NCBI GenBank assembly: GCA_000146045.2
Contig: BK006938.2
Coordinates: 960,001 to 1,024,000, forward strand
Source of the DNA: TPA_inf: Saccharomyces
Lineage: Eukaryota
DNA length: 64,000 nucleotides
Direction of reading: 5' to 3'
Part shown: piece by piece, positions 1 through 64,000 of the stretch
Layout: each line of letters begins with the position of its first letter
Position numbering within the stretch: the first letter of the stretch is position 1
Notes under the pieces: model-generated
The model's database searches: none
Seen by the model: the letters and a program-made list of their open reading frames with translations, nothing else
What the model was told of the DNA's origin: nothing
Made by a program: the position numbers and the translations under genes

Positions 1-613
1 TATTGCGTAATAAAGAGATCTTCCTATCTATAGCACAATTTGAAGTTGAAAAGGCGTATCTAAAATGCTAATACTAAACAAGGCATCATGTTTTTGTCCC
101 ATTCACGTAGCACTGGCGATTTGCTTCCATATTCTTCTGTGTACAATAATAGCTTGGGTGGCTTTTTTCACAATGGGCTCTACGCGAAATTGTCGCAGCC
201 CCCTGTTGGCCGTGCTGTGGGCCATTCTCGAGACTAGAATGAAACAGAAATCTACAAACATGAAAAGGTAGAGTAAAGTCGAGTAAGTAGTAGAAAAGAA
301 AAGTGATATTGGCATACACGATAGCGAAGTTGTTCATATCTATTATCACCAGGCCATTCATTAAAAACTTACCGCTAAATTGAAAAAGAGGCGACTGCCA
401 ACATACTTGCCCTTTTTTTTTTCGCTATTATTAGTGTCCTTTGATTACAAACTACATCCATTCGAAAAGCTTGTAACCAACACTAAAGTCTGTGATTCTA
501 CCCAAATATTTGCTCTCCGTCATTTCTATTCTGTTTGAACTACTGTGCATATATTTTTCTTTTTGTTTCCTACATTTTATTCCCGGCATATCTCGCGATA
601 GGTATATTGAATA

Positions 614-3106
614 ATGACATCTGCATTAAGGGTTTTGGTATGCGGAGATCACCCAAATCTCATTCTGTACACATCCAGGTTTCAACATGCCAAAAATATA
701 GAATTTTATCTTGTGAACAACTCAAAAAATGCCAACTACGAGGTTAGTTCACTATTTTATGGGACGGAACGGTTTCAGATTCAAAACCATTTCCAATCGC
801 TCCTAGATTTAGTAGACCTTAATAATGAAAATGGTGGCTTGGTATTCGACTTGATAATAATGAGTGCGTCTTCACTGCAAGAAATCCCGCAGGTATTGAG
901 AGATATAAAACCTATGATGAATAAGACAACAAAGATACTATTTGAAAGTAGCGGGTTTATATATTTGGAGCCATTCATCAAGGCTTCAGTTGATCTTTCG
1001 CTGTCAAATATTTTCAGCATTTTCACCGATTATGACATAAGACGGTTGGACAATGGCTCATACAAACAGTTCACGACTGCAAATGCCAAATCCTTTTCTG
1101 TTTCGATCGGTCAAACGACATCCGTTCACGAAAACAGCTATTCAAGTGATATTATTCCTATTTTGAATACATTTCAGAAATTGTTCCAAAAACTGTTTCC
1201 TAGGGACGTTGTGACTCTTTACGATCATTCTCCCTCCGCTTTCTTGGCAAAAGAATGGGAACTAGCTTTGCCTCAAATATGTTTCGATCCATTATTAATA
1301 ATATTAGAAGAGAAGAATCCATCAACCTTGGATGACCACGTTTTGGCCAAACCTCTTATTTCAGGTTTACTAGGCGAGAGCTTATTAATAATAAAAAAAA
1401 TGGGTATAGCCATGAACAATCCAAATTTTCAAAATGAACAGACTATATTGAAACATTGGAAGAATAAGTGCGAAGACTTACCTGATGGGCCGGCACTTTT
1501 ATATAATTTCATCCATAAGGCTTCATCTTTGAATATTGACTTATTGTTATTACAGCCGATATTATTAGCAGATGACTTTGGCGTGAAGACACCATATTTA
1601 GAATGTTTGTTTACAATGATGACTCAATATCAATTGTTAAATAAAGGTGATTCTGAATGGTTTATTAGAAAGGATGAGAACACAGCGTTAACTCGCGTTG
1701 ATGATTTACAAAACAGTATCGCACTTAAAGATGGAAAAATCATGCAGCTGCAAAATTCGGAATCAACCCTGAAAAATGAGATAAAAGAACTTCAAAGTCA
1801 AGTTTTGAGCTTAAAACAAGAAGTGTCCTCAAGTAAAGCAAATAATGGACAAGAGTTGGAAATTTTAAAGAAGAAAGTGCAAATGGGAGACAATTCATTA
1901 TTTGATCGCCCAAATAGTAATACTAATGGTATATCTCCCTCTGATAACATTGTTGATGTTGATTTAAATTACGAAAGGAGTGACCAAGGTAATAATAGTA
2001 GTGGTAATGATAGCAGAAGACAATCTTTTTTCAACTCCACATCTGATACAACATTATCCAGAGATGAAACCTCGTTGAAAGAGCGTGAGTTAGAAGTACG
2101 AATGAAGGAATTAGAACTTCAAGAGCGTGAGTTAGAGTTACAGAGAAAAGCCCTCCAGCAACAACAACAATATCAACAGAGACCGCCTAAGCAAGTATAC
2201 TCCGGTCCTTCTGGTACACCAACCAGCGGCAATAACAATAATAAAAGTTACAATCCAAATAGAAAATCTTCCTATAGTCAGCCTCAACATGTGGCTATGA
2301 TGACCAGCAGAGGTCTACATGGTCCTAGCGCTGCAAGCTCTAGCCCTGTCATTTCTGCCAACAATTTTGTTGATCCAGTTTCTTCTGGGACGCCATATAG
2401 CAGCAATAGTTCTCGATTTAGTCAGCAAATTCCATCGCAGCAATACATGCATACTGTTAAGCCAACGAGTAGAAAAAACAGAAGTAGTGTCATGCCTAAT
2501 ATAGGTTACGTCCCAGGGCTAACCAATAACGAGTATGGTAGAAAGTTTAACGGTAATGGTATGAATGGTACCCAAAGCCGTCTGAATTCACTTTCAAACC
2601 AAAGTACGTTTAGATCTCAACAGGGTCCACCGATAACACAGCAAAAATCGTTTCAAAATAACGGTGGTAGCATGAGGACAAATCGCATACCATCTGCAAA
2701 TTACAATATTTCAAATCAGCAATCGGGTTTTGTTAACTCTATTTCAAGTCCAAATCTAAGCAATTTGGAGAATAGAAACACAGTACAAAACAGTAGAAAT
2801 GCGGATTCTGCTCCGTGCGTTAATCAATTGAACAGTGACTCTCCGCCCCAATTACAGTCTCTATCTCAAAACGGTACCTCAAAAGTTCCTCAGATCAATA
2901 TTACGCAACCATCACCAATTCAGACCAACTTTGCTACGAGTGATAACCCTGCTGCTGTAATAAAACTAGGGACACCTTCTGAAGATACAGTTTCAGCTGC
3001 GGCAACAGCCAATAATATAAGTACAATGGGAGATGAAAGCCGCAAAGAGGACGTTAAGGAAAAAAAGAAGAAAAAGTTCAGTTTCTTTGGAAAAAGGAAA
3101 AAGTAA
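614..3106 (+). CDS. PAM1: PAM1 (YDR251W), coiled-coil and low-complexity protein, 830 aa
   Basis: 830-aa ORF. Repeated ELEVRMKELELQERELELQRK coiled-coil segment, then a long S/N/Q-rich tail. Length and position match PAM1. Confidence 0.75.
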   Translation: MTSALRVLVCGDHPNLILYTSRFQHAKNIEFYLVNNSKNANYEVSSLFYGTERFQIQNHFQSLLDLVDLNNENGGLVFDLIIMSASSLQEIPQVLRDIKPMMNKTTKILFESSGFIYLEPFIKASVDLSLSNIFSIFTDYDIRRLDNGSYKQFTTANAKSFSVSIGQTTSVHENSYSSDIIPILNTFQKLFQKLFPRDVVTLYDHSPSAFLAKEWELALPQICFDPLLIILEEKNPSTLDDHVLAKPLISGLLGESLLIIKKMGIAMNNPNFQNEQTILKHWKNKCEDLPDGPALLYNFIHKASSLNIDLLLLQPILLADDFGVKTPYLECLFTMMTQYQLLNKGDSEWFIRKDENTALTRVDDLQNSIALKDGKIMQLQNSESTLKNEIKELQSQVLSLKQEVSSSKANNGQELEILKKKVQMGDNSLFDRPNSNTNGISPSDNIVDVDLNYERSDQGNNSSGNDSRRQSFFNSTSDTTLSRDETSLKERELEVRMKELELQERELELQRKALQQQQQYQQRPPKQVYSGPSGTPTSGNNNNKSYNPNRKSSYSQPQHVAMMTSRGLHGPSAASSSPVISANNFVDPVSSGTPYSSNSSRFSQQIPSQQYMHTVKPTSRKNRSSVMPNIGYVPGLTNNEYGRKFNGNGMNGTQSRLNSLSNQSTFRSQQGPPITQQKSFQNNGGSMRTNRIPSANYNISNQQSGFVNSISSPNLSNLENRNTVQNSRNADSAPCVNQLNSDSPPQLQSLSQNGTSKVPQINITQPSPIQTNFATSDNPAAVIKLGTPSEDTVSAAATANNISTMGDESRKEDVKEKKKKKFSFFGKRKK

Positions 3107-3411
3107 CAAATACGCGAGCCCTTGTCTTTCCAATCCAAATAATCCGTTTTTGTTAATGATATGTTATATTTTATCTACTTATACATTTTATCTAAAACAC
3201 TTTCTATTTGGTTAATGACCAACGAGGAAGTTTGTAGCTTCAACACAACTTTAGATCATGTAATAAACGGCATATGCTTTTAAATGCTTTGTTTTGTTTT
3301 TTTCTTTTTTTCCCGCTGTGACAGAAACAATTAAGTTGCGTTAAAAAGGTTCCCTGATAGAAATAAATACGGCTAAATTAAATAAACTACTACATAATCC
3401 TACAACATCAA

Positions 3412-3861
3412 ATGCCTGTAGATCAAGAAAAATTAGCTAAGCTGCACAAGTTATCAGCAGCAAACAAAGTTGGTGGTACCAGAAGGAAAATAAACAAGAA
3501 AGGTAATTTATATAATAACAATGACAAGGATAATACCAAGTTACAAGCTGAACTTCATAAACTGCATCCAATGACCATTGAAAACGTTGCCGAAGCAAAT
3601 TTTTTCAAAAAGAATGGCAAGGTTTTACATTTTAACAGTGCAGTTGTACAGATTGCCCCTCAATGCAATCTCACAATGATTCATGGCCAACCGAAAGAGA
3701 ATACACTTAATGGGCTGTATCCGAGCGTAGCCTCTCAATTAGGTAGCCAAGAACTTGAGTATTTGACAGGTTTGGCTCATAACCTAGAAAATGAACAGAC
3801 GGTGCTCGACCAGCTGGGCGACAGATGCAGCGAGACAAAACAACAAGTGATGAATAGCTGA
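3412..3861 (+). CDS. BTT1: NAC beta subunit paralog (BTT1, YDR252W), 149 aa
   Basis: MPVDQEKLAKLHKLSAANKVGGTRRK N-terminus and NAC domain, similar to EGD1. 149 aa. Confidence 0.85.
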   Translation: MPVDQEKLAKLHKLSAANKVGGTRRKINKKGNLYNNNDKDNTKLQAELHKLHPMTIENVAEANFFKKNGKVLHFNSAVVQIAPQCNLTMIHGQPKENTLNGLYPSVASQLGSQELEYLTGLAHNLENEQTVLDQLGDRCSETKQQVMNS

Positions 3862-3989
3862 CATAGTTCATAATAATTGCCAGTAAACGTTATAGCTAGT
3901 GGCGAATGTCGAAGTGGAAATGCTATCACATTAATGTTGCAGATGAATATATATTTTCTTATTTGAGAAGATACACGCTATTTACTCTT

Positions 3990-4565
3990 TCAGCCATTAC
4001 TGCTACCATTGTGGTTGTTATCTTGACGATGAACGATGTTGGATTGCTTGACTTTTTTCAGTAATTCATTGATACCCTCACCACCCGCAGTTAGTAATTT
4101 AGTCCTGTTTCTCCTACATGTCAGTGTATCATAATGTCTTTTCAATGCATCTTTCCTTGCAAAACCTTTGCCACATTGAGGACAAATGTTAGGCAATATG
4201 GCGAAGTGTGTCTTTTCGTGCCTTCTCAAATCTGATGATCTTGAAAATTCCAACGAACATTTCGCACATTTAAATCTTTTTTCACCAGTACTATTTCTAC
4301 GATCTTGGGGTTTGCTTTTGCTGGACTTCGGTGGTTTTGGTAATGCGTTTTCCTTTTTAACCTTTATGTTACCGCCTTGACTATTTATATCAACACCATT
4401 TTCTGCCGGTATGAGTGCTGGTTTTTTATTTTGTAACCTGTTTTGCCTATTCCTTACCCTTTCTAATAACTCTTTTATTATAGGATCTATGTTATCTATA
4501 TTTAATGATACATCCACTATTGCTTCTGTAGCCTGTTTGATAAATGCAGCATCCTGATCCTCCAT
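3990..4565 (-). CDS. MET32: C2H2 zinc-finger transcription factor MET32 (YDR253C), 191 aa
   Basis: Two C2H2 fingers (FKCAKCSLEFSRSSDLRRHEKTH; CPQCGKGFARKDALKRH). 191 aa. ATG confirmed at 4563-4565. Confidence 0.8.
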   Translation of the reverse strand: MEDQDAAFIKQATEAIVDVSLNIDNIDPIIKELLERVRNRQNRLQNKKPALIPAENGVDINSQGGNIKVKKENALPKPPKSSKSKPQDRRNSTGEKRFKCAKCSLEFSRSSDLRRHEKTHFAILPNICPQCGKGFARKDALKRHYDTLTCRRNRTKLLTAGGEGINELLKKVKQSNIVHRQDNNHNGSSNG

Positions 4566-5112
4566 TTGGTACTTTTTTGAAATTTATAATACCTCTTGAC
4601 TTTTTTCCACTATATTATTAACAAATTCTTGGCATATGACATGAAACCCTATTCAATTATCCAGATGCATACATATATACCATGGATAGATATGTATATC
4701 TACTATATCTATATATACCTCGTCAATGTAATGAGGAAAGTTCCGAGGGCGACAAAGAGAACAAATATAGTTTTATTTATAATAATGATACAGAACTCAA
4801 GATTATTTCCTGCTTATTTTAAACTAAAAGTATAGCAAGTTCTAACCCACAATCAGGTTCTTTATTATTGTCAAGAAAATATAAACTGTGGCGTACTAAG
4901 CGTACTAAGTAAGGGACGAAAAACCATCACAAAATGTCACGTGCATGTTAGTCCAGTCGGGCAATAGATAGGGACTGTAAATTAAAGTTTATATTGAAAT
5001 AAACAAAGGTAAATGGTAAAAGATTAGAAGCATAGAAAGCATCTGGCGTTATTTTAGCGGGGAAAGATTTTGGTGGATACTATCTTTGACTAGTATATTT
5101 GAGTAGCAATTA

Positions 5113-6489
5113 ATGTCTAACGAATTACGGCTTGAAGATAACTATGTACCAACTTCCGACACACTAGTAGTTTTCAAACAATTGATGAAGCTGCCGGTAA
5201 CGGTATTATATGATCTTACGCTATCATGGTTCGCAAAATTCGGTGGGTCATTTGATGGTGACATATATTTATTGACAGAAACATTAGACTTACTGATTGA
5301 GAAAGGCGTGAGGCGAAATGTTATAGTAAATAGGATATTATACGTATACTGGCCGGATGGCCTGAATGTTTTCCAATTAGCAGAAATAGATTGCCATTTA
5401 ATGATAAGTAAACCAGAGAAATTTAAGTGGCTTCCATCAAAAGCTTTACGGGGAGATGGGAAACCTTACGTAGTAAAGCTCCAACCTGCCAAATTTATAG
5501 AAAATTTACAAACAGATCTAGCGAAAATTTACCATTGTCATGTTTACATGTTTAAACATCCCTCTTTGCCAGTGTTAATTACCAGAATACAGCTATTTGA
5601 CAGCAATAATTTATTTTTGAGTACGCCTAATATAGGGAGTATAAATAAAGAGTCTCTTTACAACAAGTTAGACAAATTCCAAGGGAAACCATTAATATCA
5701 AGGAGACCATATTACGTTGCATTCCCGCTAAATTCTCCAATAATTTTCCATTCAGTTGACAAGGATATTTATGCTAGACTAGTTTTGCAGAGCATTAGTC
5801 GAACGATATCAGAAAGAGAAACAATCATCTTCAAACCGGTACAGAAAATACCCGTGAAATCAATACATAATATAATGACTTTATTAGGACCTTCGAGATT
5901 TGCGGAGTCTATGGGCCCATGGGAATGTTATGCTAGTGCTAACTTTGAACGGTCACCACTACACGACTACAAAAAGCACCAAGGCCTTACTGGTAAAAAG
6001 GTAATGGTTAGAGAATTTGATGATTCTTTCTTAAATGACGATGAGAATTTTTACGGAAAAGAAGAACCTGAAATTAGACGACTAAGGTTAGAGAAAAACA
6101 TGATCAAATTCAAAGGTTCAGCAAACGGCGTAATGGATCAGAAATATAATGATTTGAAAGAATTTAACGAACATGTCCACAATATTAGGAATGGAAAGAA
6201 AAATGAAGATTCTGGTGAGCCAGTGTACATTTCTAGATACAGTTCCTTAGTTCCTATTGAAAAAGTTGGATTCACTTTAAAAAACGAAATAAACAGTAGA
6301 ATAATTACCATAAAATTGAAATTTAATGGTAATGATATTTTTGGGGGATTACACGAACTATGCGATAAAAATTTAATAAATATTGATAAAGTTCCTGGGT
6401 GGTTGGCTGGAGAAAATGGATCGTTCTCAGGAACGATAATGAATGGAGATTTTCAGCGAGAGCAGGTTGCTAAAGGTGGTTTACTGTAG
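5113..6489 (+). CDS. CHL4: Kinetochore protein CHL4 (YDR254W), 458 aa
   Basis: 458-aa ORF with ATG start. Length and position match CHL4. Confidence 0.7.
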   Translation: MSNELRLEDNYVPTSDTLVVFKQLMKLPVTVLYDLTLSWFAKFGGSFDGDIYLLTETLDLLIEKGVRRNVIVNRILYVYWPDGLNVFQLAEIDCHLMISKPEKFKWLPSKALRGDGKPYVVKLQPAKFIENLQTDLAKIYHCHVYMFKHPSLPVLITRIQLFDSNNLFLSTPNIGSINKESLYNKLDKFQGKPLISRRPYYVAFPLNSPIIFHSVDKDIYARLVLQSISRTISERETIIFKPVQKIPVKSIHNIMTLLGPSRFAESMGPWECYASANFERSPLHDYKKHQGLTGKKVMVREFDDSFLNDDENFYGKEEPEIRRLRLEKNMIKFKGSANGVMDQKYNDLKEFNEHVHNIRNGKKNEDSGEPVYISRYSSLVPIEKVGFTLKNEINSRIITIKLKFNGNDIFGGLHELCDKNLINIDKVPGWLAGENGSFSGTIMNGDFQREQVAKGGLL

Positions 6490-6556
6490 AAAACTACTGT
6501 GTTCTGTTATCGCTTCCAATAAAAAAAAAAAAAAAAAACCTATGCAAAAATTTCAG

Positions 6557-7822
6557 TCAAAGCATAACAAAACGAACCTTTTTTGTACTGCTCATTGAAG
6601 TATTTACGGGGCAGTATGGGCACTTGAAAGTAATTGTTCCGTTCTTCGATAATCTGTCTAGCGCCTTTTTAGAAATGATGTGATGGCATGCCAGTGAATA
6701 AGGAGGATTTTCTGTAGTGGTTTCCTCCTTTAAGACGGGACAGATGAAGATCGGATGGAAATGAGTCAGAAAATCTGGTAACTTGACATCAAATGGCAAC
6801 TCATCTTTCGTAGTCCAGTCAACGTGCGCTAACTCCCTGATGGTTTTGTATTTGATGAAAAATTGGAAAGAAATTAAACCACTCAATACTATCAAAAACA
6901 AGGGAGAGTCAAAGAAAATATGTTTTGCAGCACAATATTCTTTTATAAATAACGACGTGCATTCTTTTAATTCCTTATTTACTTTAGAATCAATATCTTC
7001 AATAGGTTGACCTATTAGCGATTTAGTTAATAATGGTACGACGTTTTGCATTAATTCCTTCTCCCTATGTCTAAAGCAATCCAGGGGTGCGTTCTGTGTT
7101 ATTTGGTAGTACAACTCTACCGGATTTCCATGCTTCACTATCTGCATTGCTGACAAAGTGTATAAATCAAATTTTAGGGACGATAAAGCCGTATGGTTAG
7201 ATGATAAGCTTTCCATTTCATTGGAGCACCATTTCAGACAGCTTTCTGTGTCACCCTTTTTAAGATCATGTACGATTTGGCCCATCTCAATAAATTCAGT
7301 AGATTCTTTATTAGTAATTCCGTAGACATCTTTTAGATACTGGAAAGCCTCATTTTTATTTCCTAATGGCATGTTGTCTATACTATACCTCAAAATATGG
7401 TAACCGATGGCTTCATTAACATTTTCCATTGTCTCTTTCGGTAATTTATTGACATATACGCTATCTATATCAAATTCTTTTAATTTGTTCAGCGTGCTTT
7501 TGTTGAAGCGATTCGACTGCTGAGAAACGTACTTTATTTGTTTCTTTACTGAATGGTCCCATTGCCTCTGTGACTTGCTTAGCTTCTCAATAATTAGTTC
7601 TCTTTTTCTCTTAAACTTTTGTTTCTCCTTATCACTCAGCTTATTATAGACTTCTGGTTTTGATTCCTGAATATGCTTGTTTAAGTGCGCTTTCAACTTC
7701 TTTAATTGACTCTTGAATTCATGAGTATGATCAAGACATTTTTGAAGGTTTGTCTCTTCCAGATTGCTGTCGGTATAAAATTTCGCAAACTCTGTCTCAA
7801 AGCTATCTAGTAATTCAGACAT
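6557..7822 (-). CDS. RMD5: GID-complex E3 ligase subunit RMD5 (YDR255C), 421 aa
   Basis: 421 aa with a C-terminal degenerate RING-like cysteine cluster (CPVLK...CHHIISK...CPYCP). Convergent with CHL4. Confidence 0.75.
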   Translation of the reverse strand: MSELLDSFETEFAKFYTDSNLEETNLQKCLDHTHEFKSQLKKLKAHLNKHIQESKPEVYNKLSDKEKQKFKRKRELIIEKLSKSQRQWDHSVKKQIKYVSQQSNRFNKSTLNKLKEFDIDSVYVNKLPKETMENVNEAIGYHILRYSIDNMPLGNKNEAFQYLKDVYGITNKESTEFIEMGQIVHDLKKGDTESCLKWCSNEMESLSSNHTALSSLKFDLYTLSAMQIVKHGNPVELYYQITQNAPLDCFRHREKELMQNVVPLLTKSLIGQPIEDIDSKVNKELKECTSLFIKEYCAAKHIFFDSPLFLIVLSGLISFQFFIKYKTIRELAHVDWTTKDELPFDVKLPDFLTHFHPIFICPVLKEETTTENPPYSLACHHIISKKALDRLSKNGTITFKCPYCPVNTSMSSTKKVRFVML

Positions 7823-8132
7823 CGTTTCTTGGTTCCCTACTCAGTGCTGCATCTCTCTTGAAGACACACTTATCTCATACTGAATGTGTTGAACTTTACC
7901 CCTAATAATAGAGATTCCTCAGCTTTTTCCCCGGCGCGACGAGCTTTCCTATGTGTGAAATGATAATTTTTTTAACTTTCTAACACGAGAATATGAGCAT
8001 CACCTATTAGTCGTATAAATAAATAATTCATAACAAAATACATAAATTGTAATAAATAAAATGTGTTAAAAATACACACTATCATAAATAATTGTCGTGG
8101 AAACAACGCCACTCATTTGTTACTTGAGCGTT

Positions 8133-9680
8133 TCAAAATTTGGAGTTACTCGAAAGCTCAGAAGCATGTTTTGCCTCAGCTACTTTTTTAATTGCCTCAG
8201 ATAGTCCCTTATCAACACGAGCAAACATATCATAAACGCGCTGCTGTATTTGAGGACAGGCGCCTTCTACATGAATGCCGATGTTATATGCCAAGTTCTT
8301 TTGCTGTCCAGGTTGTTTACCCAAAACGCGGTAGAGATTTCTTGCTTGCACGAAATCTACATCACCTGGGGATGTTGCCCAATGATAAGGGATAGCTGGC
8401 CCATTCCATACCTCTTGGTGTTGTTGAATGGGTCTGTCCTGTTGGATATACGTGTACGATTTATCGTTGGCCAAATATGTAGGTTCTGAGCCGAAGTTGC
8501 CGTTAACATTCATCGGTCCATCTCTGATAGCGGGATTGAAAAATTTAGATGCATATGGACAGTTTACGGGTATTTGATGGAAGTTAGGACCTAGCCTGTA
8601 TCTATGAGCATCCGCATATGAAAACAAACGGGCCTGTAATACTGGATCAGCGCTTGCTTCTTGGTAAGGAACCGTGGTACTGGGGGCGAAGGCAGCTTGT
8701 TCCACCTGTGCGAAGAAGTTCAGTGGATTCTCGTTCAAAACAATCTTACCCACACGCCGTAAAGGGAATTGCCCCTGAGGCCATACTTTAGTCAAATCAA
8801 AGACTGAAAATGGTAATTTTTTGGCATCGCGTTCGGTCATTGTTTGAATATAAACTGTCCAGGAAGGATAGTTTCCATTCTGAATAGCCTCAAATAAATC
8901 CTGCTGGCAGTAATCTGGATTGGATCCCGCAATTTTGGTAGCCTCTTCTATGGTCAAATTCTTTATTCCTTGATCGGTTTTGATATGAACTTGCACATAA
9001 TGCCAATCTCCGTTTTTATTGGACCATTTATAGGTATGACCAGAATAACCATGCATACTACGGTAGTTGGCAGGGGTACCACGGTCTGAAAAAAGGATCA
9101 TTACTTGATGAATGGCCACCTGATTTTCAGGAGTGGTGAGGAAATCCCAAAACATGTCAGCATCCCTTAGGTTGGTTTGTGGGTTTCTCTTCTGTGTGTG
9201 GATAAAGTGAGGGAACTTGGAAGGGTCTCTGATAAAGAATACCGGTGTATTATTGTAGACCCAATCTAAATTACCTTCTTCAGTGTAGAATTTGGTGGCA
9301 AACCCCCTTGGATCACGAACCGTGTCGGCACTACCTTTATCACCACCCACAGTCGAAAATCTTGTTAGACATTTCGTTCTTTTCCCAATTTTACTAAACA
9401 TAGCAGACCCGCAGATATCAGTAATGTCATCGGTTACTTCAAAATAGCCGAAGGCACCAGAACCATGAGCATGTGGATTCCTTTGAGGAATATTTTCCCT
9501 GTTGAAATGAGCCAAAGAATCAATTAAGTTATAATCTTGCAAAAGCAAAGGGCCATGTTCCCCAATACGTTGGGTGACAAATGGTTCATTGATTGGATTA
9601 CCAGTGGAGTTTGTCACAACTCTATCCTCTCTTACATCAGAGTAATTTACTTCATTTTTTTCTTGTCCCAATTTCGACAT
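8133..9680 (-). CDS. CTA1: Peroxisomal catalase A (CTA1, YDR256C), 515 aa
   Basis: Catalase core (RERIPERVVHAKG-like region, haem-pocket residues). C-terminal tripeptide SKF is a PTS1. 515 aa. Confidence 0.95.
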   Translation of the reverse strand: MSKLGQEKNEVNYSDVREDRVVTNSTGNPINEPFVTQRIGEHGPLLLQDYNLIDSLAHFNRENIPQRNPHAHGSGAFGYFEVTDDITDICGSAMFSKIGKRTKCLTRFSTVGGDKGSADTVRDPRGFATKFYTEEGNLDWVYNNTPVFFIRDPSKFPHFIHTQKRNPQTNLRDADMFWDFLTTPENQVAIHQVMILFSDRGTPANYRSMHGYSGHTYKWSNKNGDWHYVQVHIKTDQGIKNLTIEEATKIAGSNPDYCQQDLFEAIQNGNYPSWTVYIQTMTERDAKKLPFSVFDLTKVWPQGQFPLRRVGKIVLNENPLNFFAQVEQAAFAPSTTVPYQEASADPVLQARLFSYADAHRYRLGPNFHQIPVNCPYASKFFNPAIRDGPMNVNGNFGSEPTYLANDKSYTYIQQDRPIQQHQEVWNGPAIPYHWATSPGDVDFVQARNLYRVLGKQPGQQKNLAYNIGIHVEGACPQIQQRVYDMFARVDKGLSEAIKKVAEAKHASELSSNSKF

Positions 9681-9865
9681 CTTCTAGGGTTCCAAATTTA
9701 TTTGTAAGTACTATTATATTTATTTAACTTACCTTTTAAATAAACCTACAAGAAATTCAAATGTACGATTTGGACATTACAGTGAAGAATGCTTTCTACA
9801 TCTCTTTATATGTATGGCGATATCAAAACTGGTTGTTTCTCCAATTCTGTCACTGTGGGGATTTT

Positions 9866-9889
9866 CGGAGTTTATATTTGTTAAAGCCG
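9866..9889. promoter_or_regulatory. Oleate-response element (ORE) upstream of CTA1
   Basis: CGGAGTTTA-N12-CCG matches the Oaf1/Pip2 consensus CGGNNNTNA(N9-12)CCG. Lies about 190 bp upstream of the CTA1 ATG. Confidence 0.6.
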
Positions 9890-9989
9890 TCCTTTTTCGG
9901 ATTAAGGGACCCCACCAACTTGCGCGGCTAATTCCGGCCAACTTTTTGCATTACTAATTGCGGCTTTAAATAGTGGTTAGAACAACCGC

Positions 9990-11474
9990 TCACTTCTTCA
10001 CGCAAGGACGTTTGACAGAGCTTTTTTCTTCCTCTGTCAACTTTCTCTTTAAAATATTAGTTAGCAGCTTTTCATCAGGAATAACCTTGTAATTCTTGTC
10101 GATGGTTTCTTCACAAACTTGCAGCGAATCTATTTCGCTTTTCAAAACTCTCCGAGCCATAACATCTCTTAGTTCTTCCCTTGTTAATGAGTTTCCTTTC
10201 GAAGGTTTTTCGATAGAAACGCACTTTTTTATGGGGTAATCGGCTAGACGCTTCATAATACAACGTTTCCATGTGGCACTACAGTTTGTAGTGGCGCGGG
10301 CACCTTCTATCAATTGTAAACACTTCTTTACAATTCTCTCCACTTGCCTTTCCATTGCTTTTATGTCCAGTTTGCATAAACCTGGAATTTGGCAAAGAAT
10401 TGTCAAGATTTGGACCAAAAGTATTAGTTGAGGCAACAATTCACCATTATTATAACAATCATATGAATCTAGTACTATTTCTTCACCTTCTAAGAATTCT
10501 TGAATATTGGCGTTATTGCGTAAGATATCAATACACCTGTCCAAAAATTCAGTATTCGTCTCAAAAGTCTCTTTTAACGCCTCGACAATATTTTCAAGTA
10601 ACACTTCTCCAAAATCATACTTCGAACCGTCCCATTCAACATACCCATATCTTCTTAGTAGTTCCGAATTTGGATGTTCTCCGTATATGTTGTACACTTG
10701 TTCATTCTTTTCAATATCCCTCAAAGCAACCATCTTTAAACAGTTAGAGTCGTAAGTTAAATTAGCGTTGCATTTACTGGTATCTGCATTCAACATATCA
10801 GCAAGTGGAATCATCGATTTCAAGTAGCGCTCATTTTCAAGTTCTTCTTCACTGGTTTCTTCTTCTTCATTTTCATTTACACTACTATCTTGCATTTCCA
10901 AATCAAAGGAGTAACTCAATATAATGCTTGCAATATAGGCAAAATTATCAAACTCGAAGGACGTCGCTACACGTGAAAATTCTCCACCAATTTGTTTGAT
11001 TGATTTAATAATTCTTTCATGCATCTCTTTGGCTTCCTTTTTTCCTATTCTTTCAAGGACAAGTGATGGTTTTAAAAGTTGCAGTTCATTATCATCCCAA
11101 AAAATTAACGCGTTCATATCGCTTGGTTTGTTCCAAACTTTAAAGTAAGGCGCCCATCGGCTTCTTTCTTGCAAAACTTCCATCTCATAAAGTATACAGA
11201 TAATTAAACCTTCCCACGATCCGGTTTCGTTCAGGAACTTATCCTTGAGAGAAGGATAATCCTTTATCAGTTGAGATGTTGTAACGCTTAAAACAGAACT
11301 ACGAGGTATTTTAAACAATGTTTCATCCTTCTTAATCTTTTGAGTGGCAACTACTGCGCGGCCTTGATTATCACAACAAAGATCTTTGATTTCTATCTTA
11401 GGGGATACTTCAATTTCAGCGGTAGTTTTTAACCAGCAAACAAAGTTTTCGGTATCTCTTGAAAAATCATCCAT
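9990..11474 (-). CDS. RKM4: SET-domain ribosomal lysine methyltransferase RKM4/SET7 (YDR257C), 494 aa
   Basis: 494-aa ORF with ATG start. Split SET-like architecture with an acidic insert (ENEEEETSEEELENE). Position between CTA1 and HSP78. Confidence 0.7.
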   Translation of the reverse strand: MDDFSRDTENFVCWLKTTAEIEVSPKIEIKDLCCDNQGRAVVATQKIKKDETLFKIPRSSVLSVTTSQLIKDYPSLKDKFLNETGSWEGLIICILYEMEVLQERSRWAPYFKVWNKPSDMNALIFWDDNELQLLKPSLVLERIGKKEAKEMHERIIKSIKQIGGEFSRVATSFEFDNFAYIASIILSYSFDLEMQDSSVNENEEEETSEEELENERYLKSMIPLADMLNADTSKCNANLTYDSNCLKMVALRDIEKNEQVYNIYGEHPNSELLRRYGYVEWDGSKYDFGEVLLENIVEALKETFETNTEFLDRCIDILRNNANIQEFLEGEEIVLDSYDCYNNGELLPQLILLVQILTILCQIPGLCKLDIKAMERQVERIVKKCLQLIEGARATTNCSATWKRCIMKRLADYPIKKCVSIEKPSKGNSLTREELRDVMARRVLKSEIDSLQVCEETIDKNYKVIPDEKLLTNILKRKLTEEEKSSVKRPCVKK

Positions 11475-11807
11475 TTTCGCAAACTTTCCCCTTTATTACT
11501 AGTCATATTGAAATGATCGTATTAAGCTTTTACAAAGGTAATGAAATTTTTTCATACTCGAGAGAAAAATATGTGACACATGTGTGTATTACCCGCAGTA
11601 ACTCTCGAAGATTACATTTGAATAATATCAATACTTCCAGACCAATAGCTTTATTGTATTGCCAGGGCACTTGGTACATGTAACATTCATCCAGTTTATT
11701 TGATACCAAAAATCTTTTATTTTAATTCTTCTATTTACAAAAGAGAAATGTGTATGTTTATATATGTATTTTCTTGGGAATTTATTATTCATAAACCGCT
11801 TGTGCAG

Positions 11808-14243
11808 TTACTTTTCAGCTTCCTCTTCAACAACTTCGCCTTCTTCATGATTTGGTAGCACGACAAGCTTAGTATCTTTAACCACCACTCTAACAGTTTC
11901 GCCGTTTCTAATTTGACCTTTTAATAAGAAAGTTGCCATGGAGTTCAAAATCTGTCTATGAATTAATCTATTCAATGGCCTTGCACCATATAATTGATCG
12001 TAGCCTTTGTCAGTTAGCCAATCCTTCGCTTCATCAGTTAAATCAATTTTCATTCTTTTTTCGGCCAAACGATCTTGAATTTCTGCAATTCTAATATCAA
12101 CAATTGACCTCAAAACTTTCTTGGATAGCCTATTGAAAACTAGAATATCATCAATACGATTGATGAACTCAGGTGGATAGGATCTTTTCATTGCTTCGAT
12201 AACTTTATTCTTGGTTGCGGTGTCAATCTTACCATCATCACCCAACTTTGTGTCGTTTAATAAAATATCTTGTCCAATGTTTGAGGTCATCACAATGATC
12301 GTGTTACGGAAATCAACATGATGGCCTAGGGAATCGGTCAGCTTACCTTCATCCAACACTTGCAACAGTAGTTTGGAAACATCGGGGTGCGCTTTTTCAA
12401 ATTCATCAAATAAAACGACAGCATAAGGCTTTCTTCTGACAGCCTCAGTTAATTGGCCACCAGATTCGCTTAAGACGTAACCTGGAGGTGCACCGATTAA
12501 ACGAGAGACAGTATGCTTCTCTTGAAATTCTGACATGTCAAAACGAATCACATTTGATTCGTCATCAAATAGGAATTCAGCTAAAGCCTTGGTCAATTCT
12601 GTTTTACCAGTACCAGTAGGACCTAAGAACATAAAGCTGGCAATAGGTCTCTTTTCACTGGTCAAACCAGCCCTTTGAAGACGTACAGCATCAGAAATAG
12701 CAGCAATGGCCTCGTCTTGGCCAACGACTCTTTCTTTTAAAGAATTTTCCATATACAGTAGGCGGTCCTTGTCGCCTTTCATCACCGTTTCTGTAGGAAT
12801 ACCAGTCATTTTGGCAACAACCTTAGAAATATCGTCAGAAGTAACTGAATCATGAAGTAAATTTACTTTATCTCCGTCCTTACTCTTCTCGCTTAAAGCT
12901 ACCTTCTTCTCCAAGTCAGGAATTCTGGAATATCGCAACTCGGATGCTTTAGTGTAATCACCCTCTCTCTGACACTTTTCCAACTCAATTCTTGCTTGTT
13001 CCAAATTTGCCTTAGCATTTTTGATAGATTCAATTTCAGCTCTTTCAGCGTCCCATATTTTTGTTAATCTGTTTAATTCATCATTTTTCATTTCTAGGTC
13101 CTTTTCCAACGCTTCTCTTCTTTCCACGGAAACAGGGTCGGTCTCTTTCTTTAAAGATTCCAGTTCTATTTGTATTTTCATAATAGCACGATCCAGTTTC
13201 TGTATTTCATCCGGTTTGGATTCATGTTGTAAACGTAGTACAGCACAAGCTTCGTCAACTAGATCAATGGCTTTATCAGGTAGAAACCTGTCTGTTATAT
13301 AACGATTTGAAAGAACTGCAGCAGACACTAAAGCTGTATCAGTGATCCTTACACCATGATGAACCTCGTACCTTTCTTTTAAACCTCTTAGTATAGAAAT
13401 CGTATCGGAGACGCTCGGCTCATTCAATAAGATAGGCTGAAACCTTCTCGATAAAGCCGGATCTTTTTCAATGATTTTGAATTCATCAAGAGTGGTTGCA
13501 GAGATACAACGTAGCCCACGGGCCAGTTTTGGCTTTAAGATGTTAGAAGCATCCATACTACCATCAGTTTTACCTAAGCCAAGCAGCATATGAACTTCAT
13601 CAATGAAAACAATAACCTTACCATTGGCCTTGTCAATTTCTTCTAAAACCTTTTTTAAACGTTCTTCGAATTCACCTCTATATTTGGCGCCAGCAATCAA
13701 AGATCCCAAATCCAAAGCTACTAGATCTTTATCTTTCAACGAGTCAGGGACCTCCCCAGCAACAATTCTTTGAGCTAACCCATCAATAAGGGCGGTTTTA
13801 CCGACACCAGCTCGACCGATCAAACATGGATTATTTTTTGTTCTTCTTGATAAAATTTGAATAGCTCTTGCGATTTCTTCGTCTCTGCCAATGACAGGGT
13901 CTAATTTACCGTCGCGCGCTAATTTTGTCAAGTTTGTACCAAATTGTTCTAAAGCTGGCTTTTCCGGTTGCTGATTGGGATCCATCCTCATTTGGACGTA
14001 CGTTCTTTTGAAATTGGGCAATCCATATGAGCTCTTGAGGGCGCAGGTTGAAATAGCGACTTCATTTAATGCATTTGTTTTTATATCTGATAGAAGTTTA
14101 TTGGCTACTCGAGGTCTTGCATTAAAACTGCAAATAGATCTTTTACACTGTACAATAGTGTATATTCGTGGAGTACTTCGCCTTAATAGTTGCGTTCTCT
14201 GTAAATATTTTTGTATTGGTGCTTTTGTAGCTTGTCTTAACAT
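11808..14243 (-). CDS. HSP78: Mitochondrial ClpB-family disaggregase HSP78 (YDR258C), 811 aa
   Basis: Two AAA+ modules with Walker A motifs (GRAGVGKT and GPTGTGKT). Coiled-coil middle domain. N-terminal basic/hydroxylated presequence. 811 aa. Confidence 0.95.
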
Positions 14244-14472
14244 ATTTAACCTTGAAAGATTTTCACTCGCTTGTTTCAGGGTTCCTGGAATAGATAATAG
14301 AAGTCAAACTTTTCATGCTTACATATGCATATATATGTATATATATGTGTGTGCGTGAGTCAGTAACTAGGGGGTTTGATGAGCTTAGATACAATGAATC
14401 ACAGGGGTTTATTCAAAAAAAAAAGTCCGTGCACCCCCTATTCAAACGCGATGCCATTAGATGAAAGAACAC

Positions 14473-14490
14473 TTCTAGAACATTCTGGAA
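14473..14490. promoter_or_regulatory. Heat-shock element (4 contiguous inverted nGAAn units) in the HSP78 promoter
   Basis: TTCtaGAAcaTTCtgGAA with perfect 5-bp phasing. About 230 bp upstream of the HSP78 ATG at 14243. Confidence 0.8.
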
Positions 14491-14630
14491 AATAACAAAT
14501 TTTATCAGAACAGAATCACACCTTGATTTGTCTGTTACATTAATTATTAAAATTTATATGACCTATAAGGCCAAAGCAAAAAGTTGATCTTCCAGTACTA
14601 GAGATCAATATCTGCTCCCTATTTATTGTA

Positions 14631-15782
14631 TTACGTGGCACTATCCGAGTGTCTCCCTACTATTTCCTCCAGGGATCTTATTTTTTTTTTTAGTTGCTCT
14701 ATTTCATCTCGTTGTTCTTGTTCCTTTCTTTTAGTATTTTCAATATCCTCGATCATTCGTATATATTCAGCGTGGAAGCGTTTATTCTCAAGTTTTAGGT
14801 TTTCATTTTCATTTCTTGACATGTTGTGTTCATTTTTTATTATACTATTCTCATTCTTCAACATGTTGTTTTCGTTACATAAGACATCATACTCACTTCT
14901 TAACATAGTAATTGCATTCCTTATAGCTTCATGCTGAGCTATTAAAATGTTGTTGTCATTTCTTAATGAATCGTTTAATGATTTGAAGTTATTATTTTCT
15001 GCTAGTAAATCGTCAAATATCTTTGATTTTTGTTCGAGATTCTTGATGTATTTTTCTTTCCTTTGTCTAAATGCCTTTTGAGCGGTTCTATTTTGAGCAG
15101 CTCTTCTAGTATTTCTTAAAGTTTTGCCTGAACTACTTATGAGTTGGGTGTCTTTATCAGGAACAGGTTTGGTTACATTATCATTATTATCATTATTATC
15201 AGCTGAATTTTTAGCGGTATCAGCACTGTTTTGAAAAGAAGGAGGTGCAGTAGTAACACTGGTATTGCGAGATGGGAGGGTTGATAGTTGCTCCTCTGCA
15301 ATATACTCCTTATTCAAAGATATGCTCTGGTTCGGAAGTCCATTTGGTAAAGGGGGATTTATTTGATAAGGTGCATAAGATATGGAATAACTTTTAGGGG
15401 GGAATACCACGGAAGGTTGAATACTAACATGAGCATTTTGAGGTCTGTTGTAAGAAGCTGATTGTTTTCTTTCATTTGAATGCGGAGGGATGATATAAGA
15501 TGGATGTATAGGACTTTGATGCATCGATCTATAGTCAGACGGACCAGATAGATGCATCAAGTTTGGCAAAGGAGGCTGGATAGGATTGCTGTTAACAGAT
15601 ATGTCGGTGTCCCCATTAGTGGTTGTAGGATTTATTCTATAAGGTAACTTTTGGGACGTGCTGGGCTGTGCAATTTGCGGAGAAGGATGCTCATTTAGAT
15701 TCTTCTCAGAGGCATTATAAGTAGCCATTGAGCTGCTTCCCTGATTATACATATCGGGACGAATCAACGGAGGGTTTTGCAT
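14631..15782 (-). CDS. YAP6: bZIP transcription factor YAP6 (YDR259C), 383 aa
   Basis: Yap-type basic region RRAAQNRTAQKAFRQRKEKYIKNLE, then a leucine zipper. N-rich low-complexity regions. 383 aa. Confidence 0.8.
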   Translation of the reverse strand: MQNPPLIRPDMYNQGSSSMATYNASEKNLNEHPSPQIAQPSTSQKLPYRINPTTTNGDTDISVNSNPIQPPLPNLMHLSGPSDYRSMHQSPIHPSYIIPPHSNERKQSASYNRPQNAHVSIQPSVVFPPKSYSISYAPYQINPPLPNGLPNQSISLNKEYIAEEQLSTLPSRNTSVTTAPPSFQNSADTAKNSADNNDNNDNVTKPVPDKDTQLISSSGKTLRNTRRAAQNRTAQKAFRQRKEKYIKNLEQKSKIFDDLLAENNNFKSLNDSLRNDNNILIAQHEAIRNAITMLRSEYDVLCNENNMLKNENSIIKNEHNMSRNENENLKLENKRFHAEYIRMIEDIENTKRKEQEQRDEIEQLKKKIRSLEEIVGRHSDSAT

Positions 15783-16716
15783 TTGTCCCTTAGCACTCTT
15801 CGTTATTCTGTTGTTTATTGAAATTTCTAGACAAAAGTATATGCTATCGGATTCACGATTGGTGGGGAAAAAAACTCGGTGTTACAGTTTGAGGAAAGAT
15901 TGTGTTTAATATTGGTTCTGTAGTACACTCCACAATCTCTCAACTCGCATTGCTTTCCAAAGATAGTCTACTCTCGATACTACAAGGCTCCACTAACTGT
16001 GTTAACAAAATAAACAAAAAAAGAGATTCTCCAGAAATTAAAAACTTGAGAATAAAAAAAGAAATCAAAAGGAAAAGAAGCAGGGCCAAGAAATACTTAA
16101 TTAGCGTTTCAAATGCAGAAAAAAGTATGACAGAATGGAATCAAAGAGTATCAGAAATCATTAAAAAGTAATAGTTTACATTTGCCTGCAAACGATTCGA
16201 AAAACTTTTATCCACATGCAGTAAAAATAAGTGCAAGACTATGTTTAAAATTACAAAGAAAGCATAATCTTGAACAAAGTTTCTACCCTTCGGCATAATG
16301 CAAAGGGGCATTAGCTAAAAAAACAAAAACGGGTACGCTCTTTCTTAAATTCGCTATTACAATTCCGCAGATGCAGCAAGCAGCGAATAACTTTAACTTA
16401 AATGAAGTACGGAAAAAAAATTTAACATGCTATAAATCAGCCCATATAAACACCGCCTATCCCCCGCCGAAAAACTAGCCGGATCTATCTAAAGCGCCAA
16501 AAATCATTTCGCCGGAAACAAACCGAGAAAAAAATGCCTTTCTCGAAAGTAAACAAAGCAGTACAACTGTTTTGGGTGTTATTTTGTTCCGTGGATTTTA
16601 CGCCACTGTTTTGCTTTAAAAAAATTTCTCACACAATAGTCTAGTCTCAACGGCTGTGCATAGTACCCATACACCACAATTTCTGACTAATGATCAGCAT
16701 ATACGTCACGTTCTGC

Positions 16717-17229
16717 TCATCGTGACTGTGGGAGAGCCAGTTCGTGCCAACCGTTATTTCTTGCGTACGCCAATTGTGTGATGCGCCTATCAAAAATAGA
16801 ACCAGTTATCGTTTCTTTTCTTGGCTCATTGGCACCGTCGTTCCTGGAATTGGTTCCCCCGTTTAAAGAATGATCGAACGCCTGTCCAGCAAACGTCACT
16901 ACTCCATTACTCTCCAGTTCCATGCCATTGAATAGATTCCAATCGTCTTCATCATGAAAAGAGTTCCAGTAGCGGTTGCTATTTTGTTCACTTGTCATTA
17001 ATGCCTTACCTTGAGCGCTCTCGCGTACATTAGAATTCCTTTCCCCATCTTGGGGAGCTCTTCCCTCCTCCGCGTCGGTGCGAGTATTATCTTTCATAGC
17101 CATTGTAATATTTGCCACTTCGTCCGGAAGCGCCAGTATATCTTGATTCCATTCCGCATATAATATGTGATGTGGTGCTGGTAAATGGCGGTATTGAAAA
17201 TATGAATCCCTATAAGAACTTGAACTCAT
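16717..17229 (-). CDS. SWM1: APC/C subunit SWM1/APC13 (YDR260C), 170 aa
   Basis: The ORF-track entry (197 aa) starts at a GTG. The first ATG gives MSSSSYRDSYFQYRHLPAPHH..., 170 aa, matching SWM1. Confidence 0.65.
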   Translation of the reverse strand: MSSSSYRDSYFQYRHLPAPHHILYAEWNQDILALPDEVANITMAMKDNTRTDAEEGRAPQDGERNSNVRESAQGKALMTSEQNSNRYWNSFHDEDDWNLFNGMELESNGVVTFAGQAFDHSLNGGTNSRNDGANEPRKETITGSIFDRRITQLAYARNNGWHELALPQSR

Positions 17230-17520
17230 AATCGTGGTTGTTATACTTTGCTCACCCCACTTCTCTGATATTATTCTCCCTTCTCTCACGATACAGCTAG
17301 GCCACGGCACAAATATGATGTAGTACTAAGATTTTTTTTTTTGAGGTTGCAATTCAGATTGTTGTCTTTTTCTACGACATGCATAGAAGTATATCATATG
17401 ATATTTCGAACTTTGGGTGCTTTTCTACATAGTGCCTACGTTCTGAGTATCTATAATAATATAATGAAAAGTGTATATATAATTAGCACCATTAAACGCA
17501 CCACACTGTTGCCGTTTACT

Positions 17521-19209
17521 TTAAAGAGAAGCGCAAAGAGCGGCAATGGTGATAGCGAGTGCGCATACGCTCGCTTTCCAGGTCAAACTCATATTTTTGA
17601 TTGGTAATAGCTGCGAAGTTGTTAGTTTATTAGAAATTGCAGCATTCTTACTCTTCCTGGAAGTCGTAGTGGAGGACAAAACCGATGACGTTGTTCTTGG
17701 AAATGCCTGTGCTGATAAAGAGGATGAGAATTTTTCTTCGATAGATCCATCTGCTTTGAAGTACGTGTAGTTGTCGAAAGGGGAAGGGAAAAGGTTAGCT
17801 TCTTTTAGCTTCAAATAATCCCATTCTACGGCGTCTTCGGTCTTCCAATTCCAAAAAATCCATCCCGTTGTTTTTGACGAATAAGTGGCTAGCTGTGCCT
17901 CAATGAATTGTCTCACACGGTCACGGTAATCTTGCGTCCAATCAGCTAAGCTATTTTGGGATATACATGTTCCAACTGGCTTGTCGTTGGTGGTAAACAA
18001 CGTTGTATTGTAGTATGATCCATCGTAACGTGCACCCACCCCAACACCATTTAGCCAGGTTGCACAATCAGTAATAGCGCCTGACCATTCTCCGACTACT
18101 GCTGGGTGAAAAGAAAGTTCTTTGTGGATAGAGTCCCCATAATTGATAATGTTTTCAATACGTGCAAACTGAGTTTCGGCCAATTGCGCATCAGTAAACA
18201 CTTCATAATGATGATGGTCGACCAATATATCTTGAGAGCTGTAATTTGCACCAGTCAAATTGAAATAATGATGCGATACATTCTGGTAGGTTGGGTTTAG
18301 CTCCAAGTTCCAGTGACCGATTCCTTGAAAACCGTCATGAATAACAAACGTAGTGTTGTCACTCGAATTCTGATTTTTCTTGAGCAAGTCAAATGCTTCG
18401 TAATACATCTCCGTTATGTCTGAAACATCGATTTTGCCACCAAGCGGTTCGTTGACGATTTGAATACCCACCACAGGACTTTTGTCACCTTTATTTAAAA
18501 ATGTCTGGAACATATCTCTCCAAATAGCCAGAGTCAGTTCTTTAGTATTATTCAACCTTAACCAGCCTAAATCGCCATAGAGTATTCTTTCACCGGAATT
18601 ATCGAATCCATTCTGGGATCCAGGAGCACCATGTAGATCTAACCATACATTTAGTTCGTACTTTTGCGCCCATTCGAGAGCATTATTTAAATATTTCAGT
18701 TGTAATCCATCACTTACGTATGGATCATTGAAAGTTATGTTATCGATGTACAAGTTTTTATCAGTATTTTGTTTCCACGCCCAATATCCGATGGGGATCC
18801 TAACTAAATTGAAACCGTTGGTTTTGATTTGTTCAAAATCATCCTCTGTAATCCAAGTTTTGAAGTGATTATCCAATAAAGTTAGAGAGGTGTTATATCC
18901 TAAGGTTTTACAAAGAGTAAATTCGTCGACAATGGAGATATTGCTGGAAGAGTTTTGCTGTTTTGCCAGTGACGTAGCATTACGATATAATGATGGCGTG
19001 ATATAAGGTTCTGTTACTAGCCAGCCGCCAATAGTAATACCTTTCACGGTGATAGTGTCGTTTGCATAGTAGGAGGCGAATTTGTTTTGTAAAATATTTA
19101 GTTCCAAAGGCGATAACGATTCTTCCTTCTCTGTGGTGCCAACGCCTTGCGTGAATTTAGACAGGCATAAAACTAGAAATGCTGAAAAAAAAAACGACTT
19201 CAAAGGCAT
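17521..19209 (-). CDS. EXG2: GH5 exo-1,3-beta-glucanase EXG2 (YDR261C), 562 aa
   Basis: N-terminal signal peptide. GH5 catalytic NEP motif (IVNEPLGG). Many N-glycosylation sequons. C-terminal hydrophobic GPI-type tail. The track ORF starts at TTG; the first ATG (19207-19209) gives 562 aa. Confidence 0.85.
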   Translation of the reverse strand: MPLKSFFFSAFLVLCLSKFTQGVGTTEKEESLSPLELNILQNKFASYYANDTITVKGITIGGWLVTEPYITPSLYRNATSLAKQQNSSSNISIVDEFTLCKTLGYNTSLTLLDNHFKTWITEDDFEQIKTNGFNLVRIPIGYWAWKQNTDKNLYIDNITFNDPYVSDGLQLKYLNNALEWAQKYELNVWLDLHGAPGSQNGFDNSGERILYGDLGWLRLNNTKELTLAIWRDMFQTFLNKGDKSPVVGIQIVNEPLGGKIDVSDITEMYYEAFDLLKKNQNSSDNTTFVIHDGFQGIGHWNLELNPTYQNVSHHYFNLTGANYSSQDILVDHHHYEVFTDAQLAETQFARIENIINYGDSIHKELSFHPAVVGEWSGAITDCATWLNGVGVGARYDGSYYNTTLFTTNDKPVGTCISQNSLADWTQDYRDRVRQFIEAQLATYSSKTTGWIFWNWKTEDAVEWDYLKLKEANLFPSPFDNYTYFKADGSIEEKFSSSLSAQAFPRTTSSVLSSTTTSRKSKNAAISNKLTTSQLLPIKNMSLTWKASVCALAITIAALCASL

Positions 19210-20973
19210 ATTAGGACGTCCCAAGTAACGAACGGTCTACAATTGACTATTCTATAGAACGCGCTAAAATCTCAGCCAAGGAAAAGAGTTTTCAAATTTA
19301 TATAGGCGACGACGTATTCTCGAGAATTTGCGTTTTTCATTGTATTGTTTATTTTCTTCTTTTTTCGCGGGACTTATTTCTTGAACTCTGTCCGTAAATA
19401 GAATTAAAGGGACACATTTTTGCAGCGTCCCTGACCTTGTGATGTTTCAAAATAAACGCACACATTATTTTTAAATGGCAATTTCACGTAGTTTTAGTGG
19501 TTTGAAAATAATGATAAAATTTGGGCATTAATTGTGCAGATTATCAGTCAAAAAGTGAATCGAAATGTATCCCAATACAATTTCATGTGCATATTTCACT
19601 ACTACGAAGTGAATATTGTAAAAATCACGTTATGACATAACTGCTTTTAGTAAATCTATAAATTAAATGATTAATAGACATGTACCCGAGGATAATAGGA
19701 TTGGCGAAACTGGATATTTGTTTGTAGTATCACAGGTTAACATTATCGTTTTAGGACCTTTTTCACTTTGTCTGGTGATCTTGGGGAATCTCTATATCTT
19801 GAGATACTTGATTTAATTAGGCCTCCATAACCAGATTATGCATATTCGATTGGCAATGAATAACTTATAACTGAACGAGTTGTATCATTATCGATATCGT
19901 TATATATGGTATATCCAGGACTGACAGTCAACATATCACTTGACACTACCTTAAAATATTCAGGATTTACTAGGTATAATAGACAACAGACTAGTTAACG
20001 ACAAATACTGAACATAGAGACGTACAAAATATGATACTTGTGTTCCTGCCACAGCAAAGTTGATGTACTTAGTTGACTGTATATAATTTTTTTCTTTCAA
20101 CCTCTGCTTTATCTAACATTATTTGGCATTTTTTTATTTCTATCTAGTTAGATTTTAACTATAATCTGCTTATTCAGTATACAGTGTATTCTCTATTTTA
20201 TTTTTTTGTTATTTTTACATGTTTTCAATTTAGTCTACTAAGATTATATGTTACAATTCAGGTACTCCGTCAAATAGCCCCCTTAAAATACTGCTTATGT
20301 GCACCTGGCATGAAGATTGGTATGATATGCATATGATATGTTCTATTTCTAGGTTTATTGACTCTATGTTTTCTTTCTAAAAAATCTTGAACATGGTCGC
20401 GACAGCTACTTTGACAATCATTGATAATCAGCCGTGCGTCAGAACTGAAGGTCTGCTAAATGAGCAGAAGAAGCCAGAGCGTAAAGTTTTCTGTACGAAT
20501 AAAGAGGGGGGAAAGCCGTATTTTTTATTGAACGACTGCAGAACGGAGGATTATGACTGTTGTTATGAAAATAGCTAATATACAATATATGTGAAACTCC
20601 TTCGCAAGTATAATAACTCACATAGTCTTTGCTCTTCGCCATCAGTTACAAAGTGCGCTGCAACTTCCGAAATGCGATAAGTCGTGATGCGGTTACCTCG
20701 ATATCGAAACCTTCTGTTTGTCCGTAAAATATCGTGTAACACTAAAGCATACTTTTTCTCATCGATTTATGGCTCATCGACCAACCGAATTCTTTGATAG
20801 TTAATGTATGCTGCAGGCAGAAGGGCAGCCGTAGGTATAAAAAAGACTAGAGTTCACGATCCAAGCACTATTTGCCATTTTTGTGCCCTTTCAAATTATT
20901 CTTTTTTATCGCATTGTCATTCTGGTACTATTAAAGTAAAATTAAAAAGATTGAGGAAAATTTTTGGTAAAAA

Positions 20974-21055
20974 CGACAACTGCAGGACTCGAACCTGCGC
21001 GGGCAAAGCCCAAAAGATTTCTAATCTTTCGCCTTAACCACTCGGCCAAGTTGCC
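20974..21055 (-). tRNA. tS(AGA): tRNA-Ser (anticodon AGA)
   Basis: The reverse complement reads GGCAACTTGGCCGAGTGGTTAAGGCGAAAGATTAGAAATCTTTTGGGCTTTGCCCGCGCAGGTTCGAGTCCTGCAGTTGTCG. It has a long variable arm, a T-loop GGTTCGAGTCC and an AGA anticodon. Confidence 0.9.
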
Positions 21056-21143
21056 TCAATTTACAAGTAATTTGAATATTATTAGATAGTATGATGCAGT
21101 ATTATGACACACATCTAAACGTTAATAAAACACACATGCAACT

Positions 21144-21170
21144 TGTTGGAATAAAAATCCACTATCGTCT
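21144..21170 (+). repeat. 5' fragment (27 bp) of an older solo delta LTR, split by the Ty2 insertion
   Basis: TGTTGGAATAAAAATCCACTATCGTCT is an LTR start. It continues at 27135-27149 and again at 32643 onward (see findings). Confidence 0.7.
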
Positions 21171-21461
21171 TGTTGGAATAAAAATCAACTATCATCTACT
21201 AACTAGTATTTACGTTACTAGTATATTATCATATACGGTGTTAGAAGATGACGCAAATGATGAGAAATAGTCATCTAAATTAGTGGAAGCTGAAACGCAA
21301 GGATTGATAATGTAATAGGATCAATGAATATTAACATATAAAATGATGATAATAATATTTATAGAATTGTATAGAATTGCAGATTCCCTTTTATGGATTC
21401 CTAAATCCTCGAGGAGAACTTCTAGTATATCTACATACCTAATATTATAGCCTTAATCACA

Positions 21462-22778
21462 ATGGAATCCCAACAATTACATCAAAATCCACATTCTCTA
21501 CATGGTAGCGCCGCTGCTTCGGTTACTTCTAAGGAAGTCCCATCAAATCAAGATCCGTTAGCCGTTTCAGCTTCCAATTTACCGGAATTTGATAGAGATT
21601 CCACTAAGGTTAATTCTCAACAAGAGACAACACCTGGGACATCAGCTGTTCCAGAGAACCATCATCATGTCTCTCCTCAACCTGCTTCAGTACCACCTCC
21701 ACAGAATGGACAGTACCAACAGCACGGCATGATGACCCCAAACAAAGCTATGGCCTCTAACTGGGCACATTACCAACAACCATCTATGATGACGTGTTCA
21801 CATTATCAAACGTCACCTGCGTATTATCAACCGGACCCACACTATCCGCTGCCACAGTATATCCCACCGCTGAGTACTTCCTCACCTGATCCAATCGATT
21901 CACAGAATCAACACTCTGAAGTACCTCAAGCTAAGACAAAGGTGAGAAATAACGTCTTACCACCACACACTTTAACATCAGAAGAAAACTTTTCTACATG
22001 GGTTAAATTTTACATCAGATTTTTGAAGAACTCTAATCTCGGTGACATAATTCCAAATGACCAGGGTGAAATCAAAAGACAAATGACTTATGAAGAACAT
22101 GCGTATATATACAATACCTTCCAAGCATTTGCCCCATTTCATTTATTGCCAACATGGGTAAAACAAATTTTAGAAATTAATTATGCTGACATCCTTACAG
22201 TCCTTTGTAAAAGTGTGTCCAAAATGCAAACTAACAATCAAGAATTAAAGGATTGGATAGCTCTTGCCAACCTTGAGTACGACGGAAGTACATCTGCTGA
22301 TACATTTGAAATTACAGTCAGTACGATCATTCAGAGGCTAAAAGAAAACAATATCAATGTTAGCGACAGATTGGCCTGTCAACTAATACTTAAAGGTCTA
22401 TCCGGTGATTTCAAATACCTACGTAATCAATATCGTACCAAAACGAACATGAAACTTTCCCAATTATTCGCTGAAATTCAATTAATATATGACGAAAATA
22501 AAATCATGAATCTAAATAAACCGTCCCAATACAAACAACACAGCGAATACAAAAATGTTTCTCGCACATCTCCAAACACGACTAACACGAAGGTTACAAG
22601 TCGTAATTATCATAGAACAAATAGTTCAAAACCAAGAGCAGCAAAAGCTCACAATATTGCTACATCCAGTAAATTCTCAAGGGTGAACAATGATCACATT
22701 AATGAATCAACCGTTTCATCACAATACTTAAGCGATGACAACGAACTTAGTCTTAGGCCAGCAACAGAAAGAATCTAA
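21462..22778 (+). CDS. Ty2 TYA (Gag), 438 aa
   Basis: [26 protein letters not shown]... The ATG lies inside the 5' LTR. 438 aa is typical of Ty2 (Ty1 is 440). Confidence 0.9.
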
Positions 22779-25700
22779 GCCAACACGCACAATAGACTCG
22801 AATGACGAACTACCTGATCACCTTCTTATTGATTCAGGAGCTTCGCAAACGCTTGTCAGATCAGCCCATTATTTACACCATGCAACACCCAATTCTGAAA
22901 TAAACATAGTCGATGCTCAAAAACAAGACATTCCTATAAATGCCATTGGTAATCTTCACTTCAACTTTCAGAACGGCACCAAAACATCAATAAAAGCACT
23001 ACACACACCAAACATAGCCTATGATCTATTAAGTTTGAGTGAGCTGGCTAACCAAAATATTACTGCCTGCTTTACCAGAAACACTTTAGAAAGATCGGAT
23101 GGTACAGTACTAGCTCCCATAGTCAAACATGGAGACTTTTACTGGTTATCTAAAAAATACCTAATTCCTTCGCACATTTCAAAGCTAACAATAAACAACG
23201 TCAACAAAAGCAAAAGCGTAAATAAATATCCATATCCGTTAATACATCGAATGCTTGGACATGCTAACTTCCGAAGTATTCAGAAGTCTCTTAAGAAGAA
23301 TGCAGTTACATATTTGAAAGAATCGGATATTGAATGGTCTAACGCTAGCACATATCAATGTCCTGACTGTCTAATCGGCAAAAGCACGAAACATAGGCAT
23401 ATCAAAGGATCACGACTAAAGTACCAAGAATCATATGAGCCTTTTCAGTACTTGCATACCGATATATTTGGTCCTGTACATCACTTACCGAAAAGTGCAC
23501 CTTCTTACTTTATATCGTTTACAGATGAGAAAACCAGATTCCAATGGGTCTACCCATTACACGACCGTCGTGAAGAATCTATCCTCAATGTTTTTACATC
23601 GATATTAGCATTTATTAAGAACCAATTCAATGCTCGCGTTCTAGTTATCCAGATGGATCGTGGCTCCGAGTACACTAACAAAACTCTTCATAAGTTCTTT
23701 ACGAACAGAGGTATTACTGCATGCTATACAACCACGGCAGATTCTAGAGCACACGGTGTCGCTGAACGATTAAATCGTACTTTATTAAACGATTGTCGCA
23801 CACTGCTTCATTGCAGTGGTCTACCAAATCATCTATGGTTCTCAGCAGTCGAATTTTCTACTATAATCAGAAATTCATTAGTCTCACCAAAAAACGATAA
23901 ATCTGCAAGACAACATGCAGGTTTAGCTGGACTGGACATTACTACTATACTACCTTTCGGTCAACCGGTTATAGTTAACAACCATAATCCCGACTCGAAA
24001 ATACATCCTCGTGGCATTCCAGGTTACGCCTTACATCCGTCACGAAACTCTTATGGCTATATTATCTATCTTCCATCATTAAAAAAGACAGTAGATACTA
24101 CCAATTACGTTATATTACAAGACAACCAATCCAAATTGGACCAATTCAATTATGATACACTCACCTTTGATGATGATCTCAATCGTTTAACAGCCCATAA
24201 CCAATCTTTTATTGAACAAAATGAAACGGAGCAGTCATATGATCAAAATACAGAATCTGATCATGACTATCAATCGGAGATTGAAATAAACTCTGATCCT
24301 CTAGTGAACGATTTCTCGTCCCAATCATTGAACCCTTTACAATTAGACAAGGAACCAGTCCAAAAGGTACGTGCACCAAAAGAAGTTGATGCCGACATAT
24401 CTGAATACAATATTCTTCCATCTACTATACGATCTCGTACACCCCATATCATTAATAAAGAGAGTACCGAAATGGGTGGTACCATTGAATCAGATACTAC
24501 TTCACCTAGACACTCGTCTACCTTCACTGCACGAAACCAAAAGCGACCTGGTAGTCCCAACGATATGATTGATTTGACCTCACAGGATAGAGTTAATTAT
24601 GGACTTGAAAACATCAAAACTACACGTTTGGGTGGTACGGAGGAACCATATATTCAACGAAATAGTGATACAAATATCAAATACAGGACTACAAATAGTA
24701 CGCCCTCAATAGATGACCGTTCGTCCAACAGTGAATCCACTACTCCCATCATCTCCATAGAAACAAAGGCTGTATGTGATAATACACCCTCCATTGATAC
24801 GGATCCGCCAGAATATCGATCTTCTGACCATGCGACTCCTAATATAATGCCTGACAAATCCTCAAAAAATGTTACGGCTGATTCTATTCTTGACGACCTC
24901 CCACTTCCTGACTTAACTAATAAATCTCCTACGGACACTTCTGATGTTTCAAAAGATATTCCACACATACACTCTCGTCAGACTAATTCCAGTTTGGGTG
25001 GTATGGATGATTCTAATGTTCTGACTACTACCAAAAGTAAGAAAAGATCATTAGAAGATAATGAAACTGAAATTGAGGTATCCCGAGACACATGGAATAA
25101 TAAGAATATGAGAAGTCTGGAACCACCAAGATCGAAGAAACGCATAAATTTAATTGCAGCAATAAAAGGAGTGAAATCGATCAAACCAGTTCGAACGACC
25201 TTAAGATATGATGAAGCAATTACATATAATAAAGACAACAAAGAAAAAGACAGATATGTTGAAGCTTATCATAAAGAAATTAGCCAACTATTGAAAATGA
25301 ACACTTGGGATACAAACAAATATTATGATAGAAATGACATAGATCCTAAAAAAGTAATAAACTCAATGTTTATATTTAACAAGAAACGTGATGGTACACA
25401 CAAAGCTAGATTTGTTGCAAGAGGCGACATTCAACACCCCGATACATATGATTCTGATATGCAATCCAATACCGTACATCACTATGCACTGATGACGTCA
25501 TTGTCAATCGCATTAGACAATGACTATTATATCACACAGCTGGACATATCCTCTGCTTACTTATATGCTGATATCAAAGAAGAATTATACATAAGACCTC
25601 CACCACATTTAGGTTTGAATGATAAGTTACTACGTTTGAGAAAATCACTCTATGGTTTGAAACAAAGTGGTGCAAACTGGTATGAAACCATTAAATCATA

Positions 25701-26775
25701 TTTAATAAATTGTTGCGACATGCAAGAAGTTCGCGGATGGTCATGCGTATTTAAGAATAGTCAAGTAACAATTTGCTTATTCGTTGATGATATGATATTA
25801 TTCAGCAAAGACTTAAATGCAAATAAGAAAATCATAACAACACTCAAGAAACAATACGATACAAAGATAATAAATCTGGGTGAAGGTGATAACGAAATTC
25901 AGTACGACATACTTGGATTAGAGATCAAATATCAAAGAAGCAAGTACATGAAATTAGGTATGGAAAAATCCTTGACAGAAAAATTACCCAAACTAAACGT
26001 ACCTTTGAACCCAAAAGGAAAGAAACTTAGAGCTCCAGGTCAACCAGGTCATTATATAGACCAGGATGAACTAGAAATAGATGAAGATGAATACAAAGAG
26101 AAAGTGCATGAAATGCAAAAGTTGATTGGTCTAGCTTCATATGTTGGATATAAATTTAGATTTGACTTACTATACTACATCAACACACTTGCTCAACATA
26201 TACTATTCCCCTCTAGGCAAGTTTTAGACATGACATATGAATTGATACAGTTCATATGGAATACGAGAGATAAGCAATTAATATGGCACAAAAGCAAACC
26301 TGTTAAGCCAACAAATAAATTAGTTGTTATAAGCGATGCATCGTATGGTAACCAACCGTATTATAAATCACAAATTGGCAACATATATTTACTTAATGGA
26401 AAAGTGATTGGAGGAAAGTCGACAAAGGCTTCGTTAACATGCACTTCAACTACAGAAGCAGAAATACACGCAGTCAGTGAAGCTATACCGCTATTGAATA
26501 ACCTCAGTCACCTTGTGCAAGAACTTAACAAGAAACCAATTATTAAAGGCTTACTTACTGATAGTAGATCAACGATCAGTATAATTAAGTCTACAAATGA
26601 AGAGAAATTTAGAAACAGATTTTTTGGCACAAAGGCAATGAGACTTAGAGATGAAGTATCAGGTAATAATTTATACGTATACTACATCGAGACCAAGATG
26701 AACATTGCTGATGTGATGACAAAACCTCTTCCGATAAAAACATTTAAACTATTAACTAACAAATGGATTCATTAG
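22752..26775 (+). CDS. Ty2 TYB (Pol: protease-integrase-RT-RNase H), expressed as a TYA-TYB fusion by +1 frameshift
   Basis: CTT-AGG-C slippery heptamer at 22752-22758 in the TYA frame. The +1 frame stays open to 26775. Integrase HHCC/DDE and RT YVDD (FVDDM) motifs are present. Confidence 0.85.
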
Positions 26776-27134
26776 ATCTATTACATTATGGGTGGTATGT
26801 TGGAATAAAAATCAACTATCATCTACTAACTAGTATTTACGTTACTAGTATATTATCATATACGGTGTTAGAAGATGACGCAAATGATGAGAAATAGTCA
26901 TCTAAATTAGTGGAAGCTGAAACGCAAGGATTGATAATGTAATAGGATCAATGAATATTAACATATAAAATGATGATAATAATATTTATAGAATTGTATA
27001 GAATTGCAGATTCCCTTTTATGGATTCCTAAATCCTCGAGGAGAACTTCTAGTATATCTACATACCTAATATTATAGCCTTAATCACAATGGAATCCCAA
27101 CAATTACATCAAAATCCACATTCTCTACACGTCT

Positions 27135-27149
27135 ATCAACTAATAGTTA
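27135..27149 (+). repeat. Middle fragment (15 bp) of the older solo delta, lying between the Ty2 and Ty1 insertions
   Basis: ATCAACTAATAGTTA continues the LTR sequence that was interrupted at 21170. Confidence 0.65.
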
Positions 27150-27533
27150 TGAGATATATGTGGGTAATTAGATAATTGTTGGGATTCCATTGTTGATAAA
27201 GGCTATAATATTAGGTATACAGAATATACTAGAAGTTCTCCTCGAGGATTTAGGAATCCATAAAAGGGAATCTGCAATTCTACACAATTCTATAAATATT
27301 ATTATCATCGTTTTATATGTTAATATTCATTGATCCTATTACATTATCAATCCTTGCGTTTCAGCTTCCACTAATTTAGATGACTATTTCTCATCATTTG
27401 CGTCATCTTCTAACACCGTATATGATAATATACTAGTAACGTAAATACTAGTTAGTAGATGATAGTTGATTTTTATTCCAACATACCACCCATAATGTAA
27501 TAGATCTAATGAATCCATTTGTTTGTTAATAGT

Positions 27534-30500
27534 TTAAATGTTTTTATCGGAAGAGGTTTTGTGTTTGTGCCATATTAATTGTTTATCTCTAGTGTCCCAC
27601 ATGAATTGTATTAACTCATATGTCATGTCTAAAACTTGCCTAGAGGGGAATAGTATATGTTGAGCAAGTGTGTTGATGTAGTATAGTAAGTCAAATCTAA
27701 ATTTATATCCAACATATGAAGCTAGACCAATCAACTTTTGCATTTCATGTACCTTCTCTTTGTATTCATCTTCATCTATTTCTAGTTCATCCTGGTCTAT
27801 ATAAAGACCTGGTTGACCTGGAGCGCTAAGTTTTCTTCCTTTTGGATTCAAAGGTACGTTTAATTTGGGTATTTTCTCAGTTAATGAGTTTTCCATACCT
27901 AATTTCATGTATTTACCTCTTTGATATTTGATTTCTAAGCCAAGTATGTCATATTGAATTTCCTCATCACTTTCGCCTAGATTTATAATCTTGGTGTCGT
28001 ATTGCATCTTAAGCTTCTCTATAATTCTTTTGTTTGAATTTAGATTTTTGCTAAACAATACCATATCATCTACGAATAAACAAATTGTCACTTGACTGTT
28101 TTTAAATACGCATGACCATCCACGAACTTCTTCCATACCACATTGTTGTATCAGGTATGATTTGATAGTTTCGTACCAGTTCGCTCCACTTTGTTTCAAT
28201 CCATAAAGTGATTTCTTCAAACGTATCAACTTATCATTCATTCCTAAATGTGGTGGAGGTCTTATGTATAATTCTTCTTTGATGTCTGCATACAAATATG
28301 CCGAAGATATGTCTAATTGTGTAATATAGTAGTTATTGTCTAATGCAAGTGACAGGGATGTCATTAATGCATAGTGATGTACGGTATTGGATTGCATGCC
28401 TGAGTCGTAAGTGTCAGGATGCTGAATATCACCTCTTGCAACAAATCTAGCTTTATGAGTACCGTCACGTTTCTTGTTGAAGATAAACATTGAGTTTATT
28501 ACTCTTTTAGGGTCTATTTCTTTTCTGTCATAATATTCGTCAGTGTCCCAAGTTTTCATCTTCAACAGTTGATTGACTTCTTTGTGGTATGCCTCGATAT
28601 ATTTTTCTTTTTCTTTAATATCTTTATTATAGGTGATTGCCTCATCGTATCGTAAGGTTGTCCGTATTGGTTTGATTGATTTTACTGCTTTTACAGCTGC
28701 AATCAGGTGAATTCGTTTCTTCGATCTCGGAGGTTCTAAACTACGCATATTCTTAGTATTCCATGTGTCTCGTGATACCTTAATTTCAGTTTCATTATCT
28801 TCTAATGATCTTTTCTTACTGTTGATAGTAGTATAGGCATTAGAGTCACCAATACCACCCAAACTGGAATTAGTTTGACGAGAATTTATCGGTGGGAGTT
28901 CTTTAAATGGGTCAGGGAATTCGGTAGGAGATTCTGGAGGTAGATCAGGGAGTGGGAGATCAGCGATGATAGATTCCTCGGTATTCTGTTCAGAAACAGT
29001 AGTTGGCGTTTTGATAGGAACAATATTGTGCGATGAATTATTTTCCGGTGGAGAAGCATCGATTGAAGGTGAACGGTGTATAATCCTTTTCTCAGTCTCT
29101 TGGTCACTTATCTGCGGAACAGTTTTGTTGTTGGTACCACCCGTACTGGATATTGGTACGTTTGTATGATTAGTCTCATTTTCACTGTACGAGTCTGAGT
29201 GTCTGAAATCTTTAGATTTACTGGCGTGCGACGACTCATGTGTGTTAGATTGGGACATGGGAGCAAGTAAAGGAACATTTAATTTATGCATACCACCCGA
29301 ACCGGTACTCTCGATATTGGAAATTTGGGGGGTGCTAGATCTCTTCTTTGATGGAAGAATATTAGATTCAGATATGTTGGGGTCAACTTCTCTGGGTGCG
29401 CGAATATTGGTTTTAGAAACACGTTTCGAATCTTCAGTATGAGTTGACGGAGGTGTGGAATCGGTTGGACTCACAGCTTTTGAAAGGACATTTCTCGGTT
29501 GCTCAGGATGTAGTTCAATGTCGGATTGGAAGTCATGGTCAGATTCTATGTTAAGATCATTGGATTCTTGGATCTCATTTGACGCAATGAACGAATGATA
29601 TGAAGCAGTTAAACGGTTTAAGTCTTCATCGAAAGTGAGTGCGTCGTAATTGAATTGATCTAATCTGGATTCCTTGCCCTGAAGAATAACATAGTTAGTT
29701 GTATCTACTGTCTTCTTTAAGGATGGAAGATAGATGATATATCCATAAGAGTTTCGAGACGGATGTAGAGCGTAGCCTGGGATGCCACGAGGATGTATTT
29801 TGGAGTTAGGGTTGTGATCATTGACGATAACAGGTTGACCGAAAGGTAACAAAGTACTGATATCAAGTCCTGCCAAGCCAGCATGTTGTCTTGCAGATTT
29901 TTTGCTTTTAGGTGAAGCTAGTGAATTTCTCACAATAGTAGAAAATTCGATTGCAGAGAACCATAAATGGTTCGGTAAACCACTACATTGCAGTTGAGTA
30001 CGGCAGTCATCTAATAAGGTACGGTTTAGCCGTTCAGCGACTCCATGTGCTCGGGAATCCGCTGTGGTTGTATAGCATGGAGTTATACCATTTTTTTCAA
30101 GGAATTTATGGAGAGTTCTGTTAGTATACTCAGAACCACGGTCCATTTGTATAACCAAGACACTGGCCTGAAACTGGTTTTTAATAAAAGCTAGTATCGT
30201 AGTAAAAACATCGAGGATAGAGTCCTCGCGACGGTCGTGTAATGGATAAACCCAACGGAATTTTGTTGTCTCATCAGTAAATGAGATGAAATAGGATGGT
30301 GCACTATTTGGTAGGTTGTGAACTGGACCAAATATGTCAGTATGTAGGTATTGAAAGGGTTCGTATGAATTTTGGTATTTTAGTCGTGAACCTTTGATAT
30401 GTCTGTGTTTGGTGCTTTTGCCGATTAAACAATCAGGACATTGATAGTCAATAGCACTAGACCAGTCGACATCTGATTCGTTAAAATACGTGATGGTGTT

Positions 30501-31046
30501 ATTTTTAAGTGAGTATCGAATTGTCTGTGCATTGGCATGCGCAAGCATTCGATGAATGAAAGGATAAGGATATTTGCGTGTACTTTCACTTGTATGGACA
30601 TTATTGATGGTGGGTACGGAGATATTTGATGGAAGCAAGTACTTTTTAGATACCCAGTAAAAGTCTCCATATTTTACGATAGGTGCAAGTACAGTGCCGT
30701 CAGACCGTTCTAAGACGTTTTTGGTAAAGCATGCTGTGATATCTACTGCAGCCAATTCATTCAAACTGAGTAAGTCATAGGCTATGTTAGGAGTGTGCAA
30801 TACCTTTATTGATGTTTTGGTGTTGTCCTGGAAGTGAAATTGTAGGTCACCAATAGCGTTAATTGGTATATTTCTTTTTTGAGCATCAACTACGTTTATG
30901 TCAGGATTAGATGATGCTGAGTGTATGTGATGAGCAGATCTTATAAGGGTTCGTGATGCTCCTGAATCGAGAAGGAGGTGTCCAGGGAGTTCATCATCAG
31001 AATGATTAGTATGATTTACTGTAGATTCAGTAAGTTTCTGGCCTAA
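27534..31046 (-). pseudogene. Ty1 TYB, truncated: an internal ~430-bp deletion removes the RNase H region and shifts the frame
   Basis: CTTAGGC frameshift heptamer at 31040-31046. The frame is open to a stop at 27534, ending ...[14 protein letters not shown]. The intact Ty2 copy continues ...[26 protein letters not shown]... for about 170 more residues. The TTG at 30800 used by the ORF track is not the real start. Confidence 0.8.
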
Positions 31047-32349
31047 GATGAAGGTCGTGCTTATTGTTCAATTGAATCGGTTCAGTAGTTGATTTACTGA
31101 TGGAATCGTTGTCCGTGCTGGGAGAGTTATTAGATGTGGATACATTGTGAGCCCTGGCTGTTTTCGATTTCGAATTATTTGTTTTTTGAGGATTCCGAGC
31201 TATAACTTTGGGTTTGGTTGTATTCGTATAGCTGCGAGAATCATTCTTCTCATCACTCGGATTTCTCCTGTAATTAGGTTTACTGTTTCTCGATCCCTGT
31301 TGTTCTTCATAAATAGCATGGATATCTAAGAACAGTTCAGCGACTGTCATATTTAGATGTCGATGACGTGTGTAGCGTAAAAATTTATATTCGCCAGATA
31401 GACCTCTCATAATTAATTGGCATGCGACCTTGTTATTGATATGAATGCCATTATTGTTCAGTCTGTCGATAATGTTTGTGACTTTTGTTTCAAATGCATC
31501 TGCAGGTGTACTGCCATTATATTGCAAATTTGCCAGGGTCACAATGTCGTTTGCCTCTTGGGTATCAGATTGCATTTTTTCAATACTTTTGGAAAGAATT
31601 TTCATGATATCCGTATAATCAACGGATAGGATGTCTTTGACCCAGGTAGGTAGGAATTGAGAGGGAGCAAATATTTGAAAAGTGTTATACAAGAAGGTGA
31701 GTTCATCATCAGTGATCTGACGTACGGGTTTTCCGTTTACTGTCGGAATAATACCACCGAGATTCGAGTTTTGTAAAAATTTGATGTATGTTTTAACCCA
31801 ATTTGGAAAGTCATTAGGTGAGGTTAACATTGGTGGTGGTCTGACATATTTTTTAGTGGATGTCATATCAGAGTCCGCTGAGGATGAATCAGTAAATGTA
31901 TTACCTGACTCAGGTGATGGAGTGCTCAGAGGCGTTCCAACTGATGATGGATACTGCGGAAACTGTGATTGTGGCCCAGGTGGAAAGTACATAGGCGACA
32001 TTTGATAAGGTGTATACGGAATCATAGATGGGTGTCCGTAAAATGACCAACCAGATGGATTGGCTTGGTTTTGGGTCATCATGCACTGCTGTGGGTACGG
32101 CCCATTCTGTGGAGGTGGTACTGAAGCAGGTTGAGGAGAGGCATGATGGGGGTTCTCTGGAACAGCTGATGAAGCAGGTGTTGTTGTCTGTTGAGAGTTA
32201 GCCTTAGTGGAAGCCTTCTCACATTCTTCTGTTTTGGAAGCTGAAACGTCTAACGGATCTTGATTTGTGTGGACTTCCTTAGAAGTAACCGAAGCACAGG
32301 CGCTACCATGAGAAATGGGTGAATGTTGAGATAATTGTTGGGATTCCAT
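31027..32349 (-). CDS. Ty1 TYA (Gag), 440 aa
   Basis: [42 protein letters not shown]... 440 aa. The ATG lies inside the 5' LTR. Confidence 0.9.
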
Positions 32350-32642
32350 TGTTGATAAAGGCTATAATATTAGGTATACAGAATATACTAGAAGTTCTCC
32401 TCAAGGATTTAGGAATCCATAAAAGGGAATCTGCAATTCTACACAATTCTATAAATATTATTATCATCGTTTTATATGTTAATATTCATTGATCCTATTA
32501 CATTATCAATCCTTGCGTTTCAGCTTCCACTAATTTAGATGACTATTTCTCATCATTTGCGTCATCTTCTAACACCGTATATGATAATATACTAGTAACG
32601 TAAATACTAGTTAGTAGATGATAGTTGATTTTTATTCCAACA

Positions 32643-32826
32643 AGTTATATTATCAATATATTATCATATACGGTGTTAAGATGATGACATAAGTTATGAG
32701 AAGCTATCATCGAAGTTAGAGGAAGCTGAAGTGCAAGAATTGTTTCATATGTGATTTATGAACATTTAGCATGATTTATTGTCATATTGAGGTATGGTAT
32801 GTCGATGATAAAACAAATCCAACAAT
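32643..32826 (+). repeat. 3' portion of the older solo delta LTR (diverged and truncated), directly upstream of tG(GCC)
   Basis: AGTTATATTATCAATATATTATCATATACGGTGTTAAGATGATGACATAAGTTATGAGAAGCT... is colinear with the delta-variant sequence after the 15-bp piece at 27135-27149. It ends in ...AAATCCAACAATT. Confidence 0.7.
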
Positions 32827-32831
32827 TGTGA

Positions 32832-32902
32832 GCGCAAGTGGTTTAGTGGTAAAATCCAACGTTGCCATCGTTGGGCCCCCGGTTCGATTCCGGGCTTGCG
32901 CA
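32832..32902 (+). tRNA. tG(GCC): tRNA-Gly (anticodon GCC)
   Basis: GCGCAAGTGGTTTAGTGGTAAAATCCAACGTTGCCATCGTTGGGCCCCCGGTTCGATTCCGGGCTTGCGCA, followed by a T6 Pol III terminator. Confidence 0.92.
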
Positions 32903-33133
32903 CTTTTTTAGCAACTATTAGCGATCAATATGAAGGGTTTAGAGACTAGGTGCCTGCCTCGCCTACTCAGCATTCGTTCAGTCAATATTTTATATCACCG
33001 TTAATAATGATTAAGCAGTTTTTTTTGTTAATAAATCCGGTCATCGGGCTAACTAATCTTCAAGAACAACTAGACGGTCATCCCCTTTTGCTTCATAACT
33101 TCTCCTTATAATATAAAAACTTACAAAACGACC

Positions 33134-33952
33134 ATGATATTCAATCTACCTGTTAGTGTGCTGCTTTATTTTTCTTTGATATGGGCAATGGAGCCTAGTT
33201 TCGTAAGAGGTAAGAACGTCGTCAACTTAATTACTTTCAAAGATTCAAATGGCAAGCTGCACAAGCGGTTAGCACCAGAGGAAATACCGCCCCGGCTACA
33301 TAATTCTCAAGTAAATTCTTATCCATTAGGATATAAGGGAATGCGTGACTTTTCAAGACCCGCAGTGAATTTAGATGATATTTTAGGGACACAGCAAAGA
33401 AAGCAGCAAGAGTTTTTGGCTGAATTGTCTCCTTTATCCTTAGAATCAAAGTTGTCATTAGTGAACGAGGTCCAAATATTTGCAAGCTATGTGCGAAATG
33501 ATGTTGAAACATATAACAAAGTAAGTGACCCCAACGAAGATTTGATTATTATTGCACCAACGAACAGGGCTGTCTCTCAGCTTACTTTAAAACCGTGGCA
33601 ATTTCCGAATAATATTGATAAGCTTGAAAGTGATGGTGCCACCGAGAAGGAACTTGATACGGCAATACAAGAGAATATCTCCAAATTTGTGAGATCTCAT
33701 ATTGTAGTGTACAATGATGATAAAAATTCCTACAAGAAGGTGAGTCCAGGATGTACGCTCCTGCAGAGTATTGACTTCACAGAAAGCAAGAAAAGCGATT
33801 CGGAAACTGGTGGTGATATTTTACTCAAAAAAGAAGGAGAAGTATATTATGTAGCTTCCTCCAGAGACGAGAAATTTCATGCCGTCGAGAGCATTGAAAA
33901 TGGAAGCAATGGTGTTATTTTGATGGTTGATTTCACCCTGGTGGGTCCTTAG
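33134..33952 (+). CDS. YDR262W, secretory-pathway protein of unknown function, 272 aa
   Basis: 272-aa ORF with an N-terminal hydrophobic signal-like segment (MIFNLPVSVLLYFSLIWA). Its position matches YDR262W. Confidence 0.65.
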   Translation: MIFNLPVSVLLYFSLIWAMEPSFVRGKNVVNLITFKDSNGKLHKRLAPEEIPPRLHNSQVNSYPLGYKGMRDFSRPAVNLDDILGTQQRKQQEFLAELSPLSLESKLSLVNEVQIFASYVRNDVETYNKVSDPNEDLIIIAPTNRAVSQLTLKPWQFPNNIDKLESDGATEKELDTAIQENISKFVRSHIVVYNDDKNSYKKVSPGCTLLQSIDFTESKKSDSETGGDILLKKEGEVYYVASSRDEKFHAVESIENGSNGVILMVDFTLVGP

Positions 33953-34241
33953 TTATGTGTTGCTTATGGTTTTGACTTCCTTGACCCCATACAAATTGCG
34001 TTCTTTATTTTTTTTGGTTATAATTTATTAATAATGGCGAGTAGGATCGGCCTATCTTTATGGAGTTTACAACATAATATATACATTGGTATCAATTTGT
34101 TTTATAGTTATATTTTCTCTAGTATGTGAACGATAATTTTGTTTTACGAATCCTTATATTAATGCTTAGCTGGGGCCGGTGGAATAAGAATACAACTATG
34201 AAAATATTACAACAATACCTTCGAACATATATATACACCAC

Positions 34242-35534
34242 TTAGAAAATTGATGGTACGGTGCCTGAGATCGCTGCTGGTGAGGTCATATAAATAGAGG
34301 ATGCGTTTTTGTTATCAAGAGAATTCTCCCTCTCCGATAACACGTCCTGCGTATCCACTAGCGGTTGCTCCACTTTCTTATTGAATGAGTTGGATTCACC
34401 CCCAAGTAGACCTACTTTAAACAGCTTTCTTGCTTTTAATTTTCTTTCTCTATTAATAAGTTTAGAAGCCATATCTACAGGGTGCAACTCCCCTTTTGCT
34501 ATCATTTCATGAACTTTGTGATCAATATTTTTAGTATTAATGACATCTTTTCGTACCCCTGATCCCCTTTCAACAACGGAACCAATACATTTCATAATTT
34601 TAATAATTTCAGCGTGGGAATTTGTGACTGCTTTAGGAATATTATTTAAAGTTGTAATCTGATTTGATAGAGGACAAAACACTCTTTGGTATTGAAACGC
34701 ATAATTGGCGAACTCAACCTGCTGCTTGAACGCCTTACTGAAACAAAGTTTTTCTGTCCGTTCTATTTGTATAAGGATGTCTTTCATTTCAGAATACCGT
34801 TTCACAATCTTCATAGCAGTGACTACACCCACTTTCCAAATTCCGCTAGTGTAATCACACCCTGCTAAACAAACTAGATTACGAAATTGTTGTTCACTTA
34901 ATTCTCCTAGAGGGAAATTTTCAGGTAAAGCTGAAAAATCGTCTTTTGAGATTTCTAAAGCTTTTCCCTGATCATTTAACTTTGTTATGAGTGTTTTACA
35001 ACCAAAGACCAACAAATCAGAATCTTCTGATATGATACCCTGTATAAGGCCCATTTTTTCCAAGTAAACCATTTGCGGATCTGCTTCAAATGGTGCAACA
35101 ATGTAGGGAATTGAATGTAGTTTGCAATAATCAATAATACATTTCGCCATTTCTGGTGTGATGTCAACACTTTTTTGAAAATATTCCATTGCATTATATC
35201 TGTTGCCGGCTGACCACAATTTCTTTGCAATCATTTCGTTTTCTAACCTTTTCTTTCTTCTTCTAGTTTCTGTATGATTTTTCACAAAAAGGGAATCACC
35301 ATCAAAAACTATATATGGCTTGATCTTAAGGCGTTTTAGGAGTTGCAGCCTTTTAATGAAAAATTGCAAGTATTTGTTTGTTGGCTTATTCATCACAAGT
35401 TCAAAAGCACACGCACAAGAAGCCCTGTGTAGCCACGCATAACCATCAATGGCTAATGTTTGATACATGTATTTTTTCAGGGACACCTGTTTTTGAATTC
35501 TCTTTAATTGAGGCAGTAAGCCAGGTATTCCCAT
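34242..35534 (-). CDS. DIN7: XPG/Rad2-family mitochondrial nuclease DIN7 (YDR263C), 430 aa
   Basis: MGIPGLLPQLK XPG-N start. XPG-I region with acidic catalytic residues. EXO1-like. 430 aa. Confidence 0.85.
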   Translation of the reverse strand: MGIPGLLPQLKRIQKQVSLKKYMYQTLAIDGYAWLHRASCACAFELVMNKPTNKYLQFFIKRLQLLKRLKIKPYIVFDGDSLFVKNHTETRRRKKRLENEMIAKKLWSAGNRYNAMEYFQKSVDITPEMAKCIIDYCKLHSIPYIVAPFEADPQMVYLEKMGLIQGIISEDSDLLVFGCKTLITKLNDQGKALEISKDDFSALPENFPLGELSEQQFRNLVCLAGCDYTSGIWKVGVVTAMKIVKRYSEMKDILIQIERTEKLCFSKAFKQQVEFANYAFQYQRVFCPLSNQITTLNNIPKAVTNSHAEIIKIMKCIGSVVERGSGVRKDVINTKNIDHKVHEMIAKGELHPVDMASKLINRERKLKARKLFKVGLLGGESNSFNKKVEQPLVDTQDVLSERENSLDNKNASSIYMTSPAAISGTVPSIF

Positions 35535-36028
35535 TCCTATCGAATAATAATGTTCTTGTTGTTAATTTTGATGATCGTTTTCTCTTACTCGCTAAACAAT
35601 ATCTCTTTCCATATTAAGCCCATAAATATGATTACTTTTCTCGAATTACCACGAACGACATAGAGTGCCACATATCCCTTTTGTGCAACTATTATCCTTT
35701 AACGTGTCACGGAACGCGTCAAAATGGTAATATGTAAACAAAGGAAAGTGAAATCAAAACAAAACTAGGGCAGCTTCCAGTAATTTCCCAAAACAAACAT
35801 ATGTATATTATATATATATGTGCTTTGAAATGAATGTTACAAATGTGGCTATCTTCATTTTTTCAGCTAAACATTTATTAACCACCTCATGAGCTTTCCT
35901 AATAGTCCTTGATTCAGCCAATCACTTATAAGAAGCACTGCAGCTTGAGGCATAAACTTTTCTATACTCACAGTTGTTTGATAAAAGGCTAAAATATACA
36001 GTTTCTCCTAATGAAAACAACAAAATTT

Positions 36029-38323
36029 TCATACCATATCATTTCCTTGTTCAACATCCTTATTTGGCAATTTGTAAAGCTTAAAATAGTCAACTTCTAT
36101 CCCGTTGAGCAAAGCTTTAGAGCCCGAAGGAGGATACAAAATTCGCCTCCACAAAGGCGCATTTATATCGCTTGTAAGCCAAAAGTCTTTAACATTTCTT
36201 TTCCAACCGTAATTTGTTGGTATTCTTGATGTAATCGAATACACATTATGTCCGGTGCTATCCTTGATGCCAATGGTTTCTTTTATAACCGCTAACCACT
36301 GATCCATACCAGTCACCGCGTAACAAACGCCAAAACAAGTGCGTGGTTTCCTTATCGTTGAGCCTGGGACTGGTGCTAGTACAGTATCATTACTCTCCTC
36401 ACCCGGATCAATCGACGGCGCAAATCCTTCTGGAGTAGTATTGAAGTTTTCATTGAAAGATAACCCATCGGGGCCAATGGACTTACTCTCTTTCATCAAA
36501 ACATTGAATTCTGTATTGGTCATTCCTTTACATATTTGAAAGGCTTGGACGAAGATCAAACTTGCAACCCAAATAGATTGGAGTAAAGCCCATAATAATA
36601 TCAGAAAGACAAATCTATCATATATTAATCCCGAACAGAGATCTGAAGCGCCTAGGATGAAACATTTGCCATTTTTCTGGGATGTATCTTCGTGTGCATC
36701 TTCAAGTTCATCAAAATATTCCAGGCAAAGTGCAAGAAATGTGAAAATACCACTTTCCATTAATGTAATAAAAAATATAAATGCTTTGTGATTTTTGAGT
36801 CCGACATCATTAAAGATCCAAGGGCAGTAATGATCAAATCTTGCAACCACAGCATTGTTTAAGGGCGAAAATTTGCTTCTTAGAGGTTTTCTAATCCAAG
36901 TTTCGATACAAAAGTTCTTCGTATCAAATTTACCGATTTCGAGCAAGTTCGAGATTGTTTGTCGCACGTTCTCATGATCAGTTTCTTCTGGCAAACATCC
37001 TGGGTCCATAATAACAAGCTGCCCAAAAAGGTAAAATACAGAAACAAGTATTACCAGCATTAGGATGTTAGTATATTGTTCATCAGAAAATGTTCGAGGC
37101 ATAACTTTGAAAAACCAAACGATAGTCACCCAAAGTAAAGTGCCAAAAAAAACACCGGATAACAAAGGTGACCTTAACAAGGTAACGTTGTGGACACCCA
37201 TTCGTCCATATGACGGCAGAACGAATTTGTTCAAGCCTTTGTTAGTGGCAATGGCCAATAAAAAAAGGACAATGATTACAAACAAAGGGTTAATATGAGA
37301 GAAAAGAGCAAATGCGATTCCTAGAAATAGAAATGGCGTTATGAATGTAACGAGCTTAGCATGTTGACTTTTTTTGAACCATTTTTTAATGGGATAACCA
37401 TGGTAGTCGAATCCAGAATGTGTTAGAGCCTCTCTAAGTGAGTACACAGTGTTCATTTCTTGAGCAATAGCAAAGCAATCTTTTCCGGTATCCGTTTTTT
37501 GGAAAAAATCTGCACCATCTTGAATCAAGTATTTTAGTACATGTGGTTGCCCTTTTACAGTGCCCCAGTGCAGTGGGGTGAATCCTTCTGTATCTGCGAT
37601 CTTTATGCTGGCACCAAATTTCAACAATTCTGCTACAGTTAGGGAATCTCCCTGGTAAGCAGCCCATAGTAGTGAAGTTCTGCCCTTTGGGTCTCGGCAA
37701 TCTATATCTAAAAGACCTTTGCTGACAACGTTGAATAAAACGTATAGAACTAGCATTATATTTGAGCTGTTCACAGATAAGTGTAGTAGATTGAAACCTT
37801 GGTCATCGGTCATGGTGGGATCAGCTCCATGCTTAAGCAAAAAATCGACAATGTACACGTACCCATACCTTGCAGCCCAATGTAATGGTGTGGCATGCAA
37901 AGCACCAGCCCTTGCATTGACATCAGCGCCTTGTGAAACTAGAAAATCCACTACAGAAAGTCTGTTATTAATACTTGCCCAATGCAAACCAGTGATATGT
38001 TCCGTAGAGTCACCGTCGTTATTAACTTCGAGCAACTTTCCATGTATCATTTCTTTGACAGTCGCTAGATCACCTCTTTGGCAAGCGGTATGGTAGCGAG
38101 TTAACAGAGGATCTTCTTCGGCCTCATCATTATGATTCACCTGCTCGTTCCCGCTTTCCTCTTCATTTCCTGATCGGATAGCCTTTAATGATGCCAACGA
38201 AGTAATTTCGTTAGAATCACCCAGACTAATATCTTCCTGTGAGTCGTTATTGCTAGGATCAACCGTTTGCTCTTCATTCGTCAAGGTCGACGCCCGTGGC
38301 ACATTCTCTAATTCGTTCACCAT
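36029..38323 (-). CDS. AKR1: Ankyrin-repeat palmitoyltransferase AKR1 (YDR264C), 764 aa
   Basis: N-terminal ankyrin repeats. Several TM helices. DHHC-CRD with the DHYC variant ([14 protein letters not shown]). The track ORF starts at a TTG one codon upstream of the ATG. Confidence 0.9.
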
Positions 38324-38863
38324 CAATTAGCTACTCTGAACAAAGAAGTGTTTTTTTATCTAGACGAAACGGAAATGATATATTCTACTTCGTGGTTTGT
38401 AATCTACTAATCGACCGTATATATTCCTCGCTTGCACTTGTGTCTGTACATTACTTCGTTTTATAGATCGTTCAATATGAGGGTGTAATAAGAAAGTACG
38501 AAACAATGGGCTGGCTTTATCACCCGGAGTGTAGGGTACGGATGTTTGTGATCAGAGTAACCCAATGCTAAAAGTCGTTCGGAGGAATAAGCAGCAAAAC
38601 GTGAATTGATAATATTATAGGAGCCAAAGTTCTAACAATGATAACGTCTCAACAGCTACATGAGCTGTCCATATGTGCATCTTCTTGCAAGTAATCAGCC
38701 GGTTTTATCACAATTTTTACCCACCGTGATAATCTGAGAGGGCGAAGTAGGTATTAGCCGTTTACATTAGAAAAATAAGGTAGTGGTAATAAAGCACACT
38801 ACACATCGAAGAAAGAAACAGACACTACTACATCGGTGGGGGGTCATACAATAGAGGACCAAA

Positions 38864-39877
38864 ATGAAGAATGATAATAAGTTGCAAAAGGAAGCACTTA
38901 TGCGACTATCGCAGCTAAGATTTCCATTTGCCGATGCTCCAAGTATAGTACAAGCGCATCAAAAAGATGAACAAATCCAGGGCCTTTTGATTATGAAAGT
39001 GACTGAATTGTGCAAATTGATAAAGAGTCAATTGTTTGTTAACTCTTACCCTAAGGAACTGTCCATATTTGCCAAGCTCCTGTATTTGCTCTTTACTACA
39101 GGAAGACGTGGTAGAACGTTAGGTGAGGAATATGTTGACTTGACATACACTAATAGGAAGGGTACCAGACTTGCAGGACGGCTCAAAATGATTGTATTCG
39201 CTTTCGCTTATCCTTTATGTCCATATTTCATCACCAAACTATACAAGAAAATAATGAAGAACAACAAGGAAAGTAAAATTGAAGATACTGAAAGTGTTGC
39301 CGCGTTTTGTAAGGGCCTTTTAGATTTCATTTTAGACGTACACATGACCCTCTTTTATTTCAAAGGAGCTTTTTACAGTATTTCCAAAAGGATTTTTGGT
39401 ATGAGATATGTTTTTAAACATATATTGTCAAAAAATGAGGCCAATTTTAGAGAAGAGGGCTCACAAAAGTACAAAGTATTAGGTTATATCCTATTAGCTC
39501 AAAATGTTATGAAATGGTACCCTGTCCTAACCTCTACGCTCGGGTCCTGGATTTATGGGAGAAAAAGGACCAATGATTCAATTACTAGGTCGTCTGTTGG
39601 TCTACAGGAGCGTTCAGAACATGAATCTATAGAAGGCATACCGAAGGAATCGCAGCTGACTCATATAAATTTGTCAGATAAAAACCAATTGCCATTTATT
39701 CCAGAAGCCTCGAGAAAATGCATCCTATGTCTCATGAACATGAGTGATCCTAGCTGCGCGCCATGTGGACATCTATTTTGTTGGAGTTGTCTTATGAGCT
39801 GGTGTAAAGAGAGGCCAGAATGCCCCTTGTGCAGACAACACTGTCAACCACAGGAAATTCTGGTCCTGCGGCAATAG
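38864..39877 (+). CDS. PEX10: Peroxisomal RING E3 PEX10 (YDR265W), 337 aa
   Basis: C-terminal C3HC4 RING (CILCLMNMSDPSCAPCGHLFCWSCLMSWCKERPECPLCR). 337 aa. Confidence 0.88.
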   Translation: MKNDNKLQKEALMRLSQLRFPFADAPSIVQAHQKDEQIQGLLIMKVTELCKLIKSQLFVNSYPKELSIFAKLLYLLFTTGRRGRTLGEEYVDLTYTNRKGTRLAGRLKMIVFAFAYPLCPYFITKLYKKIMKNNKESKIEDTESVAAFCKGLLDFILDVHMTLFYFKGAFYSISKRIFGMRYVFKHILSKNEANFREEGSQKYKVLGYILLAQNVMKWYPVLTSTLGSWIYGRKRTNDSITRSSVGLQERSEHESIEGIPKESQLTHINLSDKNQLPFIPEASRKCILCLMNMSDPSCAPCGHLFCWSCLMSWCKERPECPLCRQHCQPQEILVLRQ

Positions 39878-40103
39878 AGGAACTAATCAATAATTTGACT
39901 ACTCTTTTAGCATTGTCCACAGGCCTTTTTCAGAAATAACGCAGACGTCTGAGCAGGAGAAGTAAAACGCGAAGGGGAAATAATGCTTTTTAGTCTTGTA
40001 ATTATATTAATTAATTAAATAAGTTTTTCTTTATCGGAATTTTATTTAAGACTTTCATTTCTCTAATGCTATTGTCAGTTACAGGTTAGAAATATATTTC
40101 CAA

Positions 40104-42023
40104 CTATACACCAATGTGGAATAACAGCTGCTTTTGTTTGCCTTTCTTTTTATTTCCTCCACTAGTTGTGTTCAATTCCCTCAAATTATCGTGCACGTTA
40201 GTATCTTGTGTGCTTGACTTTTTACCCCACTGCTTAGGATCAGCAATTTGGGGTCTGTTCAGACCTGGAATTTGCACCTTTGGCTTTGGTGGAGGTAGTT
40301 GAGGTAGGTTGAGACTTTTCAATTTATCTTTGCTATTATTTAGAGAAGTAGAAGAGGAACCCTTTTTACTTTCCAAATAGGTTGGAGAGAAGGCGACTGT
40401 ATTAGTGGAAGTTCGATAACTAACTGATTGAGGTGTAGTTCTTTTAATGTTTTGCACGGGTCTCAGAGTGTTTTTTTTTACGGTGGTTGCAAAGGGATCA
40501 TACGACGCTGAAGGACTTTTCAGGGTTGGAAGATTTTTGATATTCCTAACGCCTAATGCTGCACCAGCGCTGCCCCCATCGTTTGTTCCACCCCAATGGC
40601 CCCTGCCTATTGACATTGAAAGGGAAGAATCACTAGATAAAGAAGGTAGTGAAGTTTGTCGTGCAAGGGTTTGCTCTCTTTGTTCATATATGGCGTTCAG
40701 ATTATTGTATTTGGAGGAGTTTTTGGGAAAGGTTTCAGCTAAGTTATGAATCAATAAATATACATCCGCATTTGGTTTTGTGAATAACAATTTATATGAT
40801 TCCAATAATTTTTCAGCACTTAAGCGACCTTTAGAATAATCTTCGTTATAAGAAGAAAACTTATTGAAGTCTTCTTTGGAATTTTCCAGATAGTATTTTG
40901 CTCTTTCTGCCAATCTTAGTCTACTTTCCTCGGGAGAACTAGCAGATCTCACATCAGTTCTAGAGCCGGATGATGAACCCGGTAGGGAAGATATAGATGG
41001 AAGGTCGTAATCATCTCTTTCCCTGATCACTCTAGATGGAGCCGAGATAAAAGTAGAAAGTTCTGACTGGAAAAACTTTGGCTTTCCCTTCAGGATATTA
41101 CCATGCTCCTGCAAAATGTGGGCTTGTAACTCCAACTCGTCTTTAAATACGACAAACTTGTTATCTAAGCAAGTTTGGACGGTGCAAACGTAATGCGAAT
41201 GTTTAAAGTGGTCAAAAAGCTGATTATAATCCTTAAAGTATTGAGGAGAAGCGGGGTTCATCTTATCACAAATATGGCACTTTTCATGCTGATTTCTCAT
41301 GTGAATGTACAATTCGTCGTCTGAATAAAATCGTTTTCCGGAACAGAAGGCACACATAGGGTGGCCTTTGAATCCTTCTGAATTACCCTTAGTTTGATGG
41401 TTGCGTAATTGATTTTGGGTGAATATTTCAAGCTCACAAGGGAATGCATGCTTATGGGTTGCACATATTAAACAGATCATTCTGTTATGTTCAGATTTCA
41501 AGTGTTCATTATATTTCTTGAAACTACCAAAGTCACAAACTTGTTCATCCTTCGATAGGGGACAAAAAAATTTTAAAAGATTTAGTGTTTCGGTAGCAAC
41601 CTCTTCGCTAGTGAAATTTATTCCATATTTTTCATTTTTTTCGCAAAAGTTATATTTATCTGAAATATCACCATCTATGCGATCGGTAAACATGACTTCT
41701 TCATTCTCCGTTCTGCAAATCAAACAGCTTTTCTTGTTGTACAAAGCTCGTTGTCTGAAACCACAGATATGGCATGTCTTATGATGGCATGGTGTTAGAG
41801 ATACGTATGTTAACTTGCGCGCACAAATTACACATAATTCATTTTCTTCATCAGTATCATCTGCGCTTGAAGTGGTGAGGTTGGGTTCAGCAGAAAGGTT
41901 ATTTTTCTTTTGCTTTCTTCTGAAATTCTTCCTGTCGTTGTGAGGTTTTGTATTATTTTGGGGCCCTTGAGTACGACGGAAGTTACGTGTCGGAGTAACG
42001 TTTTCTTTCACTGATTCGCTCAT
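40104..42023 (-). CDS. HEL2: RING E3 ubiquitin ligase HEL2 (YDR266C), 639 aa
   Basis: N-terminal RING (CVICARKL...CHHKTCHICGFR). Several C2H2-like zinc-finger segments. S-rich tail. 639 aa. Confidence 0.85.
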   Translation of the reverse strand: MSESVKENVTPTRNFRRTQGPQNNTKPHNDRKNFRRKQKKNNLSAEPNLTTSSADDTDEENELCVICARKLTYVSLTPCHHKTCHICGFRQRALYNKKSCLICRTENEEVMFTDRIDGDISDKYNFCEKNEKYGINFTSEEVATETLNLLKFFCPLSKDEQVCDFGSFKKYNEHLKSEHNRMICLICATHKHAFPCELEIFTQNQLRNHQTKGNSEGFKGHPMCAFCSGKRFYSDDELYIHMRNQHEKCHICDKMNPASPQYFKDYNQLFDHFKHSHYVCTVQTCLDNKFVVFKDELELQAHILQEHGNILKGKPKFFQSELSTFISAPSRVIRERDDYDLPSISSLPGSSSGSRTDVRSASSPEESRLRLAERAKYYLENSKEDFNKFSSYNEDYSKGRLSAEKLLESYKLLFTKPNADVYLLIHNLAETFPKNSSKYNNLNAIYEQREQTLARQTSLPSLSSDSSLSMSIGRGHWGGTNDGGSAGAALGVRNIKNLPTLKSPSASYDPFATTVKKNTLRPVQNIKRTTPQSVSYRTSTNTVAFSPTYLESKKGSSSTSLNNSKDKLKSLNLPQLPPPKPKVQIPGLNRPQIADPKQWGKKSSTQDTNVHDNLRELNTTSGGNKKKGKQKQLLFHIGV

Positions 42024-42509
42024 CCTAATTCTTGAAAAGAAGTATAGCCACTATTTTTTCGACGAAAGAGACTGTATCAAAATGCACTTTATGGATCTTT
42101 TTCAGCTAGGTATGCGCTCGACGATTTGTTGAATATGGCTGAGTGGGCAGTCGTTCAGATGCCCTTTTCAAAATCTTAAGAGAAAATCAGAAAATATAGC
42201 TATTATTAAGAGTGACCGCGAGTATGAAACTTTCAGTGTAACCTTTCTTTATTCGAGATAATGCTTAATTACAAGTCTTCCGAATATCTAATTTTTTTTT
42301 TTTTCATTTTTAAATTTCAGTTTTTACCGCATGCTTTTAATGCAGGGATATGTATAACGAGGTCACTCCGTCACACATGACAGAATTGCGTTATAGTGAT
42401 ACAAAGGTTTATGTAACTAGGTAGAAAAATCGTCATTAAGTTTATTTTTAGAATTCAGATCGATCACTGTGTTAATATGAGTTCCTGAATTGTACTCTTG
42501 CTTCTACAT

Positions 42510-43502
42510 CTACGCTGCTTTTTCTAGAGACCAGAAATTTACGATCCCGTCGTCACCGCCTGTTGCAAGTATAGTTTTACCATTTAACTCCAACCACTTC
42601 ACAACGTTGATTTCATAAACTCCATGACATAATGCACGTTTAGCAAAAACTTTCCATTCTCCGTCTACTTCTTCATAGACCGCTAGTACTCCATCCGCTC
42701 CTACACTAGCAATGAGGCCATTAAAGCCCCATGCAACATTGTATACCTGTCTTTTGTGTACATCCGGGAGAATAGCTTCACAAACCCATTCTTGTTGATC
42801 ATCCTCGTCGTCACCCATGTATTTCCATACCCGTACAGTGGAATCGTCGCTTCCACTGCACAGTCTAAACACGCCCTCAGTCTTGTCAAAATCAGAAGAC
42901 CAAACAGTTCCTTCATGGCCATTTAAGACAGCAACACATTCCCAGTCATCGTCATAGTCTTTCCATATCCTGACGGTGTCATCATAAGAACTTGAAGCCA
43001 GTAATGCTTCAGATGGATGCCATATAACATGTTTAACGTCTTGTGAATGTTCTTGCAAAACACTAATACACTCATATTCCTCGCCACTTTCATCTGTTTC
43101 CCATATCCACACGCTTTTATCTCTGGAACAGGTTGCTAGGTAATATCCATCATTCGACCACGCTACACCTTTTACTTCATTTTCGTGACCTTCGATAATA
43201 GCTAGCAGGTCCATCTCGAAAGTTCTGTCAGCAGATTCTTCCTTAGCCCAGATAGATACAGTGGAATCAAAAGAGCCAGCCGCTAACAGCGAAGTGTGAG
43301 GTCTCCACGCCACAGATCGAATCGCCTTTTTATGAGCAGTCTCATCTAGCACATCAATTAACGTAAAATCGTCATATTTCACGCTAACTAGCTTAATTTT
43401 TCGATCAGTTGAACCTGTTGCTAATATACCTTGAGAAAAGTCAAAAGACCATATCTTTTCCTTGTAAAGTTTCAAAGACTTAATCAGATTGATAGACGCC
43501 AT
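42510..43502 (-). CDS. CIA1: WD40 cytosolic Fe-S assembly factor CIA1 (YDR267C), 330 aa
   Basis: Seven WD40 repeats (several GH...WD units). The first ATG gives MASINLIKSL..., 330 aa; the track start is a TTG two codons upstream. Confidence 0.85.
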   Translation of the reverse strand: MASINLIKSLKLYKEKIWSFDFSQGILATGSTDRKIKLVSVKYDDFTLIDVLDETAHKKAIRSVAWRPHTSLLAAGSFDSTVSIWAKEESADRTFEMDLLAIIEGHENEVKGVAWSNDGYYLATCSRDKSVWIWETDESGEEYECISVLQEHSQDVKHVIWHPSEALLASSSYDDTVRIWKDYDDDWECVAVLNGHEGTVWSSDFDKTEGVFRLCSGSDDSTVRVWKYMGDDEDDQQEWVCEAILPDVHKRQVYNVAWGFNGLIASVGADGVLAVYEEVDGEWKVFAKRALCHGVYEINVVKWLELNGKTILATGGDDGIVNFWSLEKAA

Positions 43503-44003
43503 TACCAAATAAGTAAACCAATTGAACTATTAAAATGTCGTGGTATAGCCCGATTTTGATTTGTGATATCTACAAATCTAGTATTTATTCGCAATTAATG
43601 AGGCAAAGACGATACAATATTCGATGTGAGATTTTTCAAAACACGGCCCGCTGAGAGCAGAAAGTTTTAGATGACCTATTTGAAGGCAATCACGATGGTA
43701 TTTTTCAAGAAAATAAATAGTAGTAACACTGCTATGCACATCAGAGTCAGATTCCTTAAATTCAAACGTTTCTACAATTAGTATGACCTTTTCTTGAAGA
43801 TCTTTTTCTCCTTATAAAGGCAACACAAAACAAGATAGAAGTGCAAAGGTATTTTTTGTTTTTCACGTGATAAAATCGGCTTCGAGAAAGTAGAAAAGGG
43901 TATTATGATTTATTACAGGCTACCTGCACCATCTCAAAGGTTTTACGTTACTAAGGAGTGAATCAGGTTTTGATAAATATTTACACTATCTTTTACAAGG
44001 AAG

Positions 44004-45143
44004 ATGTCGAATAAGCAGGCGGTTCTGAAGTTAATCAGTAAAAGGTGGATAAGCACAGTGCAACGTGCCGATTTTAAGCTGAATTCCGAAGCGCTTCATA
44101 GTAATGCTACGGTATTTAGTATGATTCAGCCAACTGGGTGTTTCCACCTTGGTAATTATCTAGGTGCTACACGTGTTTGGACAGACTTATGTGAATTAAA
44201 ACAACCTGGCCAGGAATTGATATTTGGAGTTGCTGATTTACACGCTATCACTGTTCCAAAGCCAGATGGAGAAATGTTTAGAAAATTTCGCCATGAGGCA
44301 GTAGCAAGTATACTGGCTGTCGGTGTAGATCCAGAAAAGGCTTCGGTGATCTACCAATCCGCCATCCCTCAACACAGTGAATTACACTGGTTGCTTTCTA
44401 CTCTTGCCTCGATGGGATTACTTAACCGCATGACGCAATGGAAATCAAAATCGAATATCAAACAATCAACTAATGGGGATTATCTGGTTAACGATTCTGA
44501 CGTGGGAAAAGTTAGACTGGGCTTATTTTCGTATCCTGTTTTACAGGCAGCGGATATTCTACTTTATAAATCTACACACGTTCCTGTTGGCGATGATCAA
44601 TCGCAGCATTTGGAACTAACAAGACACCTTGCTGAAAAGTTTAACAAAATGTACAAGAAAAATTTTTTTCCTAAACCTGTAACTATGTTGGCACAAACGA
44701 AAAAAGTTTTGAGCTTAAGCACGCCTGAAAAGAAAATGTCCAAGAGTGATCCGAATCACGACTCTGTAATTTTTTTGAATGATGAGCCTAAGGCAATTCA
44801 GAAAAAGATTAGAAAAGCTTTAACAGATTCCATTTCTGATAGGTTCTACTACGACCCTGTAGAAAGACCAGGCGTATCGAATTTAATTAACATTGTCAGT
44901 GGCATTCAAAGAAAATCGATTGAAGATGTCGTAGAAGATGTATCTCGTTTCAATAACTATAGGGATTTCAAAGATTATGTTTCAGAAGTGATAATTGAGG
45001 AATTGAAAGGCCCAAGAACAGAATTTGAGAAATATATCAACGAACCGACCTATTTGCATAGTGTCGTTGAATCTGGCATGCGCAAAGCGAGAGAAAAAGC
45101 AGCAAAAAACCTGGCCGACATTCATAAAATAATGGGCTTCTGA
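44004..45143 (+). CDS. MSW1: Mitochondrial tryptophanyl-tRNA synthetase MSW1 (YDR268W), 379 aa
   Basis: Class I aaRS. HIGH-like FHLGNYLG and KMSKS (EKKMSKSD). Bacterial-type TrpRS core. N-terminal presequence. Confidence 0.88.
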   Translation: MSNKQAVLKLISKRWISTVQRADFKLNSEALHSNATVFSMIQPTGCFHLGNYLGATRVWTDLCELKQPGQELIFGVADLHAITVPKPDGEMFRKFRHEAVASILAVGVDPEKASVIYQSAIPQHSELHWLLSTLASMGLLNRMTQWKSKSNIKQSTNGDYLVNDSDVGKVRLGLFSYPVLQAADILLYKSTHVPVGDDQSQHLELTRHLAEKFNKMYKKNFFPKPVTMLAQTKKVLSLSTPEKKMSKSDPNHDSVIFLNDEPKAIQKKIRKALTDSISDRFYYDPVERPGVSNLINIVSGIQRKSIEDVVEDVSRFNNYRDFKDYVSEVIIEELKGPRTEFEKYINEPTYLHSVVESGMRKAREKAAKNLADIHKIMGF

Positions 45144-45674
45144 CTGTCCCCGGCTTTAGGCTGCTGCAAACGCAATGTAAATAATAATACAGTTTAACTT
45201 GTACGTATCTTTGTTATTTCAGAATATGCAAGATTCCTCACTCGGCAGATCTCATCAATAAACGTTAGTATCTTGAAAAATACGCAGATGTTGGTACAGT
45301 CTCTTGCAGAGGGCCAGCACCGTTAGAATGTTGTGTTGCCACCGTCTGGCTCGAAAACAGGTCGATCTGTGTAAGTATTGTCCTGGGTGCAGTTATTTGT
45401 AGTAGCGATTTTCGCGGGCAGTGGAAAAGAACGGGTGCAGTGCGGCGATGAGTGCAATTAGCTGCCGAAGGGTTTGCACCGGTGATTCCGAGACCTTTTG
45501 CACACACTTGTATATATTTAGGGAAGTCACGGTAACTAATGGATTTCTTCTCAAATTTGAGACATATGGATTAGACTTTAATTCTGCCTGGTACTAAGCT
45601 ACTTTTCAAAGGTATTTGAGATATTTCGTAAATTTTGCGGCCAAGGAGTTGAGGTGTTTAATACTTAAAACGAA

Positions 45675-48600
45675 ATGAGAGAAGTGATACTTGCTGTACA
45701 TGGAATGACATGCAGCGCCTGTACTAATACAATCAATACGCAGTTACGAGCTTTAAAGGGTGTAACAAAATGTGATATTAGTTTAGTGACTAATGAGTGC
45801 CAGGTGACATACGATAACGAGGTTACCGCCGATTCTATTAAGGAAATTATAGAGGATTGTGGATTTGACTGTGAGATACTAAGAGATTCTGAAATTACAG
45901 CCATAAGTACGAAGGAAGGACTACTGAGTGTACAAGGTATGACCTGTGGGTCTTGTGTTTCTACAGTCACCAAACAAGTGGAAGGCATTGAGGGTGTTGA
46001 ATCGGTAGTCGTTTCCTTGGTAACGGAAGAGTGCCATGTTATTTATGAACCGTCCAAGACAACGCTAGAAACCGCCAGAGAAATGATTGAAGACTGTGGA
46101 TTTGACTCAAATATTATTATGGATGGCAACGGGAATGCAGACATGACCGAAAAAACGGTGATCTTGAAAGTAACTAAGGCTTTCGAGGACGAATCCCCAC
46201 TCATACTTTCTTCAGTAAGCGAAAGGTTTCAATTTTTGTTAGACCTAGGTGTAAAATCGATAGAAATTTCTGATGATATGCACACACTCACCATAAAATA
46301 CTGTTGTAACGAACTCGGCATTAGAGATTTATTGAGGCACCTTGAGAGGACCGGATATAAATTCACTGTATTTTCCAATTTAGATAATACTACCCAGTTA
46401 AGGCTTCTCTCTAAAGAGGACGAGATAAGATTCTGGAAAAAAAACAGCATAAAATCCACCCTTTTGGCTATAATATGTATGCTATTGTATATGATTGTCC
46501 CTATGATGTGGCCAACAATTGTTCAGGACCGCATATTCCCTTACAAAGAAACCTCCTTTGTTAGAGGTCTGTTCTACAGAGATATTTTGGGTGTAATATT
46601 GGCAAGCTATATTCAGTTCAGCGTTGGTTTTTACTTTTACAAGGCAGCATGGGCATCTTTAAAGCACGGTTCAGGAACCATGGATACACTAGTTTGTGTT
46701 TCCACTACTTGTGCATACACATTTTCTGTGTTTTCTTTAGTTCACAATATGTTCCATCCCTCAAGTACTGGCAAACTCCCAAGGATCGTTTTCGACACAT
46801 CAATCATGATCATTTCATATATTTCCATCGGGAAATATTTGGAAACTTTAGCTAAATCACAAACATCAACCGCACTTTCTAAATTAATTCAGCTCACTCC
46901 ATCGGTGTGTTCAATTATATCTGACGTGGAGCGGAATGAAACCAAGGAAATTCCCATAGAATTATTGCAAGTGAACGATATAGTGGAGATTAAACCAGGG
47001 ATGAAAATTCCTGCTGATGGCATCATAACAAGAGGTGAATCTGAAATTGACGAGTCGTTAATGACAGGCGAATCCATTTTGGTGCCCAAGAAAACTGGTT
47101 TTCCGGTTATTGCTGGTTCTGTTAATGGACCTGGACATTTCTACTTCAGAACTACTACCGTTGGGGAGGAAACTAAATTAGCAAATATTATCAAGGTAAT
47201 GAAAGAAGCACAATTGAGTAAAGCTCCCATTCAGGGGTATGCAGATTATTTAGCCTCTATTTTTGTTCCGGGGATCCTAATTTTGGCAGTATTGACTTTC
47301 TTTATTTGGTGTTTTATTTTAAACATCTCGGCTAATCCTCCCGTCGCTTTCACCGCAAATACTAAGGCTGATAATTTTTTTATTTGCTTACAAACTGCTA
47401 CTTCTGTTGTCATCGTCGCATGCCCATGTGCATTGGGACTTGCCACGCCGACTGCTATAATGGTGGGTACAGGGGTTGGAGCTCAGAATGGTGTCTTAAT
47501 AAAGGGCGGAGAAGTATTGGAAAAATTCAATAGTATTACTACTTTTGTTTTTGATAAAACAGGTACCTTAACTACAGGTTTTATGGTTGTGAAAAAGTTC
47601 CTTAAAGATTCAAATTGGGTTGGAAACGTGGATGAAGACGAAGTTCTCGCCTGTATAAAAGCAACGGAATCCATTAGTGACCATCCAGTTTCGAAAGCAA
47701 TTATACGTTATTGTGATGGTTTGAACTGTAATAAGGCTTTAAATGCCGTTGTTTTAGAAAGCGAATACGTGCTTGGAAAGGGAATAGTCTCAAAGTGTCA
47801 AGTTAATGGAAATACTTATGATATTTGTATTGGGAACGAGGCGCTGATTTTGGAGGATGCATTAAAAAAATCCGGATTTATTAACAGTAATGTCGACCAA
47901 GGAAACACTGTATCATACGTATCAGTAAACGGGCATGTGTTTGGCTTGTTCGAGATTAATGATGAAGTTAAACATGATTCTTACGCAACAGTTCAGTATC
48001 TACAAAGAAATGGATATGAAACGTATATGATTACTGGCGATAATAACTCAGCAGCAAAAAGAGTCGCTAGAGAAGTAGGTATAAGCTTCGAAAATGTTTA
48101 CAGCGATGTGTCACCCACAGGCAAATGTGATCTCGTGAAAAAAATTCAAGATAAAGAAGGTAATAACAAGGTTGCTGTTGTTGGCGATGGCATTAACGAC
48201 GCTCCCGCTTTAGCACTGAGTGATCTAGGTATTGCCATTTCAACAGGTACGGAGATTGCTATTGAAGCAGCTGATATTGTTATACTGTGCGGTAATGATC
48301 TGAATACTAATAGTTTGAGAGGACTGGCCAACGCCATCGATATTTCACTAAAAACGTTCAAAAGAATAAAGCTGAATTTGTTCTGGGCACTTTGCTATAA
48401 TATATTCATGATTCCGATTGCTATGGGTGTGCTCATTCCTTGGGGCATAACTCTTCCTCCAATGCTCGCCGGTTTAGCGATGGCATTCAGCTCGGTCAGT
48501 GTCGTTCTAAGTTCATTGATGTTGAAGAAGTGGACTCCACCGGATATTGAATCACATGGGATTTCAGATTTCAAGTCCAAATTTTCGATTGGGAATTTTT

Positions 48601-48689
48601 GGTCAAGGCTTTTTTCTACGCGGGCTATTGCAGGTGAGCAAGACATAGAATCACAGGCCGGACTAATGTCAAACGAAGAAGTCTTGTAA
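45675..48689 (+). CDS. CCC2: Cu(+)-transporting P1B-type ATPase CCC2 (YDR270W), 1004 aa
   Basis: Two N-terminal HMA domains (GMTCSAC, GMTCGSC). TGES actuator motif. CPC in TM6 (CPCALGLATP). DKTGTLT phosphorylation site. GDGINDAPAL hinge. Confidence 0.95.
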   Translation: MREVILAVHGMTCSACTNTINTQLRALKGVTKCDISLVTNECQVTYDNEVTADSIKEIIEDCGFDCEILRDSEITAISTKEGLLSVQGMTCGSCVSTVTKQVEGIEGVESVVVSLVTEECHVIYEPSKTTLETAREMIEDCGFDSNIIMDGNGNADMTEKTVILKVTKAFEDESPLILSSVSERFQFLLDLGVKSIEISDDMHTLTIKYCCNELGIRDLLRHLERTGYKFTVFSNLDNTTQLRLLSKEDEIRFWKKNSIKSTLLAIICMLLYMIVPMMWPTIVQDRIFPYKETSFVRGLFYRDILGVILASYIQFSVGFYFYKAAWASLKHGSGTMDTLVCVSTTCAYTFSVFSLVHNMFHPSSTGKLPRIVFDTSIMIISYISIGKYLETLAKSQTSTALSKLIQLTPSVCSIISDVERNETKEIPIELLQVNDIVEIKPGMKIPADGIITRGESEIDESLMTGESILVPKKTGFPVIAGSVNGPGHFYFRTTTVGEETKLANIIKVMKEAQLSKAPIQGYADYLASIFVPGILILAVLTFFIWCFILNISANPPVAFTANTKADNFFICLQTATSVVIVACPCALGLATPTAIMVGTGVGAQNGVLIKGGEVLEKFNSITTFVFDKTGTLTTGFMVVKKFLKDSNWVGNVDEDEVLACIKATESISDHPVSKAIIRYCDGLNCNKALNAVVLESEYVLGKGIVSKCQVNGNTYDICIGNEALILEDALKKSGFINSNVDQGNTVSYVSVNGHVFGLFEINDEVKHDSYATVQYLQRNGYETYMITGDNNSAAKRVAREVGISFENVYSDVSPTGKCDLVKKIQDKEGNNKVAVVGDGINDAPALALSDLGIAISTGTEIAIEAADIVILCGNDLNTNSLRGLANAIDISLKTFKRIKLNLFWALCYNIFMIPIAMGVLIPWGITLPPMLAGLAMAFSSVSVVLSSLMLKKWTPPDIESHGISDFKSKFSIGNFWSRLFSTRAIAGEQDIESQAGLMSNEEVL

Positions 48690-49009
48690 ATAACAGGTAA
48701 GTCTAATTTATTTAAAAAAATCCACGAGCATATAGATTTATAACAATAATAATAATTAATATTCATCAATTTTTTAGTAAATTCATATATTTTACTCCTA
48801 CTCTATGTATTTTCAGTAAGTCTACTAGTCGTATTACCCGTCGGTTTCAAGGGATATTATGGAGGTAATAAGGATTTTTTTACCGATTTAAAAACCCATT
48901 ATATCCCTCTTAGAAAAATTTTAGTATTCTTAGATAAGTTGCTAGATTTACCAATATCAAAGGGAAGACTGCAGGACAACACAAAAACACAAGAAAAGGA
49001 GGACAAAAA

Positions 49010-49834
49010 ATGCAGGTTAAATCGATTAAAATGAGATGGGAGTCTGGTGGTGTTAATTACTGCTATCTATTGTCCGACAGTAAAAATAAAAAATCGTGGC
49101 TAATCGATCCAGCAGAGCCTCCTGAGGTTCTGCCAGAGTTGACTGAGGATGAGAAAATAAGTGTTGAAGCAATTGTTAATACACATCACCATTATGACCA
49201 TGCAGATGGTAACGCTGATATCTTGAAGTATTTAAAAGAGAAAAATCCAACTTCAAAAGTTGAGGTTATAGGAGGGTCAAAGGACTGCCCAAAGGTTACG
49301 ATAATTCCGGAGAATTTGAAAAAGTTACACCTAGGTGACTTAGAGATTACTTGTATTAGGACGCCCTGCCATACCAGAGACTCTATCTGTTATTATGTGA
49401 AAGATCCAACAACAGATGAGCGCTGCATTTTTACTGGCGATACACTATTTACCGCTGGTTGCGGTAGGTTTTTTGAGGGTACAGGCGAAGAAATGGATAT
49501 AGCTCTGAACAATTCTATCTTAGAAACTGTGGGCAGGCAGAACTGGAGTAAAACGAGGGTTTATCCAGGACACGAATACACAAGTGATAATGTAAAGTTT
49601 GTTCGTAAGATTTACCCGCAAGTTGGTGAAAATAAAGCATTGGATGAGTTAGAACAATTCTGCTCCAAGCATGAAGTCACAGCAGGGCGGTTCACTTTGA
49701 AAGATGAGGTAGAATTTAATCCATTCATGAGATTAGAAGATCCAAAGGTCCAAAAAGCTGCCGGAGATACGAATAATTCATGGGACAGAGCTCAAATTAT
49801 GGATAAATTGAGAGCTATGAAAAACCGTATGTAG
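49010..49834 (+). CDS. GLO2: Glyoxalase II GLO2 (YDR272W), 274 aa
   Basis: Metallo-beta-lactamase fold with THxHxDH (HTHHHYDHADGN). Hydroxyacylglutathione hydrolase C-terminal region. 274 aa. Confidence 0.88.
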   Translation: MQVKSIKMRWESGGVNYCYLLSDSKNKKSWLIDPAEPPEVLPELTEDEKISVEAIVNTHHHYDHADGNADILKYLKEKNPTSKVEVIGGSKDCPKVTIIPENLKKLHLGDLEITCIRTPCHTRDSICYYVKDPTTDERCIFTGDTLFTAGCGRFFEGTGEEMDIALNNSILETVGRQNWSKTRVYPGHEYTSDNVKFVRKIYPQVGENKALDELEQFCSKHEVTAGRFTLKDEVEFNPFMRLEDPKVQKAAGDTNNSWDRAQIMDKLRAMKNRM

Positions 49835-50175
49835 GAAAGCCAACAGAGTATAATATACTTAAAAATATTCTTTTAGCATACCCTTTTATTTCAATGTATA
49901 AGAGTTTTTGGAACGCTACTTTATAACATTCAGGTCTGTTCACTAGAACTCTTGTAGTTGTGCCGTCATAAAAATTAGTCTTCGCGTGGCTGAAAGAAAA
50001 GTTCCAATAATACGGGCGGCTCGAGTAGAGTAATCATTGCCGTCACAAAACCATTTTCGGGTAGAAATAAAGCAATGGATATTTGAGCTCCAGAATTAAA
50101 ATGGCTTTCCTTTTGCGGTTTACTATCTACTTGACTTTGGCTGGTATTTAAACACAAGTAAGAGAAGCATCAAAC

Positions 50176-51273
50176 ATGGGAAAGAAAAATAGAAAGGGAA
50201 AAGAAAATAATGCTGCTAAAACCTCTTTTCTAAAAGTAGAGAATATTAAAAACACTAATTCGGGATTGGAGCTTCCATCGCAAGACTATACAAACGTTGA
50301 AGAAAAAGAAAGTAGCCCGAAAACTGACTTTCCATTAATTACAAAGGAACATGTAAACACGAAAACTGACAGCAATATTCTCGATTATCCCACCATAGGC
50401 GATTTAGTTTCCTCAGTAGAGAAATTATGTGTCTTGAAAGAATTGAAGATAGCATTTCCAGAAGTAGATGATACATTAATTAAAGCCATTTTAATTGCCT
50501 CCCAAGGGGTTTTGGAGCCGGCATTCAATTCTTTACTCTACTACTCAAGTCCGGAGGAAAACACTGACTTTGCATTACCAATGAAGCCGATAAGTGTGGA
50601 AGACTATAGTAAAATAAATGTGTCTGAGATTTTGCAACGTGAAATATTCGATGATATTGAAGACGAATTTTCTGGTCAAGGAATAAATGGCTCCATGGTA
50701 ATTTCAAAAATTGAATCAGAACTAAGTTCTTTGGCCGAACACATTGGCAACATTAGCACCCCCGGATCGAATAGAGAAGTCGCCGAATCGACTAGGAACG
50801 TGGCTGTTGCAGAGGGCCATAATACAATTTTATCAAACGAAGATAGTATACTCAAGGGAAAAGAGAAGGGAAAAGAGGAGGAAAAGGAGAAGGGAGAAGA
50901 AAAGGGAGTTAACAGCTTAAAAGGCGCCGCTGTGAAAGTTGTTGCGAAGTCATTGAAGAATAATCGCATTCCCGTCACTGTGAAGAGAAATGAGCCTTCA
51001 AACAATTTATTTGACGTTTTAAACTGCGACGAAAGCGAGGAAGAAGAAGAGCAAGATGTCGAAACCAATACGTCGAATCAAGAAAGGAAGAACCAGGGCG
51101 GTAATACTGAAGTGCCGGAGGCTCAGCGTGACAGTGCAGATAGGTTACCTGCCAAGGACGACGGTGGATACAAATCTGCCTTTGGCACTGATAGTTGTGG
51201 TCTATTTGCAGCTGACGCTAAAGATGAAAAAAAGCAGGTTCATCCATCTAGACAAGAATTAAGTTTTACGTAG
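50176..51273 (+). CDS. DON1: Meiosis-specific prospore-membrane protein DON1 (YDR273W), 365 aa
   Basis: 365-aa ORF. CUE-like segment (LKELKIAFPEVDDTLIKAILIASQG). Acidic E/K-rich C-terminal half. Position after GLO2. Confidence 0.75.
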   Translation: MGKKNRKGKENNAAKTSFLKVENIKNTNSGLELPSQDYTNVEEKESSPKTDFPLITKEHVNTKTDSNILDYPTIGDLVSSVEKLCVLKELKIAFPEVDDTLIKAILIASQGVLEPAFNSLLYYSSPEENTDFALPMKPISVEDYSKINVSEILQREIFDDIEDEFSGQGINGSMVISKIESELSSLAEHIGNISTPGSNREVAESTRNVAVAEGHNTILSNEDSILKGKEKGKEEEKEKGEEKGVNSLKGAAVKVVAKSLKNNRIPVTVKRNEPSNNLFDVLNCDESEEEEEQDVETNTSNQERKNQGGNTEVPEAQRDSADRLPAKDDGGYKSAFGTDSCGLFAADAKDEKKQVHPSRQELSFT

Positions 51274-52251
51274 TGTATAGCGGTAATGTTTATTAACTCT
51301 TTCGGCAAAGTGCGTTTGGGCTCGCAATGAACAGACACCACCATTGCTTCTTCTGCGCTTATTTGCCTTTGTTGTATATCTAGTTCTCAAAATGGAGTCA
51401 TTCATCAGTCGATGTGTGGGCGGAAATGACGTTCATCTAGCAATGGCACACTAGTTTTTACTCAACAATTCAAACTCAATGGAAAGCCAGGAAGTTAGCG
51501 CCGGGAAACTTCAGGACAATATAAAAACAGGACTAACGGAAGAAAATAATGTGGGCCTTTTTGAGCAACGCTGACGGTAAGTAGTTTCCTACGATCGTAC
51601 AATCCCGGAAAATTGTAGTGGTGCAAGAAGGGAAAAGAATGATGGCGAAAAATGCACGCGCGTAAATAATGATTTGTCGAGTCCTATTGACCACAAAACC
51701 CGCGGAAACCTAGTTAGCCCAAAAGGAAATGGATAGCATATGAAAAACGAAACGAAACGTCCTTTTGCACGGCAGAAAGAGCTTAGTAGGACCCGGGACA
51801 AATGCAAGTTAGATTCCTTGATTCCCGAATGCTCGGTCTTGCGTTTCGCCGTGGCTGCATGGAAGGTCATCGTACGGGTACGGGCAGTCTGGCTGAGTGG
51901 TGCCGCCAAAGTGCAATAGCTGTCAGTAGGGCGTGAGGAATGTAAAAGGCAAGAAAACATGTACGAGGGAAGAGAAGGGGGCAAAAGAAAGATAATAGGA
52001 ACGGTGTAGATGAACTAGAAAAGGTTCAAGAGATGATAAACGTGAAGGGAGTGTCATATCTACCGACATAAAGATAGAGATCTTTTTTTTTCCTTTATTT
52101 TTTTTTTTGATTTTTTTTTTTGATTTTCTTGATATTAGTTTTTAGAAGTCCTTTGACGGGGCAGCCGGAGAATATATACCAACGGCATTCTATTGTCTTT
52201 TTTTCTTCCTTCCTTGCCAGGCATCTGCATCCATTATTGCCTTTAGTTACA

Positions 52252-52959
52252 ATGTTTTTTTTCCCGAAGCTTAGAAAACTTATAGGTTCAACTGTGATCG
52301 ATCACGATACCAAGAACTCATCAGGAAAGGAAGAGATCATGTCAAATAGCCGATTAGCACTTGTTATTATCAACCACGCCTTTGATAAGGTACTATCTTT
52401 GACGTGGCACTGCGGGATATTATCCGAAATAAGATCAGGACTGATGTTAATGTTTGGCATTTTCCAGTTGATGTGCTCTTTGGGTGTCATCGTATTGCTG
52501 TTGCCTATTATCATACTGGACGCGATCGATCTATTCCTCTACATGTGCAGGTTGCTTGATTACGGTTGCAAGTTATTCCACTACAATAGATCATCATTAC
52601 CGGTGGCAGATGGAAAAGAAAAGACCAGTGGTCCCATAAGCGGAAAGGAGGAAATAGTTATTGATGAGGAGATAATTAATATGCTAAATGAATCCTCAGA
52701 ATCATTGATCAATCATACTACAGCTGGTCTGGAATATGATATTAGTTCAGGTAGTGTTAACAAAAGTAGGCGTTTGAATTCAACTAGTACAGTTACATTT
52801 GTGAAGCAGAATAAACTTGTTAATGAAAGGAGGGAAGACGCCTACTACGAGGAAGAGGATGATGATTTCCTATCAAATCCGAATTATGATAAGATATCAT
52901 TGATCGAAAAATCATTCACGAGTCGTTTTGAAGTGGCTTGTGAGCAGAAAGCTGCTTAA
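52252..52959 (+). CDS. BSC2: BSC2 (YDR275W), lipid-droplet/ER membrane protein, 235 aa
   Basis: The first ATG (MFFFPKLRKL...) gives 235 aa; the track ORF starts upstream at a non-ATG codon. Hydrophobic hairpin segments. Stop TAA at 52957. Confidence 0.75.
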   Translation: MFFFPKLRKLIGSTVIDHDTKNSSGKEEIMSNSRLALVIINHAFDKVLSLTWHCGILSEIRSGLMLMFGIFQLMCSLGVIVLLLPIIILDAIDLFLYMCRLLDYGCKLFHYNRSSLPVADGKEKTSGPISGKEEIVIDEEIINMLNESSESLINHTTAGLEYDISSGSVNKSRRLNSTSTVTFVKQNKLVNERREDAYYEEEDDDFLSNPNYDKISLIEKSFTSRFEVACEQKAA

Positions 52960-53475
52960 ATTGATAATCAAGGTCAAGGCAACGCAACGCCACTGCTAAG
53001 AACACTTATTGCTACAGAAAGGAAACTAAAAATAATTATAAGGCTAGAGAGAAATAAAAACAAAATAAGAGAGATAATATGGGTAAGGGTCTGCCACCCA
53101 TCTGATAAAAGGCTGTTCTATCTTTTGGAACTCTACAACACAGGTAAACGGATGATACTGGCTATATTTATATAGATAAACAAACTTGCAGGACAGATAG
53201 TTAAGCGTCTATATCATGTGTATTTTAAGCGAAGAAAAAAGTACAAAAATGATAAAAGGCAAAAAAGATGAGAAGTTTTTTTTGTGATAAAATTAATTAT
53301 TAAAAAATACACACGTAGTTAAAATTAACAGCGGGGGAGGAAACCTTAAGAGAAAGAGAAACAAAAAAAAAGAAAGGAAACAAATAAAAATGAGGGTGAC
53401 CCGAACATGTTGATACCGTTTCCTAATACTGCTTCCTTATTTCATTTGATAGTTACTTTCGTTTATTGAATGAGC

Positions 53476-53643
53476 TTAATCTTGTAGGACAATGTACAAG
53501 GCATATAGCATACCTGGGAACCAAGCCAAAATGGTCAAAATGATATCCACTATACAGTCAGTACCCCACCCACGGGCTAGAAAAACGGCGACTGGTGGTA
53601 AGAAAAGGGATAATATAATGTTAATGATCTTGGCAGAATCCAT
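53476..53643 (-). CDS. PMP3: Plasma-membrane proteolipid PMP3 (YDR276C), 55 aa
   Basis: Translated by hand as MDSAKIINIILSLFLPPVAVFLARGWGTDCIVDIILTILAWFPGMLYALYIVLQD*. Absent from the ORF track because it is under 60 aa. Two TM helices. Confidence 0.85.
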   Translation of the reverse strand: MDSAKIINIILSLFLPPVAVFLARGWGTDCIVDIILTILAWFPGMLYALYIVLQD

Positions 53644-54400
53644 TGTTGTATTGTGCTGTGCTGTTTAGTTCAAAATGTATAATCAATTGTATTATACTGG
53701 CGAAAAACAACAACCGATAGTAAATTTTCTTCTTTTTTTCCTTTCCCTCTTCCAAAACAAAAACACTCACTTCCTCTTTTGTATTTATAGAGGCGCCCAT
53801 CGCAAAATAACCAGGACCCCCTTTTGAGGGCGTGGTTAAAGGGCACCCAGAGCCCACACCCATTGCATCTTCCGCTATTAGGGGACTGCGGAAGTGAGGG
53901 GAGCAGTAAATAGTGATCTTTGTAATTTTCTGCAAAATCCCTCTCGCTGTCTCGGGTTTTTCGATTCAGAGGACCTTCCCCCCCCCATGTTCCGAGATCG
54001 GTTTTGGTGGTTAGAAGGCCGGAGGAAAGACATTTACCGCTTGCGCGCGGCTTCTTCTGTATGCTGTGCTCAACTACCAAGAGAAGGATTACGCGCACGG
54101 ATACGTTGGATGTCTGCGATTGGTGATGCTAAGAACTAAAGGTATTTCGTCATCGTATGGTTTGATCTTCGCTACCCTTGACTCTTTACTGCGATAACGG
54201 TACCACGTTCCCATAAAATTCTTATTACTAAATCTCTATAAAGCTGCAACAGCTAGTTTGTATATATAAATCATTGGCGCTTCTTCCTCAATTCCTTGGG
54301 AATTTGGAGCTCCTCTATTAAAACTGATGTCCATGGGATAGTATTGATACAATCGAAGAGTCTCCAAAAAAACCATCGGGAAGGTTTCTTTTTAGTATCT

Positions 54401-55702
54401 TCAGGATACTGAATCCGGCTGCCAATCCAATCCTAATCTTTGGTAAACTTGTGCCTGACATTGCGACCATATCGTAGCCTTTTCTTCTTTAGATAAGCTG
54501 ACTTTGTTTTTTCCCTGTTGATTTGTTGCGGCGCTTGATCTCATCATCAATTCATCAAGGTTATTATTGGGGTTTTTCAACTGAATGTTCTTCAATAAAG
54601 CCTTTTTCAGAAGCGATTTTGTTTCTGTGCTGTTTTTCCGCGGTATTATGCTTGGTGGGGGCATGTCCGGTCTTTTTAAGTTGGACTGTTGTAACTTCCA
54701 TTTCTTATATTCGGAGCATCTTTGTTTGAAATCAAACCTGCATTGTGCCTCTACTGCTATATTTAAGAGGTAATTTTCGATGATATTTCTCCATTCCGGT
54801 TTCGACAAATTCATGACGGCTTCATTTCTACCAGTTATATGCTCATGTCTTTTTCTAGCGGTCGCTACTGTATATTTGGCGCTGGTTAGTTTGAATTCAT
54901 AATCTAAGTTAGCCTCCATGTACAGATCCGAATGGACTAACGTTGCGATTATGGTCTCATCGCTAGAATATAGTGGTAATAATTGTAACCTAAACTGGGG
55001 CATATTATCACCCACCGTTATTACTTCCGGTAGTTGATTACCCCATTCGGGCCTTAACTTCTCGACTATCAATAACGATCTTATATCGTTTAAATCCCAA
55101 TCCAATAACTCTCTCTTGGTAAACTTGGGACGCCCGTTACAGAGAATGTTGGATGGGTCTGCTAATAGAATATCTGGCGAATACATGTCATAAAACGTTT
55201 TGGGTAATGCTTCATCCAGGCTCACTCTCGTGATTAACTTGTGGTTAGGAAATTCGGAGAACGAAGAGTCATTAGTTAGTTGCGTGTGCACAGTAGAGGG
55301 GGCAGAAAATATACTTGATTGATAAGACGAGGCATTATCCGAAAGTAAACTCCCACTTTCAGCCACGCTTGATCTCCTGCTCGCTGAATGCATACTGCTT
55401 GAATGATGTGACCTTCTGCTAGGTGAGGAGGCCAATAATCTTTTTTTAATCTCATCTCTAGCTCTATCAGTGTACTCCGGAGGAGCATTCACAAAGTTCT
55501 CTCTTCTCGAAGAAGTCGTGGATTGAGAGCTACTCATTGATAGTGGCAAACTTTGAAAAGAAGCATTATCACTGCCACTCATCGTGTTTTCCGGAATGGC
55601 CTGTAGGGAGCTTGCAAACCCATGATTACTGTTAGTCGATTCTAATGGACGTCGTTGTAAAACTTGGTTTTTCGAAGTTGCTGGTGGTGGTGAAACAAAC
55701 AT
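54401..55702 (-). CDS. MTH1: Glucose-signalling regulator MTH1 (YDR277C), 433 aa
   Basis: 433 aa. S-rich N-terminal half, conserved C-terminal Mth1/Std1 domain. Very long 5' intergenic region. Confidence 0.85.
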
Positions 55703-57206
55703 TCCTTTGAGTGTGTGTACTCTATGCGTTCGAATAAAATTCTCTTTGTATTGCTGCTTGTGGTTTCGCTATTGAGAACTTTCAATATACGTTAAAAAAT
55801 ACTTGGAGTGAAATGAACAAATCTTTTTGTATGTTTCCTTAAGTTATTAAAAAACTCCATGCTGTTTTTTAATAAAAAAAGAAGCAGTTACAGGCGCATT
55901 ACAAAGTTTGAGAAGAAAGGAAAAATGTCATTTGGTTATATAAATTTTTTTTCTTAATGGAGATTGAGGCAGCAATAAAATGTGGGATGAAAAAAAAAAA
56001 AAAAGGCACTTGAATAAGGGGTAGAATGGCAGATATTCCATGTCTACGGTAGTTTCACTGGAGAAATGGACTCGTATTTTCTCTCACGATGAATTTTTCC
56101 ACAAAATTATAAGATGAGGAAATGTGTGGGGCAGTCATCCTAACAAAACTCGCACGGACTCCATTTCCCCGGACCTTTTTCCCGCTTGTTCTAGGGAATA
56201 ATTTCGGAATAATTTTAGGGACTTCATAGTATGACTGGGTTTCAAGGAACGGAAAAACTGGTTAGTACCGCGTTATTCTGCCATTTGCTGATCGTTTTAG
56301 TGGAGGAGCGGAGGAGGGGGCGGGGTGATAACTTTTTTTCCGCTTTACAATAGAGAAAAGTCCAAGTAAGTCTCGGCGTGAGATGGCCTTGATGTTATTA
56401 GTACCGGCGGCTCCCTAATAGTTTACTAATACGCATACCTTATGTCATATTTTTCCATCAAATATTGATCAGTAGAAAACCTTGGCAATGTACATAGAGC
56501 TACACTTTTTTGGATATGGAGTATTAGAGAAAACTGGGTTTGGTGGGCGAAGAGAGATGTTCCCTACCTCCTCAAGAGTCTTCAACTATGAATTTCACAC
56601 CATATCCTTATCTAAACGAACTATGGGGTGGTCAGCTAACGCAAGTATTGAATTCTTTCTCTTAAAGTACCCCTAAGTTGAAGAATTCATTTTAATCTTC
56701 CTTGCTTTGTCCCCCCCCCCTAGAAGCATAGTTTTGTCTTAACGCTGTAACGGTCTTGTATGCTTATTTTGGTGGTAGGGATCGGTTTGCACCTTGGAAA
56801 TGCTATGTTTACTTTATTAAAAAAATAATTAGTTTTCCTCCAAAACGTAAACAAATATAAGTTTGAGAGACAAAGAAAAGAATGAAAGAGTCTTATATAT
56901 ATATAAGTTAGCTGGTAGCATAACCATTTTTCTCGACTTATTTATAAAACATTCGACATACTTCCATATTTCAAGCATTAATATGAGACCTAGAATTTTT
57001 TCAAGCTAACTTATGTACATTGTAGTTATATGATGAGGAAAAATGTACACAACAGCTTGTGCTGTTTATTCCCATCGTATGTTGCGGTAATGCAAACAGC
57101 AATAGAAAAAAAATTGATATAAGAAGAATATGACTAGTAGCATCACAGTGAAACAGTAACGGTAAATGAATCAGCATGTGAATTTTTCTAGAAAATAAAA
57201 AAGAAA

Positions 57207-57278
57207 CTCCGAAGCGGGGAGTCGAACCCCGGTCTCCACGGTGAGAACGTGATGTGATAGCCGTTACACTACATCGGA
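57207..57278 (-). tRNA. tE(CUC): tRNA-Glu (anticodon CUC)
   Basis: The reverse complement reads TCCGATGTAGTGTAACGGCTATCACATCACGTTCTCACCGTGGAGACCGGGGTTCGACTCCCCGCTTCGGAG. Anticodon loop TTCTCAC, T-loop GGTTCGACTCC. Confidence 0.9.
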
Positions 57279-58169
57279 TTGTACCTTGGTGATAGTTTGA
57301 CCTAAAAGAAACGTTCATTATGTAATGAAGAAAGCCAATTATTCGGTCGCAAATCAAGGTTCTGTTAGGGAATATGATTTTCTTTGACTCTCAATGAGTT
57401 CTCTTATGACTATTTAGGGGCTAAATTATTTGTTATGGCAATATTATTAGGTAGGAAAGATACGACTTTACTGAAATTGTTGGAAATACAAAAAGGAGCA
57501 GATCATTCCACATAATGATATCATTATTCCCTCTTTCATTTAAAAAATCACCGTTTTTATTTTATTAATTATCAGTCTCTGCATTTTCAGATTCTGTTAA
57601 ATTTGATAAATGTTTTTCGCCGTTTATAAAGTATTTTTGCATCATGTATGATAATGTATTAGTAATATGAAAACTGGTGTTATTAATAATCAGTGGTCAG
57701 GATGTAGTATTAGTTTGGAATAAAAGCAAATCTCCTCATGCTATATAAGAGGAATATAGAAAATACAGGCCAGTTGTTCTTATTAAACATGAACATAATA
57801 GTGGGTCTAGCAGTTACTATACATTTAAATTGGCGACTACTATTATTCGTACATTCGACTATAGCAGTATTTCCAATTAATGGATCTTTAACTCAGCTAT
57901 TATACTGTTTGAGTTCCTCGTTTAACATTTCCCTGTCCAACAGGGACTTAAAAGTATGTAGGGTTTGCATTAATATACAGTAGAGACACTTAAATTGTTA
58001 CTATAGTAACTCAAGTTACTATTCGTGAGAATATTGACTTATTATTCTTCATGAATAGTCGATTAGTAATCAAATGAAGTAATCAGATGTGCAATGCGTC
58101 TTTAATGTTTCAGACTGGAGAATGATACGTAGCTACATAATAATCTGGGTACAGTAAACTCAATGATCT

Positions 58170-58490
58170 ATTACCTGAATGATTAATCTGATGCTTGCAA
58201 TATAACAATTCATCTCGTGACATTAACCATAAGAATTACTCTCATCATTGCTATATCGGCAAGGTTTAATATGTCCAGTCGGAGTGTATTTTATATCTCT
58301 TTCTTTTAGAATAAGAATATCTGCTTTTATTCTTAATCAATACTACAACCTAACTACTAACTATCAACACTGTTAATTACGATTCGCTCCAACAAATTTG
58401 GTTTTGTGGATTCTTAAATTCTCGAGAAAAACTTCTAATATATCTTGTATACCAGATACTGTAGCCTTTAGCAACGATAGAATACGAACA
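58170..58490 (+). repeat. Degenerate delta-like solo LTR remnant upstream of tE(CUC)
   Basis: ...TTTTGTGGATTCTTAAATTCTCGAGAAAAACTTCTAATATATCTTGTATACCAGATACTGTAGCCTTTAGCAACGATAGAATACGAACAG aligns at about 75% identity with the 3' third of the Ty1/Ty2 LTR (TTTTATGGATTCCTAAATCCTCGAGGAGAACTTCTAGTATATCTACATACCTAATATTATAGCC...). Boundaries are approximate. Confidence 0.45.
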
Positions 58491-59367
58491 GTTCTCTTAA
58501 AATTCGCCTATTTCTCATACCGTTGCAGATATAACTAAAGTATTGACATTCAGTGACATCTGGCGCTGATATCATTATTTAACACACGTATGTTTGCGTG
58601 GCATTGTCATTTTTAAGAGCAGAGAAAGAAACAATGAGCTACTTGAGTGTGACAAGTTGAAAAGTCCACCAATTTCACGTTGAATTAGGATTCATATATG
58701 AAATTCTAGTCATTAATTAGAATTGTAAGTTTCTGAGCTTTTTTTTCCTAGTAAATTAAACTTGTCTAATACATCCAGTTGTGATGTATTCTATATCTCA
58801 GTTCTACAGTAGCACGAAGTTTCCCGGCCTCTCTATTCAATAAATTCAGCTATCGCTGATTATCAACAGCAGCAACGAATAAAGCATAAAAGAACAGAAA
58901 AATTCTTCTACAAATTTATTCTGTAAAGATTCAGCTTCTTTCGTGAATTTCTAAGTTCATGAGGGGAATTTAAGTATGGCGTTTCTTCGTAGCGCCATTG
59001 TCTTGAGCCAAAATGGAACTCTAAAAATTTTCACGACATTTTACTAGTCAGTAAAGTGAGCATATACATATAAGAAGAAATTTCAAAAGGTAAAAAATGG
59101 AGCAACTTCCAGCTCATTATCTTTTCAATGTTGTCGATGCCATAGTTGGATTATGAAATCTCATATTCATAACCACAACGCGTTTTTTTCCTTTTAAGGC
59201 ACTACAGACTCCATTCTCACAAGTTTGTCAAAAGCACGAGCGCGATGAGAATTAAAGTCAGATCTGGTTAATGATTCTGGTACAACAGCAGAAACAAATC
59301 GAGTACAAATTTAATCTTATTCTGTCGCAATAGTTGACTTTCTTTTCTGGCCTCTCGAACAAAAAGC

Positions 59368-60420
59368 ATGACCGTTTCCAACATTGGGGGGGAAGAACGA
59401 CTAATAATTTTACCAGACGATTATGAAACTTCGAAAACTATAAACACTTTTACACTGCCGCCACCTTCCAATATTACATCCAAACCTCGTATCGAGCTCT
59501 TCGAAAATATTAATGGAAAACTTTACGAAATAAGATCTTTTCAATTCGGCAAAGGGCCCTCGTATTCACATGAGGAAGATTTGGCAAATGATAAATATCA
59601 CTATACTAAGGAAAATCACCCGATCAAATCAACTTTCATTGTAAATACGTCTGATCCCACCGATGGTTATGTTTTTAACTCAAGCAAAATACACTTTTGT
59701 TCTTTATACGATATTGCTTTTAGTTTGATTGGATTTTACTATAGAAACAGTGTTTCAGCAGATGAACAAGATTACTCCAATTCAAGTGATACTGGTGAAA
59801 ACCAAAAAAGCAACAGCAAAACCAATGAGAAATTTCTTACGGTGCGTGATTACCATGATTTCTTAACGGATAACCATGACAAGAATTGGGAAAACATTTC
59901 TTTAAGTCGTCTCAAGAGTGGCTTAGCAAAAGTTAGTGAAACCATTGAGGAAGCTGGTGACGTCTATTACAAGATCACATCTGCAATGATAACACAATTT
60001 TTGTTAGGCAAGGTATCAAAAATTGTAGAAAACTTTCCTCCAAGTATCCCTACACTTAAAAATGCCCCAACGGAAATAAAACAGTGCTACAAGGTAGTTA
60101 TGGCTACAAATCTTTTAGTTTCCCTGATTCCAAGGGCGGCCTACCATAATTTACTTACCTTTTCACCTACAATGGATAGTGGTTGCCTAAATCCGGATAT
60201 AAAAGCTAGCTTCATAGAACTCGAAAACTACGAGACTACGAACGAATTACAGAATGCTGAAAGAGAATTACTGATGAAAAGTGCCATGAATGTAGGCCTA
60301 AATTCGAATGGCAGGGTTTCATTGCCAGTGAAAAAAGTTACCAAAAAAATAGTTCAAAATAAAAAACCAAAAGTAGCCATAGGAAAAGGGGCCATTGATG
60401 GATTTTTTAAACGTAAGTAG
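59368..60420 (+). CDS. RNH202: RNase H2 subunit B RNH202 (YDR279W), 350 aa
   Basis: 350-aa ORF with ATG start. Basic C-terminal tail. Position and length match RNH202. Confidence 0.75.
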   Translation: MTVSNIGGEERLIILPDDYETSKTINTFTLPPPSNITSKPRIELFENINGKLYEIRSFQFGKGPSYSHEEDLANDKYHYTKENHPIKSTFIVNTSDPTDGYVFNSSKIHFCSLYDIAFSLIGFYYRNSVSADEQDYSNSSDTGENQKSNSKTNEKFLTVRDYHDFLTDNHDKNWENISLSRLKSGLAKVSETIEEAGDVYYKITSAMITQFLLGKVSKIVENFPPSIPTLKNAPTEIKQCYKVVMATNLLVSLIPRAAYHNLLTFSPTMDSGCLNPDIKASFIELENYETTNELQNAERELLMKSAMNVGLNSNGRVSLPVKKVTKKIVQNKKPKVAIGKGAIDGFFKRK

Positions 60421-60746
60421 CTAGTATCATAATTAAACAGCAATTTGAATGCTATAACTCGGTGGTGATGACCTCAGTGCGAGATAATTACACAATATTG
60501 TCACTACCAACGAATGGGCTACCTTTTTTTTCCTTTCTCGAATTCAAGAAAAAATTAACAACTTTTCCCTCGATGATGTTAACAAATGTCTGAATATAAA
60601 GGAATAGGAAACGGTTGCTAGATTGTATTTACCTTACCAACTTTCAAGTTTTTTTTCTAACTTCCTAACTTTCAGTCTCGATACATTAATCAACAGGACG
60701 TAGTGATTGCAAAATTGTTCAGAATATACATTAGATTAAAAGACAA

Positions 60747-61664
60747 ATGGCCAAAGACATTGAGATATCCGCATCCGAGTCAAAATTTATCTTAGAAGCA
60801 CTGAGACAGAATTATAGGTTGGACGGCCGCTCCTTTGATCAATTTCGTGACGTGGAAATAACGTTTGGTAAAGAATTTGGTGATGTTAGCGTAAAAATGG
60901 GCAACACCAAAGTTCACTGCAGGATTAGTTGTCAAATAGCACAACCATACGAAGACAGGCCATTTGAAGGATTATTTGTAATATCTACAGAAATATCTCC
61001 TATGGCTGGTTCTCAATTTGAAAATGGAAATATCACGGGGGAAGATGAAGTTTTATGTTCAAGAATAATTGAAAAATCTGTTAGGCGGTCGGGCGCATTG
61101 GACGTGGAAGGACTATGTATCGTTGCTGGCAGTAAATGCTGGGCTGTGAGAGCTGATGTACATTTCCTGGATTGTGATGGTGGATTTATTGACGCTTCGT
61201 GTATTGCCGTCATGGCAGGATTGATGCATTTTAAGAAACCAGATATAACTGTCCATGGCGAGCAGATCATTGTTCATCCTGTTAATGAAAGAGAGCCAGT
61301 TCCACTAGGTATACTGCATATTCCAATATGTGTAACTTTTTCTTTCTTCAATCCTCAAGACACCGAGGAAAACATAAAAGGTGAGACTAACTCAGAAATT
61401 TCCATCATTGATGCAACATTGAAAGAGGAACTACTGCGAGATGGTGTATTGACGGTTACGCTAAACAAAAACCGTGAAGTGGTACAAGTTTCCAAAGCGG
61501 GTGGTTTACCAATGGATGCGTTGACGCTAATGAAATGTTGTCACGAGGCTTACAGCATTATTGAGAAAATAACTGATCAAATACTGCAGCTTTTAAAGGA
61601 GGATTCAGAAAAGAGAAACAAGTATGCAGCCATGCTTACATCTGAAAATGCCCGCGAGATCTAA
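60747..61664 (+). CDS. RRP45: Exosome RNase PH-like subunit RRP45 (YDR280W), 305 aa
   Basis: RNase PH domain fold signature (LRQNYRLDGRSFDQFRDVEI...). 305 aa. Confidence 0.85.
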   Translation: MAKDIEISASESKFILEALRQNYRLDGRSFDQFRDVEITFGKEFGDVSVKMGNTKVHCRISCQIAQPYEDRPFEGLFVISTEISPMAGSQFENGNITGEDEVLCSRIIEKSVRRSGALDVEGLCIVAGSKCWAVRADVHFLDCDGGFIDASCIAVMAGLMHFKKPDITVHGEQIIVHPVNEREPVPLGILHIPICVTFSFFNPQDTEENIKGETNSEISIIDATLKEELLRDGVLTVTLNKNREVVQVSKAGGLPMDALTLMKCCHEAYSIIEKITDQILQLLKEDSEKRNKYAAMLTSENAREI

Positions 61665-62006
61665 TATTAACGAAAAAACTGAAATAAAAGCAACGCTTAT
61701 ACATATACATGCATGCATTAATATATGTATATATATCGGTACGTATAGATTGTAAAATTACACTTACTACTAAAGGCAGTATGAAAGACGCCCGCAGTTT
61801 TTTTCCTACTGTTTTCTTGACTGCGGTGTTCAAAAACATAAAAATCATTAAATTACTATAAAACAAACGCATACTGCGAAGAAAAAAGGCTCGGCTATAA
61901 ATGCATATGAGAAAATATTATCTTTTGCCTCCCTGCTTAATTTCTGAAGGCATGTACTATCCAAAAGAAAAATCTTGAAAGAAAACAAATCCCATTATTC
62001 TTATTA

Positions 62007-62321
62007 TTAAAACAAAAACTTCGTCATCGTCATCACATAAAAAAGACCTACCATTGTCAAACTGTACAACAGCAACACAATAATAATGACGATGATGAGT
62101 TCCTCGAGAAACCCTAGAACGGCGTTATAACACTGTTTGAGGGTATTACTTTTTCCACTACTCTCGTGGCGCGGAAGACCTGCTTCCAAATCTACTGTGT
62201 AATCAATACACTTAACCTCCTCTCTCTCCCCTTGTGCGTCAGAAAACTCTGCCTGTCTTATTTCCTTCTCCTGTTGTCCTATTTTCAGTACATCATCGAT
62301 GCACCTCGAGGTATCTTCCAT
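62007..62321 (-). CDS. PHM6: PHM6 (YDR281C), phosphate-regulated small membrane protein, 104 aa
   Basis: 104 aa. C-terminal TM helix. A Pho4-type CACGTGGG motif lies about 275 bp upstream. Confidence 0.75.
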   Translation of the reverse strand: MEDTSRCIDDVLKIGQQEKEIRQAEFSDAQGEREEVKCIDYTVDLEAGLPRHESSGKSNTLKQCYNAVLGFLEELIIVIIIVLLLYSLTMVGLFYVMTMTKFLF

Positions 62322-62592
62322 CTTGGTGTCAGGTTGAAAAACAATTGCTGTCGTTTTTTTTTAGTTCAACAAGTTTGGTATGGCAGTTGACAAAAATTCT
62401 ATTTGGGCTGCAATGAATCAAAGTGTACAAACATCTGGTGAAATCGTTCAAGTTTTATACTGAATAGAAAACAAAAGATAAGGTTCTGCGCATCGCAAAT
62501 AATAAATTACTAGCGCGCCATACAAGAGACGAGTCTATTTTTTTCCGCCAGACGACACAAAAAAGAACCCGTGCAAATATTATATCCCACCT

Positions 62593-62600
62593 CCCACGTG
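62593..62600. promoter_or_regulatory. High-affinity Pho4-type E-box CACGTGGG (reverse strand) in the PHM6 promoter
   Basis: cccacgtg on the + strand is CACGTGGG on the - strand. PHM6 is transcribed on the - strand and the motif is about 275 bp 5' of the ATG. Confidence 0.55.
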
Positions 62601-63136
62601 TCAGCGAAGCTCGGAACTGCGTAACATTATAGGGCAGAACATCCAAATGGAAAAAGTAATAACACTATTTGCGATGTTAGTGGCCATCCTGCGTCGTTCG
62701 GATAGGTTAGGACGGGCTGATGAATATACGGGTGTAATAAAAATGACACCACGTTATCAGGGTTTTCATGACAGTGCAAACTAATATATGTCATATTATT
62801 TTAAGTGGGCTCATTTATTTACATGTTTATTTTTTATTGTAATTTGCGTATGTATCATTACACGCTAATGCACATTTGCACGTTCTAATAATGAAGGTCG
62901 TCCGTCATAAGCAATTAGGAAATGAGAAATCTTGATTTTATCGCTAAAAAACGCTTTCTCTTGTGGCAGGAGCAGATCTCTTACATATGTAGTTATTTAG
63001 TCGCTTCTAAGAGCCAGATCAGGTGCGTGGATTCATATAATATCCCTTTTTCAATAACAACGTTATAAGGAAACGTTGGGTAAAAGAATATTAATTACTG
63101 AGTGGAACTTTTTCTCATTGTTCTGTGTATATACAA

Positions 63137-63477
63137 TGTTGTATCTCAAAATGAGATATGTCAGTATGACAATACGTCATCCTAAACGTTCATAAAACAC
63201 ATATGAAACAACCTTATAACAAAACGAACAACATGAGATAAAACACGGCCTTCCCTAGCTGAACTACCCAAACGTATAAATGCTTGAACAATCAGTTTAG
63301 ATCCGAGATTCCGCGCTTCCACCACTTAGTATGATTCATATTTTATATAATACATAAGATAAGTAACATTCCGTGAATTAATCTGATAAACCGTTTTGAC
63401 AACTGGTTACTTCCCTAAGACTGTTTATATCAGGATTGTCAAGACACTCCGGTATTACTCGAGCCCGTAATACAACA
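63137..63477 (+). repeat. Ty3 sigma solo LTR (341 bp)
   Basis: TGTTGTATCTCAAAATGAGATATGTCAGTATGACAATACGTCA...CGAGCCCGTAATACAACA is near-identical to canonical sigma end to end. Confidence 0.9.
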
Positions 63478-63510
63478 TACAAAAGTAACTCTTATTTACA
63501 AAAAAATCTC

Positions 63511-64000
63511 TTACTTTGTAGCATCTAGATCATCATTCGTGGGTTCTGAGCAGTAGGAAGAATATTTCTGGTAGAAATGATAAATTTCAAAGCACAGTTC
63601 GAAAGCAATCAGGTATATAATTATCCATTCCAAAAAAGTGCTGTTTCTCTCGTTTAAAAGAGAGATGAGGGCTCGACACTCGTCCGTAGAATAGTCCAGC
63701 TTGCTGTTCAGAATATTTATTCTTGGGCCTATGTCCAAATACCTCGAAACATTTTTAAAAATCTCTTCCAATTGAGGTTCACTCCAATAAAGATCAGGGG
63801 TCTCAATTAGTTCTGAATAGAGGTTCAACTTTCCTCTAATTAGAAAAAGGCGGCCTATTGACTTTAATGCATCACTTGACCTTAGATTTAACTTTGTTCC
63901 CTTAGAAATATTTTCTGTTATTGTTCTGGTCTTTGATATATGTTTTTCCATTGCTTCTTCTAGGACTGCCAAGTTGGTGCTTCTCGATAGCCCACTTGAG
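63511..64000 (-). CDS. C-terminal part of YDR282C; the ORF continues past the window edge
   Basis: Stop at 63511. The reading frame is open to the end of the window. Position matches YDR282C. Confidence 0.6.
   Translation of the reverse strand, partial: SSGLSRSTNLAVLEEAMEKHISKTRTITENISKGTKLNLRSSDALKSIGRLFLIRGKLNLYSELIETPDLYWSEPQLEEIFKNVSRYLDIGPRINILNSKLDYSTDECRALISLLNERNSTFLEWIIIYLIAFELCFEIYHFYQKYSSYCSEPTNDDLDATK

Follow-up and report, generated by a model that had tools for sequence, protein, structure and literature searches.

Nested Ty2 and Ty1 insertions in an older delta fragment between the tS(AGA) and tG(GCC) genes of yeast chromosome IV

Two Ty elements between divergent tRNA genes

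The window, a stretch of 64,000 nucleotides, comes from Saccharomyces cerevisiae S288C chromosome IV (BK006938.2, positions 960,001 to 1,024,000), and the proteins encoded on either side of the interval described here are EXG2 and YDR262W. ARAGORN places a tRNA-Ser(AGA) gene at 20974-21055 on the minus strand and a tRNA-Gly(GCC) gene at 32832-32903 on the plus strand. The two genes are divergent, as the initial annotation had proposed, and the upstream side of each (to the right for tS(AGA), to the left for tG(GCC)) faces the insertions that lie between them. Both Gag-Pol proteins encoded in this interval are exact matches to Ty2-DR3 and Ty1-DR4 of S288C; the Ty pair is the catalogued, already known YDRWTy2-3 and YDRCTy1-3.

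Both elements have the features of copia-type (Pseudoviridae) LTR retrotransposons of the Ty1/Ty2 kind. Their LTRs are bounded by TG...CA and each element is flanked by a 5-bp duplication, TGGTAGCGCC stands immediately 3' of the 5' LTR, and a polypurine tract, ...GGGTGGTA, immediately precedes the 3' LTR. The primer-binding site TGGTAGCGCC pairs with initiator tRNA-Met. The +1 frameshift heptamer CTTAGGC lies in the TYA/TYB overlap of each, and the coding order is Gag, protease, integrase and reverse transcriptase (Pfam TYA, Pol_BBD, rve, RVT_2).

The Ty2 element, YDRWTy2-3 (Ty2-DR3), occupies 21171-27129 on the plus strand and is intact at 5959 bp, with LTRs of 332 bp each at 21171-21502 and 26798-27129 that are 100% identical. 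Its primer-binding site begins at 21503, directly after the 5' LTR, and its TYA (21462-22778) and TYB (22735-26775) reading frames overlap around the heptamer at 22752. The predicted Gag-Pol of 1770 aa, with Pfam domains in the order TYA, Pol_BBD, rve, RVT_2, is an exact match to Q07791 / NP_058146. Carr, Bensasson & Bergman 2012 entered this element as chrIV_u8+_TY2 (PMC3511429).

The Ty1 element, YDRCTy1-3 (Ty1-DR4), lies at 27150-32642 on the minus strand and is 5493 bp long, with LTRs of 334 bp each (3' LTR 27150-27483, 5' LTR 32309-32642). Its TYA frame spans 31027-32349, the frameshift heptamer within the frame overlap is at 31041-31047, and the TYB reading frame runs without a stop from 31067 to 27537. 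Alignment to the Ty2 and to a full-length Ty1 (of L002) showed that YDRCTy1-3 has lost about 425 bp between CAAACCT direct repeats, with the junction near 27558. This frame-shifting deletion takes out the RNase H core and cuts Gag-Pol to 1604 aa as against 1755 aa in other Ty1 copies, so that the protein (an exact match to Q07793 / NP_058148) ends before the region that holds ISDASYG in Ty2. Pfam gave no RNase H match in either element, Ty2 included, and the loss from Ty1 is therefore shown by the alignment instead. An intact, autonomous Ty1 would be about 5.9 kb long, with a complete Pol including RNase H and identical LTRs, none of which holds for YDRCTy1-3. Of the two elements first described as full-length, then, the Ty2 is so and the Ty1 is not, having both LTRs but lacking RNase H; Carr et al. 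entered the latter as chrIV_u9-_TY1 and classed it 'Full' on the presence of both LTRs (PMC3511429). A literature search by the name YDR261C-D returned nothing relevant. All contigs with an exact copy of the Ty1 Gag were short and collapsed, at most 4.4 kb, and are uninformative on the junctions.

Junctions, other alleles and the order of insertion

Sequence 5' of the Ty2, between the two elements and 3' of the Ty1 belongs to an older Ty1 delta on the plus strand. Its left piece, 21144-21170, reads TGTTGGAATAAAAATCCACTATCGTCT and corresponds to LTR positions 1-27, its last 5 nt being the left copy of CGTCT (21166-21170); the right copy, at 27130-27134, opens the spacer between the elements. 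This spacer (27130-27149, plus strand) is 20 bp long and covers delta positions 23-42: CGTCT, then ATCAACTAAT, then the left copy of AGTTA at 27145-27149, so that 27135-27149 reads ATCAACTAATAGTTA. The right copy of AGTTA, 32643-32647, begins the right piece (32643-32742), of which 32648-32742 are LTR positions 43-137. On recounted coordinates every junction of the initial annotation reads as claimed, with CGTCT flanking Ty2 and AGTTA flanking Ty1. The distance of 15 bp given there between the elements holds in target-site coordinates, and the physical gap is 20 bp. Rejoined, the three pieces are colinear with one LTR, agreeing with the published TY1-LTR at 100 of the first 100 nt and 133 of the first 137, and place CGTCT at LTR positions 23-27 and AGTTA at positions 38-42. 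With the LTR ends fixed, the place of each pentamer is determined, and the chance of both pairs matching is about 1.8e-6 at local base composition.

Removing each element together with one copy of its duplication reduces the tS(AGA)-tG(GCC) interval to 314 bp. This in-silico excision product is identical at 314/314 positions to a natural empty-site allele (L006), in which CGTCT and AGTTA each occur once and the older delta runs uninterrupted, and the delta therefore predates both elements, as had been suggested. Two further empty-site alleles (L012 and L014) differ at one position each. In two other genomes (L007 and L017) we found the same Ty2, 99.8% identical and with the same CGTCT duplication, next to a single, uninterrupted AGTTA. 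Because the empty-site allele equals the excised sequence and a Ty2-only allele exists as well, the data decisively support independent integration of the two elements, each producing a 5-bp duplication of its own, into LTR sequence that was already present. In agreement with this, Carr et al. found both elements to be polymorphic and the delta to be close to fixation, present in 19 of the 20 SGRP strains that could be scored, and their File S2 lists BC187 with Ty2 present and Ty1 absent (PMC3511429).

Since a Ty2-only allele exists, Ty2 most likely arrived before Ty1. The opposite order, in which Ty1 entered first at AGTTA, Ty2 came second and the Ty2-only alleles arose by loss of Ty1, is improbable. 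It could appeal to the LTRs, which in Ty1 differ at 9 positions (325/334 identical) and in Ty2 are identical, a contrast that read naively makes Ty1 the older element. One of the nine differences is isolated, however, and the other eight are clustered at the U5 end within 20 nt, a conversion-like pattern that, judged from the sequence, is better explained by gene conversion, or by reverse transcription from mixed templates, than by age. Loss of Ty1 would also have to be precise, whereas LTR retrotransposons do not excise precisely and a solo LTR would remain after LTR-LTR recombination; the L007 and L017 alleles show a clean single AGTTA. A further point in favour of Ty1 first, that SK1 is scored as Ty1-present and Ty2-absent by Carr et al. 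(PMC3511429), fails as a counter-example: in the SGRP alignment SK1 has a different insertion, 12 bp away, and its junction, CCAACA|AATATATT, found also in Y55, is the same site as in L008 and not the AGTTA site. Among about 20 assemblies and the low-coverage SGRP set that made up our allele sample, none had Ty1 alone at AGTTA; a rare allele of this kind may exist beyond the sampled strains.

Across the roughly 20 assemblies there are at least nine distinct integration positions within the 314 bp. Derivation of the pair from one composite event, or from Ty-Ty recombination or rearrangement with the pentamers coinciding by accident, is scarcely credible: rearrangements mediated by Ty elements are frequent at this locus and complex alleles of the interval occur in six genomes (L005, L013, L016, L018, L019 and L020), but a perfect 5-bp duplication on each element, with the very low joint chance given above, the exact recovery of a natural allele by excision and the existence of the intermediate Ty2-only allele all speak against it.

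The older delta fragment and sigma remnants

The initial annotation had described the older sequence as a solo delta continuing to 32826. Delta similarity ends at 32742, and only LTR positions 1-137 are there, that is, a 5' LTR fragment; a complete solo delta would be an LTR of about 334 bp with a 5-bp duplication of its own, and here the 3' end is absent. That the sequence is nevertheless a complete, degenerate solo delta extending to the tRNA-Gly gene is next to impossible, for although the motif CCAACAATT near 32819-32827 resembles one near the delta 3' end, the 89 nt past LTR position 137 are no more similar to delta positions 138-338 than shuffled sequence (score 19 vs 17.6 +/- 2.4, with 148 of 500 shuffles as high) and instead give a significant alignment, on the opposite strand, to the initial ~72 nt of Ty3 sigma (a score reached by 0/500 and 0/300 shuffles), and the published annotation likewise splits the region into st46 Ty1 and YDRCsigma4. 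The right piece of the delta fragment is chrIV_st46+_TY1 of Carr et al., at 992640-992739 in sacCer2 (PMC3511429), whose coordinates run 3 bp below the window coordinate plus 960000. We considered and rejected an old, diverged LTR as the source of the fragment. Its identity to the Ty2 and Ty1 LTRs of the window is about 80%, but it is nearly identical to the canonical Ty1 delta and to LTRs of other strains, and divergence is therefore unusable for dating it.

The sigma remnant beside tG(GCC) lies at 32743-32815 on the minus strand, covers sigma positions 1 to about 72-77 and has its terminus 16 nt upstream of the gene. Its alignment scored 69 against 18.8 +/- 2.7 for shuffles (0/500 as high), and none of 300 shuffles matched its score against the published TY3-LTR. 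A second, sigma-like remnant lies beside tS(AGA) at 21094-21142 on the plus strand, covering sigma positions ~22-73; its terminus, extrapolated to near 21073, would be about 17 nt from the tS(AGA) 5' end. It scored 43 against the complete sigma of the window (shuffles 19.4 +/- 2.9, 0/500) and 36 against the published TY3-LTR (0/300 shuffles), and alignment to sigma on the opposite strand gave nothing. Ty3 sigma LTRs have their terminus ~16-19 bp upstream of the 5' end of the mature tRNA, a distance that holds for the right remnant and for the extrapolated terminus of the left one. Neither the left remnant nor the 89 nt beside tG(GCC), which we had tried as a Ty3p candidate, gave any match to Ty3p. 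The complete sigma at 63137-63477 has no adjoining tRNA by Rfam or ARAGORN. Carr et al. entered the right remnant as chrIV_s77-_TY3, which is YDRCsigma4, and their re-annotation GFF has no entry for the left one (PMC3511429).

The two sigma remnants face each other as mirror images on either side of the older delta. Both stop at nearly one sigma position (about 74-77), which our main model treats as coincidence, and the delta-sigma junction lies in ~8 nt of common sequence, AAG(G/A)ATTG.

These remnants also bear on the distances to the tRNA genes. Tethering of integrase to the AC40 subunit of RNA polymerase III directs Ty1 and Ty2 to the region of about 1 kb upstream of tRNA genes, a preference that Ty4 shares through an integrase-AC40 interaction, and Ty3 goes to the start of polymerase III transcription (PMC7459421). 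The Ty2 site is 111-115 bp and the Ty1 site 126-130 bp upstream of tS(AGA), and they are ~200 bp and ~185 bp, respectively, upstream of tG(GCC). A distance of about 7 bp from tG(GCC) had been offered as part of the Ty1/Ty2 target window; since the last 89 bp beside this gene are a Ty3 sigma remnant, that figure reflects a Ty3-type position and not a Ty1/Ty2 one.

A layered locus and its relation to known systems

Taken together, the 314-bp gap between tS(AGA) and tG(GCC) very probably holds a layered record of LTR-retrotransposon integrations. Where three integrations had been counted, the sequence is better read as at least five (two sigmas, the delta, Ty2 and Ty1) plus one deletion. Going by the remnants, Ty3-family elements would have integrated ~16-17 bp upstream of the two tRNA genes, leaving a sigma remnant at each, after which a Ty1 would have entered the left sigma and been reduced to its LTR, with a deletion joining LTR position 137 to the right sigma. 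Ty2 then entered LTR positions 23-27 of this fragment, duplicating CGTCT, and Ty1, most likely later and in opposite orientation, entered positions 38-42, 15 bp further on, duplicating AGTTA. It is conceivable, if doubtful, that two inverted sigma LTRs once formed a quasi-palindrome which drove a deletion, with the delta-sigma junction as its scar, and if so that deletion would be an older counterpart of the instability of the present Ty2/Ty1 pair.

The 3' ends of the two elements form a tail-to-tail inverted repeat core at 26719-27562, with ungapped arms of 339 nt (26719-27057 and 27224-27562) that are 99% complementary. With gaps allowed the homology is 390 nt at ~98%, with a spacer of ~66 nt, and a second set of inverted arms, 24873-26298 and 27558-28983, extends over 1426 nt at 84%. 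Long, nearly identical inverted arms around a short spacer are thus present in the Ty2/Ty1 pair, and St Charles & Petes 2013 (PMC3616911) identify this pair as HS4, a mitotic recombination hotspot on chromosome IV of S288C/W303, located at 981-992 kb, with a spacer of ~25-66 bp and absent from YJM789, where experiment showed raised mitotic crossover and conversion that need both repeats. The locus is the same, and that spacer agrees with the 66 nt of the gapped homology and the 20 bp between element ends found here. The nested duplication reading, the RNase H deletion and the sigma remnants are absent from the available part of the HS4 account (PMC3616911).

The coordinates of u8+_TY2, u9-_TY1, st46+_TY1 and s77-_TY3 in Carr et al. 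(PMC3511429) agree with ours after the 3-bp offset. The 27-bp and 15-bp delta pieces are not joined to st46 in that work, so the nesting is unannotated there. The elements, their strain polymorphism, their tRNA-gene targeting and the hotspot activity are all published already, and the importance of the present analysis beyond a tidier annotation is small, the biology being ordinary and well known. It adds several corrections, namely a single 137-nt LTR fragment, Ty2 as most likely the first arrival, a YDRCTy1-3 without RNase H and with mismatched LTRs, and an extra sigma-like remnant, and the interval can serve to illustrate, in compact form for teaching, repeated Ty integration near tRNA genes.

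Two inverted Ty pairs at other loci described in PMC3616911 likewise have short spacers and act as hotspots of recombination or as fragile sites: HS3 (YDRWTy2-2 / YDRCTy1-2, chromosome IV, 872 kb), with a spacer larger than here at ~100 bp, and FS2, an inverted Ty1 pair on chromosome III, with a larger one of ~280 bp. The pattern of insertion upstream of a tRNA gene, into an earlier LTR and with a 5-bp duplication is the same as in generic Pol III-proximal nested Ty insertions (Kim et al. 1998, as reported in PMC7459421 and PMC3511429). There is no mechanistic difference from these, and the tS-tG interval is a dense example of them.

The Ty pair and the LTR fragment beneath it

Deleting 21171-27134 and 27150-32647 in silico leaves a tRNA-to-tRNA interval of 314 bp. 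Orthologous regions in other S. cerevisiae assemblies (L-numbered loci) were located by exact matches to YDR262W and EXG2, the proteins encoded on either side of the Ty pair. The natural allele L006 (GCA_947369955.1) agrees with the excision product at 314/314 positions; two further empty alleles, L012 and L014, each differ from it by 1 mismatch. The rejoined LTR matches the published TY1-LTR (Carr et al. 2012, File S1) at 100/100 over its first 100 nt and at 133/137 over its first 137 nt; CGTCT spans LTR positions 23-27, and AGTTA spans 38-42.

On re-reading the sequence, the junction coordinates and pentamers of the initial annotation were all as written. Ty2 occupies 21171-27129 (5959 bp, + strand) between CGTCT copies at 21166-21170 and 27130-27134, and Ty1 occupies 27150-32642 (5493 bp, - strand) between AGTTA copies at 27145-27149 and 32643-32647. 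Such 5-bp duplications arise from staggered 5-bp integrase cleavage. Pentamer positions are set by the LTR ends, and the joint chance of both pairs matching is ~1.8e-6 at local base composition. The rejoined fragments are colinear with one LTR and neither pentamer pair differs, so the two-integration reading stands: Ty2 and Ty1 integrated independently into LTR sequence already present, as the duplications, the empty allele L006 and the LTR colinearity bear out.

The underlying Ty1 delta, assigned by TY1-LTR alignment to 21144-21170, 27135-27149 and 32648-32742, comprises LTR positions 1-137 only. Past position 137 delta similarity is at shuffle level (score 19 vs 17.6 +/- 2.4, with 148/500 shuffles as high). 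One colinear LTR was thus correctly proposed, but it is not a complete solo LTR reaching 32826; it ends at 32742. The fragment is near-identical to canonical Ty1 LTRs still present in full-length elements, so its greater age than both elements, also proposed initially, is supported by nesting and near-fixation (19/20 strains of the low-coverage SGRP set) and not by sequence divergence. The published accounts, in the portions available, do not join the three delta pieces into one LTR fragment.

The elements are named YDRWTy2-3 and YDRCTy1-3 in PMC3616911 and PMC3511429. Translations across the +1 frameshift sites, followed by exact-sequence look-up, matched Q07791 (Transposon Ty2-DR3 Gag-Pol, 1770 aa, S288C) and Q07793 (Transposon Ty1-DR4 Gag-Pol, 1604 aa, S288C). 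With EXG2 and YDR262W on its flanks, the pair places the window on S. cerevisiae S288C chromosome IV. Ty2 has identical LTRs and a complete Gag-Pol of 1770 aa. Some public Ty2 protein fragments carry Streptococcus uberis or Parabacteroides merdae labels, most likely reflecting yeast contamination of bacterial assemblies.

Relative order of Ty2 and Ty1

L007 and L017 (both GCA_947369885.1) carry the same Ty2, 99.8% identical and with the same CGTCT duplication, followed by ...CGTCTATCAACTAATAGTTATATT..., the AGTTA site without interruption. Because an LTR retrotransposon does not leave its site cleanly, this Ty2-only allele is most likely an intermediate state, with Ty2 inserted before Ty1. Strain BC187 is scored as having Ty2 and lacking Ty1, and strain SK1 as having Ty1 and lacking Ty2 (Carr et al. 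2012, PMC3511429). SK1 was rejected as a Ty1-only allele at AGTTA: in the SGRP alignment the SK1 and Y55 junction, CCAACA joined to AATATATT, marks a separate integration lying 12 bp further right, at the L008 site. The W303 junction is that of S288C. Ty1 alone at the AGTTA site was found in none of ~20 assemblies nor in the low-coverage data. The Ty2-first order is not stated in the available portions of published accounts of this locus.

Ty1 defects and sigma remnants

The initial annotation called Ty1 full-length, but the element is not intact (5493 bp vs ~5.9 kb). Aligned with Ty2 and with the full-length Ty1 of L002, it lacks ~425 bp between CAAACCT direct repeats, with the deletion junction at ~27558 (Ty1 element position ~5085). 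The frame shifts after the deletion, and the protein stops before the segment that corresponds to ...ISDASYG...TTEAEIHA...TDS...ADVMTK of Ty2, which leaves Ty1 without the RNase H core. The deletion could be due to a template switch in reverse transcription or to a later replication slip. The Ty1 LTRs differ at one isolated position (LTR position 240) and at 8 of the final 20 nt of U5, where 27150-27173 and 32309-32332 read ATCTAATTACCCACATATATCTCA vs ATCTCAACATTCACCCATTTCTCA. Reverse transcription should give identical LTRs, so the clustered differences point to later gene conversion or a mixed-template event. Each U5 variant is also found among the Ty1 copies of other strains.

ARAGORN places tRNA-Ser(AGA) at 20974-21055 (-) and tRNA-Gly(GCC) at 32832-32903 (+), and the two genes are thus divergent. 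Beside tG(GCC) lies the Ty3 sigma remnant YDRCsigma4 (32743-32815, -), which aligns to the first ~72 nt of sigma, scores 69 against the sigma at 63137-63477 and 59 against the published TY3-LTR (no shuffle as high), and terminates 16 nt from the gene. Beside tS(AGA), a sigma-like remnant at 21094-21142 (+; score 43 vs shuffles 19.4 +/- 2.9, 0/500) has an extrapolated terminus ~17 nt from the gene; it has no entry in the Carr et al. 2012 GFF (PMC3511429) and does not figure in the published accounts as far as these were available. Neither remnant resembles Ty3p. The two are mirror images, both ending at sigma position ~74-77 (21142/21144 and 32742/32743), which may be coincidence; the ~8 nt common to delta and sigma at the junction, AAG(G/A)ATTG, could be the scar of a deletion at microhomology or could be coincidental. 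A complete 341-bp sigma LTR at 63137-63477 (+) is flanked by perfect 5-bp TACAA copies (63132-63136 and 63478-63482), and ARAGORN and Rfam found no tRNA or other Pol III gene in 62500-64000, where the window ends.

The ~7 bp to tG(GCC) initially given as a Ty1/Ty2 distance reflects an insertion of Ty3 type. The Ty2 site lies 111-115 bp upstream of tS(AGA) and ~200 bp upstream of tG(GCC), and the Ty1 site 126-130 bp and ~185 bp upstream, respectively; these distances do fit the proposed Pol III-proximal target zone. Instead of three integrations, the interval holds at least five, and one deletion.

Targeting, hotspot activity and comparison with published accounts

Ty1, Ty2 and Ty4 integrases bind RNA polymerase III subunit AC40 and target nucleosomal DNA within ~1 kb upstream of tRNA genes, and Ty3 targets the point where polymerase III transcription begins (PMC7459421). 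With tRNA genes diverging from both ends of its 314 bp, the interval is a doubly attractive Ty target. Across ~20 assemblies the interval has at least 9 distinct integration positions (~111, 114, 118, 126, 138, 162, 182, 190 and 225 bp from tS(AGA)), some with solo LTRs, others with full elements of either orientation or with complex nests. Ty elements or solo LTRs sit at different sites of this interval in L002-L005, L008-L010, L013, L015, L016 and L018-L020, including a canonical delta within a reversed LTR (L013) and a partial Ty1 flanked by two old-delta copies (L005). Elsewhere in the window, an LTR fragment cluster at 57550-58520 lies to the right of tRNA-Glu(CUC) (57207-57278), upstream of the gene, with a delta probe match at 58402-58493; Ty1 and Ty4 LTR pieces are annotated at the equivalents of 57556-58517 (Carr et al. 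2012, PMC3511429).

The 3' ends of Ty2 and Ty1 point toward each other, forming ungapped inverted arms of 339 nt at 99% complementarity (with gaps, 390 nt of homology at ~98% with a spacer of ~66 nt) and an additional 1.4-kb arm pair, 84% complementary and offset by the RNase H deletion. According to PMC3616911, this inverted pair is the HS4 mitotic recombination hotspot, which is confined to the homolog with the Ty pair; YJM789 lacks it. The pair also adjoins segmental duplications in rearrangement screens (PMC3102749).

The joined delta pieces, the Ty2-first order and the left sigma-like remnant are refinements of annotation. The locus is ordinary and already known, and the initial reading of it was correct and careful overall; earlier publications cover the elements as well as their polymorphism, targeting and hotspot role.

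Follow-up and report, generated by a model that had tools for sequence, protein, structure and literature searches.

Discordant LTRs of the hybrid Ty1 element YDRCTy1-3 mark a recombinant tract at its 5' end, probably acquired by ectopic gene conversion

Introduction

Ectopic gene conversion between dispersed Ty elements of Saccharomyces cerevisiae was reportedly described by Roeder and Fink in 1982 and by Kupiec and Petes in 1988. In retroviruses and LTR retrotransposons, both LTRs are regenerated as U3 (from the 3' parent), R and U5 (from the 5' parent) and are identical at integration. Heterozygous virus-like particles, in which reverse transcription can switch templates, have been named as the source of hybrid Ty1/2 elements (Jordan & McDonald 1998; PMC4022208; PMC3511429). 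In these hybrids, the 3' segment of TYB and the 240-bp U3 are derived from Ty2, and R-U5, gag and most of pol are derived from Ty1 (PMC4022208). Recombination among the reference Ty1 copies comprises at least 41 events in 32 elements (PMC3511429). At 981-992 kb, a Ty2 and a Ty1 that lie close together in inverted orientation constitute HS4, the strongest mitotic recombination hotspot of its chromosome arm (St Charles & Petes 2013, PMC3616911). This pair is present in S288C and W303 and missing in YJM789 (PMC3616911).

The Ty1 member of the pair, YDRCTy1-3, resembles the products of ectopic Ty conversion in that an internal stretch of a few hundred to approximately 1200 bp appears to have been replaced non-reciprocally, with the flanks and the target-site duplication unchanged. 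Unlike the ectopic conversions that have been observed, this event is read back from its product, and a cDNA donor is equally possible. YDRCTy1-3 also resembles the Ty1/2 hybrids, since it carries the Ty2-derived 3' TYB segment and 240-bp U3 and is a mosaic of two hybrid lineages. However, a template-switching product has two identical LTRs; template switching explains the internal mosaic of YDRCTy1-3 but not the disagreement of its LTRs. With regard to HS4, the locus is identical, with the same tail-to-tail arrangement, a spacer of ~20-25 bp and known recombinogenic lesions (PMC3616911). The breaks at HS4 occur at the centre of the quasi-palindrome, the location of the two 3' LTRs, and are repaired from the homologue, whereas the tract described here lies at the far 5' end of YDRCTy1-3.

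Results

Genomic context of the Ty pair

The stretch of DNA analysed (the window; 64 kb) was assigned to S. cerevisiae chromosome IV from its flanking HSP78-like and CCC2-like genes. The following features were located (positions are those of the window).

11808-14243, ORF of 811 aa, HSP78/ClpB/Hsp104-like, based on a match to HSP78
20974-21055, tRNA-Ser(AGA), on one side of the old solo delta
21144-21170, 27130/27135-27149 and 32643/32648-~32745, pieces of the old solo delta, from reading of the sequence
21171..27129, plus strand, full-length Ty2 element YDRWTy2-3, 5959 bp, LTRs at 21171-21502 and 26798-27129
27130..27149, plus strand, 20-bp spacer between Ty2 and Ty1, a fragment of the older solo delta
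27150..32642, minus strand, Ty1/Ty2 hybrid retrotransposon YDRCTy1-3 (chrIV_u9; Carr et al. 2012), 5493 bp
32832-32903, tRNA-Gly(GCC), on the other side of the old solo delta
45675-48689, ORF of 1004 aa, CCC2-like copper P-type ATPase

The N-terminus of the CCC2-like protein matches the 72-residue copper-ATPase chain 1fvq, which we take to be yeast Ccc2a. In the yeast gene order, HSP78 and CCC2 presumably lie on either side of the chromosome IV pair YDRWTy2-3/YDRCTy1-3. The flanking genes, together with the published description of the hotspot, identify the pair in the window as YDRWTy2-3/YDRCTy1-3 at the HS4 locus (PMC3616911). The Ty2 (plus strand) and the Ty1 (minus strand) are arranged tail-to-tail, 20 bp apart, and were both inserted into one older solo delta. 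BLAST detected this delta at 32657-32742, and the rebuilt old delta (TGTTGGAATAAAAATCCACTATCGTCTATCAACTAATAGTTATATTATCAATAT...) matches canonical deltas in contigs L002 and L004.

YDRWTy2-3 is bordered by a perfect 5-bp target-site duplication (CGTCT, at 21166-70 and 27130-34), and its reading frames are open (TYA, 438 aa; TYB, 1346 aa). Exact alignment of its LTRs revealed identity at 332 of 332 positions. A first-pass annotation of the window, made from the letters alone, had judged these LTRs identical and the element young and possibly competent; both readings are supported, the second on account of the identical LTRs, the intact duplication, the open TYA and TYB frames and the absence of the element from YJM789 (PMC3616911).

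Structure and classification of YDRCTy1-3

Analysis of YDRCTy1-3 revealed the following components.

32642..32309, minus strand, 5' LTR, 334 bp, with T at position 240 and a Q-type U5 end (...ATCTCAACATTCACCCATTTCTCA)
27483..27150, minus strand, 3' LTR, 334 bp, with C at position 240 and an N-type U5 end (...ATCTAATTACCCACATATATCTCA)
32299..32308, minus strand, primer-binding site TGGTAGCGCC (tRNA-iMet), directly 3' of the 5' LTR
31027..32349, minus strand, intact gag (TYA) ORF, 440 aa, starting at position 294 inside the 5' LTR
27534..30800, minus strand, shortened pol (TYB) frame, with a deletion junction at 27563/27564

Both LTRs run TGTTGG...TCTCA, beginning with TG and finishing with CA, and a perfect 5-bp target-site duplication (AGTTA) is present at 27145-49 and 32643-47. 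The polypurine tract GGGTGGTA occupies the expected position adjoining the 3' LTR. The gag product belongs to Pfam family PF01021 (E = 2e-234), and identical copies of the protein are encoded on 16 other public contigs, which are short, collapsed and devoid of LTR pairs. The +1 frameshift site CTTAGGC is located at element position 1596. Pfam analysis of pol predicted the rve and RVT_2 domains, and an RNase H domain was absent from the Pfam result for this element. YDRCTy1-3 is a defective member of its family because a 425-bp out-of-frame deletion in pol has removed the RNase H region.

Comparison with the adjacent Ty2 in 100-bp windows revealed 96-100% identity from position ~4817-4850 through U3 and 22-89% identity upstream. 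In the hybrid-clade alignment, YDRCTy1-3 is placed as chrIV_u9. Judged by its sequence, the element is an LTR retrotransposon of the Ty1 type (Ty1/copia, Pseudoviridae) and belongs to the Ty1/Ty2 hybrid subfamily, as one among 18 reference hybrids. Ty1 RNA has a 53-nt 5' UTR and carries the primer-binding site at RNA nt 95-104 (PMC5454406). Since the ATG is located at LTR position 294 and the primer-binding site at 335-344, transcription starts at LTR position 241, in line with the 240-bp U3 (PMC4022208). U3 ends with position 240, one base upstream of this start.

The LTRs of YDRCTy1-3 differ in a narrow part of U5 and at position 240

Exact alignment of the two LTRs of YDRCTy1-3 revealed 325 matching positions out of 334, no indels and nine differing sites. 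With the T of TGTTGG counted as position 1, one of these is LTR position 240, with C in the 3' LTR (27244) and T in the 5' LTR (32403), which on the sense strand gives CTCGAG versus CTTGAG. The other eight sites (315, 317, 318, 320, 321, 325, 326 and 329) fall in a 15-bp patch of U5.

27155..27169, minus strand, 15-bp U5 patch in the 3' LTR (LTR 329..315), containing eight of the nine LTR differences
32314..32328, minus strand, 15-bp U5 patch in the 5' LTR, corresponding to Ty1 RNA nt 75-89 and gag codons 8-12

The 5' variant encodes QHSPI at gag codons 8-12; the 3' variant, if it were used, would encode NYPHI. Positions 1-239 and 241-314 and the terminal TCTCA are identical in both LTRs. None of 200,000 random placements of nine differences brought eight of them together within a single 15-bp window (analytic bound, ~5e-8), and uniform drift is excluded on this basis (p < 1e-7).

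The first-pass annotation had stated that the Ty1 LTRs differ at the U5 end, and the strings that it quoted at 27150 and 32309 are correct, as are the match of the remaining LTR sequence and the CTCGAGG/CTCAAGG SNP, now assigned to position 240. Its count of about 10 terminal mismatches was right in placing them at the end of the LTR, and the exact number is eight within 15 bp. Neither identical ends nor scattered differences were found in the alignment. The preference of that annotation for recombination, conversion or a chimera over decay is borne out by the clustering and by the presence of every differing base as an allele in another reference Ty1 lineage.

The LTR pair of YDRCTy1-3 thus violates the rule of LTR identity over positions 240-329, and a further event is needed to account for it. 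The neighbouring Ty2 obeys this rule at all 332 positions. Within YDRCTy1-3, the U5 of the 3' LTR equals the U5 of the 5' LTR of another reference hybrid, chrIV_u7, as inheritance through RNA predicts.

The 5' LTR difference is part of a longer recombinant tract

For full-length comparison, three hybrids (chrIV_u10, chrIV_u7 and chrIV_i2, the last being YDRCTy1-1) out of ~31 other reference Ty1 copies were used, with sequences taken from the supplement of PMC3511429. The 3' LTR of YDRCTy1-3 is identical at 334 of 334 positions to both chrIV_i2 LTRs and to the chrIV_u7 5' LTR. The 5' LTR is identical to chrIV_i2 and chrIV_u7 at positions 1-239 and to the chrIV_u10 5' LTR at positions 240-334. 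Over the first 1600 nt, YDRCTy1-3 differs from chrIV_i2 solely at position 240, at the eight U5 sites, at positions 412, 413, 414, 421 and 425 and at a private site, 1361. All 14 clustered sites (nine in the LTR and five in gag) have the chrIV_u10 state. Accordingly, the mismatches over element positions 240-425 amount to 0/186 relative to chrIV_u10 and to 14/186 relative to each of chrIV_i2 and chrIV_u7. The nearest informative sites outside this stretch, 174 and 1384, have the chrIV_i2 state, and the flanks are of the chrIV_i2 type (sites 11-174 and 1384-1595). These results delimit the tract as follows.

32218..32403, minus strand, minimum recombinant tract, element positions 240-425, 186 bp, all 14 sites in the chrIV_u10 state
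31260..32468, minus strand, maximum tract, element positions 175-1383, 1209 bp, bounded by the chrIV_i2-state sites 174 and 1384

The minimum tract spans the last base of U3, R, U5, the primer-binding site and gag codons 1-44. Its left boundary lies within positions 175-239, the last 65 bp of U3, and its right boundary lies within positions 426-1383. On this comparison, the terminal 25-bp patch, the position-240 SNP and the gag sites 412-425 are one single tract of 186-1209 bp. The description of a sharply bounded patch of ~25 bp at the LTR terminus, given in the first-pass annotation, is not sustained, as the tract measures at least 186 bp and includes position 240 and gag sites 412-425. The patch looks sharply bounded because a comparison of LTR with LTR ends at the LTR end. 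The tract would have altered two groups of gag residues, 8-12 (NYPHI to QHSPI) and 40-44 (IQEYD to TEECE). A contiguous block in the donor state with recipient-lineage states on both sides, as found here, is the pattern of gene conversion. The exact donor was not found among the three hybrids compared; chrIV_u10 differs at 1361, within the maximum tract, and at its bounding site 1384.

The rest of the element is also a mosaic. Positions 1595-2674 are chrIV_u7-like, positions 2675-4893 are identical to chrIV_u10 (0/2219 mismatches), and the part from 5119 to the end is chrIV_i2-like. Scoring of 103 informative sites as chrIV_u10-like or chrIV_i2-like revealed seven runs, which 0 of 100,000 permutations matched; the two labels are relative, because YDRCTy1-3 is a mosaic elsewhere too.

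U5 variants and T240 in other copies

The occurrence of the variants was surveyed in the Ty1 LTR alignments of all reference copies, taken from the supplement of Carr, Bensasson & Bergman 2012 (PMC3511429). These alignments contain 17 N-type and 27 Q-type ends. The first-pass annotation had proposed that the U5 variant be sought in other deltas as a possible conversion donor. No further copy of either U5 variant is present inside the 64-kb window. The window holds no donor, its remaining delta pieces being old fragments (32657-32742 and 58402-58517), and IMG/VR viral contigs gave 0 matches. The neighbouring Ty2 was considered as a conversion donor and rejected, as its U5 (...ACATCAAAATCCACATTCTCTACA) fits neither Ty1 U5 variant.

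The N-type U5 adjoins a primer-binding site in four public contigs (L011, L012, L031 and L039), and a protein search with the alternative, N-type gag N-terminus returned 12 short fragments, showing that such gag starts exist. These two observations indicate that the N-type U5 is a normal 5' U5 allele. The first-pass annotation had treated the 3' end at 27150-27180 as the odd copy; instead, the 5' LTR is most likely the altered one and the 3' variant (...CTAATTACCCACATATATCTCA) the ancestral one. Being ancestral and common elsewhere, the N-type 3' end needs no donor.

Fourteen Ty1 LTRs and 6 of the 30 young Ty2 LTRs have T at position 240 (CCTTGAGG). This base is present in 0 of 20 old solo LTRs that have the matching string. 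One hybrid subgroup (chrXVI_u34, chrXII_u21 and chrIV_u10) has T240 in both LTRs. The idea that T240 is a private, non-templated base was at first backed by a metagenome scan, whose sites, for the most part in old solo deltas, had C in 25 cases, A in one and T in none. The S288C LTR alignments then refuted it, given the 14 Ty1 and six young Ty2 LTRs that carry this base and its presence at both ends of several hybrids.

LTR pairs of other copies were compared in the same way. The pair of chrIV_u10 differs at 325 and 326, that of chrIV_u7 differs at 329, and that of chrIV_i2 shows 0 differences. In the alignment file, disagreement solely in the U5 patch was recorded for the hybrids chrVII_u12, chrXII_u22 and, by inference, chrXII_u21, and for the canonical Ty1 copies chrXV_u31, chrIV_i4 and chrXVI_u35. 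Such disagreements occur in both polarities, and at least eight short mosaic alleles of the patch were distinguished. In approximately half of the readable reference Ty1 LTR pairs, disagreement is confined to the U5 patch, and U3 disagreement was seen in no readable reference pair. Clustering of disagreement in this patch is expected if recombination shows only where donors differ.

Discussion

The difference between the LTRs of YDRCTy1-3 is best read as ectopic gene conversion of the 5' LTR from a Ty1 copy of the chrIV_u10 lineage, genomic or cDNA, a reading that we consider probable on the pattern of shared sites. The element would have integrated with identical LTRs of the chrIV_i2 type, with a Ty2-like U3, C240 and a U5 ending in ...CTAATTACCCACATATATCTCA; its sister copy YDRCTy1-1 has this LTR at both ends. 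The internal mosaic may have arisen earlier, when reverse transcription switched between co-packaged RNA templates, which is the accepted way in which Ty1/2 hybrids form (PMC4022208). Later, non-reciprocal homologous recombination would have replaced 186-1209 bp at the 5' end. The putative donor is a hybrid Ty1/Ty2 of the lineage represented by chrIV_u10, either a chromosomal copy or a full-length cDNA. The converted stretch would reach from the last 65 bp of U3 via R, U5 and the primer-binding site to a point in gag and would have introduced T240, the eight U5 substitutions and the five gag substitutions.

The 5' LTR is probably the altered copy, and the 3' LTR probably keeps the original state. 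The 3' LTR may have been spared by the location of its U5 end at the very margin of Ty homology. T240 is missing from the Ty1 RNA 5' end yet present in the 5' LTR DNA of chrIV_u10-type copies, and its location upstream of the RNA start therefore favours a DNA donor. Both parental LTR types occur in one genome. Both copies of the target-site duplication are intact, which argues against reciprocal exchange or a crossover with another locus. The timing after insertion, as proposed in the first-pass annotation, is likely, though not proven. A role of the HS4 hotspot in the event was considered and is unsupported, as the tract lies ~5 kb away from the palindrome centre.

The strongest competing explanation, although an unlikely one, is reverse transcription on two different co-packaged Ty1 RNAs, so that the LTRs would never have been symmetric. 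By one route, the minus strand would be completed on a chrIV_u10-type RNA through the primer-binding site, U5 and R to the 5' end; the 5' LTR would then be a heteroduplex with plus-strand strong-stop DNA and would afterwards be resolved to the chrIV_u10 type. By a second route, intermolecular plus-strand transfer would take place between two minus strands. In agreement with such an origin, the chrIV_u10-type tract is continuous with chrIV_u10-type gag and ends at 240, within one base of the RNA start at 241. T240 would result if a non-templated A were attached to the minus strand. The seven-run structure of the element is also a multi-block mosaic of the kind that template switching would give, many reference Ty1 LTR pairs disagree in R-U5 alone and never in U3, and hybrid Ty1/2 elements have themselves been attributed to heterozygous particles (PMC4022208). 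However, T240 is the allele of chrIV_u10-type 5' LTR DNA and lies outside the RNA 5' end, so this origin requires either that a non-templated base was added by coincidence or that transcription began further upstream. The absence of U3 discordance is expected under conversion as well, since the copies of a subgroup have almost the same U3. Under the standard model and, reportedly, in the classic experiments with marked Ty elements, the LTRs are identical, which counts against an origin in reverse transcription. No direct evidence was found for Ty1 read-through or for intermolecular plus-strand transfer.

Several points nevertheless weigh against conversion of the 5' LTR. No exact donor emerged from the three hybrids compared, one round of reverse transcription could yield the same final structure, and LTR disagreement confined to the patch in approximately half of the pairs is frequent for a process that is usually quoted as rare. 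It is conceivable, although doubtful, that disagreement over the last ~20 bp of U5 is routinely made during Ty1 reverse transcription in particles with two different RNAs. This could proceed by intermolecular plus-strand transfer or by minus-strand read-through of the U5-R of the second RNA, which would leave the 5' LTR as a heteroduplex. The frequency of patch-only disagreement and the many short mosaic alleles of the patch are compatible with such an origin.

It is improbable that a Ty1 cDNA or LTR circle entered a chrIV_i2-type solo LTR by a homologous crossover or replaced a resident element. The left LTR would then combine resident-left with incoming-right sequence and the right LTR incoming-left with resident-right sequence. 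Such an exchange would partition T240/Q-type at the 5' end and C240/N-type at the 3' end in one step and would preserve the old target-site duplication. Integrase-independent recombination of cDNA is known in yeast. It needs, however, an incoming LTR that combines a group-1 U3 with T240 and a Q-type U5, unseen in the other copies examined, and positions 426-1594 are chrIV_i2-like again, which fits a patch better than a single crossover.

Slightly less credible still is alteration of the 3' LTR, with T240 and the Q-type U5 originally at both ends and the 3' end converted by a chrIV_i2-type donor over a tract that starts upstream of element position 5119 and reaches the LTR tip. The chrIV_i2-type block does start upstream of the LTR, at site 5119, and the chrIV_u10-like block stops at 4893. 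Against this, the tract must reach the last informative base, 6 bp from the element end, with no homology beyond, and an ancestral LTR with a group-1 U3, T240 and a Q-type U5 is again required and not observed elsewhere. The gag differences at 412-425 and the subsequent reversion to the chrIV_i2 type are left unexplained.

An assembly artefact, in which reads of different Ty1 copies were merged in the reference, is very improbable. In its favour, Ty elements are the hardest repeats of the yeast genome, and the tract matches another lineage perfectly. However, the 3' LTR variant adjoins unique flank, the 5' variant is continuous with intact gag, and several other elements show similar discordance. 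The sacCer2 alignment published in 2012 already has the discordance of YDRCTy1-3 (chrIV_u9_5/_3), although it does not represent an independent sequencing. Gradual decay through independent point mutations since insertion has nothing in its favour beyond the fact that the LTRs differ and is refuted by the clustering of eight of the nine differences in 15 bp (p < 1e-7), by the zero changes in the remaining LTR and by the fact that each difference is a pre-existing allele of other copies.

Recombination from one Ty copy to another is well known in yeast, which makes this a genuine but unremarkable case; events of this kind, as well as the locus and its sequences, had already been published or were part of the reference genome. 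If LTR disagreement at the U5 end did arise in reverse transcription, the LTRs of many Ty1 copies would differ from the outset, contrary to the textbook rule behind LTR-based dating, and only then would the U5 pattern be of interest to specialists in Ty1 and retroviral replication. For YDRCTy1-3 itself, LTR divergence is unusable for dating, because its nine differences suggest an old element, yet it is young and missing in YJM789. With conversion of the 5' LTR as the preferred reading, the gag N-terminus of YDRCTy1-3 would be a transplant from another lineage, and the discordant LTR pair of this reference-genome Ty1 would be explained by well-documented recombination between Ty elements.

Disagreement between LTRs of reference Ty1 elements

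Analysis of the two LTRs of the Ty1 copy revealed nine differences. Eight of these lie in a 15-bp U5 patch (LTR positions 315 to 329), and the ninth is at position 240. The survey of LTR pairs covered the readable reference Ty1 pairs in supplement file 9 (parts 7, 8, and 13) of PMC3511429, together with three other Ty1/Ty2 hybrids (chrIV_u10, chrIV_u7, and chrIV_i2). Disagreement between the 5' and 3' LTRs limited to positions 315 to 329 was detected in roughly 9 of the 16 pairs, about half, and occurred in both polarities. No U3 disagreement was found within these discordant pairs. The patch comes in eight or more short, mosaic allelic forms, e.g., CTCAACATTCACATATTTCTCA, CTAATTATTCACCCATTTCTCA, and CTAATTACCCACAAATTTCTCA.

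Position 240, the last U3 base, was located in both LTRs, and its alleles were surveyed in supplement files 7 to 11 of PMC3511429.

Window 32403: LTR position 240, 5' LTR
Window 27244: LTR position 240, 3' LTR

A C-to-T exchange at this base destroys the XhoI site. T is recurrent among young LTRs of canonical Ty1, Ty1/2 hybrid, and Ty2 elements and was absent from every old solo LTR counted in that supplement. One metagenome delta (L036) carries A.

Two public contigs that encode a gag identical to that of the Ty1 copy (L009 and L010) have GAGGAGAAC at position 1 and begin exactly where Ty1 transcription has been mapped to start, at LTR position 241. These contigs may be RNA derived.

A further delta in the window is degraded.

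Window 58402-58517: delta fragment, approximately 80% identity, R-U5 part only

This fragment lies approximately 1.1 kb from tRNA-Glu(CTC) at 57207-57278, and its U5 end is of the older ...AAAATTCGCCTATTTCTCA type.

Mosaic structure and pol deletion of the Ty1 copy

Comparison with chrIV_u7 and chrIV_u10 revealed that the Ty1 interior is a mosaic of blocks matching different hybrids.

Window 31048-29969 (-), element 1595-2674: chrIV_u7-like block of approximately 1.1 kb, 1 mismatch to chrIV_u7 and 9 to chrIV_u10
Window 29968-27750 (-), element 2675-4893: 2.2-kb block identical to chrIV_u10, 0/2219 mismatches
Window 27563/27564 (-), element 5079/5080: pol deletion junction

The switch to Ty2-like sequence occurs approximately 400 bp further upstream in chrIV_u7 and chrIV_i2 than in the Ty1 copy and chrIV_u10. 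The hybrids therefore have at least two distinct Ty1/Ty2 junctions.

The pol gene lacks the bulk of its RNase H region owing to a 425-bp out-of-frame deletion. The deletion junction sits between short ACAAA(A) repeats and shows one odd base, C versus G in other copies. This copy cannot be autonomous.

Insertion target and recombination hotspot

One older solo delta, itself truncated at about 32745, holds both the Ty2 and Ty1 insertions, 15 bp apart and within its first ~45 bp.

Window 21144-21170, 27130-27149, and 32643-32745: older solo delta pieces

With the two elements and a single copy of each target-site duplication taken out, the remaining pieces rebuild a canonical delta start, TGTTGGAATAAAAATCCACTATCGTCTATCAACTAATAGTTATATTATCAATAT... 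The tail-to-tail pair with its 20-bp spacer (window 21171-32642) is the published mitotic recombination hotspot HS4 (PMC3616911). The 3' LTRs form its quasi-palindrome centre and share 97.7% identity across the first ~310 bp.

The recurrent T at position 240 could reflect either a repeated reverse transcription error at the U3/R junction or one allele spread by recombination.

Follow-up and report, generated by a model that had tools for sequence, protein, structure and literature searches.

The minus-strand Ty1 element at positions 27150-32642 of the window (the whole 64,000-nucleotide stretch of DNA analyzed here) lacks 425 bp of its pol region, and the missing segment almost certainly encoded the RNase H domain in full, the D-E-D-D catalytic residues included. 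The element itself is, with near certainty, the annotated S288C chromosome IV copy YDRCTy1-3 / YDR261C-D, so that this RNase H-less Ty1 is an ordinary, catalogued defective transposon that was already known. Its deletion junction, with a 5-nt microhomology and a non-parental base, neatly illustrates in a natural copy how a non-autonomous LTR retrotransposon derivative forms.

The identification rests on the encoded proteins. The reconstructed Ty1 Gag-Pol (1604 aa) equals UniProt Q07793 / NP_058148.1 (Ty1-DR4) residue for residue, which makes the element and YDR261C-D the same object with no difference between them, and the Gag-Pol of the neighboring Ty2 is likewise identical to Q07791 (Ty2-DR3). 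Both matches fall on one 1,531,933-bp record, and PMC3616911 places YDRWTy2-3 and YDRCTy1-3 at chrIV 981-992 kb. The features of the two elements are as follows.

21171-27129, plus strand: Ty2 element YDRWTy2-3, 5959 bp, with identical LTRs; target duplication CGTCT at 21166-21170 and 27130-27134
27145-27149: Ty1 target-site duplication, AGTTA on the plus strand (TAACT on the element strand), partner at 32643-32647
27150-32642, minus strand: Ty1 element YDRCTy1-3 from LTR to LTR, 5493 bp, TGTTGG...TCTCA (from its bounds and the identity of its Gag-Pol to Q07793)
27150-27483, minus strand: 3' LTR, 334 bp, with a U5 end of the canonical type, ...CTAATTACCCACATATATCTCA
27484-27491, minus strand: 3' polypurine tract (PPT) GGGTGGTA, intact, directly before the 3' LTR
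27506-27556, minus strand: leftover of the original TYB C-terminus, now out of frame, with the original TAG stop at 27506-27508 (from comparison with intact copies)
27534-27536, minus strand: premature TAA stop resulting from the frameshift
27534-31040, minus strand: truncated TYB (pol), with PR (DSGAS), IN (rve) and RT (RVT_2, FVDD) kept and RNase H gone
27557-27564, minus strand: deletion junction, 27564 being the last base found only in the left parent and 27557 the first found only in the right parent
31027-32349, minus strand: TYA (gag) ORF, 440 aa, intact
31041-31047, minus strand: +1 frameshift heptamer CTTAGGC, the TYA-TYB join, in frame
32299-32308, minus strand: primer-binding site (PBS) TGGTAGCGCC, intact, directly after the 5' LTR
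32309-32642, minus strand: 5' LTR, 334 bp, with a variant U5 end, ...CTCAACATTCACCCATTTCTCA
32643-32647: partner of the Ty1 target-site duplication at 27145-27149, likewise AGTTA on the plus strand

Membership in the Ty1 family is evident from the LTRs of about 334 bp (TG...CA), which are bounded by the 5-bp duplication TAACT/TAACT, from the initiator tRNA-Met-type PBS at the 5' LTR together with the PPT at the 3' LTR, and from sequence identity, which is 97.9% to an intact Ty1 vs. 76-89% to the Ty2 in the internal regions. The Pfam domains of the Ty1 Pol follow the order rve, SH3-like domain and RVT_2, the RH domain being absent from YDRCTy1-3. An identical 440-aa Gag product is encoded on 16 other contigs, all of them at most 4.4 kb long and ending before the 3' terminus, and hence uninformative about the junction.

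The size of the deletion was obtained from alignment offsets. The gap measures 425 bp against the adjacent Ty2 and also against the intact Ty1 copies L011, L012 and L013. These three belong to a comparison set of six intact Ty1 DNAs, made up of two loci of GCA_012275245.1 (L011 and L012) and four contigs (L013-L016), and L014-L016 have the same left-flank sequence as the other intact copies. A preliminary description of this DNA had proposed a deletion of about 430 bp in the Ty1 copy; the alignments to Ty2 and to intact Ty1 bear out the deletion and correct its size, and they place the gap at the RT-RH C-terminus, the position at which the same description had proposed to look for it. Its figures for the element length, 5493 bp against about 5.9 kb for an intact copy, agree with the sum 5493 + 425 = 5918, and the reverse complement of 27549-27573 reads ATGGCACAAACACAAAACCTCTTCC, as it had quoted. 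Of the 1755 codons of Gag-Pol, those from 1598 to about 1739 are lost with the deletion. Since the frame shifts after the deletion, the polyprotein stops at 1604 aa after seven foreign residues, and the new tail that had been anticipated was found, with the TYB frame ending at the stop at 27534-27536. YDRCTy1-3 shares LTRs, PBS, PPT, gag, the +1 site and PR-IN-RT with the intact Ty1 copies (L011-L016), and is 97.9% identical to L011 over the first 5089 nt. In contrast, the intact copies retain the 425 bp for RNase H and an AAC codon at the junction, whereas YDRCTy1-3 has neither and reads CAC.

That the lost segment codes for RNase H had also been claimed beforehand, and two lines of evidence now uphold it. 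Pfam reported no RNase H family on either Pol ORF, that of the intact Ty2 included, and a single-sequence search of the PDB gave a chance match only; because both searches were uninformative, a profile and a structure model were built. For modelling and fold matching, the C-terminal 191 codons of the adjacent Ty2 served as a proxy for the lost Ty1 domain.

26200-26772, plus strand: Ty2 C-terminal 191 codons, source of the structure model that matched RNase H folds
26299-26723, plus strand: Ty2 equivalent of the missing 425 bp, within the RNase H coding region (from the alignment)

In an alignment of 30 copia-type sequences the invariant residues D46, E88, D121 and D171, as well as the nearly invariant E86, all lie inside the lost residues 32-173, so that all four catalytic columns fall in the gap. 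The AF2 model of the Ty2 equivalent has a pLDDT of 91.5 and a pTM of 0.83, and its best 50 Foldseek matches in the PDB are all RNase H (top E = 6e-7), among them bacterial, archaeal and human RNase H and the RT-RH domains of HIV, MLV and foamy virus. The profile search of the PDB gave eight matches, of which the seven best are HIV-1 RNase H domains, all of them weak (E 0.17-0.7). The four carboxylates, read from the alignment, and the fold, taken from the model, both assign the deleted segment to RNase H. Cleavage of RNA in RNA/DNA hybrids by Ty1 RT-RH is established in the literature.

With all four catalytic residues lost, YDRCTy1-3 would not be able to supply RNase H, and it is therefore probably non-autonomous, depending for any movement on proteins of other Ty1 copies. 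To judge from its open frames, it could still make Gag, protease, integrase and the RT polymerase core. The TYB of this copy is reportedly labelled 'mutant and probably non-functional' at SGD. The cis-acting set, namely both LTRs, PBS, PPT and the 5' packaging region, has been kept in full, which makes mobilization in trans possible, and the element should be mobilizable in this way. With its cis sequences kept and an essential pol function lost, the copy has the predicted make-up of a non-autonomous derivative. It resembles the engineered mini-Ty1/helper-Ty1 systems, in which the mini-Ty1 likewise has an internal deletion, keeps the 5' packaging/priming region and at least 357 nt at the 3' end, the minimum for helper-dependent elements, and needs Gag and Pol in trans (PMC5454406); the 3' terminus of YDRCTy1-3 retains 413 nt. 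The differences are that YDRCTy1-3 is natural and has lost RNase H only, its coding capacity for Gag, PR, IN and the RT core being retained, and that its mobilization in trans is a prediction. Beyond correct annotation the significance is small: one 'full-length' reference Ty1 is RNase H-defective and should not be counted as autonomous in estimates of copy number or activity.

A deletion shared by several loci would be a sign of spread, and none was seen in the collections searched, at low power. Exact look-ups of the truncated ORF returned no independent copy, a junction scan of genome_contigs found no second copy, and the frameshifted tail as a protein query, with only five candidates, gave no match. 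A metagenome scan with the left flank recovered two intact relatives; viral_contigs, scanned for this flank in its intact form, yielded nothing. Neither the intact S288C Gag-Pol fusions nor the 1604-aa product had records as encoded genes, frameshift-joined products not being indexed. The junction searches have low power, since contigs built from short reads seldom contain assembled Ty repeats (the longest contig with an identical Gag is 4.4 kb). As no second copy with the junction was found in them, these searches do not point to any mobilization of the deleted form.

The junction sequence of YDRCTy1-3 is TGGCACAAACACAAAACCTC. In the intact copies ACAAA occurs at two sites 425 nt apart, the left parent reading ATGGCACAAAA[ACAAA]CCTACC and the right parent GATG[ACAAA]ACCTCTTCC; in YDRCTy1-3 it occurs once, at 27558-27562. 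A clean joining product would read ATGGCACAAAAACAAAACC, from which the observed sequence differs by one base, a C in place of A at window position 27563 (G on the plus strand), exactly at the border between the microhomology and the acceptor-templated sequence. This non-parental C turns the AAC (Asn) of the intact copies into CAC (His), i.e. N1596H, and is private to YDRCTy1-3, A being present in all six intact Ty1 DNAs and NK or SK in 24 other proteins. A microhomology of at least 5 nt is found at 0.5-0.7% of random deletion positions in intact Ty1, which corresponds to a chance p of about 0.006. Short direct homology at the breakpoints had been noticed earlier, but in the register ACAAAA(C); the homology stands, as the 5-nt ACAAA located six bases further 3', and the register does not. 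Pairing the first ACAAAA (in GGCACAAAA) with the right-hand ACAAAAC, as then proposed, predicts GGCACAAAACCTC, which is 6 nt too short. In the parts of the literature on YDRCTy1-3 that were accessible, we found neither the 5-nt ACAAA nor the non-parental C, and the accessible portions of papers naming YDRCTy1-3 or YDR261C-D make no mention of the deletion itself.

The genomic setting of the junction may bear on its origin. The Ty1 target duplication lies in a delta fragment between tRNA-Ser(AGA) and tRNA-Gly(GCC). Ty2 and Ty1 lie tail-to-tail with 20 bp between their LTR ends, and the inverted YDRWTy2-3/YDRCTy1-3 pair is the HS4 mitotic recombination hotspot, the same locus as the element described here; its activity needs the tail-to-tail arrangement with a short spacer, and the portion of that work open to us does not mention the RNase H deletion (PMC3616911). 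The junction is situated about 420 bp from the center of symmetry of the pair. If the parent was like L013, the lost segment was 94.6% identical to the Ty2 arm and the next 300 nt were 92-98% identical, and with arms this similar the deletion interrupts a would-be inverted repeat of about 1.1 kb. Identity to the adjacent Ty2 is 99% over the 339 nt 3' of the junction and 84% over the 1.4 kb 5' of it. In both YDRCTy1-3 LTRs the U3 is nearly the same as that of the Ty2, and R-U5 is Ty1-like. The two LTRs also differ in their U5 variant despite the intact target duplication; this is consistent with two distinct co-packaged RNAs as templates of the cDNA, which would imply template switching in the history of the element, and post-integration gene conversion can equally be the source.

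At about even confidence, we favor a template switch by reverse transcriptase after terminal misincorporation over a post-integration deletion. Reverse transcriptases do not proofread; they also append bases without a template and change templates once a wrong base has been incorporated. In retroviruses, deletions made by template switching keep one copy of a short repeat and have an extra or mismatched base at the point of transfer, as YDRCTy1-3 does; the retroviral cases were shown in single-cycle experiments, whereas YDRCTy1-3 is known from the end product alone. Here, too, a short repeat is present at donor and acceptor and one copy has been kept. The error would have occurred during minus-strand cDNA synthesis, in the cycle that yielded YDRCTy1-3 or a progenitor. 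Copying the RNA 3' to 5' through ...CCTCTTCC and ACAAA, the enzyme may have incorporated an incorrect or untemplated base, a G in the cDNA that reads as C in the sense strand, and come to a halt; the growing 3' end could then have re-annealed 425 nt upstream at AACAAA, held by five base pairs under a terminal mismatch, before synthesis resumed. RNase H in that cycle would have come from intact RT-RH already inside the particle.

The junction also fits slippage or microhomology-mediated end joining with a single error by the polymerase in either case, or slippage and a later, independent point mutation. It is possible, with a lower probability, that an intact Ty1 lost the 425 bp in the genome after integration, through replication slippage or microhomology-mediated break repair between the ACAAA blocks, the break perhaps being provoked by a hairpin or cruciform of the tail-to-tail pair. 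The dependence of HS4 on the inverted arrangement, a breakpoint within the highly identical would-be inverted repeat and about 420 bp from its symmetry center, and a 5-nt microhomology typical of such repair all agree with this. A non-parental base beside the microhomology is, however, predicted neither by proofreading replicases nor by simple annealing, and HS4, which carries the deletion, continues to act as a hotspot. Palindrome instability, moreover, usually removes the symmetry center, which has been left in place in YDRCTy1-3. In a stricter form, the deletion would be the scar left by repair at the fragile site HS4, hairpin-provoked breaks having been healed by microhomology-mediated joining that shortened an almost perfect inverted repeat from about 1.1 kb to about 0.41 kb; RNase H loss would then be a by-product of palindrome instability and not of retrotransposition. 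We consider this improbable, and the link between hotspot and deletion is a conjecture.

It is still less probable that the junction marks an out-of-register switch from Ty2 to Ty1, i.e. the point at which co-packaged Ty1 and Ty2 RNAs recombined into a hybrid cDNA. The combination of Ty2-like U3 and Ty1-like R-U5 characterizes the LTRs of the Ty1/2 hybrid class (PMC3511429), and the difference in Ty2 identity on the two sides points the same way. There is, however, no step in identity at the junction itself, since the first 300 nt 5' of it are already 92-98% identical to Ty2, and the 79 coding nt 3' of it hold too few diagnostic sites to be assigned. The intact L013 and L014 share both flanks, joined to either U3 type, so that a single Ty1-type template accounts for both. 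On the strength of the 5' identity and of the flanks common to intact copies, the junction was rejected as a Ty2/Ty1 hybrid breakpoint. An artefact of the reference, in which the 425 bp were lost during cloning of the inverted Ty pair in E. coli or through mis-assembly of the repeats, seems least probable of all. E. coli does not maintain long inverted repeats stably, and neither the junction nor the truncated ORF has an independent record in the collections searched, albeit at low power; but the deletion is clean, with both flanks and the target duplication intact, and the truncated product is retained in the current RefSeq and UniProt records. The S288C reference has presumably also been resequenced with the deletion retained.

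The 425-bp asymmetry of the two arms is relevant to hairpin modelling of this locus, YDRCTy1-3 being part of the inverted-repeat hotspot HS4. In a minimum free energy RNA fold of 471 nt of the intact region, unreliable as evidence, the right breakpoint lies just 3' of a long-range helix.

The deletion lies in the minus-strand member of two Ty elements arranged tail to tail:

21171-27129, plus strand, Ty2 YDRWTy2-3, LTR retrotransposon
27150-32642, minus strand, Ty1 YDRCTy1-3, LTR retrotransposon of 5493 bp (TGTTGG...TCTCA)

The Gag-Pol fusions of the Ty2 and the Ty1, reconstructed through the CTTAGGC +1 frameshift site, are 1770 and 1604 aa long and exactly match Q07791/NP_058146.3 (Transposon Ty2-DR3 Gag-Pol) and Q07793/NP_058148.1 (Transposon Ty1-DR4 Gag-Pol), respectively, both of S. 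cerevisiae S288C. According to PMC3616911, the YDRWTy2-3/YDRCTy1-3 pair at chromosome IV 981-992 kb is the mitotic recombination hotspot HS4. Because of the exact protein matches and this published placement, the deletion is assigned to a catalogued element: YDRCTy1-3 is an annotated defective Ty1 copy of the yeast reference genome and was as such already known.

Intact Ty1 was represented by two complete elements from another strain (L011 and L012) and four contigs (L013-L016) chosen by an exact 30-nt left flank in common. The Ty1/Ty2 alignment stops at the junction and picks up 425 bp later in the Ty2 (equivalent segment 26299-26723), a gap of 425 bp is found again against L011, L012 and L013, and the identical intact left-flank sequence is present in L014-L016. 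The preliminary description had claimed a ~430-bp deletion removing the RNase H region; the gap relative to Ty2 and intact Ty1 is real and falls in that region, but its size is 425 bp, as obtained by direct indexing (BLAST offsets gave 426 through a gap inserted to lengthen the left alignment). The element length of 5493 bp was found as reported, and 5493 + 425 = 5918, the usual Ty1 length. Since 425 = 3 x 141 + 2, the frame shifts, and TYB of YDRCTy1-3 indeed terminates early, at 27534-27536.

In intact copies the left side of the segment reads ATGGCACAAAA[ACAAA]CCTACC... and the right side, 425 nt downstream, ...GATGTGATG[ACAAA]ACCTCTTCC. A clean deletion via the common ACAAA would give ATGGCACAAAAACAAAACCTCTTCC; the observed sequence, the reverse complement of 27549-27573 and identical to the read quoted previously, is ATGGCACAAACACAAAACCTCTTCC, of equal length and different in one base. 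This base is C at 27563, where the left parent (intact Ty1 sequence around the left-hand ACAAA) has A and the right parent (around the right-hand ACAAA) has G. The C is private to YDRCTy1-3, A occupying the position in all six intact Ty1 DNAs, and among the proteins gathered the junction residue pair is NK (n = 20), SK (n = 4, the Ty2 type) or, solely in YDRCTy1-3, HK. Microhomology at the breakpoints had been proposed, and a short direct repeat is present, but the register (first ACAAAA joined to the right-hand ACAAAAC) was wrong, since the product it predicts falls 6 nt short of the actual one. As microhomology of at least 5 nt occurs at just 0.5-0.7% of random deletion positions computed on intact Ty1, the ACAAA is unlikely to be a chance accident. 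With size and register corrected and the non-parental base added, the earlier interpretation was essentially right.

In each of the two Pol ORFs Pfam identifies a PR-like domain, an integrase domain and RVT_2, and none of its models matches the Pol C-terminus, intact Ty2 included; the C-terminal 191 residues of the Ty2 encoded in the window were therefore used as query, standing in for the lost Ty1 domain. An exhaustive HMMER search returned 3675 relatives, and in an alignment with 29 diverse copia-type sequences D46, E88, D121 and D171 are invariant and E86 is nearly so. The seven best of eight matches in a PDB profile search are HIV-1 RNase H domains, all weak (E 0.17-0.7). The AlphaFold2 model of the stretch is confident (pLDDT 91.5, pTM 0.83), and its best 50 Foldseek PDB matches are all RNase H (best E = 6e-7), from bacteria, archaea, human and retroviral RT-RH. 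The deleted part corresponds to residues 32-173, so that all four catalytic carboxylates are lost, and the claimed loss of RNase H is borne out by their position and by the modelled fold. In Ty1 Gag-Pol numbering YDRCTy1-3 is normal through K1595, followed by N1596H (the result of the non-parental C), K1597 and seven frameshifted residues; the catalytic residues missing are, by arithmetic, D1610, E1650/1652, D1685 and D1735.

YDRCTy1-3 retains both LTRs, the target duplication (TAACT), the PBS (TGGTAGCGCC), the PPT adjoining the 3' LTR (GGGTGGTA) and the frameshift heptamer. Its Gag is intact at 440 aa, and its Pol still has the DSGAS motif of the protease, the core of the integrase and the FVDD motif of RT. 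Its unbroken 3' terminus is 413 nt long, whereas a mini-Ty1 supplied with Gag and Pol in trans requires no more than 380 nt at the 5' end and 357 nt at the 3' end (PMC5454406). Judged from its sequence, the element should be unable to finish reverse transcription by its own Pol, yet proteins from other Ty1 copies should still be able to act on it.

With regard to origin, we favour, at about even confidence, a template switch of RT during minus-strand synthesis. RT, copying the RNA 3' to 5', would pass through ...CCTCTTCC and next ACAAA, add a wrong or untemplated base and stall; the nascent end would then move 425 nt upstream and re-anneal to AACAAA through five base pairs, its last base being mismatched. 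RTs lack proofreading, add extra bases and switch templates following misincorporation. Such a switch would leave a non-parental base precisely where the microhomology gives way to sequence templated by the acceptor, which is the site of the C. The LTRs offer circumstantial support: a simple retrotransposition product is expected to have two identical LTRs, and those of YDRCTy1-3 differ at a single T/C site near LTR position 241 and in the last ~20 nt of U5, each LTR having its own known variant of this U5 end. The 5' LTR (32309-32642) ends in ...CTCAACATTCACCCATTTCTCA, which sets the Gag N-terminus, and the 3' LTR (27150-27483) in ...CTAATTACCCACATATATCTCA, the type seen in L011, L012 and L014. 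Since the target duplication is intact, the difference between the LTRs points either to later gene conversion or to a cDNA templated by two distinct co-packaged RNAs. The other class of mechanism that fits, at a lower probability, is a deletion in the chromosome once the element had integrated, whether through replication slippage or through microhomology-mediated end joining. In its favour, the inverted repeat at this locus is documented as fragile (PMC3616911). The lost segment would have been 94.6% identical to the Ty2 arm if the parent was L013-like, and the next 300 nt are 92-98% identical, so that the deletion breaks up a long near-perfect inverted repeat. Against it, the non-parental base demands an additional polymerase error, and the centre of symmetry lies outside the deleted segment.

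An out-of-register Ty2-to-Ty1 switch in a hybrid cDNA was hinted at by a rise in identity to Ty2 from 84% to 99% in the repeat table, and by the Ty2-like U3 and Ty1-like R-U5 of both Ty1 LTRs; it is not supported, as there is no identity step at the junction and both flanks are common to intact copies whatever their U3 type. A cloning or assembly artefact of the reference sequence is very improbable. It would fit the empty outcome of all searches of the sequence collections for an independent record of the junction or truncated ORF, but these searches had low power and the truncated product stands in current RefSeq and UniProt records.

The intact RNase H region as RNA (L014:5790-6260) has a predicted fold stabler than shuffled controls (z = -3.5), with a closing long-range helix that ends ~2 nt 5' of the right-hand ACAAA; the helix is a possible RT pause site, a 471-nt MFE being weak evidence.

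The U3 of both Ty1 LTRs is nearly that of the Ty2 (21171-21502) and the R-U5 is Ty1-type, as in LTRs of the Ty1/2 hybrid subfamily to which Carr et al. 2012 (PMC3511429) refer. The Ty2 LTRs (21171-21502 and 26798-27129; target duplication CGTCT) have 100% identity to each other, suggestive of a very recent insertion. Taking out the two elements, along with one of the two copies of either target duplication, brings the delta pieces at 21144-21170, 27135-27149 and 32648-32742 together as an uninterrupted 5' fragment, 137 nt long, of an older canonical delta (96% identity to the L011 LTR); the Ty2 and Ty1 therefore inserted 15 bp apart in the same solo-LTR remnant. The spacer between their LTR ends (27130-27149, 20 bp, CGTCTATCAACTAATAGTTA) consists of both target duplications and 10 bp of old delta, nothing else; PMC3616911 gives the HS4 spacer as 25-66 bp, varying with how mismatches are counted. 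The window holds three tRNA genes:

20974-21055, minus strand, tRNA Ser-AGA
32832-32903, plus strand, tRNA Gly-GCC
57207-57278, minus strand, tRNA Glu-CTC

The Ty pair lies between the Ser-AGA gene, 116 bp from the end of the Ty2, and the Gly-GCC gene, 190 bp from the end of the Ty1, which fits Ty1/Ty2 integration upstream of Pol III genes.

Ty1/Ty2 sequence also occurs on short contigs of bacterial records (L015, Streptomyces narbonensis; L016, Simplicispira lacusdiani), and proteins clustering with Ty Gag-Pol include Streptococcus uberis and Parabacteroides merdae names; yeast DNA contamination of the assemblies is the most likely source of the Ty sequence in bacterial records.

Follow-up and report, generated by a model that had tools for sequence, protein, structure and literature searches.

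A 71-codon stop-free frame behind the BSC2 stop codon is probably a young chance opening in a yeast 3′ untranslated region

In Saccharomyces cerevisiae, the stop codon of BSC2 (YDR275W) is followed in the same frame by 71 sense codons before another stop is reached. We consider this most likely (probability about 0.75) to be a young open frame that arose by chance in the BSC2 3′ UTR, lying behind an efficient UAA, translated at no more than a basal level and closed by a TAG belonging to a conserved 3′-end signal. According to this interpretation, the BSC2 3′ UTR in the S. cerevisiae/S. paradoxus lineage would by chance have been left without stops in the frame of the gene. Ribosomes would terminate efficiently at the UAA, with only rare basal readthrough continuing beyond it, and in those rare events the UAA would be decoded as Gln, Lys or Tyr, giving the junction AA-(Q/K/Y)-IDNQGQGNATPLLR. 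The readthrough product would be 307 aa long and would end in a basic, I/L-rich tail without any selected function. The TAG, in turn, would end the frame only as part of a conserved TATATA block, which is most likely a 3′-end formation signal kept for reasons unrelated to the frame.

Since the frame is restricted to a single lineage, carries no coding signature and lies behind a strong stop, the name BSC2 (for Bypass of Stop Codon) should not be taken as evidence of programmed readthrough, and the value of the present check is mostly negative. Were the extension nevertheless translated to some use, it would imply both stop bypass at a site where, by every known rule, termination should be efficient and a second isoform of a lipid-droplet regulator.

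The BSC2 locus and the length of its downstream frame

The window is the whole 64,000-nucleotide stretch of DNA that was analyzed (contig BK006938.2, positions 960,001 to 1,024,000 of the forward strand), and all coordinates below are positions within it. The features that define the locus are the following:

52252–52959, + strand: BSC2/TLD1 (YDR275W) coding sequence (CDS), read as an ORF from the ATG at 52252 (235 aa plus TAA)
52957–52959, + strand: BSC2 stop codon TAA in the context GCT-TAA-ATT-GAT (sequence reading and alignment)
52960–53172, + strand: 71-codon stop-free in-frame extension (codon count), presumed BSC2 3′ UTR
53173–53175, + strand: first downstream in-frame stop, TAG, within an invariant TATATAG
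53476–53643, − strand: PMP3 (YDR276C), a 55-aa ORF matching Pfam PF01679 (Pmp3) at the syntenic position
54401–55702, − strand: MTH1, beyond PMP3

Protein identity, ortholog names, synteny and the literature all assign the locus to YDR275W/BSC2. In a protein database comparison, the ORF product was 100% identical to S. cerevisiae proteins, and its orthologs in S. paradoxus and S. eubayanus are entered as "triglyceride-associated lipolysis regulator TLD1," the name Bsc2p also being in use. The order BSC2-PMP3-MTH1 was found again in S. paradoxus, S. mikatae, S. kudriavzevii and S. eubayanus, and YDR275W/BSC2 has been listed as adjoining YDR276C/PMP3 (PMC2682701). PMP3 is convergent with BSC2, with its 3′ end facing a common intergenic region of 516 bp. 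The YDR275W/Bsc2 protein is Tld1, a lipid-droplet regulator of triglyceride lipolysis, and its C-terminal low-complexity region is dispensable for the lipolysis function; the aim of the authors who renamed the gene TLD1 was to prevent confusion with Bscl2/seipin, a reason other than readthrough (PMC10609110).

The 71-codon open frame is a real observation. An earlier note on this DNA had placed it at 52960–53172 with a closing TAG at 53173–53175, and on recount these coordinates and the number of codons were exact; no in-frame stop occurs just after 52959, the next one being the TAG itself. The extension encodes IDNQGQGNATPLLRTLIATERKLKIIIRLERNKNKIREIIWVRVCHPSDKRLFYLLELYNTGKRMILAIFI, a peptide whose description in that note as a basic, K/R/I-rich tail was likewise correct, with 14 K+R against 6 D+E residues, a net charge of +8, a pI of 10.4, 11 isoleucines and 10 leucines. 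The two alternative frames of this span contain 10 and 6 stops. We found TAA-ATTGAT and the same 71 codons in 11/11 independent S. cerevisiae assemblies, with one difference that is silent in frame 0, although these assemblies were picked by their identical or nearly identical Bsc2 protein and therefore under-sample the diversity of the species.

To place the length of the run on a quantitative footing, we calculated the probability of a stop-free stretch of at least 71 codons. With the intergenic composition, each codon has a 0.086 chance of being a stop, which gives a mean run of ~12 codons and a P of 0.0017; shuffles gave 0.0015. Even the extension's own composition gave P ~0.004 by arithmetic, and we therefore rejected low T content as the cause of the stop-free frame. 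For a single gene, the run is thus unusual, as had been claimed (P ~0.15–0.4%), but the accompanying expectation of a stop every 15–25 codons in yeast 3′ UTRs was somewhat too long: the mean is ~12 codons, and the median stop-free run after the stop of 32 long ORFs in this window is 10. Genome-wide, the geometric mean of the downstream extension is 9.75 (PMC4494051).

Downstream of four other long ORFs in the window (11808–14243, − strand; 33134–33952, + strand; 27534–30548, − strand; and 34242–35534, − strand), the frame stays open for 59, 58, 49 and 40 codons, so that the observed tail of the distribution is fatter than the model and long open 3′ frames are locally not rare. Chance would be expected to produce between ten and several tens of runs of this length among the ~6000 genes of yeast. 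The 71-codon run therefore lies in the upper tail for one gene and is not beyond chance for the genome.

Evolution of the frame across Saccharomyces

The earlier note had proposed checking whether the sensu stricto species conserve the extension frame. When this was carried out, S. paradoxus was the one species besides S. cerevisiae in which the frame was open, and it was broken in three of the four other species. In S. paradoxus, the stop reads TAA-G and is followed by 69 open codons ending at the same TATATAG; a single indel separates the two extensions, and its length of 6 nt keeps the frame. In S. mikatae, TGA is followed by an in-frame stop after 21 codons, which is the only one in ~75 codons, and the sequence ends at the position equivalent to the TAG. 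In S. kudriavzevii (two strains) and S. eubayanus, TGA is followed by a stop after 11 and 10 codons, respectively. Alignment to S. cerevisiae revealed gaps of 1, 2, 4, 5, 8 and 13 nt in the extensions of these three more distant species; those of S. mikatae, for example, measure 4, 2, 1, 8 and 5 nt, none of them a multiple of three.

All five Saccharomyces proteins end at the same ...CEQKAA position with their stop codons aligned, and the position of the annotated stop is therefore ancient. The frame downstream of it is closed in the three outgroups, which makes the open state derived rather than ancestral. In neutral simulations with the observed number of substitutions, 33–40% of copies of the S. 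cerevisiae extension stayed open, so that finding the frame open in S. paradoxus is uninformative.

We then looked for a coding signature in the two species that keep the frame. The extension differs between S. cerevisiae and S. paradoxus at 35 of 207 sites, and these differences are spread uniformly over the three codon positions (13/10/12; p=0.82), while those in the BSC2 CDS concentrate at the third (16/15/58; p=1.5e-9); the two distributions differ from one another (p=0.007). The extension's dN/dS was 0.52 in frame 0 and 0.53 in frame 1, which served as the out-of-frame control, compared with 0.60–0.95 for non-coding DNA beyond the TAG and 0.11 for the BSC2 CDS. Codon usage told the same story: using log-odds trained on 23 genes of the window, the extension scored 0.035 bits/codon, compared to 0.097–0.312 for real genes and 0.155 for BSC2, and 27.5% of random intergenic windows scored at least as high. 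No Pfam match was obtained for the 71-aa peptide. The extension thus evolves like the non-coding DNA next to it, with indels of any length, as is expected of an ordinary yeast 3′ UTR, and the conserved coding pattern of programmed readthrough is absent from it, given the uniform codon positions, a dN/dS equal to the control and stops or indels in three of four species.

In the same codon-usage analysis, frame +2 of the extension (52960–53172) scored 0.223 bits/codon, above the 0.035 of frame 0. Since frame +2 carries 6 stops, this higher score is most likely an effect of composition.

Two kinds of known C-terminal extension invite comparison. As in the conserved readthrough extensions of Drosophila and Anopheles (PhyloCSF-type signatures; Jungreis et al.) or those conserved between S. 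cerevisiae and S. paradoxus (Artieri & Fraser 2014), the downstream stop of BSC2 is kept at the same place in the two yeast species, and no indel between them shifts the frame; BSC2 differs, however, in lacking a pattern of purifying selection and in having the frame broken in three more species. Artieri and Fraser note that the work of Jungreis et al. 2011 yielded no conserved candidates for readthrough in yeasts (PMC3941106). Extensions that arose de novo by stop loss (Andreatta et al. 2015, PMC4494051) share with BSC2 a long open 3′ UTR frame as raw material, and the longest fixed addition in that study, at 70 aa, is close to the 71 of BSC2. In contrast to those cases, BSC2 has kept its stop, the loss of which was seen in none of the 11 S. 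cerevisiae assemblies or the five species.

Stop-codon context and the evidence for bypass

The context of the BSC2 stop, GCU-UAA-AUU-GAU, favors termination at every determinant tested, namely, the P-site codon GCU, the U at −1, the UAA itself, the purine at +4 and the U at +9. A U at −1 or +9 is known to inhibit readthrough and a C at +4 to be permissive, while a purine at +4 stacks on 18S rRNA and assists eRF1 (PMC8087045). The earlier note had correctly recorded A as the base after the stop and drawn no comment on strength; TAA-A is a strong termination signal rather than a leaky one (PMC8087045). Neither form of leaky signal, i.e., UGA or UAG with C at +4, or a stop followed by CAR-NBA or CAR-YYA, is found at BSC2, where the stop is followed by AUUGAU, a hexamer that does not match CAR-NBA (consensus from PMC4446449, PMC4973966). 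BSC2 therefore resembles cases of programmed readthrough (the TMV-type stop-CAR-NBA/CAR-YYA and, in yeast, PDE2 with CAA-GAA and BSC4 with CAA-CUA) in having an in-frame ORF after the stop and a proposed C-terminally extended protein, but it differs from them in that UAA-AUU-GAU has no CAR at +4 to +6 and no A at +9, and in that the tightest stop follows GCU. We also searched for a stimulatory RNA structure downstream of the stop (52945–53075), and none was detected: its minimum free energy of −10.5 kcal/mol is weaker than the average of −13.8 for shuffled sequences (z=+1.17), of which 181 of 200 folded at least as well. Between the closed frames of the related species and these context tests, the meaningful 71-aa readthrough tail that the earlier note implied finds no support.

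The identity of the stop codon itself varies among the species: S. cerevisiae and S. paradoxus have TAA, but S. mikatae, S. kudriavzevii and S. eubayanus have TGA, the leakiest stop. The lineage that has no back-up stops nearby is thus the one with the tightest stop. Such a TGA-to-TAA pattern would fit selection against readthrough where no back-up stop is at hand, or drift, and would be the opposite of selection for leakiness.

The 71-codon frame is the defining feature of BSC2 that was already published in 2003, and it is rediscovered here rather than new. That study, by Namy and colleagues, is said to have covered 58 ORF pairs, of which eight showed 3–25% bypass, with poly(A) mRNA for each. 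As later papers summarize it, the BSC genes take their name from a computational search for ORFs followed by a second, stop-separated ORF (Namy et al. 2003, in PMC10968208, PMC5559586, PMC4973966). Reporter assays followed, in which, by these summaries, eight genes, those named BSC among them, had raised stop-codon bypass (PMC5559586, PMC4973966), at a level put at >10-fold in one of them (PMC5559586). The connection that had been made between the open frame and the name "Bypass of Stop Codon" agrees with these secondary accounts of the screen. BSC2 has the layout of the BSC/SORF class (a 235-aa ORF, TAA, 71 sense codons and TAG); here the likeness is that of BSC2 to itself, the arrangement of two ORFs and one stop being confirmed to the base and showing no difference. 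Within the set of eight, the summaries name only IMP3 and BSC4 as showing eRF3/[PSI+]-dependent readthrough (PMC5559586, PMC4973966). The published reporter bypass of BSC2, which is not known to depend on eRF3, is the sole evidence for a real extended isoform. A literature text search for BSC2 together with readthrough returned no relevant match.

We weighed this reporter result against the sequence evidence in considering whether the bypass is genuine and functional. In that case, readthrough would be independent of eRF3 level and would produce a 307-aa Tld1 isoform, found only in S. cerevisiae and S. paradoxus and evolutionarily young, whose tail alters stability or lipid-droplet targeting. 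We regard this as unlikely. The 2003 reporter bypass, as summarized later (PMC5559586, PMC10968208), is direct, if context-limited, evidence in its favor and is not overturned by sequence analysis. The openness of the frame in both S. cerevisiae and S. paradoxus, with an indel that keeps it, and its invariance in the 11 S. cerevisiae assemblies are also consistent with function, and functional yeast extensions need no sequence conservation, those of IMP3 and PDE2 acting to destabilize the protein (PMC3941106). Set against these points are a context that favors termination at each tested position, with neither CAR-NBA nor downstream structure, the lack of any codon-position or dN/dS signal even between the two frame-keeping species and the switch of the stop from TGA to TAA in the very lineage that keeps the frame. 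Furthermore, BSC2/YDR275W is missing from a compilation of 165 yeast readthrough candidates drawn from the profiling of Dunn 2013 and Artieri & Fraser 2014 (PMC4999894 supplements), an absence that counts for little if the gene is poorly covered. Finally, we infer that a [PSI+]-independent reporter signal can be an artefact, arising from cryptic initiation or from promoter activity in the insert.

A more specific form of the same proposal, which we consider very unlikely, is that the 2003 bypass is real and eRF3-independent and yields a minor Tld1 isoform with a newborn 71-aa tail in S. cerevisiae and S. paradoxus, i.e., the de novo birth of a C-terminus. If true, it would represent an unconventional bypass at a strong UAA, and the tail might change lipid-droplet association or protein turnover.

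Conserved sequence at the end of the frame

Two further features lie around the TAG that closes the open frame:

53149–53238, no strand assigned: conserved non-coding block covering the end of the extension, its TAG and a further ~60 nt downstream
53169–53174, same on both strands: TATATA, the only copy in the 516-bp intergenic region, invariant in five species (motif scan and alignment)

Within the block, 63–77% of alignment columns are invariant in the five species, compared to 10–47% in 52960–53148, and the identity between S. cerevisiae and S. paradoxus is 94%, compared to 82%. Conservation in the intergenic region is lowest over the first ~190 nt of the extension (52960–53148), whereas a coding extension would be expected to show the opposite pattern. 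The TATATA, which is followed by A-rich tracts at 53232–53240, matches the established consensus of yeast 3′-end formation signals. Judging from this consensus, it is probably the polyadenylation efficiency element of BSC2 and possibly that of the convergent PMP3 as well; together with the A-rich tracts, it suggests that cleavage occurs beyond 53175, which would leave the whole extension inside the mRNA.

A second conserved block, at 53283–53310, reads TTGTGATAAAATTAATTATTAAAAAATACACACGTAGTTAAA. Across the two blocks, 63–83% of columns are invariant, far more than in the remainder of the region and similar to the 70–90% in the last 60 nt of the BSC2 CDS, and both are probably signals for 3′-end formation or termination shared by the two convergent genes.

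We next considered whether the stop-free frame could itself be the side effect of constraint at the RNA or DNA level, imposed by a 3′ UTR regulatory element or a bidirectional terminator, which we judge distinctly unlikely. The conserved block does cover the last ~8 codons and the TAG, with the second block lying further downstream, and termination is needed here both for the convergent, heavily transcribed PMP3, which receives MTH1 read-through transcription, and for the MTH1-PMP3 read-through transcripts (PMC3258148). However, only the last ~24 nt of the 213-nt extension fall within the block, and the poorly conserved first ~190 nt lie outside it, so that constraint cannot explain the missing stops there and accounts for those last ~24 nt only. 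Neither an Rfam match nor significant structure was found, the scan of 52800–53700 against Rfam giving only sub-threshold chance matches.

An inverted repeat surrounds the TAG (53169–53219) and reads TATATAGAT(A)...(G)TCTATATCA. In a consensus fold of the conserved block, a weak hairpin formed around TATATAGAT...ATCTATA, with two compensatory pairs in its inner stem. A structured RNA in the block was nevertheless rejected, given that single-sequence folds of the two strands were no better than shuffles (z=+1.0 and +0.66). A replication origin as the cause of the conserved blocks was likewise rejected after a scan of the intergenic region for the ARS consensus, which gave no match at one mismatch or fewer.

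The proposal that a longer ancestral BSC2 ORF was cut by a nonsense mutation, or that the reference contains a sequencing error, would account for the classic signature of two ORFs split by a single stop but is hardly credible and was rejected, since the five orthologs share the ...CEQKAA terminus with an aligned stop (TAA or TGA), the frame is closed in the three outgroups, the TAA is present in 11 independent S. cerevisiae assemblies and the extension has neither a Pfam match nor a coding signature.

Two further versions of the Bsc2 protein were encountered in the databases. The first, of 279 aa (P0001, in a cluster of 105 members; 52120–52959 in the window), uses a TTG start 132 nt upstream of the ATG; it is an artefact produced when yeast contigs are subjected to bacterial-style gene calling, not a real N-terminal extension. 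The second, of 205 aa (P0003; L018, 1201–1818), is annotated in one S. cerevisiae assembly, starts at Met30 and has divergent residues at ~97–110, a patch that resembles compensating frameshifts and probably reflects assembly errors. The 3′ extension in the assembly that encodes this 205-aa version is identical to that of the window.
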